A stretch of DNA of 64,000 nucleotides from Methanobacteriota archaeon. GTDB lineage: Archaea; Thermoplasmatota; Poseidoniia; Poseidoniales; Poseidoniaceae. Positions 1 to 64,000 of the stretch are shown here, one piece after another; positions within the stretch are counted from its first letter, which is position 1, and the number at the start of each line of letters is the position of its first letter. Location: the NCBI GenBank assembly GCA_018659375.1, contig JABJMO010000064.1, positions 3,876 through 67,875 of the forward strand. Reading direction: 5' to 3'. The position numbers and the translations under genes were made by a program. The notes under the pieces are model-generated. The model did no database searches. It saw nothing but the letters and a program-made list of their open reading frames with translations, and had not been told where the DNA came from.

Positions 1-3000
1 CTCCAGTAACTGAACCTATGAAATCATCTTGACCAATTTCGTGATAAAGATTTTCAGAAATAGGAACATCCTGATCTGTAAGAGTTGGAGAGATCATTTC
101 TTTTCCATCTAGATTAGAACGGAAATCTAACCTCATATCGTTTTCATATATCCATGTTTGACGGAATGAACTTTCAGAAAAGACTGGAGAGTTATCTAAA
201 TCTTTTATCTGGAAAGATGGTGTGTACTCGCCAACTAATGGTAATCCCCAATCAAACGAAATAGGAACAGTAATTATGAAATTTGGTTCAAATGGGTCAA
301 GAAGTGTATTGTCATCAATTGTCCTAATAGTGGCTCTTGACTCGCCTTGTGAATTTTCTAAGATGGAAAACATGTTGCTGTTTGTCCAGGCAGTTTGATT
401 TCTAGGATAATATGTTATTTTTGAATCGTAGTTTGTTTCTTGAGGTGCCAGCGTGAATTCTACAAAGTCCACGTCTCTCCATCCGTTTCCATCCTCTGCA
501 TCGATGATGATGTTGTATTCATTACCAGCAAACATAGTTTGGTTCCAAACACCGACTCCTTCGGGAGGATTTGACGGAATATTTTCAATCATGCCGGTGC
601 CAAAAGAATCTTCAATCTTAAGAGAGTTAATCGTCGGGTACTCAAGGTCCATACTGACGTATGTCACATAGTCATTATCAAATCCGGGGCTGCCCCCATC
701 TACTGAATTGCCTGCTAAATCGTAACATTCTATCCATAAACTGACCTTACCTTTTAGACCAGAATTGGCAAAATCGTTGTAAGTTCCAGAAAAAGTGGCA
801 TTTTGTGAGTCAACGCTTACAGTGGTGCCAATTTGAACATATTCTGAACTCTCCGGTAGGCCGTTGGAATTTGAGTCGTGGTCATACTGGACCCAAACAT
901 GCATAACGCCAGATTCAGGAGGAGTTGGAATGTCGCTAACTGTAAACCGGAAGTCTTGCGACAGTTTTGGAGTAGCCCAGGAATCGTCGAATACTTGTCT
1001 CCAGTTGTCGTCCGAATTTATGTCACCTTCGCCAGAGTTTCGTTTGTATAATTCTACAGACTTTAGGTTTGGATCTAGTATATCGATAGACAAGTTGAAT
1101 TGTATCCCACAATCAGAATCTGGAGAGTATTCCGATGGAGGGCAAATGATATCCCCACCTTCGTAACCAACCATTCTGAAACGGTAGGTTTCTGAACCAG
1201 ATGCAAACAAGCCTAAATTCACATTCCAATCAAAATATCCGTTTATTACGCCGCTTCTGTTGGCAATCTCCGACCAAGTAATGTTGGTAAATTCGCCATC
1301 GATTTCCAAACCTCGCTCTTCTACCACAAGATAGTATAATGTTGGATCTGGAGATGCTTGGACATTTTCAAATGAAACATTACCCTCTAGTCTTATGTCT
1401 TGGTTTGAATATGCTTCAGCCAAATCTTGTAACTCTCCTGCGGTGTTAAACAGGGTAAAGTTATTTACTAAAACATCATTTTCAACAGCATTGCTGGAAA
1501 TTGGTGAAAGGAGTTTACCGGACAACATTCCAATAATTCCATTATCAGCAACTGATTCAGATAAAATCACCACACTGGACTCGTCATCCCAGTTTGAATT
1601 AATAGTAAACTTCCAAGATACTTGTTTACCCCCATTGTCACCTAGTGAAGTGACTGAGGAAGATGGATGAATGGAAATATAATCATTCTCATCACCTAAC
1701 TCGTAAAACCCAGAAAGTACATCATATCCGAGGTATAAGGAGCCAAAATCCCCTTTGAATTTAATCCTACAATCATCTAAATTAGCACCTGTTGAAGGAT
1801 CTACTTCATGAGTGGTAGTTATGCTGTAAATCTCACCAGTTGCGTATAATCCGTCGTAGGGAGCGTTCCATGTGAGCGTAGAATCATAGCCCTGTTGAGA
1901 AATAATAGAGAGATTTGAAAATCCAAGTTTGCCCCCTTCAGCAGATTCCACGGTAACTGGGATATATGTGTTGGATGATTGAATTTGGCCTAAACCCTGA
2001 TTAGAGGTAGCAACATATTCTTTCAGGTAATCTGAGAATCCAGAACTTATGGTGGCGTTATATTGATAAACAATCCGTAACCTTTCTAATTCAACAGACC
2101 CGCCGTTATTGGTATCTGTTTGTGTGACTCTAAACCCTATTCTAACCCAATCAATACCACTTTCATCGGTTTTTATTGAAGGAGTAGTCGGATCAGACAG
2201 AATTGTATTTAGAAATATCTTGGATTTGTTTCGGGAATTCATGGCATCATAGAGGCTAAAGTCTTCTTCGTTTGGTGTCAGAGTTAACGGGATTTGATCT
2301 GCCCCTACTATCAAATCAAGGTAAAAACCTTCGGTGGAACTGTTGGTGTTGAATATCGAATTGTCAGTTAATCTCACATCAAAGAATGATGCTTGACTAT
2401 ATTTGGGAAGCAAAAAGAAGCCCCCCACCTCTGTGCCAGTGACTGAATCAATGGTTATTTTGGAATTGATATTTTCTTGACTAATCCCATTTATCTCACC
2501 ATTGTAAAATTTTGTCTGATAACCAAATTTACCAAACCCGGGTTGGTCAAAGACCCATTCTGCTTCACTGTCATCAGTAAAATCCACAGATAAATCAGAT
2601 AAATGGTGGCCAAAACTTAGTTCTAACCAAATATTGGTGATAGTACAATCTGTCTGAAAGGGTATTTTGATGGAGAATTCGAATATCGGGGCTTCAAATT
2701 CATAACCAATATTCTCCTGCAGTATAATTGATGAAGGATTGAAAGGAGAGTATAGTTCAAAAGAAGTGCCGCAGTTTTTGAAGCCTGATAATGTTAAGCC
2801 ATAGATTGGTTTGGAAAACTCACCTAAGCTATTTTGTTGGATTAAGTTCGTGCTATTGATGTAGTAATCATAACCGTTAACATTGATATATTCAATCTGA
2901 CCTTCTGTAACATTAAAGTCTCTTACTAAGTTTAGGTCGTTGAACGTAACACCCATCTCAGTTCCTAAGATATAACCATAGAACACTGGAGTTGAGATTT

Positions 3001-4411
3001 TATTCGATCCCGAATTAAATGTTATTTCAAGATCAATATATGGATTGTCATCTACGTCTACGCCCCATAATTCAATGACTGGCCCTTGTAGATCTTGATA
3101 TATTACTCCATCATTTGAAGTAACTACTAATCCGGTAATCGAATTTCTGATGGTATAACTTAGGGTAGATTCTGCTGGTTCAAACGTATCCACATACAAG
3201 ATGCCGTAGCCGTTAGGCGATTTATCGGAATAATTTGACTCAGGCATAATATTGGCAATCACCATTACAGACTCCTGTTCATATGATTCCCCGATACTTA
3301 CGTCATCTATGTACCAACCAGGTGTAGGGAATTGAGCCACTTGACCCGGCGCATCTGCTCTGGATAGCACGAAACTTACTTTCACATATTTCCCTAAGTA
3401 TGGGGCTAGATTACTTACGATTGTGGCCCAACCATCAGTATTTTGTGGATTTATTGAACTACCTGCTAAGCCGAATTGGTTACTTGTTATCGCACCACAT
3501 TCAGGTGAGATTCTATTGGCTGAAGCAGAATTTGCGTCTTTTGAGTAAAGTCCATTACCTGCGTTGATGCCGCTTACGCCAGTCAATGGCAGATTTATAT
3601 TCAGCATCTCATCAACTTCTTCCCCGTTAAACAGCCCCGTGCTAGAATACGAGATTTCAAGATAAGCACAATCATCATAATAATAATAGCCGCCGCCATT
3701 TGGATTAAACTTAGTCTCTAGTTGATGCCAAGAAGAAAAACGGAGGTATGTGTCATTGAGTGCGCTATCAAGGTAGGTAACCGGAGTTGTAAGACGATAT
3801 TCGTGAGCATCGATACCTCCTCCAAGGCCAGTATCAAGATCGTTAGTGTAATCATCATCAAAGATGGAAGTACCCCAACACATATCTCCTGATGCACAAT
3901 TATCTGGCCCTCCTTTTAGGGTTTTAAACGGGATTTTTCCAAAATCCCATGCAATTGGTGTTCCGTCATCCTGACCCCAAAAGGAGGTATTATCAAAATT
4001 CGAACCATTAATTTCAAAATCACTGATTAATGATTCTGAGTTTAGTTGTACTGTATTATAATTAGAGTCTTTGTTGAATATAAAATCATCGACAGTGGAA
4101 AATGAAGTCGCACCATTATTCAGACTTGGGTCCCAAGAAGATTTTATTATTTGATCATAACCAAAATCAGTAGAATGAGTTAATGGATTTGAACTGATAT
4201 CTATCGATGCTGCAGTTATCGTCTCATCATTTGGCACGTAAAATCCTCCATCGGTAGTATTAATCGAATTTACCCCATCTTTGAATTCGATAGTAACTTC
4301 TGATGACCCATCGGCAAATGTAGTCACTGTATTAGCTGCTGCAAACGGGGTTAGAATCATTAACAAAGTCAAAAAAAGTGAAGTTTTTATCTGGTTTTTC
4401 TCAATCGCCAT
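1..4411 (-). CDS. Very large secreted/cell-surface protein (>1470 aa), truncated at window start
   Basis: Absent from the ORF track, presumably because no stop falls inside the window. ATG at 4411 gives MAIEKNQIKTSLFLTLLMILTPFAAANTVTTFADG (signal peptide). Acidic, Ser/Thr/Asn-rich, with WDFG..CWGT, LRFSSWHQLE and PGWYIDDV motifs typical of extracellular beta-sandwich (MAM/immune-inhibitor-A-like) modules. Confidence 0.8.
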   Translation of the reverse strand, partial: MAIEKNQIKTSLFLTLLMILTPFAAANTVTTFADGSSEVTIEFKDGVNSINTTDGGFYVPNDETITAASIDISSNPLTHSTDFGYDQIIKSSWDPSLNNGATSFSTVDDFIFNKDSNYNTVQLNSESLISDFEINGSNFDNTSFWGQDDGTPIAWDFGKIPFKTLKGGPDNCASGDMCWGTSIFDDDYTNDLDTGLGGGIDAHEYRLTTPVTYLDSALNDTYLRFSSWHQLETKFNPNGGGYYYYDDCAYLEISYSSTGLFNGEEVDEMLNINLPLTGVSGINAGNGLYSKDANSASANRISPECGAITSNQFGLAGSSINPQNTDGWATIVSNLAPYLGKYVKVSFVLSRADAPGQVAQFPTPGWYIDDVSIGESYEQESVMVIANIMPESNYSDKSPNGYGILYVDTFEPAESTLSYTIRNSITGLVVTSNDGVIYQDLQGPVIELWGVDVDDNPYIDLEITFNSGSNKISTPVFYGYILGTEMGVTFNDLNLVRDFNVTEGQIEYINVNGYDYYINSTNLIQQNSLGEFSKPIYGLTLSGFKNCGTSFELYSPFNPSSIILQENIGYEFEAPIFEFSIKIPFQTDCTITNIWLELSFGHHLSDLSVDFTDDSEAEWVFDQPGFGKFGYQTKFYNGEINGISQENINSKITIDSVTGTEVGGFFLLPKYSQASFFDVRLTDNSIFNTNSSTEGFYLDLIVGADQIPLTLTPNEEDFSLYDAMNSRNKSKIFLNTILSDPTTPSIKTDESGIDWVRIGFRVTQTDTNNGGSVELERLRIVYQYNATISSGFSDYLKEYVATSNQGLGQIQSSNTYIPVTVESAEGGKLGFSNLSIISQQGYDSTLTWNAPYDGLYATGEIYSITTTHEVDPSTGANLDDCRIKFKGDFGSLYLGYDVLSGFYELGDENDYISIHPSSSVTSLGDNGGKQVSWKFTINSNWDDESSVVILSESVADNGIIGMLSGKLLSPISSNAVENDVLVNNFTLFNTAGELQDLAEAYSNQDIRLEGNVSFENVQASPDPTLYYLVVEERGLEIDGEFTNITWSEIANRSGVINGYFDWNVNLGLFASGSETYRFRMVGYEGGDIICPPSEYSPDSDCGIQFNLSIDILDPNLKSVELYKRNSGEGDINSDDNWRQVFDDSWATPKLSQDFRFTVSDIPTPPESGVMHVWVQYDHDSNSNGLPESSEYVQIGTTVSVDSQNATFSGTYNDFANSGLKGKVSLWIECYDLAGNSVDGGSPGFDNDYVTYVSMDLEYPTINSLKIEDSFGTGMIENIPSNPPEGVGVWNQTMFAGNEYNIIIDAEDGNGWRDVDFVEFTLAPQETNYDSKITYYPRNQTAWTNSNMFSILENSQGESRATIRTIDDNTLLDPFEPNFIITVPISFDWGLPLVGEYTPSFQIKDLDNSPVFSESSFRQTWIYENDMRLDFRSNLDGKEMISPTLTDQDVPISENLYHEIGQDDFIGSVTG

Positions 4412-4734
4412 GTTATCGCCTGCCCACTACCAAAGCGTCCATCACTAAAATCCATCGCTTTTTCGAGTAATAAAGGCTCATATCGTAATTATTGATTTAG
4501 TACAATTACAAATTGCTGTTATAGAGATTGTTTCCTCTTTAAGTTAACATAAACAAACTGTTTCTACCTGATATAGAAGCGTAATCGCCACTCGCAGAAA
4601 CCGTTCTGTTCGACCCCATAGCATTGCAAATTTTCAATATCTGCCAATTCTAGTAAAAACATGATGTCACTAAACCACATGATGAAACCTATTTCATGGC
4701 GTGACTTCTTGAAGTAGAAACTATTGCCTTTGCC

Positions 4735-5190
4735 ATGGAACCTTATTCCAAAGAGCCTGTCACGCTAATTGAGCACGTTTTTCCAGGAGACACCAATGAT
4801 CATGATACCTTATTTGGTGGGAAACTATTGTCGATAATGGATAAAGCTGGAGGAATATCATGTTCTAAATTCGCCCATCGCGAATTTGTCACTATTTCCA
4901 TTGATACACTGAAATTTATCGCCCCTGCTAGACAGGGTGATTTGCTTGAGGTGACTGGCCAGGTAGTCTACACTAGCACTCACACCGCATGCTCAAAAGT
5001 AACTGCTTTTGCCGTAAGTAAAGCAACATGGGAAAAGAAGAAAATCTGTGAAGGATACTTTTTCTTTGTTGCGATCGATTCAATGATGCGGCCAATACCA
5101 ATACCGCAATTTGTTGTCGAAAATGATGATGAACAAATTGAATGGAACAAAGCAAAGCGGATAAGAAGTAACATGGTTGGCCAGAAGTAA
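4735..5190 (+). CDS. Acyl-CoA thioesterase (hotdog fold, YciA-like)
   Basis: VFPGDTNDHDTLFGGKLLSIMD motif; FVAID..RPIPIP C-terminus. Confidence 0.9.
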   Translation: MEPYSKEPVTLIEHVFPGDTNDHDTLFGGKLLSIMDKAGGISCSKFAHREFVTISIDTLKFIAPARQGDLLEVTGQVVYTSTHTACSKVTAFAVSKATWEKKKICEGYFFFVAIDSMMRPIPIPQFVVENDDEQIEWNKAKRIRSNMVGQK

Positions 5191-5237
5191 TTGGTAATAG
5201 CCCGTAAATTCATTTGAAGGTGCTCGGTGGGATAGAC

Positions 5238-6260
5238 ATGACTGTATTGAATGTGGCAATGTTTGGTAGTGATGAATTAGCCAAAGATGTTGCTAAAGCA
5301 ACAGACCAAAGGGATGTTCATACTTATGTTCACAAAGAGTTAACCGATGGGGAAGCAAAAATCATCTCAATAATTAGACCTGCAAAATTTCCTGAACGCT
5401 TACGTCCATTATTGAATGCAATTTCAGCAGGCAGAGTAGGCCTAATAGAAATAAACGAAATTGATGCAACTCTAGGGGAGGTAATAGTTGCCTTTGCTAG
5501 CTCCAGTATCAAGCGAGGAATTGCAGTTATTAGACCGTTAGATGGTGGATGGGTTGACCAAGACATGGTTGAGAAAATGTTTATGCAAGCAGGATTGGAT
5601 GGCTGGCAATTTATGCAACCTGATGGACTAGAAATTAGAAACCAACTTTACGCATTGATGGACGAGATTAATGATGAGTTAATCCAATCTGCACAATCAC
5701 CGTTAGTCGTTAGTATCGACCAATATTTCAATGTCAAAGGCATTGGACTAGTTGCGATTGGTTACGTTCAATGTGGTACCCTGAAAGTTCATGATGAATT
5801 GCACATCTTACCGGCCAAAGGTAATGGAAGTACAAAATCACTGCAAGTAATGGATGATGACGTAGCTGAGGCTCGTTCAGGAGACAGAGTCGGAATCGCC
5901 TTGAGAAATGCCAAAGAAGAATCACTTAGTAACGGATCAATCATCGTGAAGCCGGCGCTGATAGATAAAAAAACCAATACTGACATTCCATTGTCGGTAA
6001 TTGAACACAAGTCATCTAGGCTAAAATTATCAACTTCTCCGTTTCAAAAACGCCAACTAGTCGAAGGTGACGTAATACATGTCAGCCTAGACTTACAGTT
6101 TATTGTTGGAAGAATCAAATCAGTCGATGGAGATGATTTGATTGTTGAATGGGAATCTCCCCTTTATGTTAGGAGAGATAACCAAGAACAAGCAATTATT
6201 TCTCAATTGGACTCAAAACCAAGAATTATCGGTTCGGCTGAACTACATCAAAATCAATAA
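5238..6260 (+). CDS. Archaeal SelB-like (SelBL) EF-Tu domain-II protein with degenerate G-domain
   Basis: IDQYFNVKGIGLVAIGYV and KSLQVMDDDV..A.SGDRVGIAL match EF-Tu/SelB domain II; no intact P-loop. Start moved to ATG 5238. Confidence 0.8.
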   Translation: MTVLNVAMFGSDELAKDVAKATDQRDVHTYVHKELTDGEAKIISIIRPAKFPERLRPLLNAISAGRVGLIEINEIDATLGEVIVAFASSSIKRGIAVIRPLDGGWVDQDMVEKMFMQAGLDGWQFMQPDGLEIRNQLYALMDEINDELIQSAQSPLVVSIDQYFNVKGIGLVAIGYVQCGTLKVHDELHILPAKGNGSTKSLQVMDDDVAEARSGDRVGIALRNAKEESLSNGSIIVKPALIDKKTNTDIPLSVIEHKSSRLKLSTSPFQKRQLVEGDVIHVSLDLQFIVGRIKSVDGDDLIVEWESPLYVRRDNQEQAIISQLDSKPRIIGSAELHQNQ

Positions 6261-6352
6261 TTCGGCCAAAATTAACCACCCAAAATAACGGGTTTTATTG
6301 GAGTAAATTTGCGGTGGTTTGATAACCTAGACAATATGCTTGGAATATTGGG

Positions 6353-7954
6353 ATGCACTCTTCTAGCCGCGTAGCATATTCATCAACTGAGTCAAATGAT
6401 GTCAAAATCGACTCATTATACCTTGATGGAGCCGTAGGCAAAGTAGTTGCAACTATCGATGAGAGAATGTTAAGTTTGGAAACCAGAACTGGACATGCAT
6501 TGGACATAAAGTTACATTCAATTAACCGAGTGCATCACCATCATACAAGATTAGTTCCCGGCTACTTTGCCGCCGCAGGACTTGCGTTAATTTGGTCTAG
6601 TATCCGCATATTCTCTAGCCCAATGGTGCAAGCAGCAACCATGCTTTCGGGCATCGGTTTGATAATAGGATGGGCGGTAACTCGAAAACCCACATTGACT
6701 ATTGACACAGAAGTTGGTGATTGTCACGTGATCACCGGCAATGATTTTTCGTTACTAAAAGTAAACACAATTCTAATGAAACTACAACGTGGGTTCTCAC
6801 TCAGCGATGCTGTTGATGGATTGGAATTGCTTGAAGGAGACACCAACTATCCCAGGAATTCTTCACTTGAGCAACATGAAGTCCCAGTCAGCGTTGTCGA
6901 AGTAAGTAGACCTGAATCAATCGCTAGCTTTCTTTCGACCGACCTTGCTGAATCAGTAACAACAGAGGCTGAGCCGGGTTTTTCACTTGATGCTGGATTA
7001 TTTGACTTTGATATGCCAGTACAATCAAGCCCAGAATCAGCACCATCTTGGTTAAATCAGCCCGCTCGCCCGAATGTTCAAAATACTCATGCCGGCGATG
7101 CACTAATTCAAAGAGGCATCAATAATGTCACTGATAGAAGACAACGCCAAAGTAGAGAATCTATGCCAATGGTCCCTGCTTTAGATATCGATCTAACAAC
7201 CGTGCCAACTCACCAGAACAATGCCGTGCCAAATCGTGGCATTCTAGGTCAAAGCGAAAATTACAACTTAGAAGCAGGTCCTGCACCTATGCCAGAACTA
7301 TTACCAAGTTTTTGGAACCGAGATGGCTATCACAATCCCAATGAGCAAAGTACTGATATTCATCAAGACGGAGTATCTGCTTTTTCATCCCCTGACCAAT
7401 TACTCGGCAATATTGACGAGAATGGCGAGGTGGTAGAATCACTTGTCGCCACTGCCAGAAGAGCATCACAATCAACGAGGCCGCAGACATCTCAAGACAA
7501 AACTGGTATTAACTCAAAAACAACCTTGTTGAGAAGAAAAGCACCACTAAAAAATTCTAGACTTATTAAGAAGAAAAGTCAAACTGGAGTACGAGAATCT
7601 TTGAGAAATAGACTAGTCCCATCCCAAATTAGAGAAGTAGTTAGTTCAGTATCCAACCGTATTCTTAGCAGCCTAGAGCAAGGAGTTCAAGCCAATTCGC
7701 TAAGAGAACGCTCTGATGAAGCAATGGAGCAAGAATTAGCGTCATTCAGCAACTTAGCAAAGGAAGGCTTGCTGCCCGATGAAAAGGTAAGGGAACTTGA
7801 AGAAACAACTCGAAGAAGAAAGGCGATTATAGAGCAAAATCAACAAGAATTAGCCGAAAGTGATGGCCAATTTTCTTGGCAAGAATTGGTTGATTCTGAA
7901 GACCATCACAGTTCTACTGCCGGCAAAGGTGGACTGCCAAGAATAGATTTGTGA
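6353..7954 (+). CDS. Hypothetical membrane protein (N-terminal PH-like region, 2 TM, long disordered tail)
   Basis: 533-aa ORF; hydrophobic hairpin near residues 70-110; low-complexity C-terminal region. Confidence 0.65.
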   Translation: MHSSSRVAYSSTESNDVKIDSLYLDGAVGKVVATIDERMLSLETRTGHALDIKLHSINRVHHHHTRLVPGYFAAAGLALIWSSIRIFSSPMVQAATMLSGIGLIIGWAVTRKPTLTIDTEVGDCHVITGNDFSLLKVNTILMKLQRGFSLSDAVDGLELLEGDTNYPRNSSLEQHEVPVSVVEVSRPESIASFLSTDLAESVTTEAEPGFSLDAGLFDFDMPVQSSPESAPSWLNQPARPNVQNTHAGDALIQRGINNVTDRRQRQSRESMPMVPALDIDLTTVPTHQNNAVPNRGILGQSENYNLEAGPAPMPELLPSFWNRDGYHNPNEQSTDIHQDGVSAFSSPDQLLGNIDENGEVVESLVATARRASQSTRPQTSQDKTGINSKTTLLRRKAPLKNSRLIKKKSQTGVRESLRNRLVPSQIREVVSSVSNRILSSLEQGVQANSLRERSDEAMEQELASFSNLAKEGLLPDEKVRELEETTRRRKAIIEQNQQELAESDGQFSWQELVDSEDHHSSTAGKGGLPRIDL

Positions 7955-8875
7955 CTACCCAACAATTGCTCTAAACTGTGATAACCTTTCTTCGAATAAG
8001 TCATTATCCAACGATAACAAACCACTGGTTCCAAAGGATTCCAATGTGAAACTAGCAGTTACTGTGGCCCTTACTAACGCCTCTCTTAGCTCATCCCTAG
8101 AGACATCTCCCGAACCCGATGCCAGATATGCAGCAATTGTGCCAGCAAAGGAATCCCCACAGCCAGTAGGGTCGACCACTAATTCGGTTGGATAGGCTGG
8201 CAGAGCAATCATCCCACCTTGATGAAAAGCAATTACACCGTGTTCGCCTTTCTTTATTACTAAACTATTACAATCTACCATGGAGATTAATTTCTTTGCT
8301 GCTCTTACCAAGTTATCGTCATCCGCTAACATCTTTACTTCTCCATCATTGATTATTATCAAATCAACACTCTTCATAACCGAAAGCAAATCATCCCGAG
8401 CAATCTCAATCCACAGATTCATAGAATCAAGCATAGAGAGTCGTTTACCATGGGCTTGTTTCAATACTTGTGCTTGTAAGGCTGGAACAAGGTTAGCACA
8501 GAATAACACTGTTGGTTCTGTTGATGATTCTGGTACTTTAGGATTAAAGTCGCCAAATACATTCAAGTGCGTATCGTGGGTTTCTGCAACGCCCATATCT
8601 CCATGATAAGAGCCCTCCCAGCGGAAGGTTTTGCCATCAGCAATTTCAAGTCCAGATAAGTCCAAGCCTTGATTCTCTAACATCTCGATATCTGATTCTA
8701 AAAAATCTTTACCAACAACGCCGACTAAGCCTATTTTTGATAAGTTGAGATAATTTGCATGGAAACGGCTAGCAATCCCTGCATATACTGCTGAGCCACC
8801 AAGTGCATCCTCGACCTTACCCGCTGGAGAACTTACGCTATCATAGGCAATACTGCCAACCATCAATACATCCAT
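7955..8875 (-). CDS. PfkB/ribokinase-family sugar or nucleoside kinase
   Basis: GSIAYD, LGGSAVY and DPTGCGDSFAG signatures. Confidence 0.9.
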   Translation of the reverse strand: MDVLMVGSIAYDSVSSPAGKVEDALGGSAVYAGIASRFHANYLNLSKIGLVGVVGKDFLESDIEMLENQGLDLSGLEIADGKTFRWEGSYHGDMGVAETHDTHLNVFGDFNPKVPESSTEPTVLFCANLVPALQAQVLKQAHGKRLSMLDSMNLWIEIARDDLLSVMKSVDLIIINDGEVKMLADDDNLVRAAKKLISMVDCNSLVIKKGEHGVIAFHQGGMIALPAYPTELVVDPTGCGDSFAGTIAAYLASGSGDVSRDELREALVRATVTASFTLESFGTSGLLSLDNDLFEERLSQFRAIVG

Positions 8876-8884
8876 AGTATCACC

Positions 8885-10225
8885 CTAACCAAGTAACTCC
8901 TGATGGTTATCGATATATTGTATGGTAATATCACCATTGATGAAATCTTTTTCATCCATAATTCTTCGATGTAATGGTACCAAGTGTTGTACTCCAGTGA
9001 TCTGTGTTTCATCCAGTGCTGTTCGCATTCTTCTAATTGCGTCTTCTCTATCTCTGCCCCAAGTTAGTAACTTCGCTAGTAATGAATCAAAACAACCAGG
9101 CATTTCGTATCCTGGATGTGCATGTGTATCACATCTAACCCCAAAACCGGAGGGGAAATGGCAATCCCACAACCTACCTGGGCTAGGCACGAAATCTTTG
9201 GGGTCTTCAGCATTTAATCGGCACTGAATCGCATGACCTCGCCATGTAATATCCGCTTGCTTAAGTGGCAGATCTTCACCTTGTGCAACCCTTATGCCCA
9301 GTTCAACTAGATTATATCCGGTTAAGAGTTCAGTAACTGTATGTTCTACCTGAACCCTTGGATTAACCTCTAAAAAGTAAAAGTCACCATTGGCATCTCG
9401 TAAAAATTCGAATGTTGCCAGACCTTTGTAGCCAACTGATTCTGCACCCCGGCAGACTAAATCGCCAATTTCTGCCCGCTTATCTTCTGATAACCATGGC
9501 CCTTCTTCAACCAGTTTCTGATGTCGCCTTTGAATCGAACAAAAACGTTCACCAAAATGTATGGCGTTTTTACCGTCACCAAGCACTTGGAATTCTACGT
9601 GTTGAGCACCTTGAATATACTTTTCAACAAAAACTCGCTCATCACCAAAGGCTGATTTAGCCCTCGACATGCATAATTTCAGCGCACTGGCAAATTGTGA
9701 TTCCTCATCGACAATTTGCATACCAATTCCACCGCCACCTGCTGCAGCTTTAATTATCACTGGATAACCGATATCCTTTGCCAGATTATCGGCAACTTTT
9801 GCGTCTGAAATTGGCTCTGAGGACCCTTTAGCAACCGGTAGACCTGCTGCTTCCATTGCGGCTCTTGCTTCGATTTTATCACCAAGTAAAGAAATAACTT
9901 CACTGGATGGGCCAATAAAAGTAATACCTTCCTCGGTCAATCGCTTGACAAAATGTGAATTTTCGGCTAAAAAGCCGTAACCTGGATGTACTGCATCGCA
10001 TTCCAATTCTTTTGCGGCTGTGATTACTGACTCAATATCTAAGTAAGAATCTAGCGGATTTGTGCAATAATTTGGATATGCAACGTCTGACATCATTACA
10101 GGTAGAGATAACCGGTCTTCTTTGCCATGGATAATCGCAGCCTCGATACCCATATCGCGAAGTGTTCGCAATATTCTGAGGGCTATTTCTCCCCGATTCG
10201 CTATCAAGACCCTCTTGAATCCCAT
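8885..10225 (-). CDS. accC: Biotin carboxylase subunit (acyl-CoA/pyruvate carboxylase)
   Basis: VLIANRGEIA, HPGYGFLAEN, CSIQRRHQKLVEE, FLEVNPRVQVEH. Confidence 0.92.
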   Translation of the reverse strand: MGFKRVLIANRGEIALRILRTLRDMGIEAAIIHGKEDRLSLPVMMSDVAYPNYCTNPLDSYLDIESVITAAKELECDAVHPGYGFLAENSHFVKRLTEEGITFIGPSSEVISLLGDKIEARAAMEAAGLPVAKGSSEPISDAKVADNLAKDIGYPVIIKAAAGGGGIGMQIVDEESQFASALKLCMSRAKSAFGDERVFVEKYIQGAQHVEFQVLGDGKNAIHFGERFCSIQRRHQKLVEEGPWLSEDKRAEIGDLVCRGAESVGYKGLATFEFLRDANGDFYFLEVNPRVQVEHTVTELLTGYNLVELGIRVAQGEDLPLKQADITWRGHAIQCRLNAEDPKDFVPSPGRLWDCHFPSGFGVRCDTHAHPGYEMPGCFDSLLAKLLTWGRDREDAIRRMRTALDETQITGVQHLVPLHRRIMDEKDFINGDITIQYIDNHQELLG

Positions 10226-10405
10226 AACCCGAGGTAAACCAAGACAATCTATGAGTGAAACGGTTGTTTAAGATTGCTAACCTACTGTTTAGAAAGTCCC
10301 GATTTCGGCGTAATATACTGGCAAATGGTAAAAAAAAAGCCTAATAATCCGGAAAAGTTTATTTTTGTAGCATATCTTGATAACCTATTAGTATGATGGT
10401 ACATT

Positions 10406-10864
10406 ATGTCGAACGATGATAAAACCGGTGCCCAAATTGTCGCCGAATATGGCGGTAAAGATTTGAATAGAGATGGTCGAGTAATCAATTTGGTAGTTTG
10501 CGGTAATTCCAAATTTTACGATTATTCATGGCTTGAAAACGAACTTGATGAATGGGTGGAGCAGTATGCATATCCGGATATGATTATCATCGGTGGAGCC
10601 AGTGGAGTTGATTACCTTGCTGAACGTTGGGCAGACAACCAACATATTCCACTAGCCGTATACAATGAGGCTTGGCAAAGCCCTCGCCCGAAATCTGAGC
10701 AAGATAGTGGCAGACCAGAAGCAGTTGCTACTTTAGCTAAAGAAATGTTAGAACATGCGACCCATATGCTAGCCTTCCCTGGGAAGGATTCTGTTTGGAC
10801 AAAGCGAATGATAGAAATGGCCAATAAGCATGGTGTCCCAGTGAAACAGGTACAGTTACCCTAG
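10406..10864 (+). CDS. SLOG-superfamily protein (YspA/DUF2493-like)
   Basis: VVCGNSKFYDY, IIGGASGVDYLAERWA, LAFPG...TKRMIEMA. Confidence 0.75.
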   Translation: MSNDDKTGAQIVAEYGGKDLNRDGRVINLVVCGNSKFYDYSWLENELDEWVEQYAYPDMIIIGGASGVDYLAERWADNQHIPLAVYNEAWQSPRPKSEQDSGRPEAVATLAKEMLEHATHMLAFPGKDSVWTKRMIEMANKHGVPVKQVQLP

Positions 10865-10871
10865 TAAGAGT

Positions 10872-12665
10872 TCAGTAAACATCTCGCAGATACCGCTTTT
10901 GTTCCTTCATCATCGTCTTTTCTATGAAATGGGTGGCATCAGACTCTGACATCCCACCGTGGTCAATTGCAATATTGATCAAGGCTTTATGTACATCTTT
11001 TGCCATGTATGTTTTGTCACCACAGATATAAAAATACGCGCCGTTTTCAAACCATTCCCAGATTTCTGCACCGTGTTCTTTTAATCTGTGTTGTACGTAG
11101 ATTTTTTCCGCTTGGTCCCTAGACCATGCTGTGGTAAACCGATACAAATGACCGCCATCTAACCAAGATTCTATGGTGTCTTTGTAATAGAACTCTGTTT
11201 TGGCAGATTGGTCGCCGAAAAATAACCAATTGCGACCGCTACCACCATCGAAAACCCTCTGCTCCATGAATGCTCTAAACGGAGCAATACCGGTGCCTGG
11301 ACCGACCATTATGATGTCGGTCTCAGTTTCTTTGGGTAAGACGAACGATTTTGTTGGCGACATGAAAACTCCAACTCTTTGTTGACCTGTTGAGATTTCG
11401 TCAGCCATAAATTGAGTGGCCAGCCCGCCTCGGTCCCTACCGTGATAACTGAATCGAACAATTCCAACGGTTAATTCTACCAAACCTGGGTGAGCATCAT
11501 GAGATGATGCTATCGAATACAATCTTGGCTTAACCCTGCCTGCTAACTCGAAAAATTCTTCTGGAGAATACTTTGCAGAAAACTCTCTCATAATGTCAAC
11601 GTAATCCCTTGTCCAAAGGTAATCTTCCATTGCTTTCTGATCAGTGATTAGATGTTCTACTTTTTCAGCAGGGGTGTTAGAAGGCGCACTAGGAGATAAT
11701 TCTGGGGGCAGTAATTCTTGCTCACTTGCCGACCATTGCTGCCCAGCTCTTGAGCGAGAAACCATTTTTACCGTAATCTTAATACCGGTAGAAACTACTT
11801 TTTCTGCTAGAGATTGAACAAACTTCTTACTTGCCAAATGTACTTCATAATCTTTTTTCAAGGCCTCATAAATAGTGCGCTCGCCATTGTGTGTAGTCAC
11901 TATTTGATCTCTGTCCCAGCCTTGAACCTCTAACAACTCTTCAACTATGTGAGGAGGGTTTTCTGGCACTACACCAAGAGCATCTCCCACTTTGTAATCA
12001 AGTCCTGATTTGCCTAATTCAAACACTATGTGTCTGGTCTCTTTTTTCGAGCCTTCACCATTCAAAACATAATTTTCTATTATGTTTGTATAATATGGAT
12101 TTTTCGCACTCCATTCAGACTTTGTTTCCGCTTTGGTCGACTTCACTTCGGCTACGACTTCGATTACTGGGGCTTCCACAACCTCTTCCTCAGAAGTGAT
12201 TGGAATTTGAAGTGCCGCCATTGCAGGAATAGCCTTATCGACCCACTGCTGCCATTCCGGTTCAAAATCAACGTCACATAATTGAATTTCAGTAGTACGG
12301 TTAGCTCCAAGTTCGAGAAGTTTGTTGTCCCAATCTATGCCTGCTTGACAAAATTCATCGTACGAAGTATCACCAATTGCGCAAATTGAAAAATTTAGGC
12401 CGTTTAATTGGAGACTGGATTCACATACTGAAGTCCACAAATCTTCGGCGTTATCAGGCATTTCACCTTCTCCCCAAGTTGAAGTAATAATCAGAATTCT
12501 TTTGTGATTAGCGAAATTTGCCGCTCCAAAACCGTCCATATCATACACTTTAGCGTCGAGACCCGCCTTGTCTGCAAGTTTCTTGGTGCTATCTGCAAGT
12601 TCTTCGGCATTACCGGTCTGTGACCCAAAAAGGATTGCTAACGAATTGTCATTATTGGCTGCCAT
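10872..12665 (-). CDS. Diflavin (FMN/FAD) NADPH reductase, CysJ/sulfite reductase flavoprotein-like
   Basis: Flavodoxin motifs GSQTGNAE and TSTWGEGEMPDN; FAD motif RLYSIASS; MVGPGTGIAPFRAF, YICGD, C-terminal RDVY. Start set after GGTGA RBS. Confidence 0.88.
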   Translation of the reverse strand: MAANNDNSLAILFGSQTGNAEELADSTKKLADKAGLDAKVYDMDGFGAANFANHKRILIITSTWGEGEMPDNAEDLWTSVCESSLQLNGLNFSICAIGDTSYDEFCQAGIDWDNKLLELGANRTTEIQLCDVDFEPEWQQWVDKAIPAMAALQIPITSEEEVVEAPVIEVVAEVKSTKAETKSEWSAKNPYYTNIIENYVLNGEGSKKETRHIVFELGKSGLDYKVGDALGVVPENPPHIVEELLEVQGWDRDQIVTTHNGERTIYEALKKDYEVHLASKKFVQSLAEKVVSTGIKITVKMVSRSRAGQQWSASEQELLPPELSPSAPSNTPAEKVEHLITDQKAMEDYLWTRDYVDIMREFSAKYSPEEFFELAGRVKPRLYSIASSHDAHPGLVELTVGIVRFSYHGRDRGGLATQFMADEISTGQQRVGVFMSPTKSFVLPKETETDIIMVGPGTGIAPFRAFMEQRVFDGGSGRNWLFFGDQSAKTEFYYKDTIESWLDGGHLYRFTTAWSRDQAEKIYVQHRLKEHGAEIWEWFENGAYFYICGDKTYMAKDVHKALINIAIDHGGMSESDATHFIEKTMMKEQKRYLRDVY

Positions 12666-12803
12666 AGAGTCACCACTGCTCAATCACGAGCAATGCTCCC
12701 TATCGGCGGGGGTAATTGAAGGTTCGGAAATGCCATTGACATGGACTGAACTTGCACATAATTCAACCGATTAACACAATACCTACTGCCCTCTAGGGGA
12801 AAC

Positions 12804-13598
12804 ATGGCGCATGAGATAGTGATGCTTGGCACTGGAAATGCTTTTCTGCCAAACGGTAGGCACCATTCCTTCGCCATATTTGATCAGCGGCATATCATAG
12901 ATGCACCGCCTACAGCACTAATCTCATTACGTCAAAAGGGCTTGAAAGTAAGCGATATTGAAACTATATTCATAACTCATTTACACGGTGACCATATTTT
13001 TGGCTTACCTTTTCTATTGCTTGAAAGAACCTATATTTCAGATCGTGAACTAGTTAATCCGTTGACTATAGTTGCAGCACCCGGTGCTAGGCAACGTATC
13101 GAGCAACTGTGTGATATTGCTTACCCAGGGTCGATGGAAAGGATACTAAAAAAGGTAAGATGGGATGAAAATAGCAAGGGTAGGACTGAGGATGGATGGT
13201 CTTGGGAGAGATTTATGGTAAATCACGATGATTCTGTCGATCCTTTTGGCTATGCGTTCTCCTCAGATGATGGTGCTAAATTTATCCACAGTGGTGATTC
13301 TGGCCCTTGTGAACCGTTATACAGCGCAATATCTGATACTGATTTAGTGATTATTGAAATGGCCATTCCTGAATGGGTACCAAGTGAACACCATCATAAA
13401 CCATCAGATATTGATAATTTAAGTAAAGCTCATACCAACAAGAAATTCATCATAACTCATACCTTCATCGACTCAGCAAATTCTTCGTTTGAAAAAATAA
13501 CTGAAAAGGTATTTCCACAACACCAAAATAATGTCTACCATGTTGATGATGGAACAGTTATTTCATGGGATAATTTTTGGCAAGTTGGCGAAAAGTAA
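12804..13598 (+). CDS. Metallo-beta-lactamase-fold hydrolase (RNase Z-like)
   Basis: LGTG, THLHGDH, HSGDS and TH motifs. Confidence 0.8.
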   Translation: MAHEIVMLGTGNAFLPNGRHHSFAIFDQRHIIDAPPTALISLRQKGLKVSDIETIFITHLHGDHIFGLPFLLLERTYISDRELVNPLTIVAAPGARQRIEQLCDIAYPGSMERILKKVRWDENSKGRTEDGWSWERFMVNHDDSVDPFGYAFSSDDGAKFIHSGDSGPCEPLYSAISDTDLVIIEMAIPEWVPSEHHHKPSDIDNLSKAHTNKKFIITHTFIDSANSSFEKITEKVFPQHQNNVYHVDDGTVISWDNFWQVGEK

Positions 13599-13744
13599 TA
13601 AAAAATATTTAACCTCGAATTGGTGTCCAATTGGGTATTGAAAATCAAATCCATAAGGCATACTTATGAGGGGGACTCGGACTGGGAGAGTCATCGCGCA
13701 TTTGTCTTTATTGGGATTTGCCGACTTGTAGGAGGAATAAACAG

Positions 13745-14986
13745 TTGACTGAGAACATATTCGATGGGTATCTCTCTCGGAACACTTTGTTCACAAATAA
13801 GGAATTCCTCCGCCATAATTACCACCCAGAAAATCTACCGCACAGGAAAAACGAGATCGAAATTCTTTCGTTTAATCTTGTTGAAGCATTGAAAGGACAC
13901 ATTCCATCTAATATGACATTGTATGGTGTTACAGGAGCAGGAAAAACCGCGGTCACTAATTATGTTTGTAACCAACTTGAAGAGAAAGGCAAGCAATTAG
14001 ATCGCCCTGTTCAATCAATAATCGTCAACTGCCGTCAAATCGATACTCAATACAGAGTGTTAAGCCATATTGGGAATTCATTACTGGAAGATTATGAGAT
14101 TGATGAGATACCATTCACAGGATGGCCAACTGACCGAGTATTTGGAGAACTAGTAAAACGAATGGACTCTAGAGAGGGAGTATTTGTCATCGTTCTAGAT
14201 GAGATTGACCACTTGGTCAAGAAGGTTGGCGATGACTTATTGTATAATTTGACCAACCTGAATTCTTCGCTAAAGAAGGCACGTTCTTGTGTAATTGGCA
14301 TTTCCAATGATTTGAAATTTACAGACTTCCTAGATCCTAGAGTTAGATCTAGACTTGGCCAACTCGATGTGATTTTCAATCCTTACGATGCCCAACAATT
14401 ACAAGATATCCTCAGAGAAAGAGTCACTATAGCACTACAAGAAAATGTTCTTGGAGATGGCGTCATTGAAATGTGTGCAGCTCTGGCAGCCCAAGAACAT
14501 GGAGACGCAAGATGCGCACTTGATTTGCTTAGAGTCTCTGCTGAAAAAGCAGAATTGGGCGGGTCGCTCAAAGTAGAGCAAAGTCACGTCAAAATTGCTC
14601 AGCATCAAATTGAAGCAGACCAAATGACACCGGTAATAGCAAAGTTACCAAACCAACAAAAGATTGTTCTTTCATCAATTTTAATCAATGAGAGGAACGG
14701 TTTGAAAAATATACAAACCGGAGAAGTTTATTCAATTTACTCTCAAGCATGCCGGTATTTAGGAACCAATGCACTGACCCAAAGAAGGGTTTCTGGTTTA
14801 ATTTCTAATTTGGACATGTTGGGACTGATTACTGCTAGAACAATAAGCAAGGGGCGTTATGGACGTTCCAAAGAAATTAATTCTTGCATTCCACAAAACA
14901 TTAATCCAAGTGAAATAATGACAAACTCCGAACCAGAATTACAAGGAATGTTCAATAATATCTACAAATATCAGACTAGATTGTGA
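13745..14986 (+). CDS. cdc6: Orc1/Cdc6 replication initiator
   Basis: P.LPHR, Walker A GVTGAGKT, Walker B VLDEID, LDPRVRSRL, EHGDAR.ALDLLR, C-terminal wH SKGRYGR. TTG start at 13745 follows GGAGG. Confidence 0.95.
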   Translation: MTENIFDGYLSRNTLFTNKEFLRHNYHPENLPHRKNEIEILSFNLVEALKGHIPSNMTLYGVTGAGKTAVTNYVCNQLEEKGKQLDRPVQSIIVNCRQIDTQYRVLSHIGNSLLEDYEIDEIPFTGWPTDRVFGELVKRMDSREGVFVIVLDEIDHLVKKVGDDLLYNLTNLNSSLKKARSCVIGISNDLKFTDFLDPRVRSRLGQLDVIFNPYDAQQLQDILRERVTIALQENVLGDGVIEMCAALAAQEHGDARCALDLLRVSAEKAELGGSLKVEQSHVKIAQHQIEADQMTPVIAKLPNQQKIVLSSILINERNGLKNIQTGEVYSIYSQACRYLGTNALTQRRVSGLISNLDMLGLITARTISKGRYGRSKEINSCIPQNINPSEIMTNSEPELQGMFNNIYKYQTRL

Positions 14987-15043
14987 TTTTAACATATTTT
15001 TATGGTTCGGTGTACTTATAATCACATGGCAGGTGGGCAGCGC

Positions 15044-15607
15044 ATGAGCGAAGTTAATGAGACGGAAGAAGGATTTGTTCAGATGATTCTGAACCCATCC
15101 AAAACTATGTCAAACTGGTTCGTTGGTATTGGTATGTTGGGAATATTCCTAGCAGTCCTCAACTTGATGGGTGAAGTTCACCCCAACTACCGAGTTTCTT
15201 GGGGAGGGGTGTTTACCTTTGAAGCAACTAACAAGGCTTTTGAAGATTTAGACACTGCTTCCAGTTTTGTAATCTCTGATGCGATATTCATCGCCCTGTG
15301 CGGTGGACTAGCGGCAATTGGTTTGAAGACAATAAACAACCAAGAAGGTGGAATTCAATCTTGGCTGAAATCAATTTTTGTTAATGACATCTGGATGTCC
15401 CTAGCTGACCCTGACCTTGGAGGTTGGTTCAAGACACTTGGTGCGTGGTGTTTACTACTTGGTGTAGTCAACTATCTTTACTTCGGCATATGTGCAACTG
15501 GGTGGATTGATCCTGGAGTGTATTCGGTAACAATCGGATTGATGGCTTTTGGATTTGCTTTGATTTACTCGGCTAATTCACCAGAAGCAGAGGAAATAAG
15601 GGCTTGA
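15044..15607 (+). CDS. Hypothetical multi-pass membrane protein
   Basis: About 4 hydrophobic segments; start uncertain (15002-15044). Confidence 0.7.
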   Translation: MSEVNETEEGFVQMILNPSKTMSNWFVGIGMLGIFLAVLNLMGEVHPNYRVSWGGVFTFEATNKAFEDLDTASSFVISDAIFIALCGGLAAIGLKTINNQEGGIQSWLKSIFVNDIWMSLADPDLGGWFKTLGAWCLLLGVVNYLYFGICATGWIDPGVYSVTIGLMAFGFALIYSANSPEAEEIRA

Positions 15608-15608
15608 A

Positions 15609-16721
15609 CTAGAACTCGTGGCCGTTTCTCTTTAACACGCCGTCCATAACCCCAAGAATTAGGCCACGCCATAATGACATACTCCATTGCAAAATCAAGC
15701 CTTTTAGTCCAAAGTATACTAGAATCCTGTTACCATCACTGGTTGCTAAAGCACTACGATTAACAACTCCAAGGGGACCGCGCCAAAGGATTATTTCTTG
15801 GATTATTATCATGGAAATAGAAACTATCAAAACATTCGTCTGCCACCATGTTTCAATCTCCTCCCAATTCCGCTCACTAGTAGTCAAAAATAAGTAAAAG
15901 AACGGTAGGCTACTTGCTATTGCAACTATCCATAGTGGCAATACTGCGAGAACCATAGTTGAACTGCCAATAAAATCTAGGTCTGGACCCTTCCTACGAC
16001 GTTTCGGATATTTTCTCATAATTCTAACGTGTGCCCGAGCATCTCTCAAACGCTTAGCAAGGAATCGCTTTCTACCAGATTCAGCAACATGGGCAACTAC
16101 TGCTTCAGGAGCGTAAACAATTGTCCCACCATTATCAATTAATTTCAAACTAACTTCCATATCCTCTGCATGATACCAACTAGGATGAAAACCTCCAATT
16201 TCAATTAAAGATTGACGATGAAACATTGAACAAGGTCCGTTAGCCAAACTTGTTCTTCTTGGTCGTGAACGATATTTTGATTCAATTTCTACTGAGCGTA
16301 GATGGCTAACTAGGTCATTTGCACGTTCAAATATTGTTCGCCCAGTAACTGCTACAATTTTTTCATCGCTAGTTAGTGGAGTGGCCTCGCTAAACAAATT
16401 GGAAATCCAGTTTTGTGATGGTCTAACATCTATATCGGTAATTGCTACCCATTCTCCCCGGCTATTATCCAAAGCCAATTTACGTCCTGCTGACAAACCT
16501 TCTGCATCTTGGATTAAAATATTGGTTGGGATTTCATCATCCGGTGCGTGCCATGCGAGCAATTTATCTTTCGAGCCATCTGTAGAACCGTCATCAACGG
16601 CAATAATTTCAAGTGGCCGATAGGTTTGGTTTTTTAACGCTTCTAGGCAGCCATCTACCCAATCTTTTCCATCTCTAACACATACTGTGATTGAAATTAG
16701 CGGATTCCCTAACGCAGTCAT
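15609..16721 (-). CDS. GT2-family glycosyltransferase with C-terminal TM segments
   Basis: VDDGSTDGS, DxD (TDIDV), AED motif, R..RDAR. Confidence 0.9.
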   Translation of the reverse strand: MTALGNPLISITVCVRDGKDWVDGCLEALKNQTYRPLEIIAVDDGSTDGSKDKLLAWHAPDDEIPTNILIQDAEGLSAGRKLALDNSRGEWVAITDIDVRPSQNWISNLFSEATPLTSDEKIVAVTGRTIFERANDLVSHLRSVEIESKYRSRPRRTSLANGPCSMFHRQSLIEIGGFHPSWYHAEDMEVSLKLIDNGGTIVYAPEAVVAHVAESGRKRFLAKRLRDARAHVRIMRKYPKRRRKGPDLDFIGSSTMVLAVLPLWIVAIASSLPFFYLFLTTSERNWEEIETWWQTNVLIVSISMIIIQEIILWRGPLGVVNRSALATSDGNRILVYFGLKGLILQWSMSLWRGLILGVMDGVLKRNGHEF

Positions 16722-17740
16722 CCAATCACCTCAAACTGTGATAATATATTTCGACATCTTTCTTTTACTGACAGAGAAGTAATTTGAACGACTACACCAA
16801 CCTTTGGTTGGCCATAGATAACCACGGTACCAATTGGCGCTAAGCAATGAATTATGATTGGGGCTAAGTCTTCTTCTCCTTCAACATTGATTAATGTCTT
16901 TTGATTACTTGCTAATGCTTGTTTTATTGAACTTATCATTGATGGTGAGATATGACCCGGTGGATTGTTATTGTGCAAATGATTTTGAAACTGTACAGTA
17001 GATACCTTTTCCGAATCATCTAACTCTTGCCGTTTTGTCATGCCATCGATTATCCCGATATCTGGAACTATCTCCAAATCTAACATGGTTGCCACAGATA
17101 CATCACCCACTGCCACAATAGATCCATGAATTGGTGATAGAGACTCTAGTGCTTCAGTCATTGCCACCTCTGGTAAGTCTTCAGGCCCAGGAAACAAAGA
17201 ACCCATTGGAGTTTTTAGTTCAGAATCTAGTGAGTAGTTCATCTTCAACATTTGTTGAGTTTTATCATGTTCAATCCATGGATTACCATCCGTGTCAATA
17301 ACTCCACTTCTAATTCTAGTACTACTGATAATGGCCCCTGAGTAATCAATCATATGAGGAACTTCTAGTATCGATAATTCACCCAAGCCTGAAGATTTAC
17401 GCATTCGGTTTATTTGATCACAATTACTGGTTGTTTCCGGCGTGGCTACTATCGCATCCGCTTTTTTATGCACAGGAGCTGGCCCAAATGCATCATTGAG
17501 AGTGAATATCTTGACACCGTGGTGAGATTTTTGATTCAACCAATCAAGAATTTTATGAGTTCTATCTTCATAAGATTGTATTAGGTTGGATTTTTTGCTA
17601 GCCAAGGTGTCATTAACAACATGTATTTCGACACTTTTAGACCTTGAAATAGCCACTGAAAGTAGTAATTTGTGACCGGCATGAAACCTATCAAAGGTCC
17701 CTCCAACCAAGCAACATTCAAACTTGGAACCAGTTGCCAT
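16718..17740 (-). CDS. coaD: Fused phosphopantetheine adenylyltransferase / GTP-dependent dephospho-CoA kinase (DUF359)
   Basis: N-terminal GGTFDRFHAGH and ISSTRIR; C-terminal VGDV, IIDGMTKR, NPPG.I, VEGEEDLA, YGQP..GVV. Confidence 0.88.
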   Translation of the reverse strand: MATGSKFECCLVGGTFDRFHAGHKLLLSVAISRSKSVEIHVVNDTLASKKSNLIQSYEDRTHKILDWLNQKSHHGVKIFTLNDAFGPAPVHKKADAIVATPETTSNCDQINRMRKSSGLGELSILEVPHMIDYSGAIISSTRIRSGVIDTDGNPWIEHDKTQQMLKMNYSLDSELKTPMGSLFPGPEDLPEVAMTEALESLSPIHGSIVAVGDVSVATMLDLEIVPDIGIIDGMTKRQELDDSEKVSTVQFQNHLHNNNPPGHISPSMISSIKQALASNQKTLINVEGEEDLAPIIIHCLAPIGTVVIYGQPKVGVVVQITSLSVKERCRNILSQFEVIG

Positions 17741-17824
17741 GGTTATACTGTAATCTCTTTCGCCTTTGAGTTAATCGCTAAAATTTGAGCAAGAATGGCT
17801 ATTTGTAGCCTCTAGTAAAATGAG

Positions 17825-18092
17825 CACTGTGCCCCAGCTCCTAACGGCCTATTTCATCGCAATGCTCCAAGGCCTGACCCTCGGTGCTGGGGCGTGCTGT
17901 TTGATAGGGTGGTTGTCTTGAGTTCATCCTGACGTCGCACAAGGACCCATAACCTATCAATTGGTTTACCGCTTTTGCACCAAAATTCACTCCCCTAAGG
18001 GTCATTTTGGTCTTCGATAGCGGACCGCACATTGGTATCGGACTTCATTGCAATTTCACAGTAGCTCCGCCCGATGTTGCTAGTGCGGCAAC
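17825..18092 (-). ncRNA. Putative four-hairpin box H/ACA pseudouridylation guide RNA
   Basis: Four tandem ~55-65-nt hairpins (18089-18024, 18023-17969, 17960-17901, 17893-17831). Each has an internal pocket and an apical K-turn/K-loop (GA...RUGA). ACA directly follows hairpins 3 and 4. Pockets are complementary to conserved 23S rRNA motifs. Confidence 0.82.
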
Positions 18093-18126
18093 TTCGTCTA
18101 ATCGTTATGCTAAATGAAGCCATCGT

Positions 18127-20646
18127 TCATACGAGGTTTTTGTAAAAAGATATTCCAAATAATAAGGATGCGATTTCTTCGTCTCCTTCGTTGAAGATAC
18201 TTGCAGAAAAGTCTGGCCATTCTTGGAACTCTCTGAGCAAGTACCCAACCATCGGATGAGTTCGACCAGGTGCAACATCAGTTGATTCTTCCAGACTTGA
18301 AATCATGTCGTACAAATCCATTAAAGAATCTTTAGCTTCACAGTCCGTCATCACCGGAATAAAAATTATCTCTCCACTACTTGGTATGTTTCTGGTAAAA
18401 CGCTTCGGAAAACCTGGAGGACCACAGACCTCTCCATCCAATCTAGCAATTAATGCTGGCCAAGGCAATCTATTGGCTGCCAGCCATCGCCTTCCCGCAG
18501 AACTACTTAGTTGATTCAATAACCAGTTTGATGAATCATCATACCACCATTTATACGGGAATAACTTCATGTAATTCCTCATTGAGGTACTGGAAATAAC
18601 TTCACCATTCATCAGACTTGTAACATAACTACTCCAATTGTAAAGAATTGAATCCTTCGGATGAATCATTGAAGCATTTCTCACCTTATCTAAGACTCCA
18701 AAACGGTCATTGTGTTCTACAGAATTATTTGGAAATAATGTAGCAAGTATCTCTTGAGCAAAAAGGGGACCATCTAGCCAATAATCAACCGAACGTTGAA
18801 TTAATTCAGTAAAATCATCTGGTAACTCTTTACTGGCTAACAAAATACAAGCAGAAAGATTGACCGCTGACTTTGAGTCAAGGAAATGCGACATCTGTAT
18901 TAGCAATTGATTATTTTTGACAAAATATTCAGAAATATAGATTATTGATTTCTTCTGCCAAGTTCTACTGCCTTTAGAAAAACTAGAAATTATTACTTCA
19001 ATATTGTCGATGTTTATTTCCAGTAAATCTGCCCACTTATTGGGTAGATTTCCAACGATCCTAATCCATCTGCTTTTCCTATTTCTATTTGGAGTAGCAA
19101 TCCATGCCGCCAATGGATTATGAAGTTCTATTTTATTGGCCCATTCCTCATTCCCCTCTGGATAGAAATTCATAGCCTGCCAAATCTCCTTACGATATTC
19201 AAAATTGGCTTCCTTATTTGTCAAACAATCTAAGTCCCATGATTTGCCAGAATGTGACCTGACAAGTTCTTCCGCATTTCGAGGCACTGAGTTGTGTGTA
19301 ATTGGTGAGGAAACGTCAGGACCTGTGCTAAGTTTAATGGTCAGAGAATGCTCTCTTGAAAGTTGAAGTTTTACTGTCGCTAATTCCCGCAATGATACTA
19401 ATTTTGCTAACGCTGAATTTATCTCCGTTATATCCCCATGCTTTGTCACTAGTAATCGACAATTATTTTCTCTCAAAATATACTCTAAGAAATCTAAATT
19501 CGCTAATATTGGCCAATTCCATTCAACTATGAATTCCAAATCACCCTTTGCCTTGATAAATTCAATTAGTGATTTCATACCGATTAGTGACAACCCCGAA
19601 ACTTCAATATTACCGGGGTTTTTGCTAACCCATTCACATTCACCAAAATCCCGTGAAATATCCCTTAGTAAAGCAAGTGATAATGAGTTATTTGAGTTAC
19701 TTGAGTTACTTATCAAACTCTTGGAAAGTGTTCTGTATCTCGCATTTAATTTAACAGAACTCATTCTTGGGTGTTTCATTTTTAACCAATTCGATAAGCA
19801 ACCAATGGGCAAAATTGTTTTTTGCGGTTTTATCAGATTATTGCGCATCACCACACAACCGTGAGAAAACGAATTAATCAGCATAGATGAATCTACTTTG
19901 GAAGTTAAATGTGCATGTAGTCTATTTTTCCATGAAACTGAAATGTCAGAATCTACGATCTCACCAATTTTATTGTCGCCACTTGAGAGAATCTCCGGTA
20001 AATTTTCTTCCGACATGGCAGGAGCGTCAAACCAAGTACCTGCGTTAACGTTCCATTGTTCATCACTGTTTAGTAAATTAGCTCTAACAATCGCAAAGGA
20101 ATTAGATTGCTCAAACCATCCTTCAATGGTACCGAGATTGGATTTATTTGGTGGTTGTACTTTTTCTAAAGTTATTTTAGAATACCAATTTATCGAACTA
20201 GACTTCACTGATGCCCATCTTACCCCCATGCTTCCACTGGAATCTTTTTCCATTGAATCAATATCGAGATAAGGGTTTTCTGGTAGGCTAATTAGTGATT
20301 TAGGCGGATTTTTCACATAACAAAGAATGATTATTGGGCCTTTTGATTCTAGGACAACAGCATCATGATTTTGTGGGAGATTTATAGCGTGGAGTTTGTA
20401 TAATGCAATATAATCTTCATCCAAACGCATCCTACCTTGTTTGGTTATCTTGTGTATTGCCCCCCTGATGCCACTAGATTCATTACGTGACACTAAACCT
20501 TTATTTCTTAATTGACTAAGGGCGAGTGATGCATGCGGAGTTCTGATTTTAAGCGACTTCGAAATTTGTGAAACGGAGCCACCTGAGTCGATTAACCAAC
20601 TCAATATCCTACGATGATAACTACTTCTAATCCTTTTATTGGACAA
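18127..20646 (-). CDS. Large hypothetical protein with N-terminal winged helix-turn-helix
   Basis: SVSQISKSLKIRTPHASLALSQLRNKGLVSR...ITKQG (MarR/ArsR-like wHTH); Trp-rich helical remainder. TTG start at 20646 follows AGGTGA. Confidence 0.7.
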   Translation of the reverse strand: MSNKRIRSSYHRRILSWLIDSGGSVSQISKSLKIRTPHASLALSQLRNKGLVSRNESSGIRGAIHKITKQGRMRLDEDYIALYKLHAINLPQNHDAVVLESKGPIIILCYVKNPPKSLISLPENPYLDIDSMEKDSSGSMGVRWASVKSSSINWYSKITLEKVQPPNKSNLGTIEGWFEQSNSFAIVRANLLNSDEQWNVNAGTWFDAPAMSEENLPEILSSGDNKIGEIVDSDISVSWKNRLHAHLTSKVDSSMLINSFSHGCVVMRNNLIKPQKTILPIGCLSNWLKMKHPRMSSVKLNARYRTLSKSLISNSSNSNNSLSLALLRDISRDFGECEWVSKNPGNIEVSGLSLIGMKSLIEFIKAKGDLEFIVEWNWPILANLDFLEYILRENNCRLLVTKHGDITEINSALAKLVSLRELATVKLQLSREHSLTIKLSTGPDVSSPITHNSVPRNAEELVRSHSGKSWDLDCLTNKEANFEYRKEIWQAMNFYPEGNEEWANKIELHNPLAAWIATPNRNRKSRWIRIVGNLPNKWADLLEINIDNIEVIISSFSKGSRTWQKKSIIYISEYFVKNNQLLIQMSHFLDSKSAVNLSACILLASKELPDDFTELIQRSVDYWLDGPLFAQEILATLFPNNSVEHNDRFGVLDKVRNASMIHPKDSILYNWSSYVTSLMNGEVISSTSMRNYMKLFPYKWWYDDSSNWLLNQLSSSAGRRWLAANRLPWPALIARLDGEVCGPPGFPKRFTRNIPSSGEIIFIPVMTDCEAKDSLMDLYDMISSLEESTDVAPGRTHPMVGYLLREFQEWPDFSASIFNEGDEEIASLLFGISFYKNLV

Positions 20647-20915
20647 TAATGTCACCTTTAACCACACCAACAGAAGTTTGTTTATAATTTTAGCCATTAA
20701 TCCACCTTATAGTTACATTAAGTTACGTATTTCTATTGGAAAAGTACGGAGTAACTTACAACCAGTCATGACAAGTTCACTTTTTACACTTAATTTAGTA
20801 CCTAAATGTAACGACTTAGTAAAAATGGAGCAACTATTATATCAGCGACCGGCGTCCTGTAGTTTAGTGGCAATTATCCAATGGATATGCGCTACGTGAC
20901 AAAGAGATGATATTG

Positions 20916-21245
20916 ATGAAAACAACCAGAATCCGTGAAAAGATAAAGAAATTTTTAGGCGACCGACCCCGAAACACTGCGGAGATTTTGGAACACATCA
21001 ATAGCACAATGCGCCATGGAACCACCAGTCAGCAACTTGGTAATGTACTATCAAAGGACAAAGACATTGTCAAAGTCGGCTACATCAAGCGATCTGGAAT
21101 ACTCTCAGGCGGCTACGACATCTGCGAATGGGCAACAAGAATATGGGTTTCTTCAAACTGCCCTGGGTGGGAAGAAGGCACACCAATTATTATTGACCAA
21201 GAAGGCAATGTAACAACTGGCTCCCCGCCAGAAAATAAATACTGA
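20916..21245 (+). CDS. DUF3860-like small wHTH DNA-binding protein
   Basis: PRNTAEILEHINSTMRHGTTSQQLGNVLSKD motif, recognised from Thermoplasmata/MGII proteins. Confidence 0.7.
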   Translation: MKTTRIREKIKKFLGDRPRNTAEILEHINSTMRHGTTSQQLGNVLSKDKDIVKVGYIKRSGILSGGYDICEWATRIWVSSNCPGWEEGTPIIIDQEGNVTTGSPPENKY

Positions 21246-21247
21246 TT

Positions 21248-22297
21248 TTAACCAGTCAGTATTCTATGAAAATGGTGTACACCCATCTCCATTTTTGGAG
21301 AGTAGCGCCCCCTATCATACAAACTTGATTTCATCCCTCTAAAACAAGCTTCAACTATCTCTTGGTCTTGTAACTCCACTAAGTCAATATCCCCTCCAGC
21401 ACCTAAACCAACTTTGGTTTGGTCTACAACCAAACCGTGATATTGTACAATAGTCTTACCACATCCATTTGGATTAACAAGATTTATCGATAAACCCCAA
21501 GGATAAAAATTGAGCATTAGGTTCGGAAATAGCCACCAGTAATATGCGGCGATTGATTTCCCATAATCTACATGACTCTCCGGCAAGTCAAATTTTGCCT
21601 CACCCTCTTTAGCAAATCCGATCTGTAGCACACCATTATCGAATAATTGTGTTTCATAAGATGAATAGTCTAGTACTGAATTAAGTTCGGTGTGAACGAA
21701 TGGTATGTGAAACCCTTCCAGAAAATTATCAACATATAACATCCAATTAGTGTCAAGATGATGGGTTTTGTCAAGTTTTGAGTCAAATTGGAAATCTTCA
21801 ATATTAAGGAAATTCATTCTGTCTTCAACAACTGAAATGAATGATTCAAATGAATTATCATTTTCTAAATTGGCAAATAGTAGACCCTGCCAATTTTTTA
21901 CTTTGCTAGAAGGCAAGTCATCTGAACTTGATGGGAAATTTTTTGCTTGATCAAACTCTGGCATATACTTTAGTTTCCCACAAAGATTGAATGTCCTTCC
22001 ATGATATGGGCATTTTATTGTTCGACGATTAGTTGAAACTTCTGACAAAATCATACCCCGATGAGTACAAACATTAGATAGACAGTGAAATTCACCAGAT
22101 TCATCTTTTGTAAGCATCATTGGATTATTACCGATTGAAACTGGTATAGTCGTTGAATGTTCCAGCATGGATACATGCCCAACAAAATTCCAAGTCGTAA
22201 AGAATTTCCCTAGTAGTGAATTGTATAACGATTCATCTGTATAGTAGTTCGAAGGTAATGTTTTGGCTTTGGCAATTTCTGGATGAATCACATCCAT
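21248..22297 (-). CDS. Rieske non-heme iron oxygenase alpha subunit (choline monooxygenase / aromatic ring-hydroxylating family)
   Basis: Rieske NVCTHRG..CPYHG; mononuclear Fe DNFLEGFHIPFVH; QD..IVE; E.GVHHFH. Confidence 0.9.
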   Translation of the reverse strand: MDVIHPEIAKAKTLPSNYYTDESLYNSLLGKFFTTWNFVGHVSMLEHSTTIPVSIGNNPMMLTKDESGEFHCLSNVCTHRGMILSEVSTNRRTIKCPYHGRTFNLCGKLKYMPEFDQAKNFPSSSDDLPSSKVKNWQGLLFANLENDNSFESFISVVEDRMNFLNIEDFQFDSKLDKTHHLDTNWMLYVDNFLEGFHIPFVHTELNSVLDYSSYETQLFDNGVLQIGFAKEGEAKFDLPESHVDYGKSIAAYYWWLFPNLMLNFYPWGLSINLVNPNGCGKTIVQYHGLVVDQTKVGLGAGGDIDLVELQDQEIVEACFRGMKSSLYDRGRYSPKMEMGVHHFHRILTG

Positions 22298-22308
22298 AAT
22301 ATCACCAT

Positions 22309-23232
22309 TCAAGAGTGGTAAATCGCCATGGCGTCTTCAACAGACGCTCCTTGACAGATAATTGCGTGAGATGCTGCCGCCATTTTTACTGCTTCTTTGG
22401 TATCCTTTTGATGAATATTTCTGCCGGTGGCTGCACCTCGGCAATTACCAATATTCATTTGCTGCCACAAACGTTCTAGGAACTCATCAGCAGGTAATGT
22501 CCCACCACCTGAACAAATAATACCAGTGCGTCCTGCGGCTTCAACGGCAATTGCTAGTGACTCCGAACGAGACATACCCTCAAATTCAGCTGGATAATTT
22601 ACTTTGGCAAAGTCGGCCCCAATGCATGCCGCTACCCCTGCTGCACCTGAAATCAATTGTGGGTCTTTTTCATTGCCCACTGCAGCACCTCTTGGATACA
22701 TCCAAACAACTGAAATCATGCCAAGTTCGTGTGCTTGGCGAATTAATTGTGCAGCCTCAGACATCATTTCATGCTCGTACTCACTACCGATATAAATTGT
22801 ATAACCGATACCAACCACATTTATTCCATTGTGAACCAAAGACATGACATCATCCATATCCCAAAGTGCTTGAGATACTGGATCTCTTTGTTTAGTTTTA
22901 ACTAAATGAGATTTTGAATTCAACTTGACAAGGTAAGGGATGTCTGGATAATCTCTCGCATATTGAGCAATTAATCCAAGTTGACCTGCAAGTACTCCAA
23001 TAGTTCCTTCCTGATGACATTGATTGCCGATCTCAAATAGATGTGCAGGGTCGTTAGAAGATAGTGGTATTTTTTGACCCCCATCGTAAAAATCGTCATT
23101 GAGATGTTCAATTTTTTGGTCGCAGGCAAATAAGTTCATTCTTCCTGTGCCAGCAGTTGCAGCATCCATATTATCAATGAATGTGTCAATAAGTTCGTCT
23201 GGAACATCTGCTGGAACATTGTATTTTACCAT
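22309..23232 (-). CDS. Class I (DhnA/FbaB-type) fructose-bisphosphate aldolase
   Basis: DQKIEH, VKLN, WMYPRG, GADFAKVNYP (Schiff-base Lys), GRNIHQ. Confidence 0.85.
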   Translation of the reverse strand: MVKYNVPADVPDELIDTFIDNMDAATAGTGRMNLFACDQKIEHLNDDFYDGGQKIPLSSNDPAHLFEIGNQCHQEGTIGVLAGQLGLIAQYARDYPDIPYLVKLNSKSHLVKTKQRDPVSQALWDMDDVMSLVHNGINVVGIGYTIYIGSEYEHEMMSEAAQLIRQAHELGMISVVWMYPRGAAVGNEKDPQLISGAAGVAACIGADFAKVNYPAEFEGMSRSESLAIAVEAAGRTGIICSGGGTLPADEFLERLWQQMNIGNCRGAATGRNIHQKDTKEAVKMAAASHAIICQGASVEDAMAIYHS

Positions 23233-23249
23233 CTCTAACACCGTGTAGA

Positions 23250-24116
23250 TTAGTTGCCAGTAAAGTTAGCTACACGCTTTTCGACATATGCAGCTATTCC
23301 TTCTTTTGCGTCAGTGCTGTTAAACAGTGATGCTTGTAATTCTCTTTCTAATGCAAGATGATACTCGAATGGAATTTCTGGACCCGTTTGTACGGACCTC
23401 TTGATATTTCCAACAGCCTTAACAGCCTTATTTGGCAGAGTAAATTGAGTGCACCAATCGAGCACATCTCTTCTGAAATCTTCTGCTGAGCCTTCCCAAA
23501 TGTGATTGATTAGGTTACAGGATTCTGCATCCTCAAAAGACATCAGTTCACCAGTTACCATCATTTCAAGCGCCTTTGCTTTACCAATTAGTCTAGTTAG
23601 TCTTGCAGTACCACCTGTACCTGCTAGCACACCAAGATTTATTTCAGGTAGTCCAACCTTACCAGCGTTCTTTCTAGCAATTCGAATATCTGCTGCCATG
23701 GCAATTTCCAGTCCTCCACCAACGGCGTGACCGTTGATAGCACAAACAACTAGCTTAGAGGTTTGCTCAAATCTTGAAAGAGTTTCATTGGCGTGAAGAC
23801 AAAAGTTGTACTTGAAACCAGGTGTTACGGAGTTAAGCATCTGAATTGATGCACCAGCAGAAAAGAAAGATGCGCCGTTGCCCGTTAGGACAATACAAGT
23901 AACATCGTCATTGAATCTCGCTTTAACGACAGCCTCATCAATATCCCTCATCATTTCATGAGTGTAGGTGTTTGGCGAGCGGTCATTAGGTCCATCCAAT
24001 GGTTCTCCAGCAGAATTTGATGACAATTCAATTACTGCAATCCCGTTATTTGTGACTCCATAATTGACCAGTTTGTTTGGCATTGGCTCAAGTTTTAATC
24101 CATAAAGGTCGCTCAT
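23250..24116 (-). CDS. Crotonase-family protein resembling the N-terminal domain of BoxC (2,3-epoxybenzoyl-CoA dihydrolase)
   Basis: FFSAGASIQML..FKYNFCLHANET parallels BoxC FCSGANIFML..WKVNFCKFTNET (recalled); GGGLEIAMA, GLPE. Confidence 0.75.
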   Translation of the reverse strand: MSDLYGLKLEPMPNKLVNYGVTNNGIAVIELSSNSAGEPLDGPNDRSPNTYTHEMMRDIDEAVVKARFNDDVTCIVLTGNGASFFSAGASIQMLNSVTPGFKYNFCLHANETLSRFEQTSKLVVCAINGHAVGGGLEIAMAADIRIARKNAGKVGLPEINLGVLAGTGGTARLTRLIGKAKALEMMVTGELMSFEDAESCNLINHIWEGSAEDFRRDVLDWCTQFTLPNKAVKAVGNIKRSVQTGPEIPFEYHLALERELQASLFNSTDAKEGIAAYVEKRVANFTGN

Positions 24117-24156
24117 GTGTCCTGCGAGAATGACTAGCATTATGAATAAATCGCAT

Positions 24157-25410
24157 TCAACTTTCTGGCAAGGATACCTTATCTGAATCTTTAGCGAATG
24201 AAGTTTTTCCACCGCTTTTACGTACACCATTCCACTGACTTTTCACTGCCATTGCCGCCTCAGAAGGCTCCCAATCATCTCTTTTTAGTGACTTTCTAAA
24301 TGGCATTCTTCTAACGCCTCGACCCATTGATTTGGGATCTTTTTTCAACATAAACGGGTTTACAAATCGGTAGAGAATACTCTTGAACAAAGTTGGCCGG
24401 AATAGCTTTCCAATCCAAACCAAACCATCGTTGCGCTTTTTTTGGTCTTTCATCCAGCTCTTGCACATCATTTTGAAGGTTCTGTCACCTACTCTGTTCA
24501 TCAGCCAGCGATTAGCAACACTAGTCTTGACGTAAGGAAGCAATTGTTTTCTAACCTCTTGTTCATAATCACACTCGCCTAGAATATCCTTGGCTGCTAA
24601 TACTCCTGACCAAATAGCCATACGCATACCAAAGCCCCACATGAAGTCCTGCAAGCCGCCCGATTCACCGACATAATATCTGCCATCCTGCAGATAATTA
24701 GCATTAATCGTAAAATCTCCTTTACCGCCAACTCTCTTAATTGGTTGGCGATTAAGTTCAGGGTAGTGCTTATCGTACCAAGCAATGGTTTCGTTAAGAA
24801 ACCGGTCACTTTTTTTCTGCTTGCGCCACAAGCAGGTGCAAATCAATCCTATGCCATCGATAACAATCAGATATGAGTATGCACCTGGGGCAAGTTTGTC
24901 ATTCAATTGGAATGCTATATGATTAGGGTGGTCTGTGTGAAATATTTCACCATATGCAACTGCTGATGTCCCTTTAGGCCCACAAGCGATTATTTGACAA
25001 TCTTCCTCTTTCACTTTAGTTTTGTAATGTATCTTGGCACCAGCAGCTAAGGCTTGACGTTTGATTCCTTGGTCAATAGTGTGGCTTGATGTCCCTCGCT
25101 CAACGATTCGGTAAGAAACTTTGGGACTTCTTGCCTGAGTTATTTCATCGTCGGGATGGATAAGGTCGACTTCGGTGAATTCTGTAGCTTTAAATTCAGA
25201 TGTATCAAAGCCCCATTGTGTCAATTGGTCAAAGAAATCAACATCCATACTCCAATTTTCTAAGGCTTGGAAGTCTCCATCAAATCGAGCACCAGAATCG
25301 TCCCTAATATCATGGACATGAACTTCATGTCCTGCTTTTGCCAGAATTGTTGCTGCTGCTAAACCTGAAAGGCCCGCTCCCATGATATTGATGGGACTTC
25401 GCTCCGCCAT
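24157..25410 (-). CDS. FAD-dependent oxidoreductase (geranylgeranyl-reductase-like)
   Basis: GAGLSGLAAA Rossmann motif; APGAYSY; VGESGGLQDFMWGFGM. Confidence 0.75.
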   Translation of the reverse strand: MAERSPINIMGAGLSGLAAATILAKAGHEVHVHDIRDDSGARFDGDFQALENWSMDVDFFDQLTQWGFDTSEFKATEFTEVDLIHPDDEITQARSPKVSYRIVERGTSSHTIDQGIKRQALAAGAKIHYKTKVKEEDCQIIACGPKGTSAVAYGEIFHTDHPNHIAFQLNDKLAPGAYSYLIVIDGIGLICTCLWRKQKKSDRFLNETIAWYDKHYPELNRQPIKRVGGKGDFTINANYLQDGRYYVGESGGLQDFMWGFGMRMAIWSGVLAAKDILGECDYEQEVRKQLLPYVKTSVANRWLMNRVGDRTFKMMCKSWMKDQKKRNDGLVWIGKLFRPTLFKSILYRFVNPFMLKKDPKSMGRGVRRMPFRKSLKRDDWEPSEAAMAVKSQWNGVRKSGGKTSFAKDSDKVSLPES

Positions 25411-25483
25411 GTACACGGTAACGAGGCGAGAGGTTTGAATGATGCGTTTCCCTCGCTTCACCATGGGCGGAGATATTTTCATC

Positions 25484-25888
25484 ATGGAAGCCCAAAAAAA
25501 TCTAGATCACCAAGGTCTGCTAGATAAGTTAGATTTATCCGGCTGCGGTGCTGTAGTGTCATTTTTAGGCATTACTAGGGGGCATGATGATGGCGTAGAG
25601 ATATATCGTTTAGAATTCGACGCCTGGCAAGATAAGCTCGGCAATGTTCTACATCAATTAGCCGTAACTGCAATCGAAAAATTTGGTATCGCCAAAGTTG
25701 CAATGGCGCATCGCACCGGTCCAGTAAATGTGTCAGAAAATATTGTCTCAATACATGTTGCCAGCCCCCATAGGAAGCAGGCCTTTCAAGCGTGTGAATG
25801 GTTGATAGATGAACTAAAAATTCAAGCACCAATATGGAAAAAAGAAGTTTCCGAACATGGTGAAAAATGGAAAGCAGGATTGGGGTGA
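25484..25888 (+). CDS. moaE: Molybdopterin synthase catalytic subunit
   Basis: GAVVSFLGITR, HRTG, SPHRK.AF, K..APIWKKE. Confidence 0.92.
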   Translation: MEAQKNLDHQGLLDKLDLSGCGAVVSFLGITRGHDDGVEIYRLEFDAWQDKLGNVLHQLAVTAIEKFGIAKVAMAHRTGPVNVSENIVSIHVASPHRKQAFQACEWLIDELKIQAPIWKKEVSEHGEKWKAGLG

Positions 25889-25892
25889 AATT

Positions 25893-26342
25893 GTGGAGAA
25901 AAATATTAGAGCAGTCGTTGACATAACTGAAAAGTTGATAATTAAGAGAACAGCAAAGGCGACTGGACTTCTCAAAATATCGAAAGCTGCTCGAACTGCG
26001 ATTAATAATGATGAGGTCAAAAAGGGCAACGTCATAGAAGCCTCAACTATTGCTGCAATACAAGCGGTAAAAGAAACTCCAAGGATAATTCCCCATTGCC
26101 ACCCAGTACCACTAGAGGGTTGTGATGTTAACTGGAACCTAGATGAAGATGGTCTTCGCTGTGATGTTAGCGTTGTAGCACACTACAAAACAGGCATTGA
26201 GATGGAAGCAATAACCGGAGTGTGTGCTGGCCTATTATGTGCTCTTGACATGATAAAATCATTTGAAAAAGATTCTACAGGACAGTATCCTAATACTGAA
26301 ATTTGTGGTGTAAGAATAATTGAAAAAGTGAAATCAAGTTAA
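25893..26342 (+). CDS. moaC: Cyclic pyranopterin monophosphate synthase
   Basis: VDITEK, KKGNV, IPHCHP, TGIEMEA; GTG start after GGGGTGA. Confidence 0.92.
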   Translation: MEKNIRAVVDITEKLIIKRTAKATGLLKISKAARTAINNDEVKKGNVIEASTIAAIQAVKETPRIIPHCHPVPLEGCDVNWNLDEDGLRCDVSVVAHYKTGIEMEAITGVCAGLLCALDMIKSFEKDSTGQYPNTEICGVRIIEKVKSS

Positions 26343-26390
26343 TTAAAATTGACCGCATCATTCATTGGATGGTCATTACCATAGTGATAC

Positions 26391-27347
26391 ATGGGCAAGG
26401 TATCTGACCTATCTAACCACTTTCTCGACGCCGTGGACATGGCCGCAATAGCAAGTGCAAAATGGCGCGGAAAGGGTGACAAAATGGCTGCTGATGATGC
26501 GGCTGTAGAGGCGATGAGGAGTACTTTTGACAAGGTACCATTCGATGGTCGAGTCGCCATTGGTGAAGGTGAAAGAGATGAAGCACCGATGCTCTTTATT
26601 GGTGAACAACTTGGTTCTGAAATAGGCAATCCACTAGTACCGGCTATCGACATAGCTGTCGACCCGCTTGAATGTACCAATAATTGTGCAGATAACCTAC
26701 CTAATTCAATTGCAGTCCTAGCCGCAGCACCAAGAGGAACTCTGCTCCATGCCCCAGATTGTTACATGGATAAAATTGCCGCTGGGCCAGAGATGGAAGG
26801 CCACATTAGTCTTGATGCAGGGGTTGCATACAACATCGAACAAGTCGCATCTGTGCTAGATAAACCAATTGAAGAAGTTCGTATTATTGCGCTAGATAGA
26901 AAGCGCCATAATGACCTATTCAAGGAGATTAAACAAGTTGGAGCACAACTGCACTTACTTGGAGACGGTGACATCTCGGCTGCGCTATGGGCTGCTAGGC
27001 CAGATGGGGAACATGATATGCTGCTAGGCATCGGAGCCGCACCAGAAGGAGTAATCACTGCAACTGCAATACGTGGAATTGGCGGTGTTTTTGAAGGCCG
27101 ATTAGTGTTTAGATCTGATGAAGAAGAAGCCCGTGCCGAACAAATGATAGATGATGATTTAACCAGGCTTTGGGATGCTAAAGATTTATGTCGCTCAGAT
27201 GACGCAATATTCGTAGCCTCTGGAGTTTGTGATGGCTACCTACCGGGTGTGAAAATTTTGGAAAACGGCGACATGCACACCTATGCAGAACTAATTGATG
27301 TACAAGCAGGCACTTTGACAAGGCATGACCGTATTCACAAACAGTGA
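26391..27347 (+). CDS. glpX: Class II fructose-1,6-bisphosphatase
   Basis: IGEGERDEAPML, DIAVDPLECT, APDCYMDK, DGD, GAAPEGV. Confidence 0.93.
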   Translation: MGKVSDLSNHFLDAVDMAAIASAKWRGKGDKMAADDAAVEAMRSTFDKVPFDGRVAIGEGERDEAPMLFIGEQLGSEIGNPLVPAIDIAVDPLECTNNCADNLPNSIAVLAAAPRGTLLHAPDCYMDKIAAGPEMEGHISLDAGVAYNIEQVASVLDKPIEEVRIIALDRKRHNDLFKEIKQVGAQLHLLGDGDISAALWAARPDGEHDMLLGIGAAPEGVITATAIRGIGGVFEGRLVFRSDEEEARAEQMIDDDLTRLWDAKDLCRSDDAIFVASGVCDGYLPGVKILENGDMHTYAELIDVQAGTLTRHDRIHKQ

Positions 27348-27351
27348 TTAT

Positions 27352-27963
27352 ATGTCGCAAATAGTAAGAATTGAAGTTCGATTACCGGATGGACATTGGG
27401 CTGGCGAAGCTACCCGGGAAAACCCATCCTCCACATTACAGATAATCGAAACCATGCCTCTTGGCAAGGGGAGAGGAACAGCTCAAATTAGTACTGATGA
27501 ACTATTACTAAACCAATTAGAGCATTTATCTAGCGTGGAGTCCGTCAATTTACTTGACGGTAACAAGGCTACAGTGACAATAGCCAGCGGTGGTGGTGGA
27601 TTTATCAAAGCCTTACGCGTTGTTGGCGTAGTCCCAAGAACTCCTTTTGAAGTGATAGATGGGTGGGCTGACTGGACAATACAGTGTTCACCCAGTCAAG
27701 CTAAACAATTAGTCGAGGAAATAAATTCAGACGAGATACCTATGCGTTTGAAGTCAACTCGCTCAAGTGATGATAAACTACTAACTGCAAGACAAACACA
27801 GATTTTTGAATTGGCCAAACGCAGAGGATACTGGAACATACCTAGAGAAATTTCAATCACTCAGTTAGCCGAAATAACCGGTTCCTCCAAATCTACAATC
27901 TCAGTTATGCTTCATGCTATCGAAAGTAAAATAGTGGACACATTTTATGACGAAATTATATAG
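27352..27963 (+). CDS. Archaeal transcription regulator with C-terminal HTH_10 (Bat-type) domain
   Basis: LTARQ..FELA..GYWNIPREISITQLAE..G.SKST.S..L...E.KI. Confidence 0.85.
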   Translation: MSQIVRIEVRLPDGHWAGEATRENPSSTLQIIETMPLGKGRGTAQISTDELLLNQLEHLSSVESVNLLDGNKATVTIASGGGGFIKALRVVGVVPRTPFEVIDGWADWTIQCSPSQAKQLVEEINSDEIPMRLKSTRSSDDKLLTARQTQIFELAKRRGYWNIPREISITQLAEITGSSKSTISVMLHAIESKIVDTFYDEII

Positions 27964-27968
27964 AAATA

Positions 27969-27980
27969 CGAACATGTTCG
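27969..27980. promoter_or_regulatory. Perfect 12-bp palindrome CGAACATGTTCG; candidate operator upstream of the boxB-like gene
   Basis: Seen directly in the 53-bp gap between the regulator and boxB. Confidence 0.45.
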
Positions 27981-28016
27981 CAAAGACAATAAGCAAGACC
28001 CATTCTTGGGAGGGAC

Positions 28017-29177
28017 ATGGACAACCTACCAAACACTTGGGACGAATGGATAACAAATTTTGGCGATTGGCAACAAAGAGTTGGATTCAATCCTGATTGG
28101 TTAGGGGACTTTGAACTCTCAGTTTTGTTTGACTGGGAACGTGCAGGAGATGTAATTGAATTTGGCGACTATGAAGGTCGAGCGAAGTGGGAGAGAGCAC
28201 TTCAGGTACCTCACCAAAGCATGCGAGATGCACTAATTGCGATGATTACTGTTCAAGGAGACACAGAATTTGCATCTGTTGAACAGCAGAGACATCTACT
28301 CGCATCAGCACCCACTGATTACGACAGATATGCTGCTGCTAGAATCATGGCTGAAGAACAGCGCCATGGATGGCAAATGGCCTATCTATTGATGACATAT
28401 TTTGGCCAGCAAGGACGTAGAGAGGCTCAAAAACTACTAGAAAGGAATGCCCAAGACGGCGACCGATTACTTGGTGCTTTCAACCGTCCAATGCCACATT
28501 GGCTCGACTTCTTCTGTTACACTATGTTTGTTGATCGTGACGGTAAATTTCAACTCGGAATGCTATCGACTTCTGCATTCAAACCTCTTGCTGCTTCAAT
28601 GGGACCAATGCTCAAGGAAGAATCATTCCACCTGGGAACTGGTTCCAATGGCCTTAGGAGAATCATCAAGGCTGGTGTTATACCGCTAGATATGCTTCAA
28701 AGGTACATCAATAAATGGGTATCGACCGCTCATGACCTGTTTGGTGTCGATGCTTCATCATCCGCTCATTGGGCGTATGTATGGGGAGTCAAAGGACGCT
28801 GGGACGAACGTAAAAAGCAGGATGCTGGAATTGAGGTTAACAAAGAAGTACTCAATGAAGAAGGTCGTGGACATTACCATGATGAGATTGTCAGAGAAGT
28901 TGAGAAACTTTGTGGCTACTTACCAGAGGGTGTTGAGAAATTGTATGTTCCTCACGAAAACTTCAATCGCGACATCGGGGCTGCCAAAGGCAGTAACTTC
29001 AATGTAGACGGAACTCCTTTCCAAGGTAACGACGACGATTGGCAAGCTTATCTACACGAAGTAATGCCTAGGAAACAAGACGAAATAGACCTCAAGGAAT
29101 TATTCAATCAAGAGTGGATTGCTAACAAACCAATGTCTACAAGACAAATCGATTCTGGCATTGGCGCCAGCGCTTGA
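28017..29177 (+). CDS. boxB: BoxB-like diiron aryl-CoA epoxidase (benzoyl-CoA 2,3-epoxidase family)
   Basis: VQGDTEFASVEQQRHL, EEQRH, LLER, RLLGAFN, W.DFF.YT.FVDRDGKFQL, EESFH: BoxB signature with diiron ligands present. Confidence 0.82.
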   Translation: MDNLPNTWDEWITNFGDWQQRVGFNPDWLGDFELSVLFDWERAGDVIEFGDYEGRAKWERALQVPHQSMRDALIAMITVQGDTEFASVEQQRHLLASAPTDYDRYAAARIMAEEQRHGWQMAYLLMTYFGQQGRREAQKLLERNAQDGDRLLGAFNRPMPHWLDFFCYTMFVDRDGKFQLGMLSTSAFKPLAASMGPMLKEESFHLGTGSNGLRRIIKAGVIPLDMLQRYINKWVSTAHDLFGVDASSSAHWAYVWGVKGRWDERKKQDAGIEVNKEVLNEEGRGHYHDEIVREVEKLCGYLPEGVEKLYVPHENFNRDIGAAKGSNFNVDGTPFQGNDDDWQAYLHEVMPRKQDEIDLKELFNQEWIANKPMSTRQIDSGIGASA

Positions 29178-29194
29178 ATCTTTACGGTGGTCAC

Positions 29195-29731
29195 ATGATC
29201 CCAGTCTCGCTGTACGGTATCAACGTCGAAAGATGTGAAAATTTCTATGAACAATTACCCACTTTAGTTGCTGACAGTATTGATGACGAAGATTATTCCA
29301 GAACTTTGTTTGCTATACAAGATAAAGCATCTATGGAACACATTCAGGTCGCAGAAGAATGGTCAAACCGAAAGCCCTTTGCCTTCCCAGAAGAAATAGT
29401 CAACGAGATAGAAATGATTATTCGAACTGTTTCATATCCGGATGTGGCCCTGCTAGAACATTTGCTTACCATTGACGAAATAGACACACAACGAATTTCT
29501 GAATGGATGCATTTTTCAACAAACCTGTACCCAATCTACAGCCAAAAAGCCTGTCAAGCGCTAACAGATTTGGGACTAGAAACCCCGTTCAATCTAGGAG
29601 ACATGGCTAGTTATGGCCTGTACGTCTCGCGCATCGAAGGACTCAAAATGTATGCTCCGGCAAAGGGATTACCGGAAATAGGATTACCTCGATCAAGAAT
29701 GCTCCAATTAGGTTTGGAGCGGTTTGAATGA
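29195..29731 (+). CDS. Hypothetical protein, probably cotranscribed with boxB
   Basis: ORF with GGTGG RBS; ISEWMHF..LYPIYS..ACQAL is weakly reminiscent of HhH-glycosylase-like proteins. Confidence 0.6.
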   Translation: MIPVSLYGINVERCENFYEQLPTLVADSIDDEDYSRTLFAIQDKASMEHIQVAEEWSNRKPFAFPEEIVNEIEMIIRTVSYPDVALLEHLLTIDEIDTQRISEWMHFSTNLYPIYSQKACQALTDLGLETPFNLGDMASYGLYVSRIEGLKMYAPAKGLPEIGLPRSRMLQLGLERFE

Positions 29732-30651
29732 GTAGTTTAGCAATTCATTTAAAATTATTTACAGTTGCAGTAATATGGGGATTTGGTTGGCCTGCAGGCA
29801 GAGTTGTAGCTGGTGACGTTCTACCATTTACCGCATCTTGGATTCGTTATATCATAGCCACATTCTGCTTTTTGGCTTATCTTAAATTTTCAAAGCAGTG
29901 GATGTTGCCAAATAAATCAGAGTGGAAGATATTATTCTTGATTGGGTTTTTCTCAACTTGTGTCTATCAAGCATTCTTTATGTTTGGAATGCAATATACC
30001 GCAGCTGGTGATGCTTCACTCATGATTACCTTCAATCCTATTTTTACTGCAATATTAGCAGTTATATTCCTCAAGGAAAGTATGCATAGAAATTTAATCA
30101 CAGGATTATTGATGGGGATTACCGGGGTTGGAATATTATTTTACTACTCACCCAATGTGGACATAGAGTTTGTCGATCGTGCTATTGGGGACTTGCTGAT
30201 TGCAGGTGCAGCCCTTGCATGGGCTTGTAACACGATTTTAATGAAAAAAGCCATGACTGAACCTAAACATAATTCCACTAAGCCATTAAATCCGCTAGAA
30301 TTAACCGTCTGGTCATCCGTAGCGGGTCTGATATTATTGACTCCAATAATGGCTGCTGAAACTGCCACACGAGGATTTATTTTGCCAAGTCTGGATGGCT
30401 GGATAGGAATAGTGTTTCTAGCAATCTTTTCTACCGTTGTTGCGTATGTGTGGTTCGCTGATGGAATAATCAAGATCGGTGCCTCGATGAGTGCTTTGTA
30501 TGTTTACCTAGTTCCGCCGTTTGGAATCTTGGGAGGATACCTATTGCTTGGTGAAAAACTTGGATTGTCATTAGCATTTGCTTTCGTTCTTATTACCGGT
30601 GGCGTTTTTGTCGCCCAGATAAAAACTAAAAACGACAAGCAAGCATCATGA
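29728..30651 (+). CDS. EamA/DMT-family transporter
   Basis: IWG..W, RY, 10 TM, PIFTAILA..FLKE, LLGEKL. Confidence 0.9.
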   Translation: MSSLAIHLKLFTVAVIWGFGWPAGRVVAGDVLPFTASWIRYIIATFCFLAYLKFSKQWMLPNKSEWKILFLIGFFSTCVYQAFFMFGMQYTAAGDASLMITFNPIFTAILAVIFLKESMHRNLITGLLMGITGVGILFYYSPNVDIEFVDRAIGDLLIAGAALAWACNTILMKKAMTEPKHNSTKPLNPLELTVWSSVAGLILLTPIMAAETATRGFILPSLDGWIGIVFLAIFSTVVAYVWFADGIIKIGASMSALYVYLVPPFGILGGYLLLGEKLGLSLAFAFVLITGGVFVAQIKTKNDKQAS

Positions 30652-30673
30652 AGTTTAACCTATTGGGTTGACC

Positions 30674-31561
30674 ATGTCGATTAAGACCGTGACCGTTATT
30701 GGCGCTGGAACAATGGGTGCTGGTATTGCCCAGGTTTGTGCTCAAAGTGGATGGCAAACTAACCTCTTTGATGCATTTCCGGAGGGCTTAGAAAAGGGCA
30801 TGAAAACTATAGATTCATTTTGGCAAAAGGGGATTGCAAGAGGGAAAACAACCCAGCAACAAAAACAAGATTGGTCAGAAAATATAACTCAATTTACCGA
30901 TATGAAAGCAGCGGTAAGACAAGCTGATTTAGTTATTGAAGCAGTACCAGAGATTCCAAAATTAAAATCTGAAATCTTTGAGCAACTAGGAAAATACACC
31001 AATCAAAGTTGCATACTAGCAACTAACACATCATCTCTCTCAATTGCTGATATAGCTACTGCTTCAGGATGTCCAGAAAGAGTGATTGGTATGCATTTTT
31101 TTAATCCCGTACCAATTATGAAATTGTTGGAGTTAGTTAGACACGATTTGTGTTCACAGAAAACCATTGAAATTGCCCAACAAGCTGGTATGCAAATGAA
31201 TAAAACCACAATTTTAGTAAATAACATCCCAGGCTTCGCTACCTCAAGATTAGGAGTTGTGTTAGGAAATGAGGCCATTCGAATGCTTGCAGATGGAGTT
31301 GCAAGCGCAAAAGATATCGATACAGCAATGGTGCTAGGTTACAAACACCCGATGGGCCCGTTGGCTCTAACTGATTTAGTTGGATTGGATGTTAGGAGAG
31401 ATATTCTAAGAAATCTACAAAAATCATTTGATGATGATTCATATGCTCCTCACCCATTAATGGAAAAATTAGTTGCCTCTGGTCGCCTTGGCAAAAAGAC
31501 TGGCAAGGGGATTTATGATTGGTCTTCTGGTGAAGCAGAAGAGTGCCAACTTCCAAAGTGA
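30674..31561 (+). CDS. 3-hydroxyacyl-CoA dehydrogenase (PaaH/Hbd-like)
   Basis: GAGTMGAGIAQ, IEAVPE, TNTSSL, GMHFFNP, HPMGPL.L.D.VGLD, G.KTG.G.Y. Confidence 0.92.
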   Translation: MSIKTVTVIGAGTMGAGIAQVCAQSGWQTNLFDAFPEGLEKGMKTIDSFWQKGIARGKTTQQQKQDWSENITQFTDMKAAVRQADLVIEAVPEIPKLKSEIFEQLGKYTNQSCILATNTSSLSIADIATASGCPERVIGMHFFNPVPIMKLLELVRHDLCSQKTIEIAQQAGMQMNKTTILVNNIPGFATSRLGVVLGNEAIRMLADGVASAKDIDTAMVLGYKHPMGPLALTDLVGLDVRRDILRNLQKSFDDDSYAPHPLMEKLVASGRLGKKTGKGIYDWSSGEAEECQLPK

Positions 31562-32344
31562 TTACTCAAAGTTTGGTTTACGCTTTTCAATAAATGCCGT
31601 TACGCCTTCTTTGAAGGCATCAGTAGTTCCAGCTGCTTCAATCAATGTACGTTCATGTTTTAGATGAATCTCGAAATCTTGCACAGACTGAACATCGAGT
31701 AGATGCTTAGTTGCCTCTTTGGTATGATTACCCCACTGGGACCATTTGAGTGCAAGTTCTAGCGCAGAATCAAGCAGAGAATCTTGTTCGACAATAGTAT
31801 CAATTGCCCCTACTTGATTGGCTTTTTCTGCTGACCAAATTTCGTTTTCAAAGAAAAATCGTCTTGCGGTTTGGTCGCCGACCAAACGAGGCAGCAACCA
31901 AGTTGTCCCTCCATCAGGCGAAAGTCCCATACCAGAGTACGAAGCAGCCATCTTGGCACTAGGTGAGCCAATTCGCACATCACATGCCAAAGCTAGACCA
32001 AGTCCGCCCCCTGCACATGCACCGTTGAGAGCAGCCACACAAATGGTAGGTGATTGGCGCATTCGTACAAGTAAGGGATGGAGCACTCCAGTAAGATCTC
32101 GAATTAATTGAGGAGCATCCCCGTCTTCAATTGCCTTAGCAAATGCGTTGATATCTGCACCAGCAGAGAAAAATTTGCCCTCACCGGTTAGTACCATTGC
32201 CCGAACGCTTGTGTTGGTTAACCCGTCATCTATCGCTTTGGCGATTTCAGGCAAAAACGTTCTTGAAAATGATTGTGTTGCTGACTGGCCAGAAAACCGA
32301 ATCAAGCGAACTCCATGACCCATATCGCTGAATGAAACACTCAT
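31562..32344 (-). CDS. Enoyl-CoA hydratase/isomerase (PaaG-like)
   Basis: FSAGAD, NGACAGGGLGLALACD, GLSPDGGTTWLLPRLVG (Asp-type motif as in PaaG). Confidence 0.85.
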   Translation of the reverse strand: MSVSFSDMGHGVRLIRFSGQSATQSFSRTFLPEIAKAIDDGLTNTSVRAMVLTGEGKFFSAGADINAFAKAIEDGDAPQLIRDLTGVLHPLLVRMRQSPTICVAALNGACAGGGLGLALACDVRIGSPSAKMAASYSGMGLSPDGGTTWLLPRLVGDQTARRFFFENEIWSAEKANQVGAIDTIVEQDSLLDSALELALKWSQWGNHTKEATKHLLDVQSVQDFEIHLKHERTLIEAAGTTDAFKEGVTAFIEKRKPNFE

Positions 32345-32353
32345 TTTGACACC

Positions 32354-33790
32354 TCACAATTTGATATTGACGTTCTTGACCTTGGTGTAAAATCTTAGAG
32401 CGTCCTTACTTTGCTCTATACCAATACCAGATTTCTTCCATCCAGTAAACGCAGTTTGGGGGAAGGTAATTGGGTATTCATTAATTGAAATCATTCCTGA
32501 TTCTAAATCTCTAGCGAGTTTATGAGCTCGGCTTAGATTGTTGGTCCAAATCCCATTTAGTAAACCAAAATCAGAATGATTGGCAAGTTCTAATGCCTCT
32601 GCTTCTGTCGAAAATTTAGTCACAGACAGAACTGGGCCAAATAATTCATCATTGAATAATGAGTTATCCGCTTCGATTCCAGTAACAACGGTTGCTTCCA
32701 TAAAAGCACCTTCTCCATCTACTGCATTACCACCACAAACAACCTTGCCGCCTTGTGAGAGGCCTAAAGCTAATTTTTCTAGCACTTCACTCCTATGGCT
32801 AGTGTGTACTAGGCTGCCGATACGCACCCCTTCAGCCATTCCTGGCCCGACTTTCCATTTACTTACTTCAGCAACGACCGCATCTACTAATTCATCGTGA
32901 ACCTCTTCATGGACAATCAATCTAGAACCTGCCCAGCACATTTGTCCAGCATTCATGAAAATACCAAAACAAATCGCTTTAGCGGCATATTTTAAATTCG
33001 CATCTGGGAATACAATATTGGCCCCCTTGCCTCCAAGTTCAAGAGTAACTGGTGTCAGATTATCACTAGCTTTTGCCATTACAGTTCTACCTGTTGGCAC
33101 ACCTCCAGTCAGTACCACTCCATCCACGCCTGGGTGACCTGCAAGAGCATCACCAATCAAACCTCCAGAACCGGTTATTACTTGCAAAACCCCATTTGGC
33201 AGGCCTACATCTGCTTCTTCCATTTTCTTCATCCATGCTAACAGAGAAAGTGGAGTCCATGATGCAGGCTTAGCGATTACCGTACAGCCTGAGGCTAATG
33301 CTGGAGCTATGGAACGAAGAGCTAGTTGGAGAGGGAAATTCCACGGGACAATGTGTGCGGTCACCCCAAGTGGTTGGCGTAGTGTGTAATTTAGACGATT
33401 ACCCGGAACTGGTATTGTTGAGCCTTCAATTTTGTCTGAAAGACCTGCGAAGTACTCTAATGTCCATGCACCATATCTTATCTCTGATAGGGCTTCACGA
33501 AAGGTTTTCCCATTATTTTCAGATTCTATTTTGGCTAATTCTTTTGCTGCACCATATGTAGCTGCTGCCATTTTATTTAGAATTCTACCTCGTTGTGCTG
33601 GATCTATGTTCTTCCATTGAGAACTAACTAAAGCATCCCTAGATGCTGAAACACAACGGTTTACATCATTTAATGACGCTTTTGGAACCCGTGTAATGGT
33701 TTCACCTGTTGCGGGGTTTATTGCTTCGCTATAATCGCCATTTTCAGAACTAGTCCATTCGCCTGCGATGTACATCTCTTCTTCGCTCAT
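32354..33790 (-). CDS. NAD(P)-dependent aldehyde dehydrogenase
   Basis: PWNFP, LELGGK, GQMC (catalytic Cys), ELFGPV, G.K.SG.G. Confidence 0.93.
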   Translation of the reverse strand: MSEEEMYIAGEWTSSENGDYSEAINPATGETITRVPKASLNDVNRCVSASRDALVSSQWKNIDPAQRGRILNKMAAATYGAAKELAKIESENNGKTFREALSEIRYGAWTLEYFAGLSDKIEGSTIPVPGNRLNYTLRQPLGVTAHIVPWNFPLQLALRSIAPALASGCTVIAKPASWTPLSLLAWMKKMEEADVGLPNGVLQVITGSGGLIGDALAGHPGVDGVVLTGGVPTGRTVMAKASDNLTPVTLELGGKGANIVFPDANLKYAAKAICFGIFMNAGQMCWAGSRLIVHEEVHDELVDAVVAEVSKWKVGPGMAEGVRIGSLVHTSHRSEVLEKLALGLSQGGKVVCGGNAVDGEGAFMEATVVTGIEADNSLFNDELFGPVLSVTKFSTEAEALELANHSDFGLLNGIWTNNLSRAHKLARDLESGMISINEYPITFPQTAFTGWKKSGIGIEQSKDALRFYTKVKNVNIKL

Positions 33791-33906
33791 AAACCGTCCA
33801 TGAAGTGACCGTTCAAAGGTGTTCGCCTCACAATCAAGATTAGCAATTCGCCCATATCTGAGTTTTTCCATGATAAGTATATTTGACAGATTGTCCTACA
33901 AGACAC

Positions 33907-34575
33907 ATGGCTGAAACAATCGGTCTTGCTGATGCCACGGCCAGAGCGATTGCGAGCCGACCACCAAGACTGTTGATTATCGCCGGCGCAACTGGAACTG
34001 GAAAATCCACTGTTGCAATGAAAATTGCCGCCAAAAGTAACTTTGCAAGACTTCTCTCAACAGATGCTATCCGAGAAATAATTCGAACATATGACGTCGA
34101 TGCTAACAACTTAGCTTTGCATCGCTCCTCTTTCTCAACCGGCGAAGCAAATGACCCTGTTCTTGATTGGCTGGATACTTGCCAAGCTGTTGAGAATGGC
34201 ATAGAGGCAACAATAAACCGTGCTATGCGCGAAGGTATTGACTTGCTGATAGAAGGTGTACACATCATACCCAGCGATAGATTAATTCGCAATTGGATTG
34301 ATTCCGGAGGAATTGCAGTTGGGATTATTATGGCTGTAAGCGATCAAAATAAACACAGGGCAATGATAAAATCTCGAGATGCTCACTCTTTTCGTAGACC
34401 AGATCGTTACATAGCAAATTTTGACCGAATTAGAAAGATACAGGATGGCCTTATTGAACGCTCCAAAATTTCAGCTTGGCCTGTGTTTGATATTTCGCGA
34501 GTTAGTAGCTACCACGAAAGAATTGAACATTACTTGGATATAGCTTGGAATGAGAAGCAAACTAAGCAGCGATAA
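33907..34575 (+). CDS. 2-phosphoglycerate-kinase-family P-loop kinase (possibly mevalonate-3-phosphate 5-kinase-like)
   Basis: GATGTGKST, STDAIRE, LH.SSF, IEGVHI.P, Y..NF..IR.IQD. Confidence 0.7.
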   Translation: MAETIGLADATARAIASRPPRLLIIAGATGTGKSTVAMKIAAKSNFARLLSTDAIREIIRTYDVDANNLALHRSSFSTGEANDPVLDWLDTCQAVENGIEATINRAMREGIDLLIEGVHIIPSDRLIRNWIDSGGIAVGIIMAVSDQNKHRAMIKSRDAHSFRRPDRYIANFDRIRKIQDGLIERSKISAWPVFDISRVSSYHERIEHYLDIAWNEKQTKQR

Positions 34576-35005
34576 CAAAAGTGAAATCGGTTTCCAAAGT
34601 AGAGGAATCATCTGTGACTCCTAATTCTAATGATATCGATATAGATGATGCGTTAATCAAAGCGGTTGTGATATTCAGTATCTTCACCTCTACACCTCTT
34701 ATCTCTCCATGATGGAGAAGGTCGTCGTGAATACTCTCCATTGCAATATCTGTAGCCTCTAACCGGTCTAAACCGCCATTTATCCACAATTCAGTACGGT
34801 TTTCGGCAAGCGATGGGAGTTCGTTCAACACTTCCTTTGTAGTCTCAATTACTGAATCTGAATTTGCCTCATGGGCAGAGGTTAAGCCTGCAACTTTTAC
34901 ACTAAAAACGGCCATTGACAATAAGGACAGAAGAAGTACTACCCCTGTCGCTAATAGCATTTGAGCTCGATCATCTTTAGTTGTTTGATATACCGTTTGG
35001 CGCAT
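34562..35005 (-). CDS. Pilin-like protein with class III signal peptide
   Basis: KDDRA/QMLLATGVVLLLSLL; TGATG coupling to the upstream gene in the pilus operon. Confidence 0.65.
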   Translation of the reverse strand: MRQTVYQTTKDDRAQMLLATGVVLLLSLLSMAVFSVKVAGLTSAHEANSDSVIETTKEVLNELPSLAENRTELWINGGLDRLEATDIAMESIHDDLLHHGEIRGVEVKILNITTALINASSISISLELGVTDDSSTLETDFTFVIAA

Positions 35006-35445
35006 CAGGCACCACCGCCTATATTCCACAGCGTTAGACTAATTGTCCAAGCATCGGAATTAACTGTAACCAAATGATGAACTGTCACAGTGGGTCCAGA
35101 GGAACTGCCTACAAGCCCGTAAGGGTTTGATGTTGCACTATTTTTAGCAAGCCAACAGTTGGCTTGTTTACCGTTTAGTAGAGCCTCTTGCAGAAGTGTA
35201 CAAGCACCATTAAAATCCGAATCATCAAGTAACTCAACAATCCTATTTTCGCCGTTTATTTCTGCATCTAATCCCAAACCATACTGCAGGACTGATTCAC
35301 CCGCTGCCTCTAAACTTGCATCATGGGCTATAGAGCGAGAATCAGGCACATCAATTCTTATCAAAAATGTCGCCGACATGAAAAATAACCAAAATAACGT
35401 CAGCATTTCAAGAATGTGAATTTGGCCTTCTTCATTACTTTGCAG
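35005..35445 (-). CDS. Pilin-like protein with class III signal peptide (likely CTG start)
   Basis: In-frame extension upstream of ATG 35406 gives (M)QSNEEG/QIHILEMLTLFWLFF; GGAGAGG lies just upstream of CTG 35445. Confidence 0.62.
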   Translation of the reverse strand: MQSNEEGQIHILEMLTLFWLFFMSATFLIRIDVPDSRSIAHDASLEAAGESVLQYGLGLDAEINGENRIVELLDDSDFNGACTLLQEALLNGKQANCWLAKNSATSNPYGLVGSSSGPTVTVHHLVTVNSDAWTISLTLWNIGGGA

Positions 35446-35457
35446 CTAATCCTCTCC

Positions 35458-37071
35458 TCAAATAGACGCAGGCACAAAAGCACCACCTGATGGATTAAGC
35501 CCAACAGTATATATTGATTCAGAAGTAGTGATTACTTGGGCAAATCCATAACTCGAATCACCGATTAGGTCTGGACTGAATACTAATAAATTAAAGGCAA
35601 GTAATGCGGCTACAATCATCATACCTGAGTGTTTGAAACCAGCCGAAAATCTGCCATTTTGCATTAGTCCTGCCATGGAGCCATTACCGATTGCTTGCAT
35701 TGTGACACCATAATAGAACACAGTGACGAAAAAGAGTGGATCTATCGCCCTTATTGTCATGTTCCCAATATTTGCTCCACCAGAATCTCCGCTCCCTTCA
35801 TCACCTGAGTTTGATTTTGCAATCGCTGGAATAAATATCTTACCTAGCAGAGTAATTACCCCTAAGAAAACGAAGTAAGAAGTCCATATAACCGCAATGT
35901 ATGAGCCAATTGCTCTCGTTCGTTCTCCTTCTAAGAATTTGATTTCTCTTGAGTCGTTGGCCGCAGTAACCAGAATGTCAGAGATTTTTCCACCAGCCCT
36001 ATCCGCTTCTGCAATAAGGGTAATAGCACGTTTAACCAAAGGAGTACCAACACGTTCTGAGAATTGTTTTATCACGTCGCTGAATTTTATCCCCCAACTT
36101 AATTGGTCAGACATCTTCTTTACTTCATCATTAAGCGCACCGTACTCTGATTTTACCAATGTCTGTACAGCAACTGTCATAGAAAGACCACCTTTCCAGT
36201 ACTCCGCCATATCTCTTAGGAAATCAGGGAATTTTGCTTCAATTTCATTTTTTCTTGTCTCAACTTTTTCCCAATAGTAAGACGCTGGGTATAGTAGCAA
36301 AAAGAAGGTTAAGCCAAAGAAATTAAGGAAAATCATTGGTCTTAATTCAAGAGGTCCCAATTCTACTTTGGGACCTAACCAGAATGATTTATTGTTCATG
36401 TTAGTTGGTATTCCGTCATAAAAGTCAACAGTCATATCAAATTGTGCTGAACTGATTCTCTTCCCGTCCTCAAGCGAAAATATCGCAATCTCATATCGAG
36501 TATCTGGCTCCATATTGTCGACTTCAATATTACAAACATCACTCGCCTTGCCAGTTTTACCTTCAAAGAAATCAACCAAATTGGCATCGGAATCTCTTAT
36601 AATTACTGTATAGTTTGTCGGAGTTGTTGCTTCAACAGTGCAATCGAGAGATAATGGCTGTTGGATTACTACAGTGCCTTTATTTTGTTCTGGCATTCCA
36701 GGAACATCAAACGTTTTGGCTTTGGAGACGAAATTTACCCATGGGCTTTCTGACCATTCTAGATGGTCGGCGTCATCCTGTAATATTGAACATGATTCAT
36801 TTGCTTGATAAGTTGGTTTGAGGTTGCCACTAAATTCTGCAGAATAATCGTTGCCAAGGTCATCTTGAGCAGTAGCTCCACAAAACACATTGGTGAACAT
36901 TGGCTCGCCATTTGCAGTCGGAATAAATCCAGAATTTGTCACCCACATGATACCCGAAGATAAACCTAAAATTACTGAGAAAAAGATGATGATATACAAT
37001 TTCTTTAGCGTCTTGTCATCTTTAGGAAGATCTAGTTCAACAACTAGTTTTTTCTTTTTCTTCCTAGCCAT
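35458..37071 (-). CDS. Type IV pilus platform protein (TadC/FlaJ, T2SSF domain) with an extra extracellular domain
   Basis: PDFLRDMAE..GGLS..A, EYGAL..EV, WG, GG.ISDIL. Confidence 0.85.
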   Translation of the reverse strand: MARKKKKKLVVELDLPKDDKTLKKLYIIIFFSVILGLSSGIMWVTNSGFIPTANGEPMFTNVFCGATAQDDLGNDYSAEFSGNLKPTYQANESCSILQDDADHLEWSESPWVNFVSKAKTFDVPGMPEQNKGTVVIQQPLSLDCTVEATTPTNYTVIIRDSDANLVDFFEGKTGKASDVCNIEVDNMEPDTRYEIAIFSLEDGKRISSAQFDMTVDFYDGIPTNMNNKSFWLGPKVELGPLELRPMIFLNFFGLTFFLLLYPASYYWEKVETRKNEIEAKFPDFLRDMAEYWKGGLSMTVAVQTLVKSEYGALNDEVKKMSDQLSWGIKFSDVIKQFSERVGTPLVKRAITLIAEADRAGGKISDILVTAANDSREIKFLEGERTRAIGSYIAVIWTSYFVFLGVITLLGKIFIPAIAKSNSGDEGSGDSGGANIGNMTIRAIDPLFFVTVFYYGVTMQAIGNGSMAGLMQNGRFSAGFKHSGMMIVAALLAFNLLVFSPDLIGDSSYGFAQVITTSESIYTVGLNPSGGAFVPASI

Positions 37072-37080
37072 TTTTTCACC

Positions 37081-38100
37081 TCACATTTCTTGATCTTTAC
37101 TGCTCGTATAAACTAATACTGCATATGCCAGATGAATCATTGGGATGAATCCTAGAACGATACCATAAAGCATCCCTTCAGACATCTGAGCACCAGAACC
37201 TGAAACCCAGAACATAATTACCAGCATCACAATAAGGAACAATGGCATTGCTACGGCTACTACAATATATGATTCTGCTAACAAGGCAATTGATTCAAGG
37301 AATTGTTGTAGCCTAGTGCGGTTTTCACGCATGTAATGTTCGGCACGATTAAGGAAATACAATTTGAGATAACCTCCCGAAGATAAGGTTCCAACCATCC
37401 CTTGGAAAAACTCAGTCAACCAAATTGATGCTGCTCTATCAACACTCATCTTAATCGCGGTAATTAAGTCATAACCCAAGAGGGTGACATCTCGGTAAAT
37501 TAATCCGGCGTCTTCTGAAACATCTCCGTAAATGTCTTTATTCATTGCTAATGAACGAAAGATTTTGGCTGGTGTTGCATTTGCTGCAGACATTGCAGCA
37601 GTATATGATGCTGCATATGGTAGGAACTTTTCGATTTGAGAGCCTCGCCTGTCTGCCTCTCTTTTTGCACCGCCTTTGACAAGTAAGAAGCCTGCATATG
37701 GAATGATTGCACCTCCAAGAACTAGAATTAACAATTTTAGTGGCGGAGGGAAGATTCGTGTTGCATAATCTGGACAACCGTTACCTGGTTTAGATTTATC
37801 AATTAATTCTGGTTCCCAGTATTCCCAATCTAAACACGGGTTGATTGTTGCTGGGTCCTGAAGGTTCTCCCAGAAGGCAATCACCCCTATTTCAGGCAAA
37901 TAGAAAATCCCTACAATCCCCCAACATACAACAGCGATAGCTATCGAAGTGAAAATTACTGTTGAAAGATATACTTCAGGCATAATCCCCATGGAGCCTT
38001 TTACCAGATTCTCTGAGAGTGTGGCATCTCTACGGGCGCGTTTTTTCAACACCCTTCCAAGGATTCTATTACAGAATCTTTGCCATGCAGTAAGTTCCAT
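37081..38100 (-). CDS. Type IV pilus platform protein (TadB/FlaJ, T2SSF domain)
   Basis: IEKFLPYA, YGDVS, G.DLITA, SSGG.LK.Y, ESIALLAESY. Confidence 0.85.
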   Translation of the reverse strand: MELTAWQRFCNRILGRVLKKRARRDATLSENLVKGSMGIMPEVYLSTVIFTSIAIAVVCWGIVGIFYLPEIGVIAFWENLQDPATINPCLDWEYWEPELIDKSKPGNGCPDYATRIFPPPLKLLILVLGGAIIPYAGFLLVKGGAKREADRRGSQIEKFLPYAASYTAAMSAANATPAKIFRSLAMNKDIYGDVSEDAGLIYRDVTLLGYDLITAIKMSVDRAASIWLTEFFQGMVGTLSSGGYLKLYFLNRAEHYMRENRTRLQQFLESIALLAESYIVVAVAMPLFLIVMLVIMFWVSGSGAQMSEGMLYGIVLGFIPMIHLAYAVLVYTSSKDQEM

Positions 38101-38115
38101 AATTGTATCCCTCTA

Positions 38116-39648
38116 TCAACGCAGACCGTCAACACGAGCAAGAATCTCATTCGGACGAACGTAGTATTCTGTAACGATTTGAGATACTTGATCTGCTTTT
38201 CTTATATCATTAAGAACCATCCATTCTAGAATTCTTTTCCTAGTTCTTAATTCTCTGCGCATATCATCTTGTGAATAATTTAATTTAATCATTATCTTCT
38301 CTAAGACATATGACTTCCCACTGAAGACGAAGTCGTCTGAAGTAACATCCCATCTAAACACTTCATTGGTGATAACCTCCAATGAATTAGGATCAATACC
38401 GACTATCTCCACAATCTGCTTAGTTCGTCTTACACGCTGGCCGTTAATCCTAGTTTGAATTTGAATACAACACGCTTCAAGAGCCGGTAATAGAACACGG
38501 GGAATATCGATTGGTTTATTTTCAAGACGGTGGACAAGTGAAGGAACAGAGTCTGCGTGCACTGTAGAATAAGCACAGTGACCGGTAGCCATTGCTTGAA
38601 ACAGAACATATGCTTCAGCACCACGAATTTCTCCGACAATGATGTATTCGGGACGCTCTCTCAATGCAGCTTTGAGCAGTTCGAATTCCCCAATCACGCC
38701 TTCGGTAGATTCTCCACCAAAACCTTGCCTTGTTAGACCAGGAACCCAATTAGGTTGAGGTATGTTTACTTCTCTGGTAGATTCAATAGAAACTATTTTC
38801 ATTTGCCAAGGGATAAATATACACATTGCGTTAAGAGTTGTTGTCTTTCCAGAAGCGGTACCTCCGACAAACAGCATTGGAACTTCATTTTGAAACCCTA
38901 TCCAAAGATAAGCTACCATAAGTGACGACATTGTACGGAAAGCAATAATGTCCGCTGGAGAGAAAGGATCTTCTTTGAATCTTCTAATACAGAATGAAGA
39001 ACCCCTAGTGGAGACTTCGTGACCAAGTTTCATGACAATTCGAGAGCCATCCATAAGTGTCGCATCCAGTAGGGGATCCGCAACGGAAATGTGCTTACCG
39101 CACCGTTGTGCTAATTTGATGACATATGATTCTAGTGAGTGGTCATCTGGCCATAGACATGTAGTTTCTACGGATTCAAATTTGCGATGGTAGGCAAAAA
39201 TCGGCACATTGGTTCCGTCACAAGAAATATCTTCGACGTTAGCGTCATTCATCAAAACGTCCATCTCGCCATAGCCGATTAGGTCTCGGCGCAAGTAATA
39301 AAAAATCTTAGATTTGGATTTCTTGTTGATTTTCATGCCGTAAGATTTGATGACCTTATCCATTGCAGTCCTCAGATAAGCTTCTGGGTCAGCATCAATT
39401 TCTTCAATATTAGCAGTTAGAGAACGGATAAATATGTCTAGTATTTCATCACGATACTCCTCTTCTTTCTTGGTCATTGGCGGTTCGATAATTTGGTAAA
39501 TGATATTCAAGGTCTGTTTATCACGGACTACTCTAGCGAACGCGTGCGGAGGCAATACCGGATATTTGTCCAGCTCGTCGTATTGTGCGCGTTGCTGTGC
39601 ACGCTGCCGTTTTCCGCCGCCGCCGCGCTTCCCACGTTTCTTTGCCAT
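38116..39648 (-). CDS. Type IV pilus/secretion assembly ATPase (VirB11/FlaI family)
   Basis: GGTASGKTT, SIESTRE, LRERPEYIIVGEIRG, ATGH..STVHA; start after GGAGGT. Confidence 0.93.
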   Translation of the reverse strand: MAKKRGKRGGGGKRQRAQQRAQYDELDKYPVLPPHAFARVVRDKQTLNIIYQIIEPPMTKKEEEYRDEILDIFIRSLTANIEEIDADPEAYLRTAMDKVIKSYGMKINKKSKSKIFYYLRRDLIGYGEMDVLMNDANVEDISCDGTNVPIFAYHRKFESVETTCLWPDDHSLESYVIKLAQRCGKHISVADPLLDATLMDGSRIVMKLGHEVSTRGSSFCIRRFKEDPFSPADIIAFRTMSSLMVAYLWIGFQNEVPMLFVGGTASGKTTTLNAMCIFIPWQMKIVSIESTREVNIPQPNWVPGLTRQGFGGESTEGVIGEFELLKAALRERPEYIIVGEIRGAEAYVLFQAMATGHCAYSTVHADSVPSLVHRLENKPIDIPRVLLPALEACCIQIQTRINGQRVRRTKQIVEIVGIDPNSLEVITNEVFRWDVTSDDFVFSGKSYVLEKIMIKLNYSQDDMRRELRTRKRILEWMVLNDIRKADQVSQIVTEYYVRPNEILARVDGLR

Positions 39649-39739
39649 ACCATTACCTCCCGCCGATGCATTCAACGACATGCATCGGACAACTATAACA
39701 CTTCGGTGAAAACACTGTATGAAATGGCCGCACTAGTAA

Positions 39740-40312
39740 TTAAATGAGGGTACCAAAATCATTTTTGGCAAGGCCAGTCAACCAACTTTGGGATTGGTAA
39801 GTTAGATCCTCAAGACTACTTTCGTTTTTTATGGTGAAATCAGCCGTATTGATGAGATCCATCAAACCCCAACCTGCCTCGCGTTTTTCACGGATTTCAA
39901 ATTGTGAATAATCGCCATCTTCAGAGCGACCCCGAGATTGAGTTCTAGCGAATCTAATATCTTTCGATGCTACTATTGCCATACTGCTAAAGTTCACTTG
40001 CCACCTGTTCGAGAATATTTCAAACTCTGCTGTGCCGCGCATCCCCTCGATGAGTACTAGTGCGTGGGTTAGAAGTAAACTGTCTACTTCATCTGCAAGG
40101 CGTACTGCTAGAACTTCTTCACCATGTTTAGCTCTTAAATCGGCAGCGACTTCGCCAAATATGTTCGGACTTGGATCAAGGCCTCTTAGGGAAACCTCAG
40201 CTCTTACCATGTCCCCCATCGACCTAACAGGCACGTCTTGATTAGCAATGATCTTAGCGAACTCGCCTTTGCCTGAACCCGGCATCCCGCACACGGCAAC
40301 CACTTTTCCCAT
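39740..40312 (-). CDS. Archaeal nucleotide-kinase-family P-loop protein (UPF0200-like)
   Basis: CGMPGSGKGE, SMGD.VR, IEGMR, RF.R..RGRSED, RE.RE..WG. Confidence 0.8.
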   Translation of the reverse strand: MGKVVAVCGMPGSGKGEFAKIIANQDVPVRSMGDMVRAEVSLRGLDPSPNIFGEVAADLRAKHGEEVLAVRLADEVDSLLLTHALVLIEGMRGTAEFEIFSNRWQVNFSSMAIVASKDIRFARTQSRGRSEDGDYSQFEIREKREAGWGLMDLINTADFTIKNESSLEDLTYQSQSWLTGLAKNDFGTLI

Positions 40313-40384
40313 GGTTGCTGGCGTTGTTGACACTTCATGAAAGTACCTGTTATTCAATATGAATGGTTCCTCATTCACTATGAA

Positions 40385-42082
40385 TTAGTTATCGAATTCT
40401 GCTGCGCCCCATCGTCTATCCATCAATTTCCAAAGAACTGCTGAAGCGAATAACAAGAATGCCGATATCGACAGCATTCCAACGTATCCTTGCCTAACCA
40501 TGCCTTCATCGTACATCGAAGCGGTTGCCGCTAATCCATCCTCTGAGGCCCTCTCCCACCAATTACCATATAGTGAGACATCACCTTGAGTAAACGACAA
40601 CAGAAATAATCCGAGGAGAGGCAATACGGTCCCTATCCAAAACCAGATCATAATTGATGCATCAAAGATGGCTTTGTTAGGCCTTAGGCCCATAAGAAAT
40701 GCAGTTAATGCGACAATGTAAATGGAGTTGGCAAACATTACAATTATGCTTGTGGGCAGGGATGTCCATTCATCTAAACGCCAGGCCATCAAGATGATGA
40801 ATATCAATGATATCCAAGAAGTTATTATGAAGTATACCAGTACTTTAGCTCTTATTAATTGAGGCACTTTAACCGGCAAGCCGTTCATAAATTCCGGAGA
40901 GTCAAGTATTGTCAACCAAGAGTAGAAATTAAAACCAAAAAAGCCCAAAAACGGCGCATATGACAACAAATTAATGGGGATTGGCGCCTCAGCAAAATCG
41001 ATTAGCCAAGCCATACCTAACAGCACTGCAAGCGGTATTGAGTAAGATACAACCATCTTTTTGATCGAGCCTGAGCGGAATAAATCAACAAATTCTTTGG
41101 CGACTATTATCCTTATTTCCCCACGGCCCAAAAAGGAAAGTCTGCCATACATTGGCCGAAATAAGTCCCCCTTTTCTACAACGCTTACATCAAAATCGTC
41201 AATTATTAGCATCGATGAAAAATAACCCAATCCAATGCATGAAACAAATCCAATAAGACCGATTAACACATTCTTTTCTGTTTGAATTTGTAATCCTATG
41301 AGAATAAACTCAATATCAATTGCGCCAACTCCAACAATTATACCAAATAGGATTACTGAGAGGGGACCGAAGATAGTGAAAGGTCTACCTCGCATCCACA
41401 ATGCTGATGCTAAAAAGGAAAGCACCAATCCCTGGGCTAAAGTAACTACCATGGCAAACCAAGTCCAAGGCAAACTGGAGTATTCCAGCGGTGTTGTTAT
41501 ACCGAACAAAGTGTCTAATCCCTTGCCAAGGCCCATTCCTAAGATGATTGGTGATAAAATCAACATAACATAAAACACCAAGTCTTTGACAAAATAAGCA
41601 AAGTGAGCCATTGAATTAGGCAGCGGCTGTAAAGCGGGAGAAGCCAATAAATGATTCTTTGATGCAGTCCTTCTCACTAGAGCATCCCGGCCCATGAAAG
41701 CAAATGTGCCCATCCCAAGACTGAACATCAATAATGGTAGATGAAGCCCAAAACGTAACTCTTGCCAAGTAAAACTGTTAACGCTAGTCTCGCTAGTTTG
41801 TGCAGCAGAATCACCAACTAGAAATTGCAAACCAATGGTGGAAACCATGGTGACTAAAGCGAGTAGTAACGGAAATAGGACCATTTGCCTAGCCTTAGCG
41901 AACTCTACATTTTTACGGAATTCTTCTTTGTACATTACTTTAAATGTGGCCAAGAAAGCTGACACACCCCTAAGCGGAGTGAGTAATTTTTTACCCTCCG
42001 AAGTAGTACCCAGACTCTCCTCTGAAATATTGTCATCTAAAGTATCACTCCAACTTATTGAAGAAATAGATGCACCAGACAT
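40385..42082 (-). CDS. ABC transporter permease (multi-TM)
   Basis: More than 12 TM segments; directly downstream of the ABC ATPase. Confidence 0.75.
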   Translation of the reverse strand: MSGASISSISWSDTLDDNISEESLGTTSEGKKLLTPLRGVSAFLATFKVMYKEEFRKNVEFAKARQMVLFPLLLALVTMVSTIGLQFLVGDSAAQTSETSVNSFTWQELRFGLHLPLLMFSLGMGTFAFMGRDALVRRTASKNHLLASPALQPLPNSMAHFAYFVKDLVFYVMLILSPIILGMGLGKGLDTLFGITTPLEYSSLPWTWFAMVVTLAQGLVLSFLASALWMRGRPFTIFGPLSVILFGIIVGVGAIDIEFILIGLQIQTEKNVLIGLIGFVSCIGLGYFSSMLIIDDFDVSVVEKGDLFRPMYGRLSFLGRGEIRIIVAKEFVDLFRSGSIKKMVVSYSIPLAVLLGMAWLIDFAEAPIPINLLSYAPFLGFFGFNFYSWLTILDSPEFMNGLPVKVPQLIRAKVLVYFIITSWISLIFIILMAWRLDEWTSLPTSIIVMFANSIYIVALTAFLMGLRPNKAIFDASIMIWFWIGTVLPLLGLFLLSFTQGDVSLYGNWWERASEDGLAATASMYDEGMVRQGYVGMLSISAFLLFASAVLWKLMDRRWGAAEFDN

Positions 42083-42084
42083 TA

Positions 42085-42861
42085 CTATTCCTCTTCATTT
42101 TCCACATCTGTTGGAGAACTTTCAACATCTTCAATTGAACGACCCACTAATCGAATGAAAACATCTTCAAGTGTCTCCTCAATATTTTGCTTTAAACCTC
42201 TAACAGTGCCTGCTGCCAAAACCTTGCCATCGTTAATTATCGCCATTCTATTACACATTCTCTCCGCCATTTCAAGTACGTGCGAGCACAAAAATATCGT
42301 GCCCCCATCTTTGACATGAGATAATAACCACTCACGGCATTTACGCTGATAAATCGGATCTAAATTGGCAAATGGCTCATCTAAAAATAGCAACTTTGGT
42401 TTGTGGATGAAGGCAGATGCCAACATAACCTTTTGCCGCTGACCTTTGGATAAATCTTTACACATAGTATTACGCTTGTCCTCAAGGCCAAACCATTCCA
42501 TCCAGTATTCTACCTTGGCATCTACCTCGTCTAAATCTCTAAGTTTTGCAACAAATTGCAAAAACTCTACTGGTGTTAAATACGACGGAGGCGATTCAGA
42601 CTCGGGAACGATACCAATATTGGCTTTCACCTTTTGAGGGTGTTTAATCGCATCGATTCCTAAGATCTCAATTCGCCCTTTACTTGGTTTCAATTGACCG
42701 GTTAGCAATTTTATGAAAGTCGACTTACCTGCCCCATTCGGTCCAAAAACACCAAAAAATTCTCCCGAGTGAACTTCTACTTTCAACGGATGAAGAGCGA
42801 TGAAGTCACCATATTTCTTGGCCATGTCTACTGCTTTTACCAACGGAGCGGTTTCACTCAT
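42085..42861 (-). CDS. ABC transporter ATP-binding protein (ABC-2 type)
   Basis: GPNGAGKST, LSKGQRQ, LDEP, SH. Confidence 0.95.
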   Translation of the reverse strand: MSETAPLVKAVDMAKKYGDFIALHPLKVEVHSGEFFGVFGPNGAGKSTFIKLLTGQLKPSKGRIEILGIDAIKHPQKVKANIGIVPESESPPSYLTPVEFLQFVAKLRDLDEVDAKVEYWMEWFGLEDKRNTMCKDLSKGQRQKVMLASAFIHKPKLLFLDEPFANLDPIYQRKCREWLLSHVKDGGTIFLCSHVLEMAERMCNRMAIINDGKVLAAGTVRGLKQNIEETLEDVFIRLVGRSIEDVESSPTDVENEEE

Positions 42862-42946
42862 ATATCTTCTAGAATGTCCTATTCTATGTAATATTGGATT
42901 AAGCCATAATCGAATAAACCTTCAAGGTGATTGCCTTGGCAAGGTT

Positions 42947-43789
42947 ATGGACGCCCCTAAATCCGATGTTTTATCAATTGAAAAGGTAGCAGTAAGCGAC
43001 GAGGAAATTAACGGTTTTATCGCATTAGCAACCATTAATCGGCCAAATAAATTGAACGCCCTTAACTCTGAAGTGATGGAGGCACTGAAAAATTTCTGCA
43101 AGTGGGCAGAAGCAGACACCAGTATCAGGTGTGTTGTAATTACTGGAGCAAAACCACTGCAACCCGCAGAAGGGAAGCGCCCCAAACCAAACGCCTTTGT
43201 TGCAGGTGCAGATATTTCTGAATTTGTTGATATGGATTCCAGGGCTGCCAAAATAAAATTTACCGATAATGCGGTGGAGGCTATTTGGAATTTAACCAAA
43301 CCAAGCATTGCTATGATTGATGGATTTGCGTTGGGCGGTGGCTGTGAAGTCGCTTGTTCATGTGATATTAGAATCGCCTCGAAGCGGTCTAAGTTTGGCA
43401 CACCTGAGATAAATTTAGGATTGATACCAGGATATGGAGCAACACAACGATTGAGTAAGTTAATCGGTTATGGAAAGACCCTAGAATTGATTATGACAGG
43501 TGAGATGGTTAGTGCTGAAGAAGCAGAAAAAATCGGGCTGATTAACCAAGTCTGTGCTAATGAAGAATTATATGACATCACCATGAATATGGCGAATGTT
43601 ATTGCTAGTAAATCGGTATTTATTGCCAAAGCAGCCAAAAGAACGATTAGAGCTTCGTTGAATAACTCATTAGATGAAGGTGTAGCAATAGAAGCAGACG
43701 AATTTGCCAAGTTATTCGATAGTGATGACAAGGTGGAGGGCGTGAAGTCATTCATGGCAAGAACTAAGCCAAATTGGCGTGATAGTTGA
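42947..43789 (+). CDS. Enoyl-CoA hydratase (crotonase)
   Basis: NRPNKLNALN, FVAGADI, GGGCE, FGTPE..LG.IPG.G.TQRL. Confidence 0.9.
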   Translation: MDAPKSDVLSIEKVAVSDEEINGFIALATINRPNKLNALNSEVMEALKNFCKWAEADTSIRCVVITGAKPLQPAEGKRPKPNAFVAGADISEFVDMDSRAAKIKFTDNAVEAIWNLTKPSIAMIDGFALGGGCEVACSCDIRIASKRSKFGTPEINLGLIPGYGATQRLSKLIGYGKTLELIMTGEMVSAEEAEKIGLINQVCANEELYDITMNMANVIASKSVFIAKAAKRTIRASLNNSLDEGVAIEADEFAKLFDSDDKVEGVKSFMARTKPNWRDS

Positions 43790-43790
43790 T

Positions 43791-44504
43791 TCAAAATCCA
43801 ATCACTAAATGCCAAGCAATCGAAAATACTGCCACATCACACATAGCGTGAGCAAGCCAAGGAATCCAAATGCTTCTAGTAGTCATGTAGAGCCAAGAAA
43901 AAATTATTCCGCCTATAAATAATCCAAGTGAGCATAGGAAGTTACCCAACGGACTGATGAAATATGATAAGGCAATAGTATGATGAATTGTAAAAATCAA
44001 AGCAGAGATGATAATCGGTAGCCAATAACCACCAATAAGCTGTTCTAATTTAGTGGTCAAGAACCATCTGAAAAGATATTCTTCAAGGACTGAATTAATG
44101 AATATCCAATAAATTATTGCGACAAAAAATATCTTTTTATTGGTTAATCCAACAGGCTCTAGAATCGATTTTAAGTCACTTGAACTCAATAATTTTTCAC
44201 CAAGTAAAAAATACGCAGCATAAATAACCACACACATTGAAAAACCCAGCAAAGCGGATATTTTCCAACCCCCTGAATTAGTAGGTGAGTATGATACGGA
44301 CCTCTTTTCAACGATTAAATGCCAAACTGCTGGAAGGCCAAACATCCAAATTTTGGTTATAAAAAATACGATTATTGCCAACACTCCAGCTTGGTATACA
44401 AATCCTGTCACAACCGAAATTGTTGGTGCTATTGCAGCAAGCGTAAACCCGAGTAGAGCCAATTTTAGGTTATTGTCTACTACCTTAGAATGGCTTTCAA
44501 CCAT
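43791..44504 (-). CDS. CPBP (Abi/CAAX) intramembrane metalloprotease
   Basis: EEYLFR, F..HH, H...D motifs; multiple TM segments. Confidence 0.88.
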   Translation of the reverse strand: MVESHSKVVDNNLKLALLGFTLAAIAPTISVVTGFVYQAGVLAIIVFFITKIWMFGLPAVWHLIVEKRSVSYSPTNSGGWKISALLGFSMCVVIYAAYFLLGEKLLSSSDLKSILEPVGLTNKKIFFVAIIYWIFINSVLEEYLFRWFLTTKLEQLIGGYWLPIIISALIFTIHHTIALSYFISPLGNFLCSLGLFIGGIIFSWLYMTTRSIWIPWLAHAMCDVAVFSIAWHLVIGF

Positions 44505-44508
44505 TATC

Positions 44509-45417
44509 TCAATCCTCATCCATTTGCATTTTTAGTGCTGCTAGGGCATCACTAGCATTGGGATTAGGTAACGGTGGTAATGGCATGGAACCATCTGGTA
44601 GTGGAGGCAAGGGCATTCCAGCAAGACCCGGTAATTCAGGTAGTTTTACTTTCTTTTCTACCTCTTCAAACCCAGAATCTAACGGTGTTCTCAATTTCAA
44701 AATACTGGTTTCATCCAATCTGATAAATGTGGCACCATAGACATGCCCGGCCTGTGGTTTAAGTGGTTCTTCCAAGATATTTTGACCATGATTGGGGTTT
44801 TGTAAAACTCCGACAAGATCTTCTCCTTCGTTGTGTTGTTCCCACATTTTTACAGTAGATGCACGGATTTCAGCAAGTTGGTTTCTTCTTCGCTTTTCTA
44901 TACGTTCCCTAATTACTTGATGTTGTACTCGACGGTTTGATACTGTTAGTTCTATATCTGCGTCTTCAACTGATTCAGGGCTGACCTCAACTACATATTC
45001 ATCAGCTTGGTGTATATTTTCAACAGATACTTGAACTTCAGTAAGTTCTTCACCGTCTTGTCGAGGCGTCTCTGCTTCAACTTCTGCTGCTTTTATTTTT
45101 GCTAACTTTCGTTGTTTCAAGGACACTCCGTCTAAACTTTCTTCTTGTTTGACGGGCAGAGGTATGTCTGATTCCGATGATTCCGCTTCAGCCAAATCAT
45201 CGCTTAGAACTAAATCTTCTGCGTCACCTTGAGCTACTAAATTATGAGTTTGTGCATTTACAGGACTGTTTCCGATGAGCACCCATGTACTGGCTGAGGC
45301 GAACGTCAAGCCAATCAAAATCCATTTCCCGTCGTCTGATAAACTCGAGGCAGATGTTAGATAAAACAAACCTGCACTAAGGGCAACAAGCCCACACATT
45401 GTTCGTAGAAATCCCAT
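44509..45417 (-). CDS. Hypothetical membrane-anchored acidic protein with Pro-rich tail
   Basis: 2 N-terminal TM segments; C-terminal LPPLP repeats. Confidence 0.65.
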   Translation of the reverse strand: MGFLRTMCGLVALSAGLFYLTSASSLSDDGKWILIGLTFASASTWVLIGNSPVNAQTHNLVAQGDAEDLVLSDDLAEAESSESDIPLPVKQEESLDGVSLKQRKLAKIKAAEVEAETPRQDGEELTEVQVSVENIHQADEYVVEVSPESVEDADIELTVSNRRVQHQVIRERIEKRRRNQLAEIRASTVKMWEQHNEGEDLVGVLQNPNHGQNILEEPLKPQAGHVYGATFIRLDETSILKLRTPLDSGFEEVEKKVKLPELPGLAGMPLPPLPDGSMPLPPLPNPNASDALAALKMQMDED

Positions 45418-45447
45418 GTCCCTCGTCTCATTCCAATTGGTTCTAAT

Positions 45448-46116
45448 TTATGATGCTGATGGCATTTGGTTGAATAAGTCGATTAAAGCCTTAGTTCTGT
45501 GACTGAACTTTTGTTTGATTTCAGAGTCAACACCACCGAATGTTTTGCCGTGTGTACTAAACTCTCCGTAATTACCGGGACTTAGCGGGTTTAATTCTGC
45601 ATCTAAATCGTATGGAATAAAAATTGGATCATATCCAAATCCATTACCTTCCATTGCCTCCAGTGAGATATGTCCTGGACAAATACCCTCGCCAATAATA
45701 ACTTCACCATTTTTCCACAAAGCGGCAATTGCCTTGAAGTGGGCAGAGCGTAAATTAGCCGAGGAAACTGGATCTGCTGAATTAAGATGAGATAGTAATC
45801 TTAGCATTCCAGCATTACCAATAGTTGAATGAGCGAAGGATGAGTAAACCCCGGGAAAGCCATGGAGGGCATCAACAAATAATCCTGCATCCTCTACTAA
45901 GATCATATCTCCATCACTAAAATCACGTGGAATAAAGTTCATTGCTTGATTGATTTTTGATTTCGCCACTGTAATTAAATTTTCAGCCTGCGGTTCATAA
46001 ATCAACTCTTGATCAACGGTTAATTGTCTGACTGAGTAACCTATTTGTTTCAAATGATGTTCTGCCTCAGCTAACTTACCTTGATTAGTAGTCAAAAACC
46101 AAACGGTATTGCTCAT
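45448..46116 (-). CDS. rdgB: Non-canonical purine NTP pyrophosphatase (HAM1/RdgB)
   Basis: TTNQGK..E, EDAGL, GFPGVYS, FGYDPIF, SHR. Confidence 0.92.
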   Translation of the reverse strand: MSNTVWFLTTNQGKLAEAEHHLKQIGYSVRQLTVDQELIYEPQAENLITVAKSKINQAMNFIPRDFSDGDMILVEDAGLFVDALHGFPGVYSSFAHSTIGNAGMLRLLSHLNSADPVSSANLRSAHFKAIAALWKNGEVIIGEGICPGHISLEAMEGNGFGYDPIFIPYDLDAELNPLSPGNYGEFSTHGKTFGGVDSEIKQKFSHRTKALIDLFNQMPSAS

Positions 46117-46218
46117 GACGGTGCTAGGACCGTCAAGTTATCATGTCTATCGGTTAAACACTAAATTCAAACTAATAACAACGGATAATTTAACACTACA
46201 ACAAGATTGGAAAAAAAC

Positions 46219-46593
46219 ATGCTTCAACATATTGCAATTGTATCTCTTGGCGGTGCCATCGGAGCCGCCTTACGTTTCGCCATCGGGCAGTTACTTGATT
46301 CTGCAGACTTCCCATGGTCGACATTTATTGTTAATGTACTCGGTTCTGTATTACTTGGAGCGATTACAGTCTATGCCATAAACCGAGGTTCATCAGAAGA
46401 GTTTATGCTATTTTTTAGCACGGGTTTACTTGGAGCATTTACCACAATGTCAACATTTTCAGTAGAAACTATCAAATTGATTAAAACTGACGAACATTTT
46501 ACCGCTTTGGCATACATCATGCTAACTTTTTCAGTCTGCATAATCGGAGCATTTCTCGGATGGGAAATTGGCGAACGATTGGAAAATATCTAA
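46219..46593 (+). CDS. crcB: Fluoride channel CrcB/Fluc
   Basis: GGAIGAALRF, FPWSTF.VN, TGLLGAFTTMSTF. Confidence 0.92.
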   Translation: MLQHIAIVSLGGAIGAALRFAIGQLLDSADFPWSTFIVNVLGSVLLGAITVYAINRGSSEEFMLFFSTGLLGAFTTMSTFSVETIKLIKTDEHFTALAYIMLTFSVCIIGAFLGWEIGERLENI

Positions 46594-46684
46594 AATCACT
46601 ACATTAGTTTATTAATGCAGAATCATAGGTATATCCGTGTACGGAGCCATGGAAAAGTTTAGTGCACCCTAAAGAGTTGAGACA

Positions 46685-47098
46685 ATGAGTGACCTGATAA
46701 ATAAGATGAATATCGCCCTAAGTTGGGAACTAAGAGCCAGTAACATGTATGCGCATTACTCAGCGAACATCAAAGGAATACATAGATTACAGTTGTCTCC
46801 GATGTTTAACACAGAAATGACCGAGTCTATCCAACACGCGGACATAGTAAGAAAGGCAATTGTACAACTTGGTGGGATACCAGTGACAGAAAGAAACTCG
46901 CACCCAATAACCCACACTAATGACTACTTGGAAATGTTAAATTATTCACTGGAAACCGAAATAAAAGCTGCTGAAGTTTATGAAGAACTAATCGAGTTAA
47001 TCGAAGACAACGCTGAAGAAGACCTTCGAGATGCTATCGAACAGATTTATTTGTCGGAATTAAGAAGTGTAGAAGAAATGCGTTTGTTAGTCGGTTGA
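46685..47098 (+). CDS. Ferritin-like / bacterioferritin-family protein
   Basis: E..A..MY, E..HA, LGG.P, E..A..Y four-helix ligand pattern. Confidence 0.78.
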   Translation: MSDLINKMNIALSWELRASNMYAHYSANIKGIHRLQLSPMFNTEMTESIQHADIVRKAIVQLGGIPVTERNSHPITHTNDYLEMLNYSLETEIKAAEVYEELIELIEDNAEEDLRDAIEQIYLSELRSVEEMRLLVG

Positions 47099-47099
47099 A

Positions 47100-47783
47100 T
47101 CATCCGTGATATCTAACCCTTGAACGTACATCATCTAAACGTTTCAAGACTTCTTTTGCAGTCGGCGGTGTACCGCCAGAAAGTTCCGCTAACGGCCCTT
47201 GATTACCATCCCACTGTAGATATCCATGAATGAAATTCTCAATACCATTGGCAATATTTGGGTGAGATGCCCCAAGTATCTCATCCATTACGTGTAAGTC
47301 AATACCAAAACGTTCAACTTCATATTCTACAGCCGAGAGGCCAAAATCGATTAGATATGCATTGGCGTTCTTGTCGATTAAAATATTGTTGGTCGACAGG
47401 TCACCATGAGTGATTGCCATCCTGTGCAACATCCTAACTGCCTTTCCAGAATTTTCTAGTGCTGTTTTGATAAAATCAGAATTCGATTTTTCATCTCTTA
47501 ACACCTCAATTAATGGTTTTCCTTGCATTTTTTGCATTATTATTCGGCCATTAGCTAAATCAACATCCCATACTGCAGGTACAGGCATCCCAGTACTATG
47601 AATCCTGATTAAAATACGAACTTCACTAAGCATCCTTCGATAGCCTAAGCGGCGTTCAATATCTGGGTGGCGCCATGCCCTATTACGACGCATCTTCTTG
47701 ATCGCCGGCCTACCCATCCATGTCCCAGACCATACTTCAGCCTCAGCTCCCAAGTGCAAGCGCAACTCTGGTTGGAAGACCAT
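47100..47783 (-). CDS. bud32: KEOPS complex kinase Bud32
   Basis: GAEA, K.R...WRHP, HGDLSTNN, IDFGL. Confidence 0.9.
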   Translation of the reverse strand: MVFQPELRLHLGAEAEVWSGTWMGRPAIKKMRRNRAWRHPDIERRLGYRRMLSEVRILIRIHSTGMPVPAVWDVDLANGRIIMQKMQGKPLIEVLRDEKSNSDFIKTALENSGKAVRMLHRMAITHGDLSTNNILIDKNANAYLIDFGLSAVEYEVERFGIDLHVMDEILGASHPNIANGIENFIHGYLQWDGNQGPLAELSGGTPPTAKEVLKRLDDVRSRVRYHG

Positions 47784-47903
47784 GGGTCCCGCTCAATGCC
47801 CTTACTTATTTATATCACGCACTCACAATTGTTGAAAAAGGGATAACTGTTGGGTTACCTGAGTCATATGACGATTACCCTGCCAATGTGCTCCATAGAT
47901 TTC

Positions 47904-49022
47904 ATGGACACCTCTCTTTCCCCTGAGGAGCAAGCAATTGCTGAGAGAATTACTGAACTAAGGAAACGACTCGGTTCAGACTTGATGATTTTAGGCCATC
48001 ACTATCAAAGAGACAGCATAGTTATGCACGCTGATTTTATCGGTGATTCGTTTATGTTAAGTCAAAAAGCGGCAGATTCAACTGCCAAATACATTGTATT
48101 TTGTGGAGTGCATTTTATGGCAGAATCTGCCGACATATTGACAAATGAACAACAACATGTAATTCTCCCAAATTTAAGGGCAGGGTGCTCAATGGCAGAC
48201 ATGGCCACATTAGTTGATGTTGAAGAGGCATGGGCCGAGATTTTAACTGAAACAAATCTTAGCGATCCTATCGATAGAACTGCTCCTGGCGAGATTCCCA
48301 CTGATGGAAAATCATATCTTATTCCAGTAACCTACATGAACAGTAGTGCTGACTTGAAAGATTTCGTTGGACGTCATGGTGGAATAGTTTGCACATCATC
48401 CAATGCAACTGGAATACTAAATTGGGCCTTTGATCGTGCTGGCCCAAACGGAACAGTGTTATTCTTCCCAGATCAACACCTTGGCCGCAACACAGGAATA
48501 AAGATGGGAATAAGTGAACAAGTGATGCCAACATGGATTCCGAAAATCGGTGCTGATTCGAGTCTTAATGATGCCAAAATAATTCTATGGCACGGCTTTT
48601 GTTCAGTGCACAAAAGGTTCACTGTTGAGCAGGTAGATGAATTCCGTAACAGACACCCAGATGGACTTGTCGTTGTCCATCCTGAATGCCCCAAAGAGAC
48701 TGTCGAAGTCAGCGATGCAAATGGCTCTACACAATTTATCAAAAATTATGTTGAACAACAGCCGGCAGGCGCAAAAATAGCTATTGGCACTGAAATAAAT
48801 ATGGTTGCTAGGCTAGCGGATTCTAATCCCGATAAAATAATCGAATGCCTCGATGATAAAGTCTGTCCTTGTTCCACAATGTACATGATTCATCCCGCTT
48901 ACTTAATGGATGTATTAGAACGAATTGTTGATGGAGAAGTACCAAATCAAATTAGTGTATCCAAATCTGTTGAAGAAGGATCTTTACTAGCGCTTGAAAG
49001 AATGCTAAGTATCAAGAAATAA
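47904..49022 (+). CDS. nadA: Quinolinate synthase
   Basis: GHHYQR, FCGVHFMAE, AGCSMA, YMNSSA, CTSSN, PDQHLG, CSVH, HPEC, CPC.TM. Confidence 0.95.
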   Translation: MDTSLSPEEQAIAERITELRKRLGSDLMILGHHYQRDSIVMHADFIGDSFMLSQKAADSTAKYIVFCGVHFMAESADILTNEQQHVILPNLRAGCSMADMATLVDVEEAWAEILTETNLSDPIDRTAPGEIPTDGKSYLIPVTYMNSSADLKDFVGRHGGIVCTSSNATGILNWAFDRAGPNGTVLFFPDQHLGRNTGIKMGISEQVMPTWIPKIGADSSLNDAKIILWHGFCSVHKRFTVEQVDEFRNRHPDGLVVVHPECPKETVEVSDANGSTQFIKNYVEQQPAGAKIAIGTEINMVARLADSNPDKIIECLDDKVCPCSTMYMIHPAYLMDVLERIVDGEVPNQISVSKSVEEGSLLALERMLSIKK

Positions 49023-49023
49023 T

Positions 49024-51102
49024 CTATTCCTCTTCTGATTGGAATTTACTATTTTTTATTTCTGTTTGCCTTTGATTTATGTAAGCAAATACGAGTATGA
49101 TGCCAATTACTGAACCTGATTGTAAGATTATATTCGAATATGACTTTAACTCAGGCTCCCAAGTATGAACTTGAATTATTACCCCGTCATTGGACTCTTC
49201 AAAGTATACCAAATGGTCTTCCAAAACTATTGGGCCCCACTGATCCACCTCATCTGCAGTAAGTACATGGGTAAAATTATCAGCAATTTCCATGTAGAAT
49301 ATTTCTCCATCAAAGTATTCTTCAATCGGACTTGATGGATTTAGATGATCTTTCATCGCCCACGCAACGATACCGTCCCGGATTGATGGGTCATATGACG
49401 AATATTTACCATCACCAAGCAGACGATAATCGGTAGACTCTCTATCAACTAAGACAATTCTATCTACTGATGAAACATTGACACTTACCAGTAAGTGAGA
49501 TTTGTCGAATACGATGTTGGTAATTGTGGCATTCTGGAGATCAACTGGTGTATCCCAATCGGCTAAAACTTGCTCAACCTCTTCATCTGCTGAAGCATTT
49601 ATTTGATAGGATAAGGCGCCAGACAACTCAAGATTACTCATGAATACCTTGTCCGGGTGGTTTTCTGAAAGGTAAGCAAAATCATTGCCTTGGCAATTTA
49701 CGTAAGAGATATTGTTGACATCTATTGAAAGATCGATTGACTCTCCACCGAGGTTCTCTGCAGACAATGCACCGTCTTCTAAGGTGAGTAGCACATAATA
49801 TTCACCTAAGTCACACATCTCTATTTGTTCAATGCCATTAATTGACTTTTGATAGAATATTTCCTCTGGCGAAGTCACATCAATTACATACAGATCTGTG
49901 GCATTAGCCATTACTAATTTGTCACCTGAAATATGGTATATCGAATTAACCGATAAGTCAGGTTGAATTACTTCTATGCCATCTTTATCGAGTTCTGATA
50001 AATCATATAATTTTAGAACGGCACCAAATTCAGAGGTATTGTCTAATGTCGCTAGCCATCCATCTGCGCCACTAGCTCCTTCTGGAGCCTCAACACCTTT
50101 GGCTGAAAGTGACTGATGTGTCAAGTCCCAGGTGATAACAGAAGCCACAATTACTACCAAAATAACAGCCATAATACCTGTCTCTCTGGAAGTGGGCTTT
50201 AGAAAGGATTTAGCCGATTTAGCAACCTTTTGTGAAACTATTTTGTATGCTTTTTTAGGATTGGTAAGAACAGTGACAAGGCGAGAATTAATTGTTCTCT
50301 CATCCAATATGCTCCATATCGGCTTTGAGGTTTTATCGGCAAGATTAACCGCAATTGAGGCAATTATCATTCCCCCAGCAATATCCAAAATCCAGTGTAT
50401 TCCCAAATAAATAATGGTAAAGGCAGTCAACATAACATAAGAAAATACAATCTTACGATATAATTCCCATCTGTTATCATGGTCAAAGCGCTTCATACAT
50501 AGCCAAACGGCGTATGGAATACCGATGTGTAACGACGGCATGCAGTTGGTAAATGGGTCTATTCTCCTAAACCAATCGGCTATTTCTGGATTCAATGAGT
50601 AGGCTAAAGTCTTCATTTCGGGAATATAAGAACCGGTTACCCGGACATTGAAGAACAAGTAAAATGGGATGGCTAGGATGTAGACCCAGGCAATGGTTAG
50701 AGTAATTCTATCAGCCATCCAACGGTCATCAAAGTAAGCGAAGTAGAATACTGAAACATAACAAATGAACATGAATCCTGCAACGTAAAAATGAGTCAAC
50801 GTTATTGTAAGCCATTCGGCTTCAAAATATTGCTGAACATGTAAAACTAGATTACCTTCAATGGCATATATCCATGGCGTCATATCTAGTCCTGTTGAAG
50901 CCATCAAGATTCTATCAATTTCATCTAATGCATCCTTGGCGTTATAGATAGCGAATAGAATTAAGATATGAATCCAATATCTTCGAAAGAAGTCAACAAA
51001 TGTGGTTAGTTTTAATTCCATCCATTTGGGTTTAAACACTGGTAGTAATAGCACACCTAGAGCTAACGCAGTAATCATCCATGTGAGGTAAACTCCCTGC
51101 AT
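49024..51102 (-). CDS. PAP2 (Aur1/IPC-synthase-like) membrane enzyme fused to an extracellular beta-rich domain and a C-terminal TM
   Basis: NCMPSLH and YLGIHWILD catalytic motifs; TM; acidic beta-repeat region; terminal TM. Confidence 0.78.
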   Translation of the reverse strand: MQGVYLTWMITALALGVLLLPVFKPKWMELKLTTFVDFFRRYWIHILILFAIYNAKDALDEIDRILMASTGLDMTPWIYAIEGNLVLHVQQYFEAEWLTITLTHFYVAGFMFICYVSVFYFAYFDDRWMADRITLTIAWVYILAIPFYLFFNVRVTGSYIPEMKTLAYSLNPEIADWFRRIDPFTNCMPSLHIGIPYAVWLCMKRFDHDNRWELYRKIVFSYVMLTAFTIIYLGIHWILDIAGGMIIASIAVNLADKTSKPIWSILDERTINSRLVTVLTNPKKAYKIVSQKVAKSAKSFLKPTSRETGIMAVILVVIVASVITWDLTHQSLSAKGVEAPEGASGADGWLATLDNTSEFGAVLKLYDLSELDKDGIEVIQPDLSVNSIYHISGDKLVMANATDLYVIDVTSPEEIFYQKSINGIEQIEMCDLGEYYVLLTLEDGALSAENLGGESIDLSIDVNNISYVNCQGNDFAYLSENHPDKVFMSNLELSGALSYQINASADEEVEQVLADWDTPVDLQNATITNIVFDKSHLLVSVNVSSVDRIVLVDRESTDYRLLGDGKYSSYDPSIRDGIVAWAMKDHLNPSSPIEEYFDGEIFYMEIADNFTHVLTADEVDQWGPIVLEDHLVYFEESNDGVIIQVHTWEPELKSYSNIILQSGSVIGIILVFAYINQRQTEIKNSKFQSEEE

Positions 51103-51185
51103 AGTAGGTTCCTTCCAATTTACCGGTCGCCCAACTATACATCAAACCCTCGCCGTTTTATGGCCGGTTTAGTCATTTAGTGGCT

Positions 51186-51536
51186 TTACCATGCTCCGTG
51201 CACATAGGATTTGCCGTTATCTGGATCTTGATTATTAGCCAATGCCCATATTCGCTCAAAGCGATAAATACCACTTGAGCATCCGTTTTTCCATTCAAAA
51301 CCTAAGGCGTATTTCCCCACCGGGCGCACCTGAGGTTTCTCTGGTGCAAAGGCTTCTACTTGCCTTCTGAGTGTTTTGCTATTGGCATCATCATTACGCA
51401 GTGGTGCACATTTTGCGCAAGGACAAGAGTGTCTCAAATCATCATAAGTTACCGTAAATTCGCCACCATCAAAGTAAGTCAATTTCATATCAGTATCACG
51501 TCTTTCAAGCCGTGTTAAATTTGGAACATCTGGCAT
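51186..51536 (-). CDS. DUF971 (GBBH N-terminal-like) Cys-rich protein
   Basis: LRHSCPCAKC, PVGKYAL...W..G..SGIY. Confidence 0.85.
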   Translation of the reverse strand: MPDVPNLTRLERRDTDMKLTYFDGGEFTVTYDDLRHSCPCAKCAPLRNDDANSKTLRRQVEAFAPEKPQVRPVGKYALGFEWKNGCSSGIYRFERIWALANNQDPDNGKSYVHGAW

Positions 51537-51545
51537 TATCCCACC

Positions 51546-52553
51546 TCAGATAATTTCCAGTCCTTGACTTTTTGATGACCCGATTTGAGATTTTATCGCT
51601 TCCACTACCTTGGCAAACGCAATTGCTGAAGCCCCTTCAGGTTCGCTAACAATGCGATGCACTCCATCATCTCCACCTCTAACGAAACCTGGATCAAAAG
51701 GTAATGCACCCAAAAATGGTACGCCAAACTCTTCAGCGGTTGATTTCCCGCCGCCCTGTTTGAAGATATCCAATGTCACATTGAAATTACCATCTGAGTC
51801 AGCTGTAGTTTTGTGCTTTTTACCACCTGGGCCAGCTATTTCAATATCATTACCGGGCGACGTTTTTCCAGATATAGTGTAGCCACTCATGTTCTCAACA
51901 ACACCCAAAACTGGAACTTTCAATGATTCAGAGAAGGTAATCGATTTACGACTATCTAGTAGTGCGACATCTTGAGGTGTTGTGACAATAACCATACCGT
52001 CAATATCAGGTAATGATTGCGCTACTGTAAGTGGTTCATCAGAGGTACCAGGGGGAAAATCGATGACTAGATAGTCTAGTTCACCCCACTCAACATCACC
52101 AATAAATTGGTTAATAGCACCCAGTTTTATCGGCCCTCGCCAAACTACAGGTGTGTCTTCATCTTCTAGTAAGAAAGCCATCGATATGACCTTAACTCCA
52201 AGGTGGCCTTGAGCCGGATGTATTCTGCCTTGTTCAACATGCAATCTCTTGCGGTCAAGTCCCATCATCTTTGGTACATTCGGGCCCGTGATGTCAATAT
52301 CTAATATGCCCACAGAGTGCCCTTCTTGCGCTAGTGAAAGTGCTAAGCCTGTTGCAACAGTTGATTTACCGACGCCGCCTTTCCCAGATAAAACCATCAC
52401 TTTGTGTTTGATTTTTCTGCCAATTTCTTGCATTGACATTTTACGCTTCATGTTAGCATAAGCACTTTCCATTTGCTTCTGTTGTTGCGGTGAAGCATCG
52501 TCTGATGGTGCAGCAGGGTTTGGGTTGTGTGTAGATACCGGTGAATCGGCCAT
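51546..52553 (-). CDS. mrp: Mrp/ApbC/NBP35-family P-loop ATPase, lacking CxxC
   Basis: SGKGGVGKST, DIDITGP, VVWRGP, DFPPGTSDE, VTTPQ, VENMSG. Confidence 0.9.
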   Translation of the reverse strand: MADSPVSTHNPNPAAPSDDASPQQQKQMESAYANMKRKMSMQEIGRKIKHKVMVLSGKGGVGKSTVATGLALSLAQEGHSVGILDIDITGPNVPKMMGLDRKRLHVEQGRIHPAQGHLGVKVISMAFLLEDEDTPVVWRGPIKLGAINQFIGDVEWGELDYLVIDFPPGTSDEPLTVAQSLPDIDGMVIVTTPQDVALLDSRKSITFSESLKVPVLGVVENMSGYTISGKTSPGNDIEIAGPGGKKHKTTADSDGNFNVTLDIFKQGGGKSTAEEFGVPFLGALPFDPGFVRGGDDGVHRIVSEPEGASAIAFAKVVEAIKSQIGSSKSQGLEII

Positions 52554-52573
52554 GGTATTAACAAATAATAGTC

Positions 52574-52942
52574 CTACTTCAACCCATAGGTACGGTCAAA
52601 GAAAATTTTCTTTATGGTGTAATGAATAATTAGAGTTATCACCGGAAATAGTACCATGCTTATCGAAGTTGACATCCCGCCGTATGCCCAACCTAAACCA
52701 ATGGACAGGGGGCAAGAAACAATCATTCCAATATAGTAAACAGAGGAATATCGTACCTTTGATTTCTCGAGATAAACTAGACATAATCCACAAAAAAATA
52801 CCATCGCACTAAGAGTGAGGGCGACAAGGCGAAATAAAATTTCTAGGTCAGCCGCTGCAAAAATGATGTGTAGAACAAAAAGCAGGGCAAAAATCACACC
52901 ATAGATGAAAATACTTTGCAAGTCTCGCCAAGTATTGCTCAT
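52574..52942 (-). CDS. Small hypothetical membrane protein (4 TM)
   Basis: Hydrophobic ORF; start set at MSNTW to avoid overlap with arsC. Confidence 0.6.
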   Translation of the reverse strand: MSNTWRDLQSIFIYGVIFALLFVLHIIFAAADLEILFRLVALTLSAMVFFCGLCLVYLEKSKVRYSSVYYIGMIVSCPLSIGLGWAYGGMSTSISMVLFPVITLIIHYTIKKIFFDRTYGLK

Positions 52943-53028
52943 ATGCAATTCTAGATTATTCATCCTTGTTAACTGTGGCATTATTCTACTTAGAAATAAA
53001 TTAAATATCATCAAGTTGACAACAACAC

Positions 53029-53385
53029 ATGCGTATCTTATTTGTTTGCGTTGGGAATTCTTGCCGCTCTCAAATGGCTGAAGGCATTGCAATATCACTT
53101 GGACATAAAGCAGAGTCTGCAGGGACCAACCCTGCTAAAGCTGTATCTAAGCATGCCATAACAGTCTTACAAAACCGAGGTATTGATACCACAAAGCTAA
53201 ACCCAAAAAGTCTAGATAATTTTAATGTTGATGAATTTGACAAAGTAATTTCTATGGGATGTGGAGTCCATTGCCCTATGATTAAGATTGATGAGGATTG
53301 GGAATTGGAAGATCCTATTGGACAACAATTTGAGGTTTTTGAGCAAACTGCAAATGAAATTGAAAGAAAAATTAGACTATTGTAA
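53029..53385 (+). CDS. arsC: Arsenate reductase / LMW protein-tyrosine-phosphatase family
   Basis: CVGNSCRSQMAE, SAGT, MGCG..CP, DW.L.DP. Confidence 0.85.
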   Translation: MRILFVCVGNSCRSQMAEGIAISLGHKAESAGTNPAKAVSKHAITVLQNRGIDTTKLNPKSLDNFNVDEFDKVISMGCGVHCPMIKIDEDWELEDPIGQQFEVFEQTANEIERKIRLL

Positions 53386-53388
53386 TAG

Positions 53389-53712
53389 TTATTCTTCTTC
53401 TTGGGCAGGAACATCGCCATGTCCATCTAACTCAATTCTAAGAACGCTAACAGTTCTATCTCGACCTTCGTCTGTAGGAATGACTTCGCTTTCACAAGTT
53501 AATTCTCCGATAACAACTTTTTCTGGCAGCCCCTGAGCGATGATTCCATTGCGTCTTCGACAAATTTCTGCAACATCGACTGCTCGACCAATCGTTGCGC
53601 CTCTGGCAACCAGTTCCAAGTTGCGATCTCCTGATTCCATTGCCATAACAACTGCTCTTACGTACGCGTGTAATGGCTTTTTTCCGATGAAAATAGTTCG
53701 TCTCTCTGTCAT
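53389..53712 (-). CDS. albA: Alba DNA/RNA-binding chromatin protein
   Basis: IFIGKKPL..YV, ARG..I.RAVDVAE, R.VS.L.I.L. Confidence 0.9.
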   Translation of the reverse strand: MTERRTIFIGKKPLHAYVRAVVMAMESGDRNLELVARGATIGRAVDVAEICRRRNGIIAQGLPEKVVIGELTCESEVIPTDEGRDRTVSVLRIELDGHGDVPAQEEE

Positions 53713-53772
53713 GTTCAACCCTATCCTTCTATACACGTTCAACGGTTAAATGTTACTTTTGCTGAGTTGGTT

Positions 53773-53781
53773 AAAAAAAAA
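53773..53781 (-). terminator. Oligo(T) tract directly after tRNA CCA (archaeal-type terminator)
   Basis: A9 on the + strand immediately 3' of the tRNA. Confidence 0.55.
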
Positions 53782-53856
53782 TGGTGCGAGCGCCGGGACT
53801 CGAACCCGGGTTCAAGCGTTGGCAACGCTCGGTGATAACCACTACACTACGCTCGC
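53782..53856 (-). tRNA. tRNA-Gly(GCC), intronless, CCA encoded
   Basis: GCGAGCG acceptor stem; anticodon arm GAGCG-TTGCCAA-CGCTT; T arm CCGGG-TTCGAGT-CCCGG; ACCA 3' end. Confidence 0.97.
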
Positions 53857-53908
53857 AGAGGTAATCCTCCGACCAAACAGAGGTATAAACCGTTATCGGA
53901 AAGCAGTA

Positions 53909-56900
53909 TTATTCAAATCCAAATCTATCATTGATGTAATCCTTGTCTTTACCTCTTCTCATCAAGACAAAAACAGCAATTCCTGCGACCAGTGTGAAAG
54001 CGATCAATATGCCAACTAAGACTGACACGGATAATTGCTCACTATCAAGACTAGGGATTATTCCTGATTCTTCTTCAACTGTTACCGAGATAGGCATCAC
54101 TACAGTTGCTACATCAAAATTATCGATTGCTTGGACTAATATGTCATGAGTACCAATCGGTGTGCTGGTTCTTAATGAAATCTGGACTGTGAATATCCCA
54201 TCATTGGGAATCCTATCGCCATTAATACCATTATCATTCATCTGTACCCAGTTATTTTGTTGTTCAATTGGTGAAAAGACCCCAAGGTTTGCTCTAGCAT
54301 TGGAAATGCCGTCTTGGTCCGTGATTTGAAGTTCAAATATTTCGGTAGTGGAGGAATCAGGGCGAGAATATTTGACGGTCCCCAAAGATATGATTTCAGG
54401 CGCAGAATTCTCAACGAATATTTCGATTGGAATTTTCTCATCATCTGGAATGAAATGAGGCCCATACTGACTCTCTGAGTCTCGATCTCCATTCAACCAT
54501 GTTGACGAAATACCTACCTTGCCTAAATTATCAATAGTAATAATTTTCAAAGACTGTATTCCGGGTGACATACCGTTTGGAATTACCATCATAGCACTCC
54601 AAACTTGCCCGGTATAATTCATGGATATCATTTCACCACCATAGTCACGCACGTCGATATCTACGCTTGCAACCCCATGACCATCATAAGCCATCAGATT
54701 AACCACCATACTGGTGCCTCGAGGTCCTTGGTTCGGTAAAATTTCAACTGAAGTTAGCCTTGGTGCTTGATTTATGACTGCAATATCTTTACTAAAGATG
54801 GTCGTTACATCAAAAGAATCTTCTGCCGATATAGTGATTGAGATATTTCCTACTTGAAGCCCCGGCACTATTATCCTGGTAGTATATTTATCATCACCAA
54901 TTGCCGTATCACCATCTAATCCACGGTCATTCATTACCACAATGCCTCCTCCAATTGGAGTAAGGTCAACGGTAACCTGCTCAAGATTCCAGTCAATATC
55001 TGAAACATCAGCAACTAAAGTTGCTACACTTCCGCCTTCCGATATTACTAGACCTTCAAACAAATAGAGGTCAGAAATTACCGGTGCCGAATTTTCTTCT
55101 GCAGTAACAACTGCTGGAGATAACACTCTAGTGAGTAATTGTGACTCGGTGAAGTTAGCGATGTTATCATCCTCGCCAAATGGAATTTCTAACACTCTGG
55201 TAACGCTTGAAATCAAACCTTTCAATGGACCTTCATCAATGATTGAACCAAAAGCCGTCCCTGTTTCTTCACCATTATACTCACCGGTCCATGAAACAAC
55301 ATGGAAATTATGCCCATCTCTAGGGTCGTTAGCATTACTGCCTGCTGTAACGGTTAAGAATAAACCCTCTTGACCTGCCAATCTTAGTTCATCACCGGTA
55401 ATCATCGGTATCGGCATCAAGCCGGTTTCCCTGCTCACTGTGAGATTGCCAAGAGCCTCTTCTAGTTCAGGAGCTTCTGCCTCTTGTTGAATCGGGCTTC
55501 GCTCAGGATACTCTTCACCACTTGATGAATCAGCACCTGTCTCTTCCCAAACAAACCGGACTGTACGGTTATCCCAGTCTGAATATATCACTTGGTAATC
55601 CCACGTTTGATTATGAGTAGCACCGATACCAGCCCCGTCGAAGAAATTTCCACCATTAATCCCTGTCAGATTAAACCAAGATTCCTCATGAATTACATTC
55701 ACTGGAAACTTAGTGCCAGTTGCGTTTGCTTGGGTTCCAGTTAACTCAATACCTCTTACGACACCAAATGTCCCTTGTACGTCCCCGGTGATGTCACCGT
55801 CGATGTGTATATCATCAGTGATGGTAATTCCTTGTTCTGTTAGAGTATGAAAATCGTAAATGGTTCCATTAATGATGATTGAGGATTCATTATCACTTTC
55901 TGCAAAACCAAAGGTACCTGAACCTACTAATTCTTCAGATTGATAGGTTCTAACTCCATCAATCCATTGTTCCCCTGAACTAAATGTTTCTATATCGATG
56001 TCTAAGCGCGCCCCGTCATCGATTACCACCATTTCAGCAATTGCTTCAAACCTTTGATCGTACAGTTTACGAACCCCATTTTCATCCCAGGTTTCAAGGT
56101 AAAATACCCCAATATCACCATCAATATTCGTTGAAGAGTCCTCACCTTCATCAGATGATATATTCAATTCTCCATTGGCGTCAATTTTTAATCGCTCAGA
56201 AACGACTTCATTAATCAAAGAACGATTTAATTCCGCATTAACCACATCGACAAGAATTGTGGTGGTAATATTATCTTCATTAGTAATCGAAAGCAGTTGC
56301 CCACTACCAATCGCTTCAAAGATTTGCGCATTCAAGATACCGCTTTCAATCGTCTCATTTTTCCAGATTGAATTGAGTACTAATGAAAGGTTGGTACTAT
56401 CATTGCCAGTTGATTCTAAAAATGATATATTACCTTCTCCCAGTTCCCAAGAATTTACTAAATCACCCGTCCGTTCTTGCCAACCCTGCCCAGCGAAGTC
56501 TAGGTAAAATCCCTGTTCGCCTTGGTCATTGAGATAGGATTGGTCAAGCATCCAGGTTGTCTGCAACATTATTTCATGGTCGTCCATTGGTTGATTCCAA
56601 GTCCCAACCTCAAACTGTCTTGTTGTAACTAGAGGTTCGATAAGTTCTTGACCGTCATAATCGGTAATCGACACAGATATTAAAATTGAATCTGACCATT
56701 CCAGCGAGGTATTTAATTGCAAATCTAGGATTCTGAAATTATCAATTATGTCCCATGATTGAAATGTCTCTACTTCAAGTGAAACTCCTTGCCTTTCGTG
56801 GTTTACTGTTAGATCAACTTGATATGATTTATCGTCAGCAAAAGTGATGCGATAAGAGTTAACATTCTCGCCAAATTGATCTGGTAGCCATCTTGTGTTA

Positions 56901-57004
56901 ATCTCTGGCTGAGTTGGTGTATTATCTGCGGTTACGATGGGCATTAACATACATGATAGCATCATCAGAAAAACCGCCCACATACCCCCACTCTTTTTTG
57001 CCAT
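53909..57004 (-). CDS. Large secreted, C-terminally membrane-anchored acidic protein with two choice-of-anchor-X-like motifs
   Basis: Signal peptide; MNDRGLDGDTAIGDDKYT and MNDNGINGDRIPNDGIFT; N.AP Ig-like repeats; C-terminal TM plus RRGK. Confidence 0.8.
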   Translation of the reverse strand: MAKKSGGMWAVFLMMLSCMLMPIVTADNTPTQPEINTRWLPDQFGENVNSYRITFADDKSYQVDLTVNHERQGVSLEVETFQSWDIIDNFRILDLQLNTSLEWSDSILISVSITDYDGQELIEPLVTTRQFEVGTWNQPMDDHEIMLQTTWMLDQSYLNDQGEQGFYLDFAGQGWQERTGDLVNSWELGEGNISFLESTGNDSTNLSLVLNSIWKNETIESGILNAQIFEAIGSGQLLSITNEDNITTTILVDVVNAELNRSLINEVVSERLKIDANGELNISSDEGEDSSTNIDGDIGVFYLETWDENGVRKLYDQRFEAIAEMVVIDDGARLDIDIETFSSGEQWIDGVRTYQSEELVGSGTFGFAESDNESSIIINGTIYDFHTLTEQGITITDDIHIDGDITGDVQGTFGVVRGIELTGTQANATGTKFPVNVIHEESWFNLTGINGGNFFDGAGIGATHNQTWDYQVIYSDWDNRTVRFVWEETGADSSSGEEYPERSPIQQEAEAPELEEALGNLTVSRETGLMPIPMITGDELRLAGQEGLFLTVTAGSNANDPRDGHNFHVVSWTGEYNGEETGTAFGSIIDEGPLKGLISSVTRVLEIPFGEDDNIANFTESQLLTRVLSPAVVTAEENSAPVISDLYLFEGLVISEGGSVATLVADVSDIDWNLEQVTVDLTPIGGGIVVMNDRGLDGDTAIGDDKYTTRIIVPGLQVGNISITISAEDSFDVTTIFSKDIAVINQAPRLTSVEILPNQGPRGTSMVVNLMAYDGHGVASVDIDVRDYGGEMISMNYTGQVWSAMMVIPNGMSPGIQSLKIITIDNLGKVGISSTWLNGDRDSESQYGPHFIPDDEKIPIEIFVENSAPEIISLGTVKYSRPDSSTTEIFELQITDQDGISNARANLGVFSPIEQQNNWVQMNDNGINGDRIPNDGIFTVQISLRTSTPIGTHDILVQAIDNFDVATVVMPISVTVEEESGIIPSLDSEQLSVSVLVGILIAFTLVAGIAVFVLMRRGKDKDYINDRFGFE

Positions 57005-57180
57005 GTGATAATTTAAAGCCTACTCCCTTTCAATACTTGTGGGTCAATGTTCCTTTAACATGGAAAAATAAACCCATTATTGAAAATCTAAACATACCCA
57101 AAATTAGTTCATTTGCCGTCCATTCAGTGCGCATGGTTGATGAAGGATTGACCCTTCCGTTAAATGCAGGAGAGGTTTAT

Positions 57181-59190
57181 TTGGCCCTAATCAACGTAAC
57201 ATTACCCGATGGAACCGTCAATGAATATGCTGCTGGGGTTACCTGCTCAGAAGTAATAACCGACGCAATTGGAAGAAAAAATGGTTGCGTAGCAGCCCTA
57301 GTCAATGGTACGGAAAAAGACATGTCGTTTTCCATAGAAGAGTCTTGCTCAATCGAGGGGATTAAAGCAGAATCTGATGCCGGAATGTACATACTAAAAC
57401 ATAGTACTGCTCACCTACTAGCGCAAGCTGTTGTGGAGCTGTATCCAGATGCTAAACCAACTATTGGGCCCCCTGTTGATAGAGGATTTTACTATGATTT
57501 TGCCATGGAACCAATTACGGAAAGCGACTTAAAGCCTATCCAGAAAAAAATGCAAGAATTGGCAAGAAGAAACTTGGCTATTGAAAGAATTGAATTAGAT
57601 GACAAGGAATTACAAGAACACTTCCAAGACAACCCATATAAAATTGAAATTATCAATGATAAAATTGGTGAAGGGATTGGTTCAACTATTTACAAACAAG
57701 GTGATTGGTATGACCTTTGTCTTGGGCCGCATGTGCCTAATACTGCAAAATTGATGTTTTGTAAACTAACTAGTGTTTCTTCTGCATATTGGCGGGGAGA
57801 CCAAGAACGAGAGCAATTAGTCAGAATTTATGGCATAGTAGAGCCAACAAAAGAAGCGCTCAAAGAAACAGTGCGTCGAATGGAAGAAGCCAAGAAACGT
57901 GACCATCGTAAGTTAGGCCGAGATTTGCAATTATTCCATATCGATGAAGAAGTTGGCCAAGGCCTAATCCTTTGGACACCACGTGGTGCAACAATTAGAC
58001 AAGAATTACAGAATTTTATTGGCTCACATCTACAACGACAAGGATACTCTCAAGTGTTTACTCCACACATTGGTAAGTTAGACCTATACCGTACTTCAGG
58101 CCACTTCCCGTATTATCAAGATTCACAATACCCGCCTCTTGTAGAGAAAGATTTGATGAAGAAATTATCCGATGAAGGTTGCTCGTGTTCGGAATTATCT
58201 AATCTAATGAAGTCTGGAGAAATCGACGGCTACATGCTCAAGCCAATGAATTGCCCTCATCATGTCAAAATATATTCGTCTCAAGCACGTTCCTATCGAG
58301 ACCTGCCAATTCGTTTGGCCGAATTTGGTACGGTTTACCGCTGGGAACAGTCTGGTGAAATATCTGGAATGACAAGAGTTAGAGGTTTTACCCAAGATGA
58401 CGCACATTTATTCGTTACAGAAGAACAAATTGCTCAAGAAGTTCTTGGGTGTATTGAATTAGTGCAAATTATTTTTGGCATACTTGGCATGAGTGATTAT
58501 CGAATAAGAGTTGGACTTAGAGATCCTGATTCTACCAAATACGTCGGTGATCCAAATCGTTGGGATAAAGCTGAAGATGCTTGCCGTAACGCAGCTAAAT
58601 CACTTGGTGTGGAATGGTCAGAATAAGAGGGTGAAGCAGCATTTTATGGTCCTAAAATTGACTTTGTAGTTAAGGATGTAATCGGTAGAGAATGGCAACT
58701 TGGAACGGTACAAGTTGACTATAATCTACCTGAAAGGTTTGAGTTGACTTACAAAGGTTCTGACGGTCAGTTACATCGGCCAGTCATGATTCACCGCGCA
58801 CCATTTGGCTCAATGGAGCGGTTTTGTGGAGTGTTGATTGAACATTTTGCCGGCCGATTTCCGACGTGGTTATCTCCAACACAATGCCACATTCTAACTA
58901 TCTCGCAAAAGCACACCCAATATGCCCAAACTGTGGCTAATGCACTTAAAGAGCAGGGTGTGAGAGTTGAAATCGATGATGGAGATGACACAATTGGTAA
59001 GAAAATTCGCACTCACAGAAAACTTCACCCCGCCTATATGGTGATTTTAGGAGATGGTGAAGCTGAAAGCAATACTGTCAGCCTTAGGGCTAGAAGTGGT
59101 GAACAAATTGCTGATTTACCACTAGAGGATTTTATCAATAATTTATGCGAGGAAATATCGCAAAAAACGGCTCAGCCAAGTTTAGTTTAA
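57181..59190 (+). CDS. thrS: Threonyl-tRNA synthetase (bacterial type), interrupted by in-frame TAA at 58624-58626
   Basis: HSTAHLLAQA, DLC.GPH, RDHRKLG, KPMNCP, RVRGFTQDDAH; the same frame resumes after the stop with EGEAAFYGPKIDF...HRAPFGSMERF. TTG start after GGAGAGG. Confidence 0.93.
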
Positions 59191-59242
59191 CCAAGGAGGT
59201 TTAATTATCTCAGCACCACCAATTATTGATGAATTAAGTTTA

Positions 59243-61759
59243 GTGGCTTTGATTCCATTTTTCTTTGCCGCAATTACGGCTTACTTATTTTGGAATAGTG
59301 TAGTCCCTAGACAATTAAGAGGGCTACAGGTTGCATTTCAAACTGGCGAGAAAAGATATGAAGTTCACAATGTGACAAAATCGGCTGATGATGCAAGAAA
59401 TCTATTACAGAGCAAAGGTATGAGATTTGGCGTAACTACCTATCTTTTTGCTCTAACAGGGGTGTTAATTTTAGTCTTTGAATTCCTAATGGCTAAGTAT
59501 GAATTTTCTGATGGCTACCATGCGCCCTCGATAATTATTGCATTGTTATTTATCGCCATTCCTGCGATAATTTCCAGTGGTTCATCACTTGGGGCCCAGG
59601 TTGTCAAACCGCTTGGAGATGGAAAAGCAACCCTGCAAAAATCTGATATTTGGCGAAATTATTCGTACGTAGTTCTAACCATAGCATGGATGATATTTGT
59701 TGCCATAATCGCCGTGGTTTTGAGTTCTCAAAGTATAGCATCGCCTAGAGTATTCAGTATCTGCGCCTTTGTAGCATTCTCTCCAGCAATTTTGGCCTAC
59801 GGTAGAGTCCTTGGGTCATCTTGGCAAGCCTTGAAACAGTCATCTCAAAAAATTGCTAGAGGGCAATCCTCACCATTTCACAACCACAAACCGAATGCAA
59901 AGCAACAGGCAATCGCTCAAATTGTCAACATCAACTTAGCAGTAATGCCGTTTGTGGCAATAAATACTATCATCTCAATTATGGCTTTAGCAATTGATCC
60001 AAACCTGTTTACTCATTCTGATAGAGTGTTAGAATTACCCGAATATACCGAACAGTCTTCGGTTATGGAAGAAGGAGGAATCCTTGGGTTTGGACTAATC
60101 GAATTATTTTCATTCATTCCCGCTGAGGGAATTAGGGTTCCAATGGTAAATATGGTGTTACTGTTTTTATTGCTCAACGTTGCCTTAGTAGGGTTTCTTT
60201 TCGTCTATGAAGTCGCCCGGATTTTATTCTTAGATGTCCAAGATGTATCTGGAAAAGGTGGAATTAAACTAGCTGATAGTCGACTACTCAGAGCGGAAAG
60301 AAGTCAACAAGCCAAAGTATTGAATTTCTGTTTTACTGGTTTTGCTGGTCAATCTATGCTGCTTTTAGCCCTAGCAATGATCACATTTTGGGATTCTAGT
60401 TTCCTACCGCAAGGCGATGCATGTGGTTCATGGGAAAACAATCTCTGTGCAATATTACAAAAAGATGCTCTGGAAGAATTGACTTGGATGTTGGCATCTG
60501 GTGGACAGGTTGCATTCGTCGTAATATGGGCACGTTCTAGGAGTATTGGTTTAAGATTAGAAGATATTTCATTTGATGCCTCAATGGGTGAAAATCGAGC
60601 TAGAATGGCGCAATTGGAAGATGTCATTTACCTCAAGCAAAAAGCCATCAGAAAACTAGTGACTGATGACTCATGGGATAAAGCATTAAGACGGATAGAT
60701 GCTGTATTAGAAGGCCATGGCGAACAATTAGAAGGCCTGGATTTAGTCAGAAAAACCGACGCAATGATGGAGATTTATGCTGCGATGGGAAGATGGGATG
60801 ATGCAGAAAATGACGCAGTCTCGATGTTAGCACTAAGAGGTGGACGGGAGGCTCAGATTGCGCGCTTGGTACTGGTTGCCGCAAGCCTCAGCCAGCGTGA
60901 TTATGCTGAAGCCAAGCCAAGGCTGGAGCTATTACCAGACGACGATATAGAAGCTGCTAGATTGCAATGGTTTGCTTCCGTTTTACAACCTAAAAAACGT
61001 AAATTAAACCAAAAACTATCGGCCTTACTATCTGTTGATCCATTGACCAAAAGAAATGCGGATTTGATTAGAAGGTTCCACAACTCAATACCAAATACTG
61101 AACTAAGATATCGAGATAATTCGGCCGACCGTATGATTTTACTCGGCGATATGGCTAGAATGAGACTTAATCAACAATATGAACAAGCCCTCAACATACT
61201 AGAAAAGTACATCAAAACGAATAATCTAACTGATTGGGTTCATGGTAATGTAGTGTGTGCACTACTTCACCTAGATGAAGGAAGAGTAAATACGGCAGTA
61301 AGAATAGCACATGACCTTGCTAAACAACAACCTAGGCATCCACATTTGAGAAGTTTATTGAGGCACTTAGCATCATTAGGTGAAACTATTTCTGCAAGTA
61401 GTGAGACCACTGGCATTGAATGGTTAAGAGATTCTGGACTAGATTGGGTCCACGGGTGGCCAATGAAACATACTGTAGCGCCAGCTCCTGCAATGGTTAC
61501 CAAAGAATTACAAAAACACTCTTGGAAAGCGAACGGATGGATTGCTTTTGGTAATGACGGAATCTTTGCTAGCGCTAAAAATAAATCTTCAAATGGTTGG
61601 AAATTACTCTCGAATAAAAAAATGGAAACTGATTTTCCTCCGTGTATTTACACGCACATGACTGGAGTAATAGTTACAATTGGAGGGATGCCAGTTGACC
61701 TTGGTTTGCCTGGTGACATTAATTATCCTGCAATAGAAAATGCAGGATTACTAATCTAG
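59243..61759 (+). CDS. Hypothetical polytopic membrane protein with C-terminal TPR-like helical domain
   Basis: About 9 TM segments followed by Ala/Leu-rich helical repeats. Confidence 0.7.
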   Translation: MALIPFFFAAITAYLFWNSVVPRQLRGLQVAFQTGEKRYEVHNVTKSADDARNLLQSKGMRFGVTTYLFALTGVLILVFEFLMAKYEFSDGYHAPSIIIALLFIAIPAIISSGSSLGAQVVKPLGDGKATLQKSDIWRNYSYVVLTIAWMIFVAIIAVVLSSQSIASPRVFSICAFVAFSPAILAYGRVLGSSWQALKQSSQKIARGQSSPFHNHKPNAKQQAIAQIVNINLAVMPFVAINTIISIMALAIDPNLFTHSDRVLELPEYTEQSSVMEEGGILGFGLIELFSFIPAEGIRVPMVNMVLLFLLLNVALVGFLFVYEVARILFLDVQDVSGKGGIKLADSRLLRAERSQQAKVLNFCFTGFAGQSMLLLALAMITFWDSSFLPQGDACGSWENNLCAILQKDALEELTWMLASGGQVAFVVIWARSRSIGLRLEDISFDASMGENRARMAQLEDVIYLKQKAIRKLVTDDSWDKALRRIDAVLEGHGEQLEGLDLVRKTDAMMEIYAAMGRWDDAENDAVSMLALRGGREAQIARLVLVAASLSQRDYAEAKPRLELLPDDDIEAARLQWFASVLQPKKRKLNQKLSALLSVDPLTKRNADLIRRFHNSIPNTELRYRDNSADRMILLGDMARMRLNQQYEQALNILEKYIKTNNLTDWVHGNVVCALLHLDEGRVNTAVRIAHDLAKQQPRHPHLRSLLRHLASLGETISASSETTGIEWLRDSGLDWVHGWPMKHTVAPAPAMVTKELQKHSWKANGWIAFGNDGIFASAKNKSSNGWKLLSNKKMETDFPPCIYTHMTGVIVTIGGMPVDLGLPGDINYPAIENAGLLI

Positions 61760-63052
61760 TTAGCCCCAATTACATGGCTCTAATATCTGTTGACCACCCA
61801 TGTAATTTACTAATGGTTTAGGAATACTGACTCTTCCATCTGCAAGTTGATTCTGTTCCATAATCGCAACTAGGGCTCTAGATGTAGCAACTGCAGTGGA
61901 GTTTAATGTGTGAACTATCGGTTGGTTAGCATGACCTGGCTGGCCATATTTGATCTGCAAACGATTGGCTTGGTAATCAGTGCAGTTTGAACATGAAACA
62001 ATCTCTTTGTATTGACCAGCTCCAGGAATCCACGCTTCCAAGTCATATTTACGAGCGGCAACCGTCCCCATATCGCCTGTACAGATATTTACCACCTCAT
62101 AGTGAATTTCTAAATCATTCCAAAGGTCAATGCAATTTTGCAATAATTCTTCATGCATTTGCCAAGATTCCTCGGGCTTAGTAATGACGATTTGTTCTAT
62201 TTTAGTAAATTGATGGACCCGCCAAATTCCTAAATCAGATTGACCGTGAGAACCAACCTCACGGCGAAAACATGGAGATACTCCAACTATTTTCAATGGC
62301 AATTGATCCTCTGGTATTGTTTCTTCCATGTACATAGCAGTTAATGGATGTTCAGATGTTGCAATCATGTAGTAATTATCAGGTGCTACACCATACATAA
62401 CTGTCTCGAAATCGCTTAAATCAGTAACACCCTCGTAGGCTTTACGATTCATCATTACAGGAGGCTGAACAAAGGTAAACCCTCTTTGACGCAGAAAGTC
62501 AACAGTATAATTCTGCAACGCCATCTCTAATCTTGCTAAATCTCCTTTGAGGAAGAAGAAACGACTTCCTGCAATTTTTGCTGCCCGCTTCAAATCAACC
62601 CATTTGTTTAATTCGATGAGTTCATTGTGAGTTCTTGGTTCAAATTCGAATACCGGTTTTTCACCATACACGCTGTGTACGGTATTGCCAGATTCATCTG
62701 CACCATTAGGAACTTCTTGATGGAGAATATTTGGTATCGACATACGTATTCTATCTCTATTTTCGATTGCTTCCTGGGTTTGGTATTCTAGTTGTGAAAT
62801 TTCTTTACCCAATGAAGCAACCTCTGCTAAAATTTCTTGCGCTTTGGTTTCATCACCGGCCTTTTTAGCAGCGCTTATGCTCCTAGCAGCAGTATTTTTT
62901 TGTTGGCGGAGTTGATTTGTTTGGTGTTGTAAGCTCAGCCATAAGTTATCATATCGAATTACTTCGTCGATTTTATCATGCGGAATTCCTCGTTTATCAT
63001 GGTCGAGCCTAACCTGCTGATGATTGTCCCTAAACATATGTATATCTAGCAC
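61760..63052 (-). CDS. serS: Seryl-tRNA synthetase
   Basis: ATSEHPL, CFRREVG, RVHQF.K.E, YDLEAW, SCSNCTDYQ, HTLNST. Confidence 0.96.
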   Translation of the reverse strand: MLDIHMFRDNHQQVRLDHDKRGIPHDKIDEVIRYDNLWLSLQHQTNQLRQQKNTAARSISAAKKAGDETKAQEILAEVASLGKEISQLEYQTQEAIENRDRIRMSIPNILHQEVPNGADESGNTVHSVYGEKPVFEFEPRTHNELIELNKWVDLKRAAKIAGSRFFFLKGDLARLEMALQNYTVDFLRQRGFTFVQPPVMMNRKAYEGVTDLSDFETVMYGVAPDNYYMIATSEHPLTAMYMEETIPEDQLPLKIVGVSPCFRREVGSHGQSDLGIWRVHQFTKIEQIVITKPEESWQMHEELLQNCIDLWNDLEIHYEVVNICTGDMGTVAARKYDLEAWIPGAGQYKEIVSCSNCTDYQANRLQIKYGQPGHANQPIVHTLNSTAVATSRALVAIMEQNQLADGRVSIPKPLVNYMGGQQILEPCNWG

Positions 63053-63060
63053 AAAAACAC

Positions 63061-64000
63061 CTACAATGAGATTCCTAAATTGAAAATTTCCGTACCCATA
63101 AATATCAATCCACCAATCAAGTATCCTACTATTGCTCCGCCATTTAACAGCGGCAATCCAGCCTGAGCTTTACCTCTTGCAACATAAGTCATCAACAAAA
63201 AGTAACCAACTAACGACCCAACCAAAGCAAACATCGCTATGGCAAAGGAATTATCTGAATCTAGCCATTGTACTGCAGAAAGTACTAACATTCCAGGGAA
63301 TATAATGTCGCCCAGCCCCATGAACAAAGCCTCCTTGCTCTTTTTCCTTGGTTTGCTTGATTTTGGTATGTTTGTTGGTGGTGTAACCTGTCTGACTTCG
63401 GATTTATCAACCATCTTGGTTTTCTCATCTTTGAATGAGTAGCCCTTATCCTGTGGAGCAACAAGCAAAATCGGCAATTGAAGGCCGATCATAGTATCAG
63501 CTAACTCAAGCATATGTTTAGAGCGATAAACAGCCCAGGCATCGTATATTGCTGCGAGTATCATGAATATAATTATCAAACCAGGAACAAATGCAACCCC
63601 GAGCATGACTATAACACCAGCTCCGACTAGCATCCCCACTGTATTGACCACATACCATTCACTATGGAAATATAATAAAACCATCAACAATAACGCCGTT
63701 ATAACTCCAATTAAAAATGGCGTATCATAGAGTTGTAAACCATCTAATGAGTACATATCGTCTTCAATTATTCCACTGTTGATTTCATCAGCAGTTATCG
63801 CGTAAAAGAAATCCTCGGACCCATTCTTGCCAAAGATACCTGTTTGAAAATCTGAATCAATCTCAAAAGTGAGCCGATTTTTCAATAGCATGCCATGAAG
63901 CCAGTAAGAACCTTCATCTGAGGAGATCAACATATCAGTTCGCCCAGAATTATCTAAATCTGTTAGTTGAACCTGTAGGACAGTATCAAGTAAACCAGCA
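63061..64000 (-). CDS. Presenilin-like (GxGD) intramembrane aspartyl protease, 5' end beyond window
   Basis: AIYDAWAVY, FMGLGDIIFP and AGLPLL motifs; frame stays open from 63933 to the window end. Confidence 0.88.
   Translation of the reverse strand, partial: AGLLDTVLQVQLTDLDNSGRTDMLISSDEGSYWLHGMLLKNRLTFEIDSDFQTGIFGKNGSEDFFYAITADEINSGIIEDDMYSLDGLQLYDTPFLIGVITALLLMVLLYFHSEWYVVNTVGMLVGAGVIVMLGVAFVPGLIIIFMILAAIYDAWAVYRSKHMLELADTMIGLQLPILLVAPQDKGYSFKDEKTKMVDKSEVRQVTPPTNIPKSSKPRKKSKEALFMGLGDIIFPGMLVLSAVQWLDSDNSFAIAMFALVGSLVGYFLLMTYVARGKAQAGLPLLNGGAIVGYLIGGLIFMGTEIFNLGISL

What the first reader, a model, noticed from the sequence alone, without database searches (positions are those of the whole stretch)
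17825..18092. Four-hairpin K-turn RNA: candidate polyvalent H/ACA guide for four functional 23S rRNA uridines
Seen in sequence (minus strand), four back-to-back hairpins, each built as lower stem / pocket / upper stem / K-turn. H1: gccgcac[UAGCAAC]aucgggc-GGA-gc..gc-AAUGA-a-guccgau[ACCAAU]gugcggu. H2: ccgcu[AUCGAAG]accaaaa-UGA-ccc..ggg-GAGUGA-a-uuuuggu[GCAAA]agcgg, then AAACCA. H3: uugauagg[UUAUGGGUC]cuug..CGA..GAUGA..caag[ACAACCAC]ccuaucaa-ACA. H4: gccccagc[ACCGAGGGUCA]ggccu..GGA-gc..gc-GAUGA..aggcc[GUUAGGA]gcuggggc-ACA. In H4 the ACA sits 15 nt from the top of the pocket, the canonical distance. Inference, using conserved archaeal 23S motifs recalled from memory (E. coli numbering): H4 frames UAAC-U-A-UGACCCUC (helix 69, ~U1915); H3 frames GGUUGUUCGCCCAU (A-loop, ~U2554/2555); H2 frames UUUGC-U-A-CUUCGAU (~2496, peptidyl-transferase region); H1 frames GGU-U-G-GUUGCUA (~2606). 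The archaeal H/ACA guides I know of have 1-3 hairpins. A single four-hairpin guide covering H69, the A-loop and the PTC would be unusual and is invisible to ORF annotation.
Basis: partly seen in the sequence, partly recalled or inferred. Interest (0 to 1): 0.9.

Follow-up and report, generated by a model that had tools for sequence, protein, structure and literature searches.

The report
Four-hairpin pseudouridine guide RNA
This is a small non-coding RNA of marine Group II archaea that most likely guides pseudouridine formation at four key sites of the large ribosomal RNA; it belongs to a known guide RNA family but has a fourth hairpin, one more than reported for archaea.

Summary
Window 18089-17828 (minus strand, about 262 nt) holds four consecutive hairpins, each built as lower stem, pocket, upper stem and GA/UGA K-turn or K-loop. 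ACA follows H3 and H4.

- **Structure:** across 46 relatives, 42 of 62 pairs show compensatory changes. Pocket guide bases, K-turn bases and ACA boxes are nearly invariant.
- **Distribution:** a covariance model finds one full-length copy in 147 of 151 genomes of the order. Record titles name it Ca. Poseidoniales.
- **Expression:** four metatranscriptomes from four studies each hold one 241-251 nt contig covering only this stretch.
- **Targets:** each pocket's best rRNA match is in 23S, at E. coli positions 1915 (H4), 2496 (H2), 2555 or 2554 (H3) and 2606 or 2605 (H1).
- **Proteins:** Cbf5, Nop10 and L7Ae are encoded. Gar1 was not detected.

It is not a new class. H2-H3-H4 correspond to the known three-hairpin HgcG/Pab40/Pf7/Afu4 RNA. 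Outgroup three-hairpin homologues match Rfam RF00064. H1 is an extra 5' hairpin found convincingly only in this order. H1 and H2 lack an ANA box. H1 pairs weakly with its target.

Verdict: a new four-hairpin variant of a known family.

The parts
17828..18089 (-). Whole four-hairpin H/ACA-type guide RNA, about 262 nt, from the first base of the H1 lower stem to the terminal ACA
   Evidence: Sequence. Covariation. Covariance model R1 matches full length (positions 1-278) in 147 of 151 genomes of the order. Metatranscriptome contigs cover 17829/17830/17834/17837 to 18069/18080 only.
18024..18089 (-). Hairpin H1, the order-specific extra hairpin. Lower stem 18089-18083 / 18030-24. 5' pocket 18082-76, with invariant GCAAC. 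Upper stem 18075-69 / 18043-37. K-turn GA 18067-66 and UGA 18047-45. 3' pocket 18036-31, with ACCA. No ANA box follows.
   Evidence: helices 1-4. GCAAC invariant in all 5 columns and ACCA at 1.0, 1.0, 0.98 and 1.0 identity. H1-only model R2 hits 32 of 32 genomes of the order and 2 of 119 outside, both unconvincing. ANA at 13-16 nt in 0 of 46. Best 23S match is GGU-UU-GUUGCU, at E. coli 2606.
17969..18023 (-). Hairpin H2. Lower stem 18023-19 / 17973-69. 5' pocket 18018-12 (AUCGAAG). K-turn GA 18003-02 and UGA 17989-87. 3' pocket 17978-74 (GCAAA). No canonical ANA box.
   Evidence: helices 5-7.. Best 23S match is UUGC-UA-CUUCGAUG, at E. coli 2496. It is the top hit in 9 of 9 genomes tested with their own guide and own 23S.
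17898..17960 (-). Hairpin H3 with its ACA box. Lower stem 17960-53 / 17908-01. 5' pocket 17952-44 (AUGGGUC). K-loop GA 17936-35 and UGA 17926-24. 3' pocket 17916-09 (ACAACC). ACA at 17900-17898.
   Evidence: helices 8-10. ACA at 16 nt in 46 of 46. Best 23S match is GGUUGU-UC-GCCCAU with one guide C skipped, at E. coli 2555. It is the top hit in 7 of 9 genomes.
17828..17893 (-). Hairpin H4 with the terminal ACA box. Lower stem 17893-86 / 17838-31. 5' pocket 17885-75 (GAGGGUCA). K-turn GA 17867-66 and UGA 17856-54. 3' pocket 17845-39 (GUUA). ACA at 17830-17828.
   Evidence: helices 11-13. ACA at 14-15 nt in 46 of 46. Best 23S match is UAAC-UA-UGACCCUC, at E. coli 1915 in helix 69. It is the top hit in 9 of 9 genomes.
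18111..18125 (-). Conserved upstream box, CGATG followed by TTCATTTA, about 22-37 nt before the first base of H1. Likely a BRE/TATA promoter element.
   Evidence: In 14 of 14 upstream regions printed (13 of them with CGATG and one with CGCTG), an A/T-rich octamer stands at the same distance. Reading it as a promoter is inference from the usual archaeal -26/-27 TATA position, which I recall rather than tested.
17817..17820 (-). Short T run just after the terminal ACA. Possible oligo-T terminator.
   Evidence: T-rich stretches follow the ACA in most but not all of the 14 relatives printed. Inference only.

Best explanation
The stretch is the gene for one small RNA of about 262 nt on the minus strand. 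It has its own promoter and lies between a large protein gene with no Pfam match and a PPAT/DUF359 (CoA pathway) gene.

The RNA is an archaeal box H/ACA pseudouridylation guide with four hairpins. Each hairpin carries a K-turn or K-loop, the L7Ae binding site, above a bipartite guide pocket. A Cbf5-Nop10 module would dock on each hairpin and convert the uridine held at the top of the pocket into pseudouridine.

Predicted sites, all in 23S rRNA (E. coli numbering):
- H4: U1915 in helix 69.
- H2: U2496, beside the peptidyl-transferase centre.
- H3: U2555 in the A-loop. It would be U2554 if the conserved C-A mismatch closes the upper stem and three target bases stay unpaired.
- H1: U2606. It would be U2605 if the end A-U pair frays.

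H2-H3-H4 is the local form of the known three-motif HgcG/Pab40/Pf7/Afu4 RNA. H1 was added at the 5' end in the ancestor of the order Poseidoniales.

Shown here: the structure, the conservation, the complementarity, the expression of the RNA, and three of the four partner proteins. Inferred: assembly of the particle, pseudouridine formation itself, and which U in each pocket is modified.
For: **Anatomy and covariation**
- Guide, K-turn and ACA bases are nearly invariant while the stems covary.

**Distribution and context**
- One full-length copy in 147 of 151 genomes of the order, in 22 of 22 genera. Two of the three families were not used to build the model.
- Synteny is kept. The PPAT/DUF359 gene lies downstream in 41 of 41 loci. 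The large protein lies upstream in 39 of 41, and the other two loci are cut contigs.
- The RNA stays at 77-95% nucleotide identity among the loci listed. The neighbouring proteins fall to 38-68% and 21-52% amino-acid identity.

**Targets**

| Hairpin | Arms (bp) | Sites as good expected per 4325 nt (whole-genome background) |
|---|---|---|
| H4 | 4+8 | 0.02 |
| H2 | 4+8 | 0.02 |
| H3 | 6+6 | 0.04 |
| H1 | 3+6 | 0.15 |

- In same-genus 23S plus 16S, each pocket has a single top hit, always in 23S. No site in 16S or in the 36 tRNAs scores as high.
- In 9 genomes that hold both the RNA and a 23S, the same site is top for H2 and H4 in 9 of 9 and for H3 in 7 of 9. For H1 it is sole top in 8 of 9 and tied in one.
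- In one Thalassarchaeaceae genome the H3 duplex grows to 9+8 bp.
- Mapping to E. coli numbering is.

**Match to known sites**
- Pab40 motif 1 guides P. abyssi 23S U2588 and motif 3 guides U2016 in helix 69. Afu4 motif 2 was first proposed for the position equal to P. abyssi 2647. P. abyssi 2698 is described as frequently pseudouridylated in eukaryotes. Source: PMC2377435, Table 1 and sections 26-27.
- An offset of 92 turns these into E. coli 2496, 2555 and 2606. I derived the offset from that paper's RluE and RluB statement together with my recalled E. coli sites 2457 and 2605.

**Homology chain**
- Model R1 finds shorter relatives in 31 of 119 genomes of the phylum outside the order. In the six alignments printed, these keep the H2, H3 and H4 guide sequences but not H1.
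- 16 of the 18 outgroup loci fetched match Rfam RF00064 'HgcG RNA (Pab40)' at E from 7e-20 to 3e-3.

**Proteins:** Cbf5 (316 bits, over cut-off), Nop10 (over cut-off) and L7Ae-family proteins (two, over cut-off) are in the same genome.

**Expression**
- 14 runs on record as RNA hold about 0.43-0.47 of the sampled words of a 501-nt query, which is roughly the share the RNA makes up.
- The four runs laid, from four studies, each give one contig with no differing letter. The contigs span 17829-18069, 17837-18080, 17834-18080 and 17830-18080, with nothing on the flanks.
- One contig has letters at both ends that I recognise from memory as Illumina adapters. That fits a single cDNA running from inside H1 (its 5' pocket) to the first base of the terminal ACA, spanning H2-H4 completely.
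Against: - No pseudouridine has been mapped in these uncultured archaea, so guide activity is inferred.
- The window's own genome lacks an assembled 23S. Targets were tested on relatives' 23S.
- H1 and H2 have no ANA box 13-16 nt from the pocket: 0 of 46 each, apart from one H2 row that matched only through an N. Outgroup H2 hairpins do have ACA, AUA or AAA at 14 nt.
- In H. volcanii the ANA of the internal box was needed in vivo for the 5' stem-loop of the two-hairpin guide (PMC7075261, abstract and passages).
- The H1 3' guide arm is only 3 bp. Muller et al. found the 3' arm to be the more important one (PMC2377435, passage). The H1 match is also the one most easily got by chance (0.15 expected).
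- H3 needs one unpaired guide base (C). Muller et al. rejected the equivalent A-loop assignment for Afu4 and Pf7 motif 2 on their structural rules and proposed the position equal to P. abyssi 2678 instead.
- In 2 of 9 genomes the H3 guide has changed (UAGGUC / ACUACC) although the A-loop has not. The canonical match is lost there and returns only if one mismatch is allowed.
- Gar1 (PF04410) was not found over the cut-off in the window's genome or in any of 61 genomes of the order. That model also misses one of the four archaeal control genomes.
- RNA contigs stop at 18080 or 18069, 9-20 nt short of the predicted 5' end at 18089. The 5' strand of the H1 lower stem is therefore not shown in RNA.
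- Contigs cannot show the strand.
- Folding energy alone is not significant.
Confidence: 0.85

Rival explanations
1. Only the two ACA-bearing hairpins, H3 and H4, and perhaps H2, are active guides. H1 is not a pseudouridylation guide. It could be an L7Ae-binding or stabilising module. It could also act as an rRNA-folding chaperone that pairs with 23S near position 2606 without modifying it.
For: H1 has no ANA box in 0 of 46 sequences. Its 3' guide arm is 3 bp, and its match has the highest chance expectation, 0.15. Its apical loop, CUACUGUGAAAUU, is unusually conserved in most genera of the family, which hints at another contact. The internal ANA was required in vivo for the 5' stem-loop in H. 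volcanii (PMC7075261).
Against: GCAAC is invariant and ACCA nearly so (one column at 0.98) in 46 of 46 sequences, while the H1 stems covary. That is the pattern expected of a guide. GCAAC and ACC also stay invariant in the 27-sequence order-wide H1 alignment. The matched site is adjacent to, or the same as, a pseudouridine known in P. abyssi (2697) and described as frequent in eukaryotes (2698). The ACA box is dispensable for typical single stem-loop guides in vitro and in vivo (PMC7075261). Atypical guides without ACA and lower stem are active in Sulfolobus (PMC11077068).
Confidence: 0.25
2. The four hairpins are made as one precursor and then cut into separate one- or two-hairpin guide RNAs. 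On this reading the mature guides are ordinary in hairpin number.
For: H1 and H2 abut with no linker. Contigs cannot show processing. No northern blot or end-mapping data exist.
Against: In four metatranscriptomes from four studies, the only piece laid is a single contig that runs across all hairpin junctions (17829/37 to 18069/80). One contig has adapter-like letters at both ends, as expected of one cDNA of 251 nt. The homologous Pab40 RNA was verified by northern blot in P. abyssi (PMC2377435, passage). I did not see the blot itself.
Confidence: 0.07
3. The element is not an H/ACA RNA at all. It is another structured RNA, for example a cis-regulatory leader or 3' UTR element of the neighbouring genes, and the rRNA complementarity is coincidence.
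For: No Rfam family reaches even E <= 10 on the window apart from three matches at E 0.33-9.2 that I judge to be chance. The folding z-score is weak.
Against: - GA/UGA K-turn signatures are invariant in all four hairpins, and ACA boxes stand at 14-16 nt.
- There are four independent top-ranking rRNA matches at sites that are pseudouridylated in other organisms.
- A homology chain leads to Rfam HgcG/Pab40.
- The RNA has its own conserved promoter-like box.
- RNA contigs are confined to the element.
Confidence: 0.02

Closest known systems
HgcG / Pab40 / Pf7 / Afu4 three-motif H/ACA sRNA (Rfam RF00064) of Methanocaldococcus, Pyrococcus and Archaeoglobus
   Same: H2, H3 and H4 stand in the same order as motifs 1, 2 and 3. 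Motif 1 guides the position equal to E. coli 2496 (P. abyssi 2588). Motif 3 guides helix 69 (P. abyssi 2016). The first proposal for Afu4 motif 2 equals E. coli 2555 (PMC2377435; the offset is my inference). Each hairpin has a K-turn or K-loop. Three-hairpin relatives in the same phylum match both my model R1 and RF00064.
   Different: There is a fourth hairpin, H1, at the 5' end, found convincingly only in the order Poseidoniales. H1 and H2 have no ANA box. There is no linker between H1 and H2 in the window's genus. The RF00064 model does not detect the window at E <= 10, nor two Thalassarchaeaceae copies at E <= 1. I did not align the RNA directly with Pab40, Pf7 or Afu4 sequences, because none was available from a tool.
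Haloferax volcanii sR-h45, a two-stem-loop H/ACA guide
   Same: It is also a multi-hairpin archaeal guide devoted to helix 69 and the peptidyl-transferase region of 23S, with K-turns. It is Cbf5-dependent (PMC7075261, abstract and passages).
   Different: sR-h45 has two stem-loops and a long spacer. Its helix-69 pocket leaves UAUG unpaired and makes two pseudouridines (1940 and 1942). H4 here pairs with the base equal to U1917, so canonically only U1915 is presented. The domain V site of sR-h45 (2605, between helices 90 and 93) is not one of the four sites predicted here.
Pab35 motif 2 of Pyrococcus abyssi, the guide for 23S U2697 and U2549
   Same: It guides the position equal to E. coli 2605, next to the U2606 predicted for H1 (PMC2377435).
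   Different: It sits in a different, two-motif RNA. I did not test sequence relatedness to H1. The H1-only model found no convincing standalone relative in 119 genomes of the phylum outside the order.
[quoted passage not shown]
   Same: H1 and H2 also lack an ACA/ANA box. The Sulfolobus atypical guides were shown to be active (PMC11077068, passages).
   Different: H1 and H2 keep a covarying lower stem. They are embedded in a multi-hairpin RNA together with two canonical ACA hairpins. The crenarchaeal ones are single hairpins.

Membership tests
Archaeal box H/ACA guide sRNA | Hairpin built as lower stem, internal loop (pseudouridylation pocket), upper stem and apical loop | tested here: met
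   Four such hairpins. Of 62 pairs, 42 have compensatory changes and 91.3% of cells are paired, against 31.5-42.3% in slid controls.
Archaeal box H/ACA guide sRNA | K-turn or K-loop with tandem sheared G-A pairs in the upper stem (the L7Ae site) | tested here: met
   A GA on the 5' strand and a UGA on the 3' strand are present in all four hairpins. 18 of these 20 columns are invariant in 46 sequences. Binding of L7Ae was not tested.
Archaeal box H/ACA guide sRNA | ACA (ANA) box 14-16 nt 3' of the top of the pocket | tested here: inconclusive
   Met for H3 (ACA at 16 nt in 46 of 46) and H4 (ACA at 14-15 nt in 46 of 46). Not met for H1 (0 of 46) or H2 (0 of 46, apart from one row with an N).
Archaeal box H/ACA guide sRNA | Bipartite complementarity of the pocket to a stable RNA around an unpaired U-N | tested here: met
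   Each pocket has a unique top hit in 23S. H4 4+8 bp, H2 4+8 bp, H3 6+6 bp with one guide base skipped, and H1 3+6 bp. Chance expectation is 0.02 to 0.15 per rRNA set. The hits are reproduced with own guide and own 23S in 9 genomes. H1 and H3 are non-ideal.
Archaeal box H/ACA guide sRNA | Partner proteins Cbf5, Nop10, L7Ae and Gar1 are encoded | tested here: inconclusive
   Cbf5, Nop10 and L7Ae were found over their cut-offs. Gar1 PF04410 was not found over the cut-off in G000 or in any of 61 genomes of the order. The model also misses one archaeal control.
Archaeal box H/ACA guide sRNA | Pseudouridine is actually present at the predicted sites and depends on the RNA | not testable with these tools
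   No modification data exist for these uncultured archaea.
HgcG/Pab40 family (Rfam RF00064) | Match to the Rfam covariance model at or above the gathering score of 77 bits | tested here: not met
   No RF00064 match on window 17600-18300 at E <= 10, nor on two Thalassarchaeaceae copies at E <= 1. Three-hairpin relatives from the same phylum score 22.8-76.9 bits, all below 77.
HgcG/Pab40 family (Rfam RF00064) | Three H/ACA motifs in fixed order, with motif 1 guiding the position equal to P. abyssi 2588 and motif 3 guiding helix 69 (P. abyssi 2016) | tested here: met
   H2 matches E. coli 2496 and H4 matches E. coli 1915. The equivalence to P. abyssi numbering uses a constant offset of 92, which I inferred from PMC2377435. 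Transitive homology runs through outgroup RNAs. There is one extra hairpin upstream.

The most novel reading that the evidence does not exclude
The four-hairpin RNA could be the main or only H/ACA guide of Poseidoniales. It would assemble four Cbf5-Nop10-L7Ae modules on one RNA, possibly without a recognisable Gar1. That single particle would install the pseudouridines of helix 69, the A-loop and both sides of the peptidyl-transferase centre in one co-transcriptional pass.

The two 5' modules would work without any ANA anchor. The abutting, coaxially stackable lower stems of H1 and H2 would replace the ACA-PUA contact. That would be a new mode of Cbf5 docking and a natural intermediate between canonical and 'atypical' box-less guides.
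Probability: 0.15. Interest if true: 0.7.

Novelty: new variant of a known kind. Interest (0 to 1): 0.5.

Why it matters
Marine Group II archaea (Poseidoniales) are among the most abundant archaea of the surface ocean and remain uncultured. Almost nothing is known about their RNA modification.

What this adds:
- **An annotatable gene.** It is a conserved, expressed non-coding RNA present in 147 of 151 genomes sampled.
- **A wider architecture.** It extends the known hairpin number of archaeal H/ACA guides from 1-3 to 4.
- **A dated step.** It shows a guide RNA gaining a module: a three-hairpin ancestor shared with Thermoplasmatota, Pyrococcus and Archaeoglobus, plus one order-specific hairpin.
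- **A natural test case for the ACA box.** Two hairpins with ACA and two without sit on the same RNA.
- **Predictions.** The four predicted sites coincide with positions reported as pseudouridylated in Pyrococcus and/or eukaryotes. These are concrete, testable predictions for rRNA modification in marine Group II.

Tried and rejected
- **Rfam.** The gathering scan of the whole window found only a tRNA. The permissive scan of 17600-18300 found three matches at E 0.33-9.2 (mir-770, isrI, bxd_4), which I judge to be chance.
- **Own 23S.** Not assembled in the window's genome, so I used relatives' rRNA.
- **Other targets.** 16S rRNA and the 36 tRNAs of the genome give no match as good as the 23S sites.
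- **Alternative H3 target.** I compared the position equal to P. abyssi 2678 (about E. coli 2586), which Muller et al. favoured for Afu4/Pf7 motif 2, with the marine Group II H3 guide by eye. I saw no complementarity, and it is not among the scan's top hits.
- **Variant H3 guides** of two Thalassarchaeaceae genomes. No clearly better site appeared in 23S or in a same-order 16S. The A-loop stays best (G133) or second by half a point (10.0 against 10.5, G132), and only with one mismatch allowed.
- **Other H/ACA RNAs in the genome.**
  - A strict descriptor found H3 but missed H4.
  - A relaxed descriptor found H3 and H4 among 22 candidates outside long ORFs. By eye, the rest are complements of tRNA genes or unconvincing.
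  - The one candidate I followed (C12:882-959) is patchily conserved, often lies at contig ends, and does not fold as an H/ACA hairpin.
  - This is too weak to say the RNA is the only H/ACA guide.
- **Standalone H1 outside the order.** There were two weak hits at 24.7 bits. One lacks any GA/UGA K-turn in its fold and the other has no UGA. I rejected both.
- **Exact-pattern scan of genome contigs.** It returned mostly Ca. Poseidoniales, Thermoplasmata and Methanomassiliicoccales records plus some bacterial chance hits.
- **Literature.**
  - I saw no paper describing a four-hairpin archaeal H/ACA RNA or any H/ACA RNA of marine Group II.
  - The term 'H/ACA' itself cannot be searched, and 'h aca' matched nothing.
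  - Subscription papers such as Tang 2002, Rozhdestvensky 2003 and Blaby 2011 are not held, so the negative is limited.
Figure S1 of PMC2377435, which shows the Afu4/Pf7 motif 2 pairings, could bear on the H3 assignment.
- **RNA cover.** The flanks have no RNA cover in the four runs laid. I do not count this as evidence of absence.
- **Not used:** Complex prediction, structure prediction and protein homology searches, because no claim here needed them.
Full report
**1. What is in the sequence**

The extents are H1 18089-18024, H2 18023-17969, H3 17960-17901 and H4 17893-17831.

Each hairpin has a lower stem, an internal loop, an upper stem and an apical K-turn-like arrangement. On the 5' strand the upper stem is followed by one or two bases and then GA. 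On the 3' strand a short apical stem or loop is followed by a three-base bulge ending in U, and then GA. In H3 the apical stem is a single C-G pair closing a four-base loop, which makes it a K-loop.

ACA follows H3 at 16 nt and H4 at 15 nt from the top of the pocket. H1 runs into H2 without a linker.

RNAfold returns the four hairpins. The energy is not far from shuffles (z -1.76), and the other strand folds equally well. Thermodynamics alone therefore proves nothing.

**2. Is it more than chance?**

A DNA search of 101 genomes of the same family found the stretch in 78, and in 34 of the 35 high-quality ones. I aligned 46 of these with MAFFT. They were the 30 loci the tool returned plus 16 more divergent ones that I fetched, and they cover 10 genera.

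RNAalifold predicted 53 pairs, 36 of them with compensatory changes. My own four-hairpin structure has 62 pairs:
- 91.3% of cells are paired, against 31.5-42.3% in the six slid controls.
- 42 pairs have changes on both sides.
- 0 of 500 shuffles reach any of the five measures.

Conservation runs opposite to what a protein gene or a plain stem-loop would show. The bases predicted to pair with rRNA average 0.965 identity, with 35 of 45 invariant. The K-turn GA/UGA bases average 0.996 and the ACA boxes 1.0. Stems average 0.786 and covary, other internal columns 0.690, and the flanks 0.51.

Frequent G-U pairs fix the strand as minus.

The neighbouring genes are kept in place but diverge much faster. 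The downstream PPAT-like/DUF359 protein is at 38-68% identity in 41 of 41 loci. The upstream 856-aa protein has no Pfam match and is at 21-52% in 39 of 41 loci.

**3. Distribution**

I built a covariance model (R1) from the 46 sequences. It finds exactly one full-length match in 147 of 151 genomes sampled from the order, in 56 of the 58 high-quality ones, and in 22 of 22 genera. Two families were not used for the model.

Public record titles of exact-pattern hits name the group Candidatus Poseidoniales, that is Poseidoniaceae and Thalassarchaeaceae, or marine Group II. Some Thermoplasmata and Methanomassiliicoccales records are hit too.

**4. Expression**

A word-index search with a 501-nt query found 14 runs on record as RNA that hold 0.43-0.47 of the words, about the share the RNA makes up. 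I laid four of them, from four studies.

Each gives one contig with no differing letter: 17829-18069, 17837-18080, 17834-18080 and 17830-18080. Nothing lies on either flank.

One contig carries letters at both ends that I recognise from memory as Illumina adapters. The assembled molecule is therefore one cDNA of 251 nt running from inside H1 (its 5' pocket) to the first base of the terminal ACA. The read-1 adapter lies on the side that fits a minus-strand RNA in a dUTP-type library, but the library type is not known, so this is only a weak hint.

The contigs stop 9-20 nt short of the predicted 5' end at 18089. Loss of the extreme 5' end is usual in random-primed libraries (my knowledge), but the 5' strand of the H1 lower stem is thus not seen in RNA.

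A conserved box, CGATG followed by an A/T-rich octamer, lies 22-37 nt upstream of the first H1 base in 14 of 14 relatives printed, one of which reads CGCTG. A BRE/TATA promoter for a transcript starting at H1 would sit there. T-rich runs follow the last ACA in most of them.

**5. Targets**

The window's genome has no assembled 23S. I took 23S and 16S rRNA from genomes of the same genus. I scanned them for the H/ACA rule: the target reads 5'-[pairs with the 3' pocket strand]-U-N-[pairs with the 5' pocket strand]-3'.

Each pocket has one clear best site, always in 23S.

| Hairpin | Best 23S match | Arms (bp) | Sites as good expected per 4325 nt | E. coli position |
|---|---|---|---|---|
| H4 | UAAC-UA-UGACCCUC | 4+8 | 0.02 | 1915, helix 69 |
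| H2 | UUGC-UA-CUUCGAUG | 4+8 | 0.02 | 2496 |
| H3 | GGUUGU-UC-GCCCAU | 6+6, one guide C skipped | 0.04 | 2555, A-loop |
| H1 | GGU-UU-GUUGCU | 3+6 | 0.15 | 2606 |

The expected numbers come from scanning the whole genome on both strands. Alignment with E. coli rrlH gave the positions.

I then tested nine genomes that hold both the RNA and a 23S, each guide against its own rRNA. The same site is top for H2 and H4 in 9 of 9 and for H3 in 7 of 9. For H1 it is sole top in 8 of 9, and one genome has a tie.

In one Thalassarchaeaceae genome the H3 duplex is 9+8 bp. In two others the H3 guide has drifted to UAGGUC / ACUACC while the A-loop is unchanged. There the A-loop is best (G133) or second by half a point (G132) only if one mismatch is allowed.

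Neither 16S nor the 36 tRNAs offer better sites.

Two ambiguities remain:
[quoted passage not shown] If it closes the stem, three target bases (U2554, U2555, C2556) are unpaired. The most 5' unpaired U, U2554, would then be modified, by the rule shown in H. volcanii (PMC7075261).
- In H1 the terminal A-U pair could fray, which would present U2605.

**6. What is it related to?**

Model R1 also finds shorter matches in 31 of 119 genomes of the phylum outside the order. I fetched 18 of them.

In the six alignments printed, the H2, H3 and H4 guide sequences, K-turns and ACA boxes are kept. The H1 part of the model is deleted or replaced by a few bases. Some of the 18 have only two hairpins.

Sixteen of these 18 loci match Rfam RF00064, 'HgcG RNA (Pab40)', at E from 7e-20 to 3e-3. 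The best score is 76.9 bits against a gathering score of 77. The same scan finds nothing on two Thalassarchaeaceae copies at E <= 1, and the window has no RF00064 match at E <= 10.

Muller et al. 2008 (PMC2377435) describe Pab40, Pf7, Pho40 and Afu4 as RNAs with three H/ACA motifs. I read passages including Table 1, and sections 26 and 27.
- Motif 1 guides P. abyssi 23S U2588.
- Motif 3 guides U2016 in helix 69.
- Motif 2 of Afu4 was first proposed to guide the position equal to P. abyssi 2647. The authors doubt this and prefer 2678.

The paper says Pab35 covers the sites of E. coli RluE and RluB (P. abyssi 2549 and 2697). I recall those enzymes act at E. coli 2457 and 2605. This gives an offset of 92. 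P. abyssi 2588, 2647 and 2698 then become E. coli 2496, 2555 and 2606. This is my inference.

The paper calls 2016 and 2588 highly conserved in eukaryotic large rRNAs. [quoted passage not shown]

So H2-H3-H4 is the Poseidoniales form of HgcG/Pab40, with the same motif order and the same sites. H1 is extra.

I built an H1-only model (R2). It hits 32 of 32 genomes of the order in the sample and 2 of 119 outside. Both outside hits score 24.7 bits and lack a proper K-turn. H1 is therefore an addition made in, or kept only by, this order.

**7. Departures from the canonical guide**

H1 and H2 have no ANA box 13-16 nt after the pocket. The count is 0 of 46 each, apart from one H2 row that matched only through an N. 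Chance would give an ANA box in about a quarter of sequences. The outgroup H2 hairpins do carry ACA, AUA or AAA at 14 nt, which I read off. The box after H2 was therefore lost in this order.

Published work is divided on how much that matters. In H. volcanii the ACA box is dispensable for a typical single stem-loop guide, but the internal ANA was needed in vivo for the 5' stem-loop of the two-hairpin RNA (PMC7075261). Box-less atypical guides are active in Sulfolobus (PMC11077068).

The 3-bp 3' arm of H1 is short by the rules of Muller et al..

Gar1 was not detected with PF04410 in the window's genome or in any of 61 genomes of the order. The weak hits lie inside open frames of 126-444 aa, most of them over 300 aa, and the model misses one archaeal control. 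Cbf5, Nop10 and L7Ae are present.

**8. Novelty and verdict**

Three papers state that archaeal H/ACA RNAs have one to three hairpins: PMC7991803, PMC11077068 and PMC2377435. I read passages only. My five full-text searches found no report of a four-hairpin archaeal guide or of any H/ACA RNA in marine Group II. The limits of those searches are given under Tried and rejected.

The element is therefore a real, expressed, order-wide H/ACA guide RNA. It is a new four-hairpin variant of the known HgcG/Pab40 family, not a new kind of RNA.

Its novelty claim must be narrowed to three things: the fourth hairpin, the two box-less hairpins, and the lineage.

My confidence by claim:

| Claim | Confidence |
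|---|---|
| It is an H/ACA guide | about 0.93 |
| H4 and H2 guide the stated sites | about 0.85 |
| H3 guides the A-loop | about 0.7 |
| H1 is an active guide at 2605/2606 | about 0.55 |

Noticed in passing
window 18064-18052 (H1 apical loop); alignment A1 columns 45-59: The apical loop of H1, CUACUGUGAAAUU, is almost invariant in most genera of the window's family. Apical loops of K-turn hairpins are usually free to vary. In Thalassarchaeaceae the H1 apex is longer and carries a different conserved motif, CGCCGGAG. This may be an extra binding site.
   Followed up: no
whole genome G000 and 60 other genomes of the order: Gar1 (PF04410) was not found over the curated cut-off in any of 61 genomes. 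Weak hits lie inside open frames of 126-444 aa, most over 300 aa. Cbf5, Nop10 and L7Ae are present in G000. Gar1 may be divergent, missed by the model, or really absent.
   Followed up: partly
window 18130-20697, minus strand: An 856-aa ORF directly upstream of the RNA has no Pfam match at E <= 0.001. It is syntenic but evolves fast, with 21-52% identity over its last 300 residues in 39 of 41 loci.
   Followed up: no
window 16721-17740, minus strand: The downstream gene is a fusion of a cytidylyltransferase-like domain (PPAT-type) with DUF359. It is always found just after the RNA on the same strand, in 41 of 41 loci.
   Followed up: partly
loci L243, L245, L248, L255-L257 and L259 (Thalassarchaeaceae); H3 pocket: Several genera carry a changed H3 guide, with GACUACC in place of GACAACC and UAGGUC, AAGGUC or similar in place of AUGGGUC. 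The A-loop target is unchanged in the two genomes that have a 23S. This could be drift, tolerance of a mismatch, or retargeting.
   Followed up: partly
loci L112, L115 and L120 (phylum outgroups): Some Thermoplasmatota homologues appear to have only two hairpins, either H2+H3 or H3+H4. Hairpin number in this RNA family therefore seems to vary from two to four across the phylum.
   Followed up: no
G000 contig C12:882-959, minus strand (locus L264): A GC-rich stretch picked up by my loose H/ACA descriptor is conserved patchily. In relatives it often lies at contig ends. It does not fold as an H/ACA hairpin. It may be a repeat or a sequence next to an rRNA operon.
   Followed up: partly
window 53785-53856, minus strand: One tRNA gene is the only Rfam gathering-level match in the whole window.
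   Followed up: no

Follow-up and report, generated by a model that had tools for sequence, protein, structure and literature searches.

A short BoxB-family diiron oxygenase and a candidate aryl-CoA epoxidation route in MGII archaea

Could MGII, which are abundant ocean archaea, oxidize and open aromatic rings? In bacteria, BoxABC epoxidize benzoyl-CoA with O2 and cleave its ring, and the product is then processed by beta-oxidation. The initial annotation of a 64,000-nucleotide stretch of Poseidoniales DNA (the window) proposed that positions 21248–33790 encode a rearranged Box/Paa hybrid pathway built around a BoxB-like diiron epoxidase. Based on ORFs, Pfam, and NCBIfam, every gene in this proposal was recovered at or near its assigned place. 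The same interval also includes genes for MoaE, MoaC, and GlpX, a Rieske oxygenase alpha-like gene (21248–22312), a DeoC-type aldolase gene (22309–23241), and the genes for the FAD protein and the 178-aa protein described below, none of which had been listed.

The central protein is a short diiron acyl-CoA oxygenase of the BoxB family (386 aa; 28017–29177, plus strand), with the motifs DTE, EEQRH, DRD, and EESFH all present in its translation, as initially described, and a predicted epoxidase activity. BoxB is the oxygenase of the benzoyl-CoA 2,3-epoxidase BoxAB of Azoarcus evansii (PDB 3PER/3PM5; TIGR03225). The 386-aa protein scored 220.7 bits against TIGR03225, under half of the curated cut-off (499.1), 59.1 bits against PF05138 (cut-off 28.5), to which the oxygenase of E. 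coli K-12 PaaABCE also belongs, and 40.5 bits against the PaaA model TIGR02156 (cut-off 280). Among solved structures, BoxB 3PER matched at 182 bits and PaaA at 28–29 bits, while the second-best relative, PDB 4MUD (235 aa; 71 bits over residues 61–217), has the same diiron core but is much shorter and more distant. Entered under the title ‘ring oxydation complex/phenylacetic acid degradation related protein’, 4MUD has, to our knowledge, no assigned function. Homology to BoxB, within the same diiron four-helix family, covers nearly the full length of the archaeal protein, although BoxB measures ~475 aa, and the archaeal form, 89 aa shorter, lacks ~42 N-terminal and ~33 C-terminal residues along with internal segments. 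Across 365 columns, the protein is 40% identical to a canonical representative of BoxB, itself 78% identical to an annotated boxB with boxC, boxA, and benzoate-CoA ligase as neighbors; its identity to PaaA is 24.6%.

Of 7785 candidate proteins, 4751 matched at E ≤ 0.001, and close homologs in the thousands indicate that the ORFs of this cluster are real genes rather than chance. Within the PaaA/BoxB family, the oxygenase belongs on the BoxB side, in line with the initial annotation, but it lies outside the canonical BoxB clade (clade support 100/99). Canonical BoxB or PaaA membership was ruled out, as the protein scored below both cut-offs and fell outside the BoxB clade. Residue roles described for the BoxB ligands and pocket in PMC5489048 were transferred by alignment to 3PER and other family members: all six iron ligands (E120, E150, H153, D211, E240, and H243) are kept, as are five of the seven benzoyl-pocket residues (Q116, T119, S123, F193, and F203). 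At pocket position T210, none of the 36 short forms has Thr and 32 carry V or I, and F206 is replaced by Y in MGIIa. Judged from its sequence, the 386-aa protein is thus a true BoxB relative with an intact diiron site.

Several enzymes of CoA-ester metabolism lie around this gene. ECH1 (288 aa; 23250–24116, minus strand; PF00378, 154.5 bits) is a candidate ring-opening hydrolase in which both catalytic glutamates are present, as in the BoxC N-domain and PaaF. The crotonase initially described as BoxC-N-like is real, with two glutamates and local motifs common to the BoxC N-domain, yet the likeness is weak: ECH1 scored 75.3 bits against the BoxC model TIGR03222 (cut-off 712.3) versus 173.7 bits against generic enoyl-CoA hydratase models, and it has a single crotonase domain where BoxC (~555 aa) has two. 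A BoxC query found ECH1 as its best match in the genome (34.7% over 167 aa of the catalytic N-domain). The expected PaaG-like isomerase corresponds to ECH2 (31562–32344, minus strand), a second crotonase with a PaaG-like residue pattern and, like PaaG, no catalytic glutamate, which could also be oxepin-CoA-hydrolase-like. Adjoining and co-directional with ECH2, an aldehyde dehydrogenase (ALDH; 32354–33871, minus strand; PF00171, 519 bits) with a candidate BoxD-like role stayed below every equivalog cut-off (best, BADH, 447 bits vs 669); indeed, no protein of the cluster reached a Box or Paa equivalog cut-off. A 3-hydroxyacyl-CoA dehydrogenase (HCDH; 30668–31561, plus strand; PF02737, 201 bits; PF00725, 111 bits), with a putative PaaH-like role, is the genome's best match to the HCDH of the bacterial cluster described below (52%). 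Unlinked in this genome, the two-Glu crotonase ECH3 (42800–43789, plus strand; PF00378, 183.5 bits) is a candidate PaaF-like hydratase and the best match to both E. coli PaaF (34%) and the bacterial cluster's second hydratase (41%).

The remaining neighbors are less easily read. A 178-aa protein (29195–29731, plus strand) belongs to no known family, with no Pfam or NCBIfam match and no conserved Cys; its structural model (pLDDT 87.5) was closest in fold to the HhH-GPD glycosylase 3n0u, with a Z of 8.6 across 156 residues, a middling score where helical proteins are compared. The stop of its gene overlaps the start of an EamA/DMT transporter gene (29728–30651, plus strand; PF00892, 150 bits) inserted in the operon, mostly in MGIIa. 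A putative HTH_10 regulator (27325–27963, plus strand; PF04967, 46.7 bits) lies upstream of the oxygenase, and a FAD protein of geranylgeranyl-reductase/PHBH fold is encoded at 24157–25464 (minus strand; PF13450, 27.8 bits; model pLDDT 75.8; best Foldseek match 3oz2, E 5e-16). A CysJ-like NADPH diflavin reductase (10872–12683, minus strand; Flavodoxin, FAD_binding_1, NAD_binding_1) is a weak candidate electron donor, with 531.5 bits against TIGR01931 (cut-off 668) and the top BoxA match, in the FNR part only (31.7%).

Across Poseidoniales, the oxygenase is a single-copy core gene, detected in 119 of 121 genomes and kept in genomes of 1.2–1.3 Mb, and ECH1 is equally frequent (119/121). Such universality means that the oxygenase is not an occasional extra capability. 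It also speaks to some degree against a peripheral role in aromatic catabolism, for which core status is unusual. The genes had been described as dispersed, which is true of MGIIa only; in MGIIb they form one tight operon (FAD protein, ECH1, oxygenase, 178-aa gene, HCDH) with ECH1 directly upstream of the oxygenase. Among 31 archaeal loci with ≥4 kb flanks, HCDH was present in 31, always downstream and co-directional, ECH1 in 23, ECH2 in 20 (within 6 kb), and ALDH in 19 (beside ECH2). The 178-aa gene adjoins the oxygenase co-directionally in all 31 of these loci, and in 48 of 49 archaeal loci overall. Other components are more variable: the ALDH position by ECH2 is occupied by two non-orthologous types across MGII (32–33% identical), EamA/DMT occurs in 22/49 loci, HTH_10 in 25/49 (≤70 nt upstream in MGIIa loci), and the diflavin reductase 2.2–2.7 kb upstream of the oxygenase in 3/49. 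The FAD protein, found in 55 of 61 genomes and in none from two genera that have the oxygenase, is a frequent but dispensable neighbor. ECH3 adjoins ALDH in some MGIIb loci, and no thiolase linked to the cluster was found in MGII.

Short oxygenases 51–55% identical to the archaeal ones, with the same V/I signature at position 210, are also encoded in bacteria. CoA-ester enzymes accompany the oxygenase throughout the order, as the initial annotation requires, and the bacterial phyla show this association independently, which makes it conserved in two domains of life. Of 30 bacterial loci, 17 (from Gemmatimonadota, Acidoferrales, and other groups) have a co-directional ECH1 ortholog (56–64% identical), and 16 have a downstream, co-directional HCDH. 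In Gemmatimonadota and Acidobacteriota, the companions include an ECH1 ortholog, ALDH (which follows ECH1 in bacteria), a PaaG-like isomerase, a hydratase, HCDH, and a 3-oxoadipyl-CoA-thiolase-like gene. The gene order at one Gemmatimonadota locus is TetR, ECH1, ALDH, thiolase, Glu-less ECH, oxygenase, GDPD, HCDH, ECH, and Amidohydro_2; the thiolase there comes closest to 3-oxoadipyl-CoA thiolase (541 bits against a cut-off of 605), and the Glu-less ECH to PaaG (239 bits, cut-off 345). Operons of Gemmatimonadota and Acidoferrales share ECH1, HCDH, and ALDH with the archaeal cluster. The bacterial operons differ from it by TetR, an in-cluster thiolase, GDPD, and Amidohydro_2, or by a NuoE/F-like reductase, whereas the 178-aa protein, FAD protein, EamA, and HTH_10 were found in 0 of the 30 bacterial loci. 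In 10 of 11 bacterial loci without an ECH or HCDH neighbor, the oxygenase is followed by NuoE-like 2Fe-2S and NuoF-like FMN/4Fe-4S genes, placed as a reductase would be in these Binatia-type loci, and both genomes of this type that were searched (2/2) encode an ECH1 ortholog (55%) elsewhere, followed by ALDH. Neither this pair nor the archaeal 178-aa protein is the usual company of BoxB. The Binatia-type context itself (ptsP upstream, aat downstream) is not catabolic. No experimental study of short BoxB-type bacterial operons was found in the literature searched.

Taken together, we consider it slightly better than an even chance that the cluster encodes a stripped-down, O2-dependent route of aryl-CoA epoxidation and ring cleavage around the short BoxB-family enzyme. 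With two electrons from a donor other than BoxA, and O2, this enzyme would convert a benzoyl-CoA-like thioester, the substrate we infer, to its ring epoxide. The single-domain, two-Glu ECH1 would then open the epoxide/oxepin hydrolytically (the BoxC role), ALDH would oxidize the resulting semialdehyde (the BoxD role), the Glu-less ECH2 would move the double bond as PaaG does, and ECH3 as hydratase, HCDH, and an unlinked thiolase could complete beta-oxidation to succinyl-CoA and acetyl-CoA. The 178-aa partner may be a cofactor-less effector or a bridging subunit. As described in PMC4498308, only the N-domain of BoxC contains an active center, and BoxC lifts the inhibition of BoxB by its product. 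The pocket changes at 210 and 206, an ECH1 without the second BoxC domain, the non-orthologous ALDHs, the lack of an MGII-linked thiolase, the absence of the FAD protein from two genera, and the Binatia-type housekeeping context all count against this reading.

Of the Box/Paa hybrid first proposed, the BoxB-side oxygenase and its linked CoA-ester enzymes stand, whereas the expected partners were not found. BoxA, BoxC (at E ≤ 1e-40, with a model that recovered a known box plasmid at 975 bits), and benzoate-CoA ligase above cut-off were each found in 0 of 121 Poseidoniales genomes, and BLASTP recovered no PaaB, PaaC, PaaE, or PaaK from the genome (90.65% complete). The aryl-CoA ligase sought there was likewise not found: the genome has one AMP-forming ligase, which is FadD-like, no ADP-forming acyl-CoA synthetase, and a single CaiB-like CoA-transferase, and these gaps in the supply of an aryl-CoA count against the proposed route.

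It is possible, although unlikely, that the diiron enzyme instead hydroxylates, epoxidizes, or desaturates a non-aromatic acyl- or enoyl-CoA within the core metabolism (lipids or beta-oxidation) that is a known trait of MGII, with the crotonases and HCDH processing the product. The core status of both the oxygenase and ECH1, the lone FadD-like ligase, and the housekeeping neighbors at Binatia-type loci would all fit. So would the fatty-acid degradation genes noted for all MGII genera in PMC6461757, and a 3-hydroxyacyl-CoA dehydrogenase, whichever paralog it may be, that is one of the six non-ribosomal genes with high transcript levels in three MGII MAGs (PMC9723583). Nevertheless, the pocket that receives the aromatic group in BoxB is nearly intact, the conserved ECH1–ALDH pair implies an aldehyde intermediate, and the bacterial set of PaaG-like isomerase, ALDH, and 3-oxoadipyl-CoA-thiolase-like protein is what one would expect downstream of a cleaved ring rather than for ordinary fatty acids.

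Less probable still is the same kind of route acting on phenylacetyl-CoA or another arylacetyl-CoA, derived from aromatic amino acids in these peptide-feeding archaea. The Paa lower pathway likewise sends the product of a CoA-ester epoxidase through a crotonase isomerase, ALDH, hydratase, HCDH, and thiolase, and ECH2 and the co-directional ALDH next to it could represent a PaaZ split in two, one protein acting as crotonase-type oxepin-CoA hydrolase and the other as semialdehyde dehydrogenase, which would make the pathway Paa-like rather than Box-like. ECH2 scores highest against the model for alternative-type oxepin-CoA hydrolase (169.9 bits, 166.1 bits in MGIIb; cut-off 300), ahead of PaaG (150.3 bits, cut-off 345). 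A core gene suits amino-acid catabolism better than xenobiotic use, Rinke et al. (PMC6461757) report genes for amino-acid degradation in every genus, and E. coli PaaA also has V at 210. A search of the genome for homogentisate dioxygenase found none, so that Phe/Tyr would have to pass through a different ring-cleavage route. However, the oxygenase is far nearer to BoxB than to PaaA in both model and structure comparisons, and its pocket, including the thioester-binding Gln116, is BoxB-like, whereas PaaA departs at 116, 119, 123, and 203. BoxB does not accept phenylacetyl-CoA (PMC4498308), and no indolepyruvate oxidoreductase scored above cut-off in the genome, which also lacked hits to PaaK and the other Paa parts searched.

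Finally, that the neighborhood merely reflects inherited gene order, with the oxygenase acting alone on an unrelated task amid ordinary beta-oxidation genes, is very unlikely: MoaE, MoaC, GlpX, and pilus genes are equally syntenic across the order, ALDH type and FAD protein vary, and co-occurrence of two universal genes cannot discriminate within the order, but the association recurs in unrelated bacterial phyla in another gene order, ECH1 moved directly next to the oxygenase in MGIIb, and archaeal–bacterial identity is unusually high, in parallel, for both proteins.

The genes also appear in RNA data. ECH1 is covered by contigs from four RNA libraries and the oxygenase by contigs from three of these (X1–X3), one contig running through the entire oxygenase gene and on into that of the 178-aa protein; such contigs establish presence in the libraries and cannot prove transcription. 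MGII boxB is listed among highly expressed genes in PMC5069720. Overall, the shortened oxygenase occurs in nearly all relatives of this archaeon, and since helper enzymes adjoin it, MGII probably degrades aromatic acids in an unstudied way.

The initial annotation placed a dispersed, Box-like aryl-CoA epoxidation pathway at 21248–33790, and every gene it listed was recovered there. These comprise a 386-aa PaaA_PaaC-family diiron protein (28017–29177, + strand; hereafter the oxygenase) and a crotonase, ECH2 (31562–32344, −), along with a 288-aa crotonase, ECH1 (23250–24116, −), an aldehyde dehydrogenase (ALDH; 32354–33871, −), a 3-hydroxyacyl-CoA dehydrogenase (HCDH; 30668–31561, +), an EamA transporter (29728–30651, +), and an HTH_10 protein (27325–27963, +), identified through ORF calling with Pfam and NCBIfam. 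The iron-ligand motifs quoted for the diiron protein were likewise found in its translation. Absent from that list were a Rieske oxygenase alpha-like gene (21248–22312, −), an FAD protein (24157–25464, −), and a 178-aa gene of no known family (29195–29731, +), and genes for a DeoC-type aldolase, MoaE, MoaC, and GlpX also lie unnamed within the interval. From HTH_10 through HCDH, all genes occupy one strand, with gaps or overlaps of ≤54 bases in the ORF call. A promoter and terminator scan of 27200–31800 returned only chance-level matches, using bacterial models that are ill-suited to archaea.

The oxygenase belongs to the PaaA_PaaC superfamily (PF05138, 59.1 bits for a gathering cut-off of 28.5), and this genome contains no second PF05138 gene. 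By sequence comparison, it is much closer to BoxB, the oxygenase of the benzoyl-CoA (Box) pathway, than to PaaA of the phenylacetyl-CoA (Paa) pathway: it obtained 220.7 bits with the BoxB model TIGR03225 (197.5 bits in a whole-genome search) versus 40.5 bits with the PaaA model TIGR02156, where the cut-off is 280, and among PDB sequences 182 bits with BoxB 3PER versus 28–29 bits with PaaA structures. The BoxB score is nevertheless less than half the cut-off of 499.1 and covers only profile positions 69–326 of 471. Alignment with a canonical BoxB representative of 475 aa gave 40% identity over 365 columns; this representative is itself 78% identical to an annotated boxB located between boxC and boxA with an adjacent benzoate-CoA ligase. 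Compared to it, the oxygenase is 89 aa shorter, missing ~42 N-terminal and ~33 C-terminal residues as well as internal segments. The phylogeny suggested by the initial annotation, here a maximum-likelihood tree of 43 rows, gathered the Marine Group II (MGII) oxygenases in their own clade (100/98) with Thermoplasmata as sister, while the five canonical BoxB rows, including the annotated boxB, formed a separate clade (100/99) amid bacterial short forms; the great length of the branches leading to PaaA and PaaC leaves the root unsure. The protein is thus on the BoxB side by score but outside canonical BoxB, a distinction also drawn from its length and the lack of BoxA and BoxC partners.

The diiron site is intact. 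Based on the residue roles described in PMC5489048, mapped through PDB and family alignments, all six diiron ligands (E120, E150, H153, D211, E240, and H243) are present in the oxygenase and in 35 of 36 short-form rows. Five of seven benzoyl-pocket residues (Q116, T119, S123, F193, and F203) are identical, and the other two are substituted (F206 to Y, T210 to V). Thr at position 210 is missing from all 36 short-form rows, 32 of which have V or I there, whereas all five long forms keep it. One 367-aa short-form relative (P0192, a cluster representative) has five of the six iron ligands replaced and, by analogy with PaaC and PaaA, may be a non-catalytic paralogue.

Alignment of the crotonases delineated three types common to archaea and bacteria. 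ECH1 retains both hydratase Glu residues, aligned with those of PaaF and of the BoxC N-domain, with which it also has local motifs in common. Its likeness to BoxC is otherwise weak: with TIGR03222 it obtained 75.3 bits over positions 9–175 (cut-off 712.3), and its 288 aa form a single domain where BoxC has two crotonase domains. ECH2, its orthologue in MGIIb, and the bacterial crotonase adjoining the oxygenase lack both Glu residues, like E. coli PaaG. As a PaaG-like isomerase, ECH2 thus has the expected fold without the hydratase residues, but its 150.3 bits fall short of the PaaG cut-off (TIGR02280, 345.15), and a model of alternative-type oxepin-CoA hydrolases scored higher (169.9 bits, cut-off 300). 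ECH3 (42800–43789, +) and its bacterial counterpart are ordinary two-Glu hydratases. PMC4498308 reports that catalysis by BoxC resides in its N-domain alone, where two Glu occupy the same positions as in PaaF. The paper also describes BoxC as co-purifying with BoxB, whose product inhibition it relieves, BoxB as a monomer, and the action of BoxA as transient. Catalysis confined to the N-domain, a monomeric BoxB, and a transient BoxA make it plausible that a single-domain protein stands in for BoxC and that the reductase can be exchanged.

The mechanism we favor, if only by a modest measure, is an aryl-CoA (benzoyl-CoA-like) epoxidation and ring-opening route in seven steps. The short oxygenase would epoxidise a benzoyl-CoA-like thioester, ECH1 would open the ring, and an ALDH would oxidise the semialdehyde; the product would then be isomerised by ECH2, hydrated by ECH3, oxidised by HCDH, and cleaved by an unlinked thiolase. 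The family placement of the oxygenase, its intact site, the conserved gene association, and the presence in RNA libraries are observed; the chemical steps themselves are proposed.

Of 121 Poseidoniales genomes sampled, 119 carry the oxygenase, almost always as a single copy; they represent all 21 genera and include genomes of 1.2–1.3 Mb. ECH1 was likewise found in 119 of 121. In the two genomes without the oxygenase, ECH1 is retained and lies 4.1 and 5.2 kb from where a contig starts; in the two without ECH1, the oxygenase is retained, at distances of 550 and 740 bases. Since the remaining gene lies near a contig end in all four cases, these misses look like assembly breaks, and a co-loss test is uninformative. 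Both genes are thus effectively universal, so that the co-occurrence across Poseidoniales proposed as a check is observed yet cannot discriminate between readings. Beyond the order, a search of cluster representatives identified 864 clusters at 50% identity (E ≤ 0.001), and a scan of one genome per species yielded bacterial short forms 51–55% identical to the oxygenase in Gemmatimonadota, Acidoferrales and other Acidobacteriota, Binatia, "Deltaproteobacteria", Thermodesulfobacteriota, and a Udaeobacter. Within an "uncultured Rhodobiaceae bacterium" MAG, one 2.7-kb contig (L060), with an 82% identical MGII oxygenase and HTH_10 and 178-aa neighbours, is probably archaeal and mis-binned.

The core-gene status of the oxygenase, together with its housekeeping context in Binatia-type bacteria, is among the main facts against the aryl-CoA reading. 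Both could be accommodated if the cluster instead oxidised a non-aromatic acyl-CoA within core lipid metabolism, an explanation that we consider unlikely.

The third main fact against the aryl-CoA reading is that we found no aryl-CoA ligase, a search for which the initial annotation had called. No benzoate-CoA ligase scored above cut-off in any of the 121 genomes, and in this genome (90.65% complete) we found one AMP-forming ligase, FadD-like, one CoA-transferase, CaiB-like, and no ADP-forming acyl-CoA synthetase. The reductase BoxA and the two-domain dihydrolase BoxC were likewise detected in none of the 121 genomes (E ≤ 1e-40; BoxC positive control, 975 bits). Phenylacetyl-CoA derived from aromatic amino acids would be another candidate substrate, with ECH2 and the ALDH acting as a split PaaZ. 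The oxepin-CoA hydrolase match of ECH2 is compatible with such a role; however, this genome yielded no PaaB, PaaC, PaaE, or PaaK (for the first three, E. coli queries, BLASTP, E ≤ 1e-3, all ORFs ≥60 aa) and no IOR above cut-off, and we regard this substrate as quite unlikely. Homogentisate dioxygenase was not found in this genome. An aromatic ammonia-lyase was considered as a source of cinnamate and rejected, the sole match being a histidine ammonia-lyase above the HutH cut-off.

As to the electron donor, BoxA is best matched in this genome by the FNR portion of a CysJ-like protein (69.8 bits). No sulfite reductase haem subunit was noticed near this CysJ-like NADPH diflavin reductase (10872–12683, −; 531.5 bits, cut-off 668), and of 49 loci only three, all MGIIa, have a counterpart close to the cluster, located 2.2–2.7 kb upstream of the oxygenase. 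For the FAD protein, the structure model and a fold search indicate a geranylgeranyl-reductase or PHBH-type fold; its match among PDB sequences is limited to the dinucleotide-binding start, and its matches in the Atlas are generic flavoprotein clusters. Six of 61 genomes yielded no copy of it, and because these misses cover all sampled members of two genera that retain the oxygenase, we rejected it as an obligate reductase. No NuoF-like reductase was detected by BLASTP in this genome.

Gene order differs between the two MGII groups. In MGIIb, the FAD protein, ECH1, the oxygenase, the 178-aa gene, and HCDH form, in this order, one tight operon, adjoined by ECH2, an ALDH, and sometimes ECH3. In MGIIa, to which this genome belongs, a block including MoaE, MoaC, GlpX, and HTH_10 stands between the ECH1 and FAD protein genes on one side and the remaining genes on the other, and EamA is inserted behind the 178-aa gene. 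The pathway is thus dispersed in MGIIa, as initially described, but not in MGIIb. The 178-aa gene adjoins the oxygenase in 48 of 49 archaeal loci, and among the 31 with ≥4 kb on both sides, those with a given neighbour within 6 kb numbered 31 for both the 178-aa gene and HCDH, 23 for ECH1, 20 for both the FAD protein and ECH2, and 19 for ALDH. The ALDH beside ECH2 is of two non-orthologous types depending on MGII lineage (~505 and ~472 aa, 32–33% identical; L029, L033, and L034). Archaeal synteny alone is weak evidence because unrelated genes are equally syntenic.

Bacterial loci supply evidence independent of the archaea. An ECH1 orthologue (56–64% identity, compared to only about 30–35% between ECH1 and other crotonases) lies within 4 kb of the oxygenase and on the same strand in 17 of 30 bacterial loci; two others have upstream flanks that are too short, and 11 have no crotonase or HCDH neighbour. 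In one Gemmatimonadota locus, the order is TetR, ECH1, ALDH, thiolase, ECH, oxygenase, GDPD, HCDH, ECH, and Amidohydro_2, where the thiolase is nearest to 3-oxoadipyl-CoA thiolase (541 bits, cut-off 605, above other thiolase models) and the ECH adjoining the oxygenase is nearest to PaaG (239 bits, cut-off 345). That the archaeal neighbourhood reflects mere synteny, as the equally syntenic unrelated genes might suggest, is very improbable in view of this association in bacteria. In 10 of the 11 loci without crotonase or HCDH (the flank of the 11th being <1 kb), the oxygenase is followed by a 107-aa NuoE-like [2Fe-2S] gene and a NuoF-like FMN/[4Fe-4S] gene, an arrangement that would be expected of a dedicated NADH-dependent reductase. 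Both searched genomes of this type encode an ECH1 orthologue (55%) elsewhere, followed by an ALDH. In Binatia-type loci (L105, L117, L119, L129, and similar), the oxygenase has a GAF-domain PtsP (enzyme I-Ntr type, ~800 aa) on one side and the NuoE/F-like pair on the other, with a Leu/Phe-tRNA protein transferase on the opposite strand.

The 178-aa protein yielded a confident all-helical model (pLDDT 87.5) whose best fold matches are HhH-GPD DNA glycosylases (3n0u, Z 8.6 over 156 residues, a middling value for helical proteins, then Z ≤ 6.3). Foldseek against the PDB returned nothing at E ≤ 0.001, a profile search of PDB sequences only chance-level homeodomain rows, and the ESM Atlas only the protein's own archaeal clusters. 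It has no conserved Cys, and might conceivably act as a cofactor-less effector or bridging subunit. A predicted complex with the oxygenase scored 0.02 (mark, 0.32), which bears neither for nor against such a role. In an Acidoferrales locus (L107; 6546–7076 and 9275–10079), a uracil-DNA-glycosylase-family gene lies between ECH1 and the next crotonase, and two small ORFs behind the oxygenase look rhodanese-like and ArsC-type by translation; this second DNA-glycosylase-like fold is curious given the model of the archaeal protein.

Contigs from RNA libraries (four libraries from four studies, ≥95% likeness) covered ECH1 in all four runs and the oxygenase in three (X1, X2, and X3). The oxygenase is covered in full by a single 1388-base contig that continues into the 178-aa gene, and a second contig joins the latter gene to EamA. 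These contigs indicate neither expression levels nor single transcripts, and may include DNA carry-over; similarly, the zero cover of bin 30114–30547 in all four runs proves nothing. PMC5069720 names MGII boxB as one of the genes highly expressed in the Red Sea, and PMC9723583 lists a 3-hydroxyacyl-CoA dehydrogenase, not necessarily the paralogue of this cluster, among six highly transcribed non-ribosomal genes of three MGII MAGs.

Several other features of the window were recorded. The Rieske alpha-like gene (Rieske, 70.6 bits; Ring_hydroxyl_A, 78.4 bits; best NCBIfam match GbcA, 98 bits for a cut-off of 670) may be a feeder oxygenase or a coincidence; 10 of 49 archaeal loci, from both MGIIa and MGIIb, contain a relative (48–54% identity, and one 94% copy) no more than 6 kb from the short oxygenase, in varying relative positions. 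Beside it, a DUF3860 gene (20907–21245, +; 117.5 bits) is duplicated in tandem in several MGIIb loci. At 35458–39681 (−), two T2SSF-family genes and a T2SSE-type ATPase resemble the assembly cluster of an archaeal type IV pilus or an archaellum-like structure, and their synteny with the oxygenase region extends throughout the order. An Orc1/Cdc6 gene is found at 13718–14986 (+), large ORFs at 18127–20697 (−) and 40385–42082 (−), of 856 and 565 aa, have no Pfam match, and another at 2–4411 (−) encodes at least 1470 aa.

Automatic database labels for short forms, either boxB ("benzoyl-CoA 2,3-dioxygenase component B") or "PaaI", overstate present knowledge. The one-line mention in PMC5069720 is the sole link between boxB and MGII found in our full-text searches, the main text of Rinke et al. 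(PMC6461757) contains no "aromatic", "benzo", or "phenylacet", and our literature search found no study of the short BoxB-type family. To judge from gene neighbourhoods, this family may comprise BoxB-type epoxidases with quite different putative partners, including NuoE/F-like reductases, a single-domain crotonase, and a small 178-aa protein, and we know of no characterised member among the 864 clusters.

MGII are among the most abundant planktonic archaea and, to our knowledge, have never been cultured; genome-based inference points to proteins and lipids as their carbon sources. A CoA-dependent oxygenase pathway that is universal and apparently expressed would extend this diet to aromatic rings or to another O2-requiring substrate, and the pathway hypothesis offers a concrete, testable enzyme. 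More tentatively, and with a probability well below even, all MGII may run a core, expressed, O2-dependent aryl-CoA ring cleavage through a short BoxB-type epoxidase with swapped partners, namely a single-domain protein in place of BoxC, a new 178-aa subunit without cofactor and with a DNA-glycosylase-like fold, and a donor other than BoxA, burning aromatic amino-acid side chains or algal phenolics. If so, MGII would represent a large unrecognised sink of aromatic dissolved organic matter in the surface ocean.
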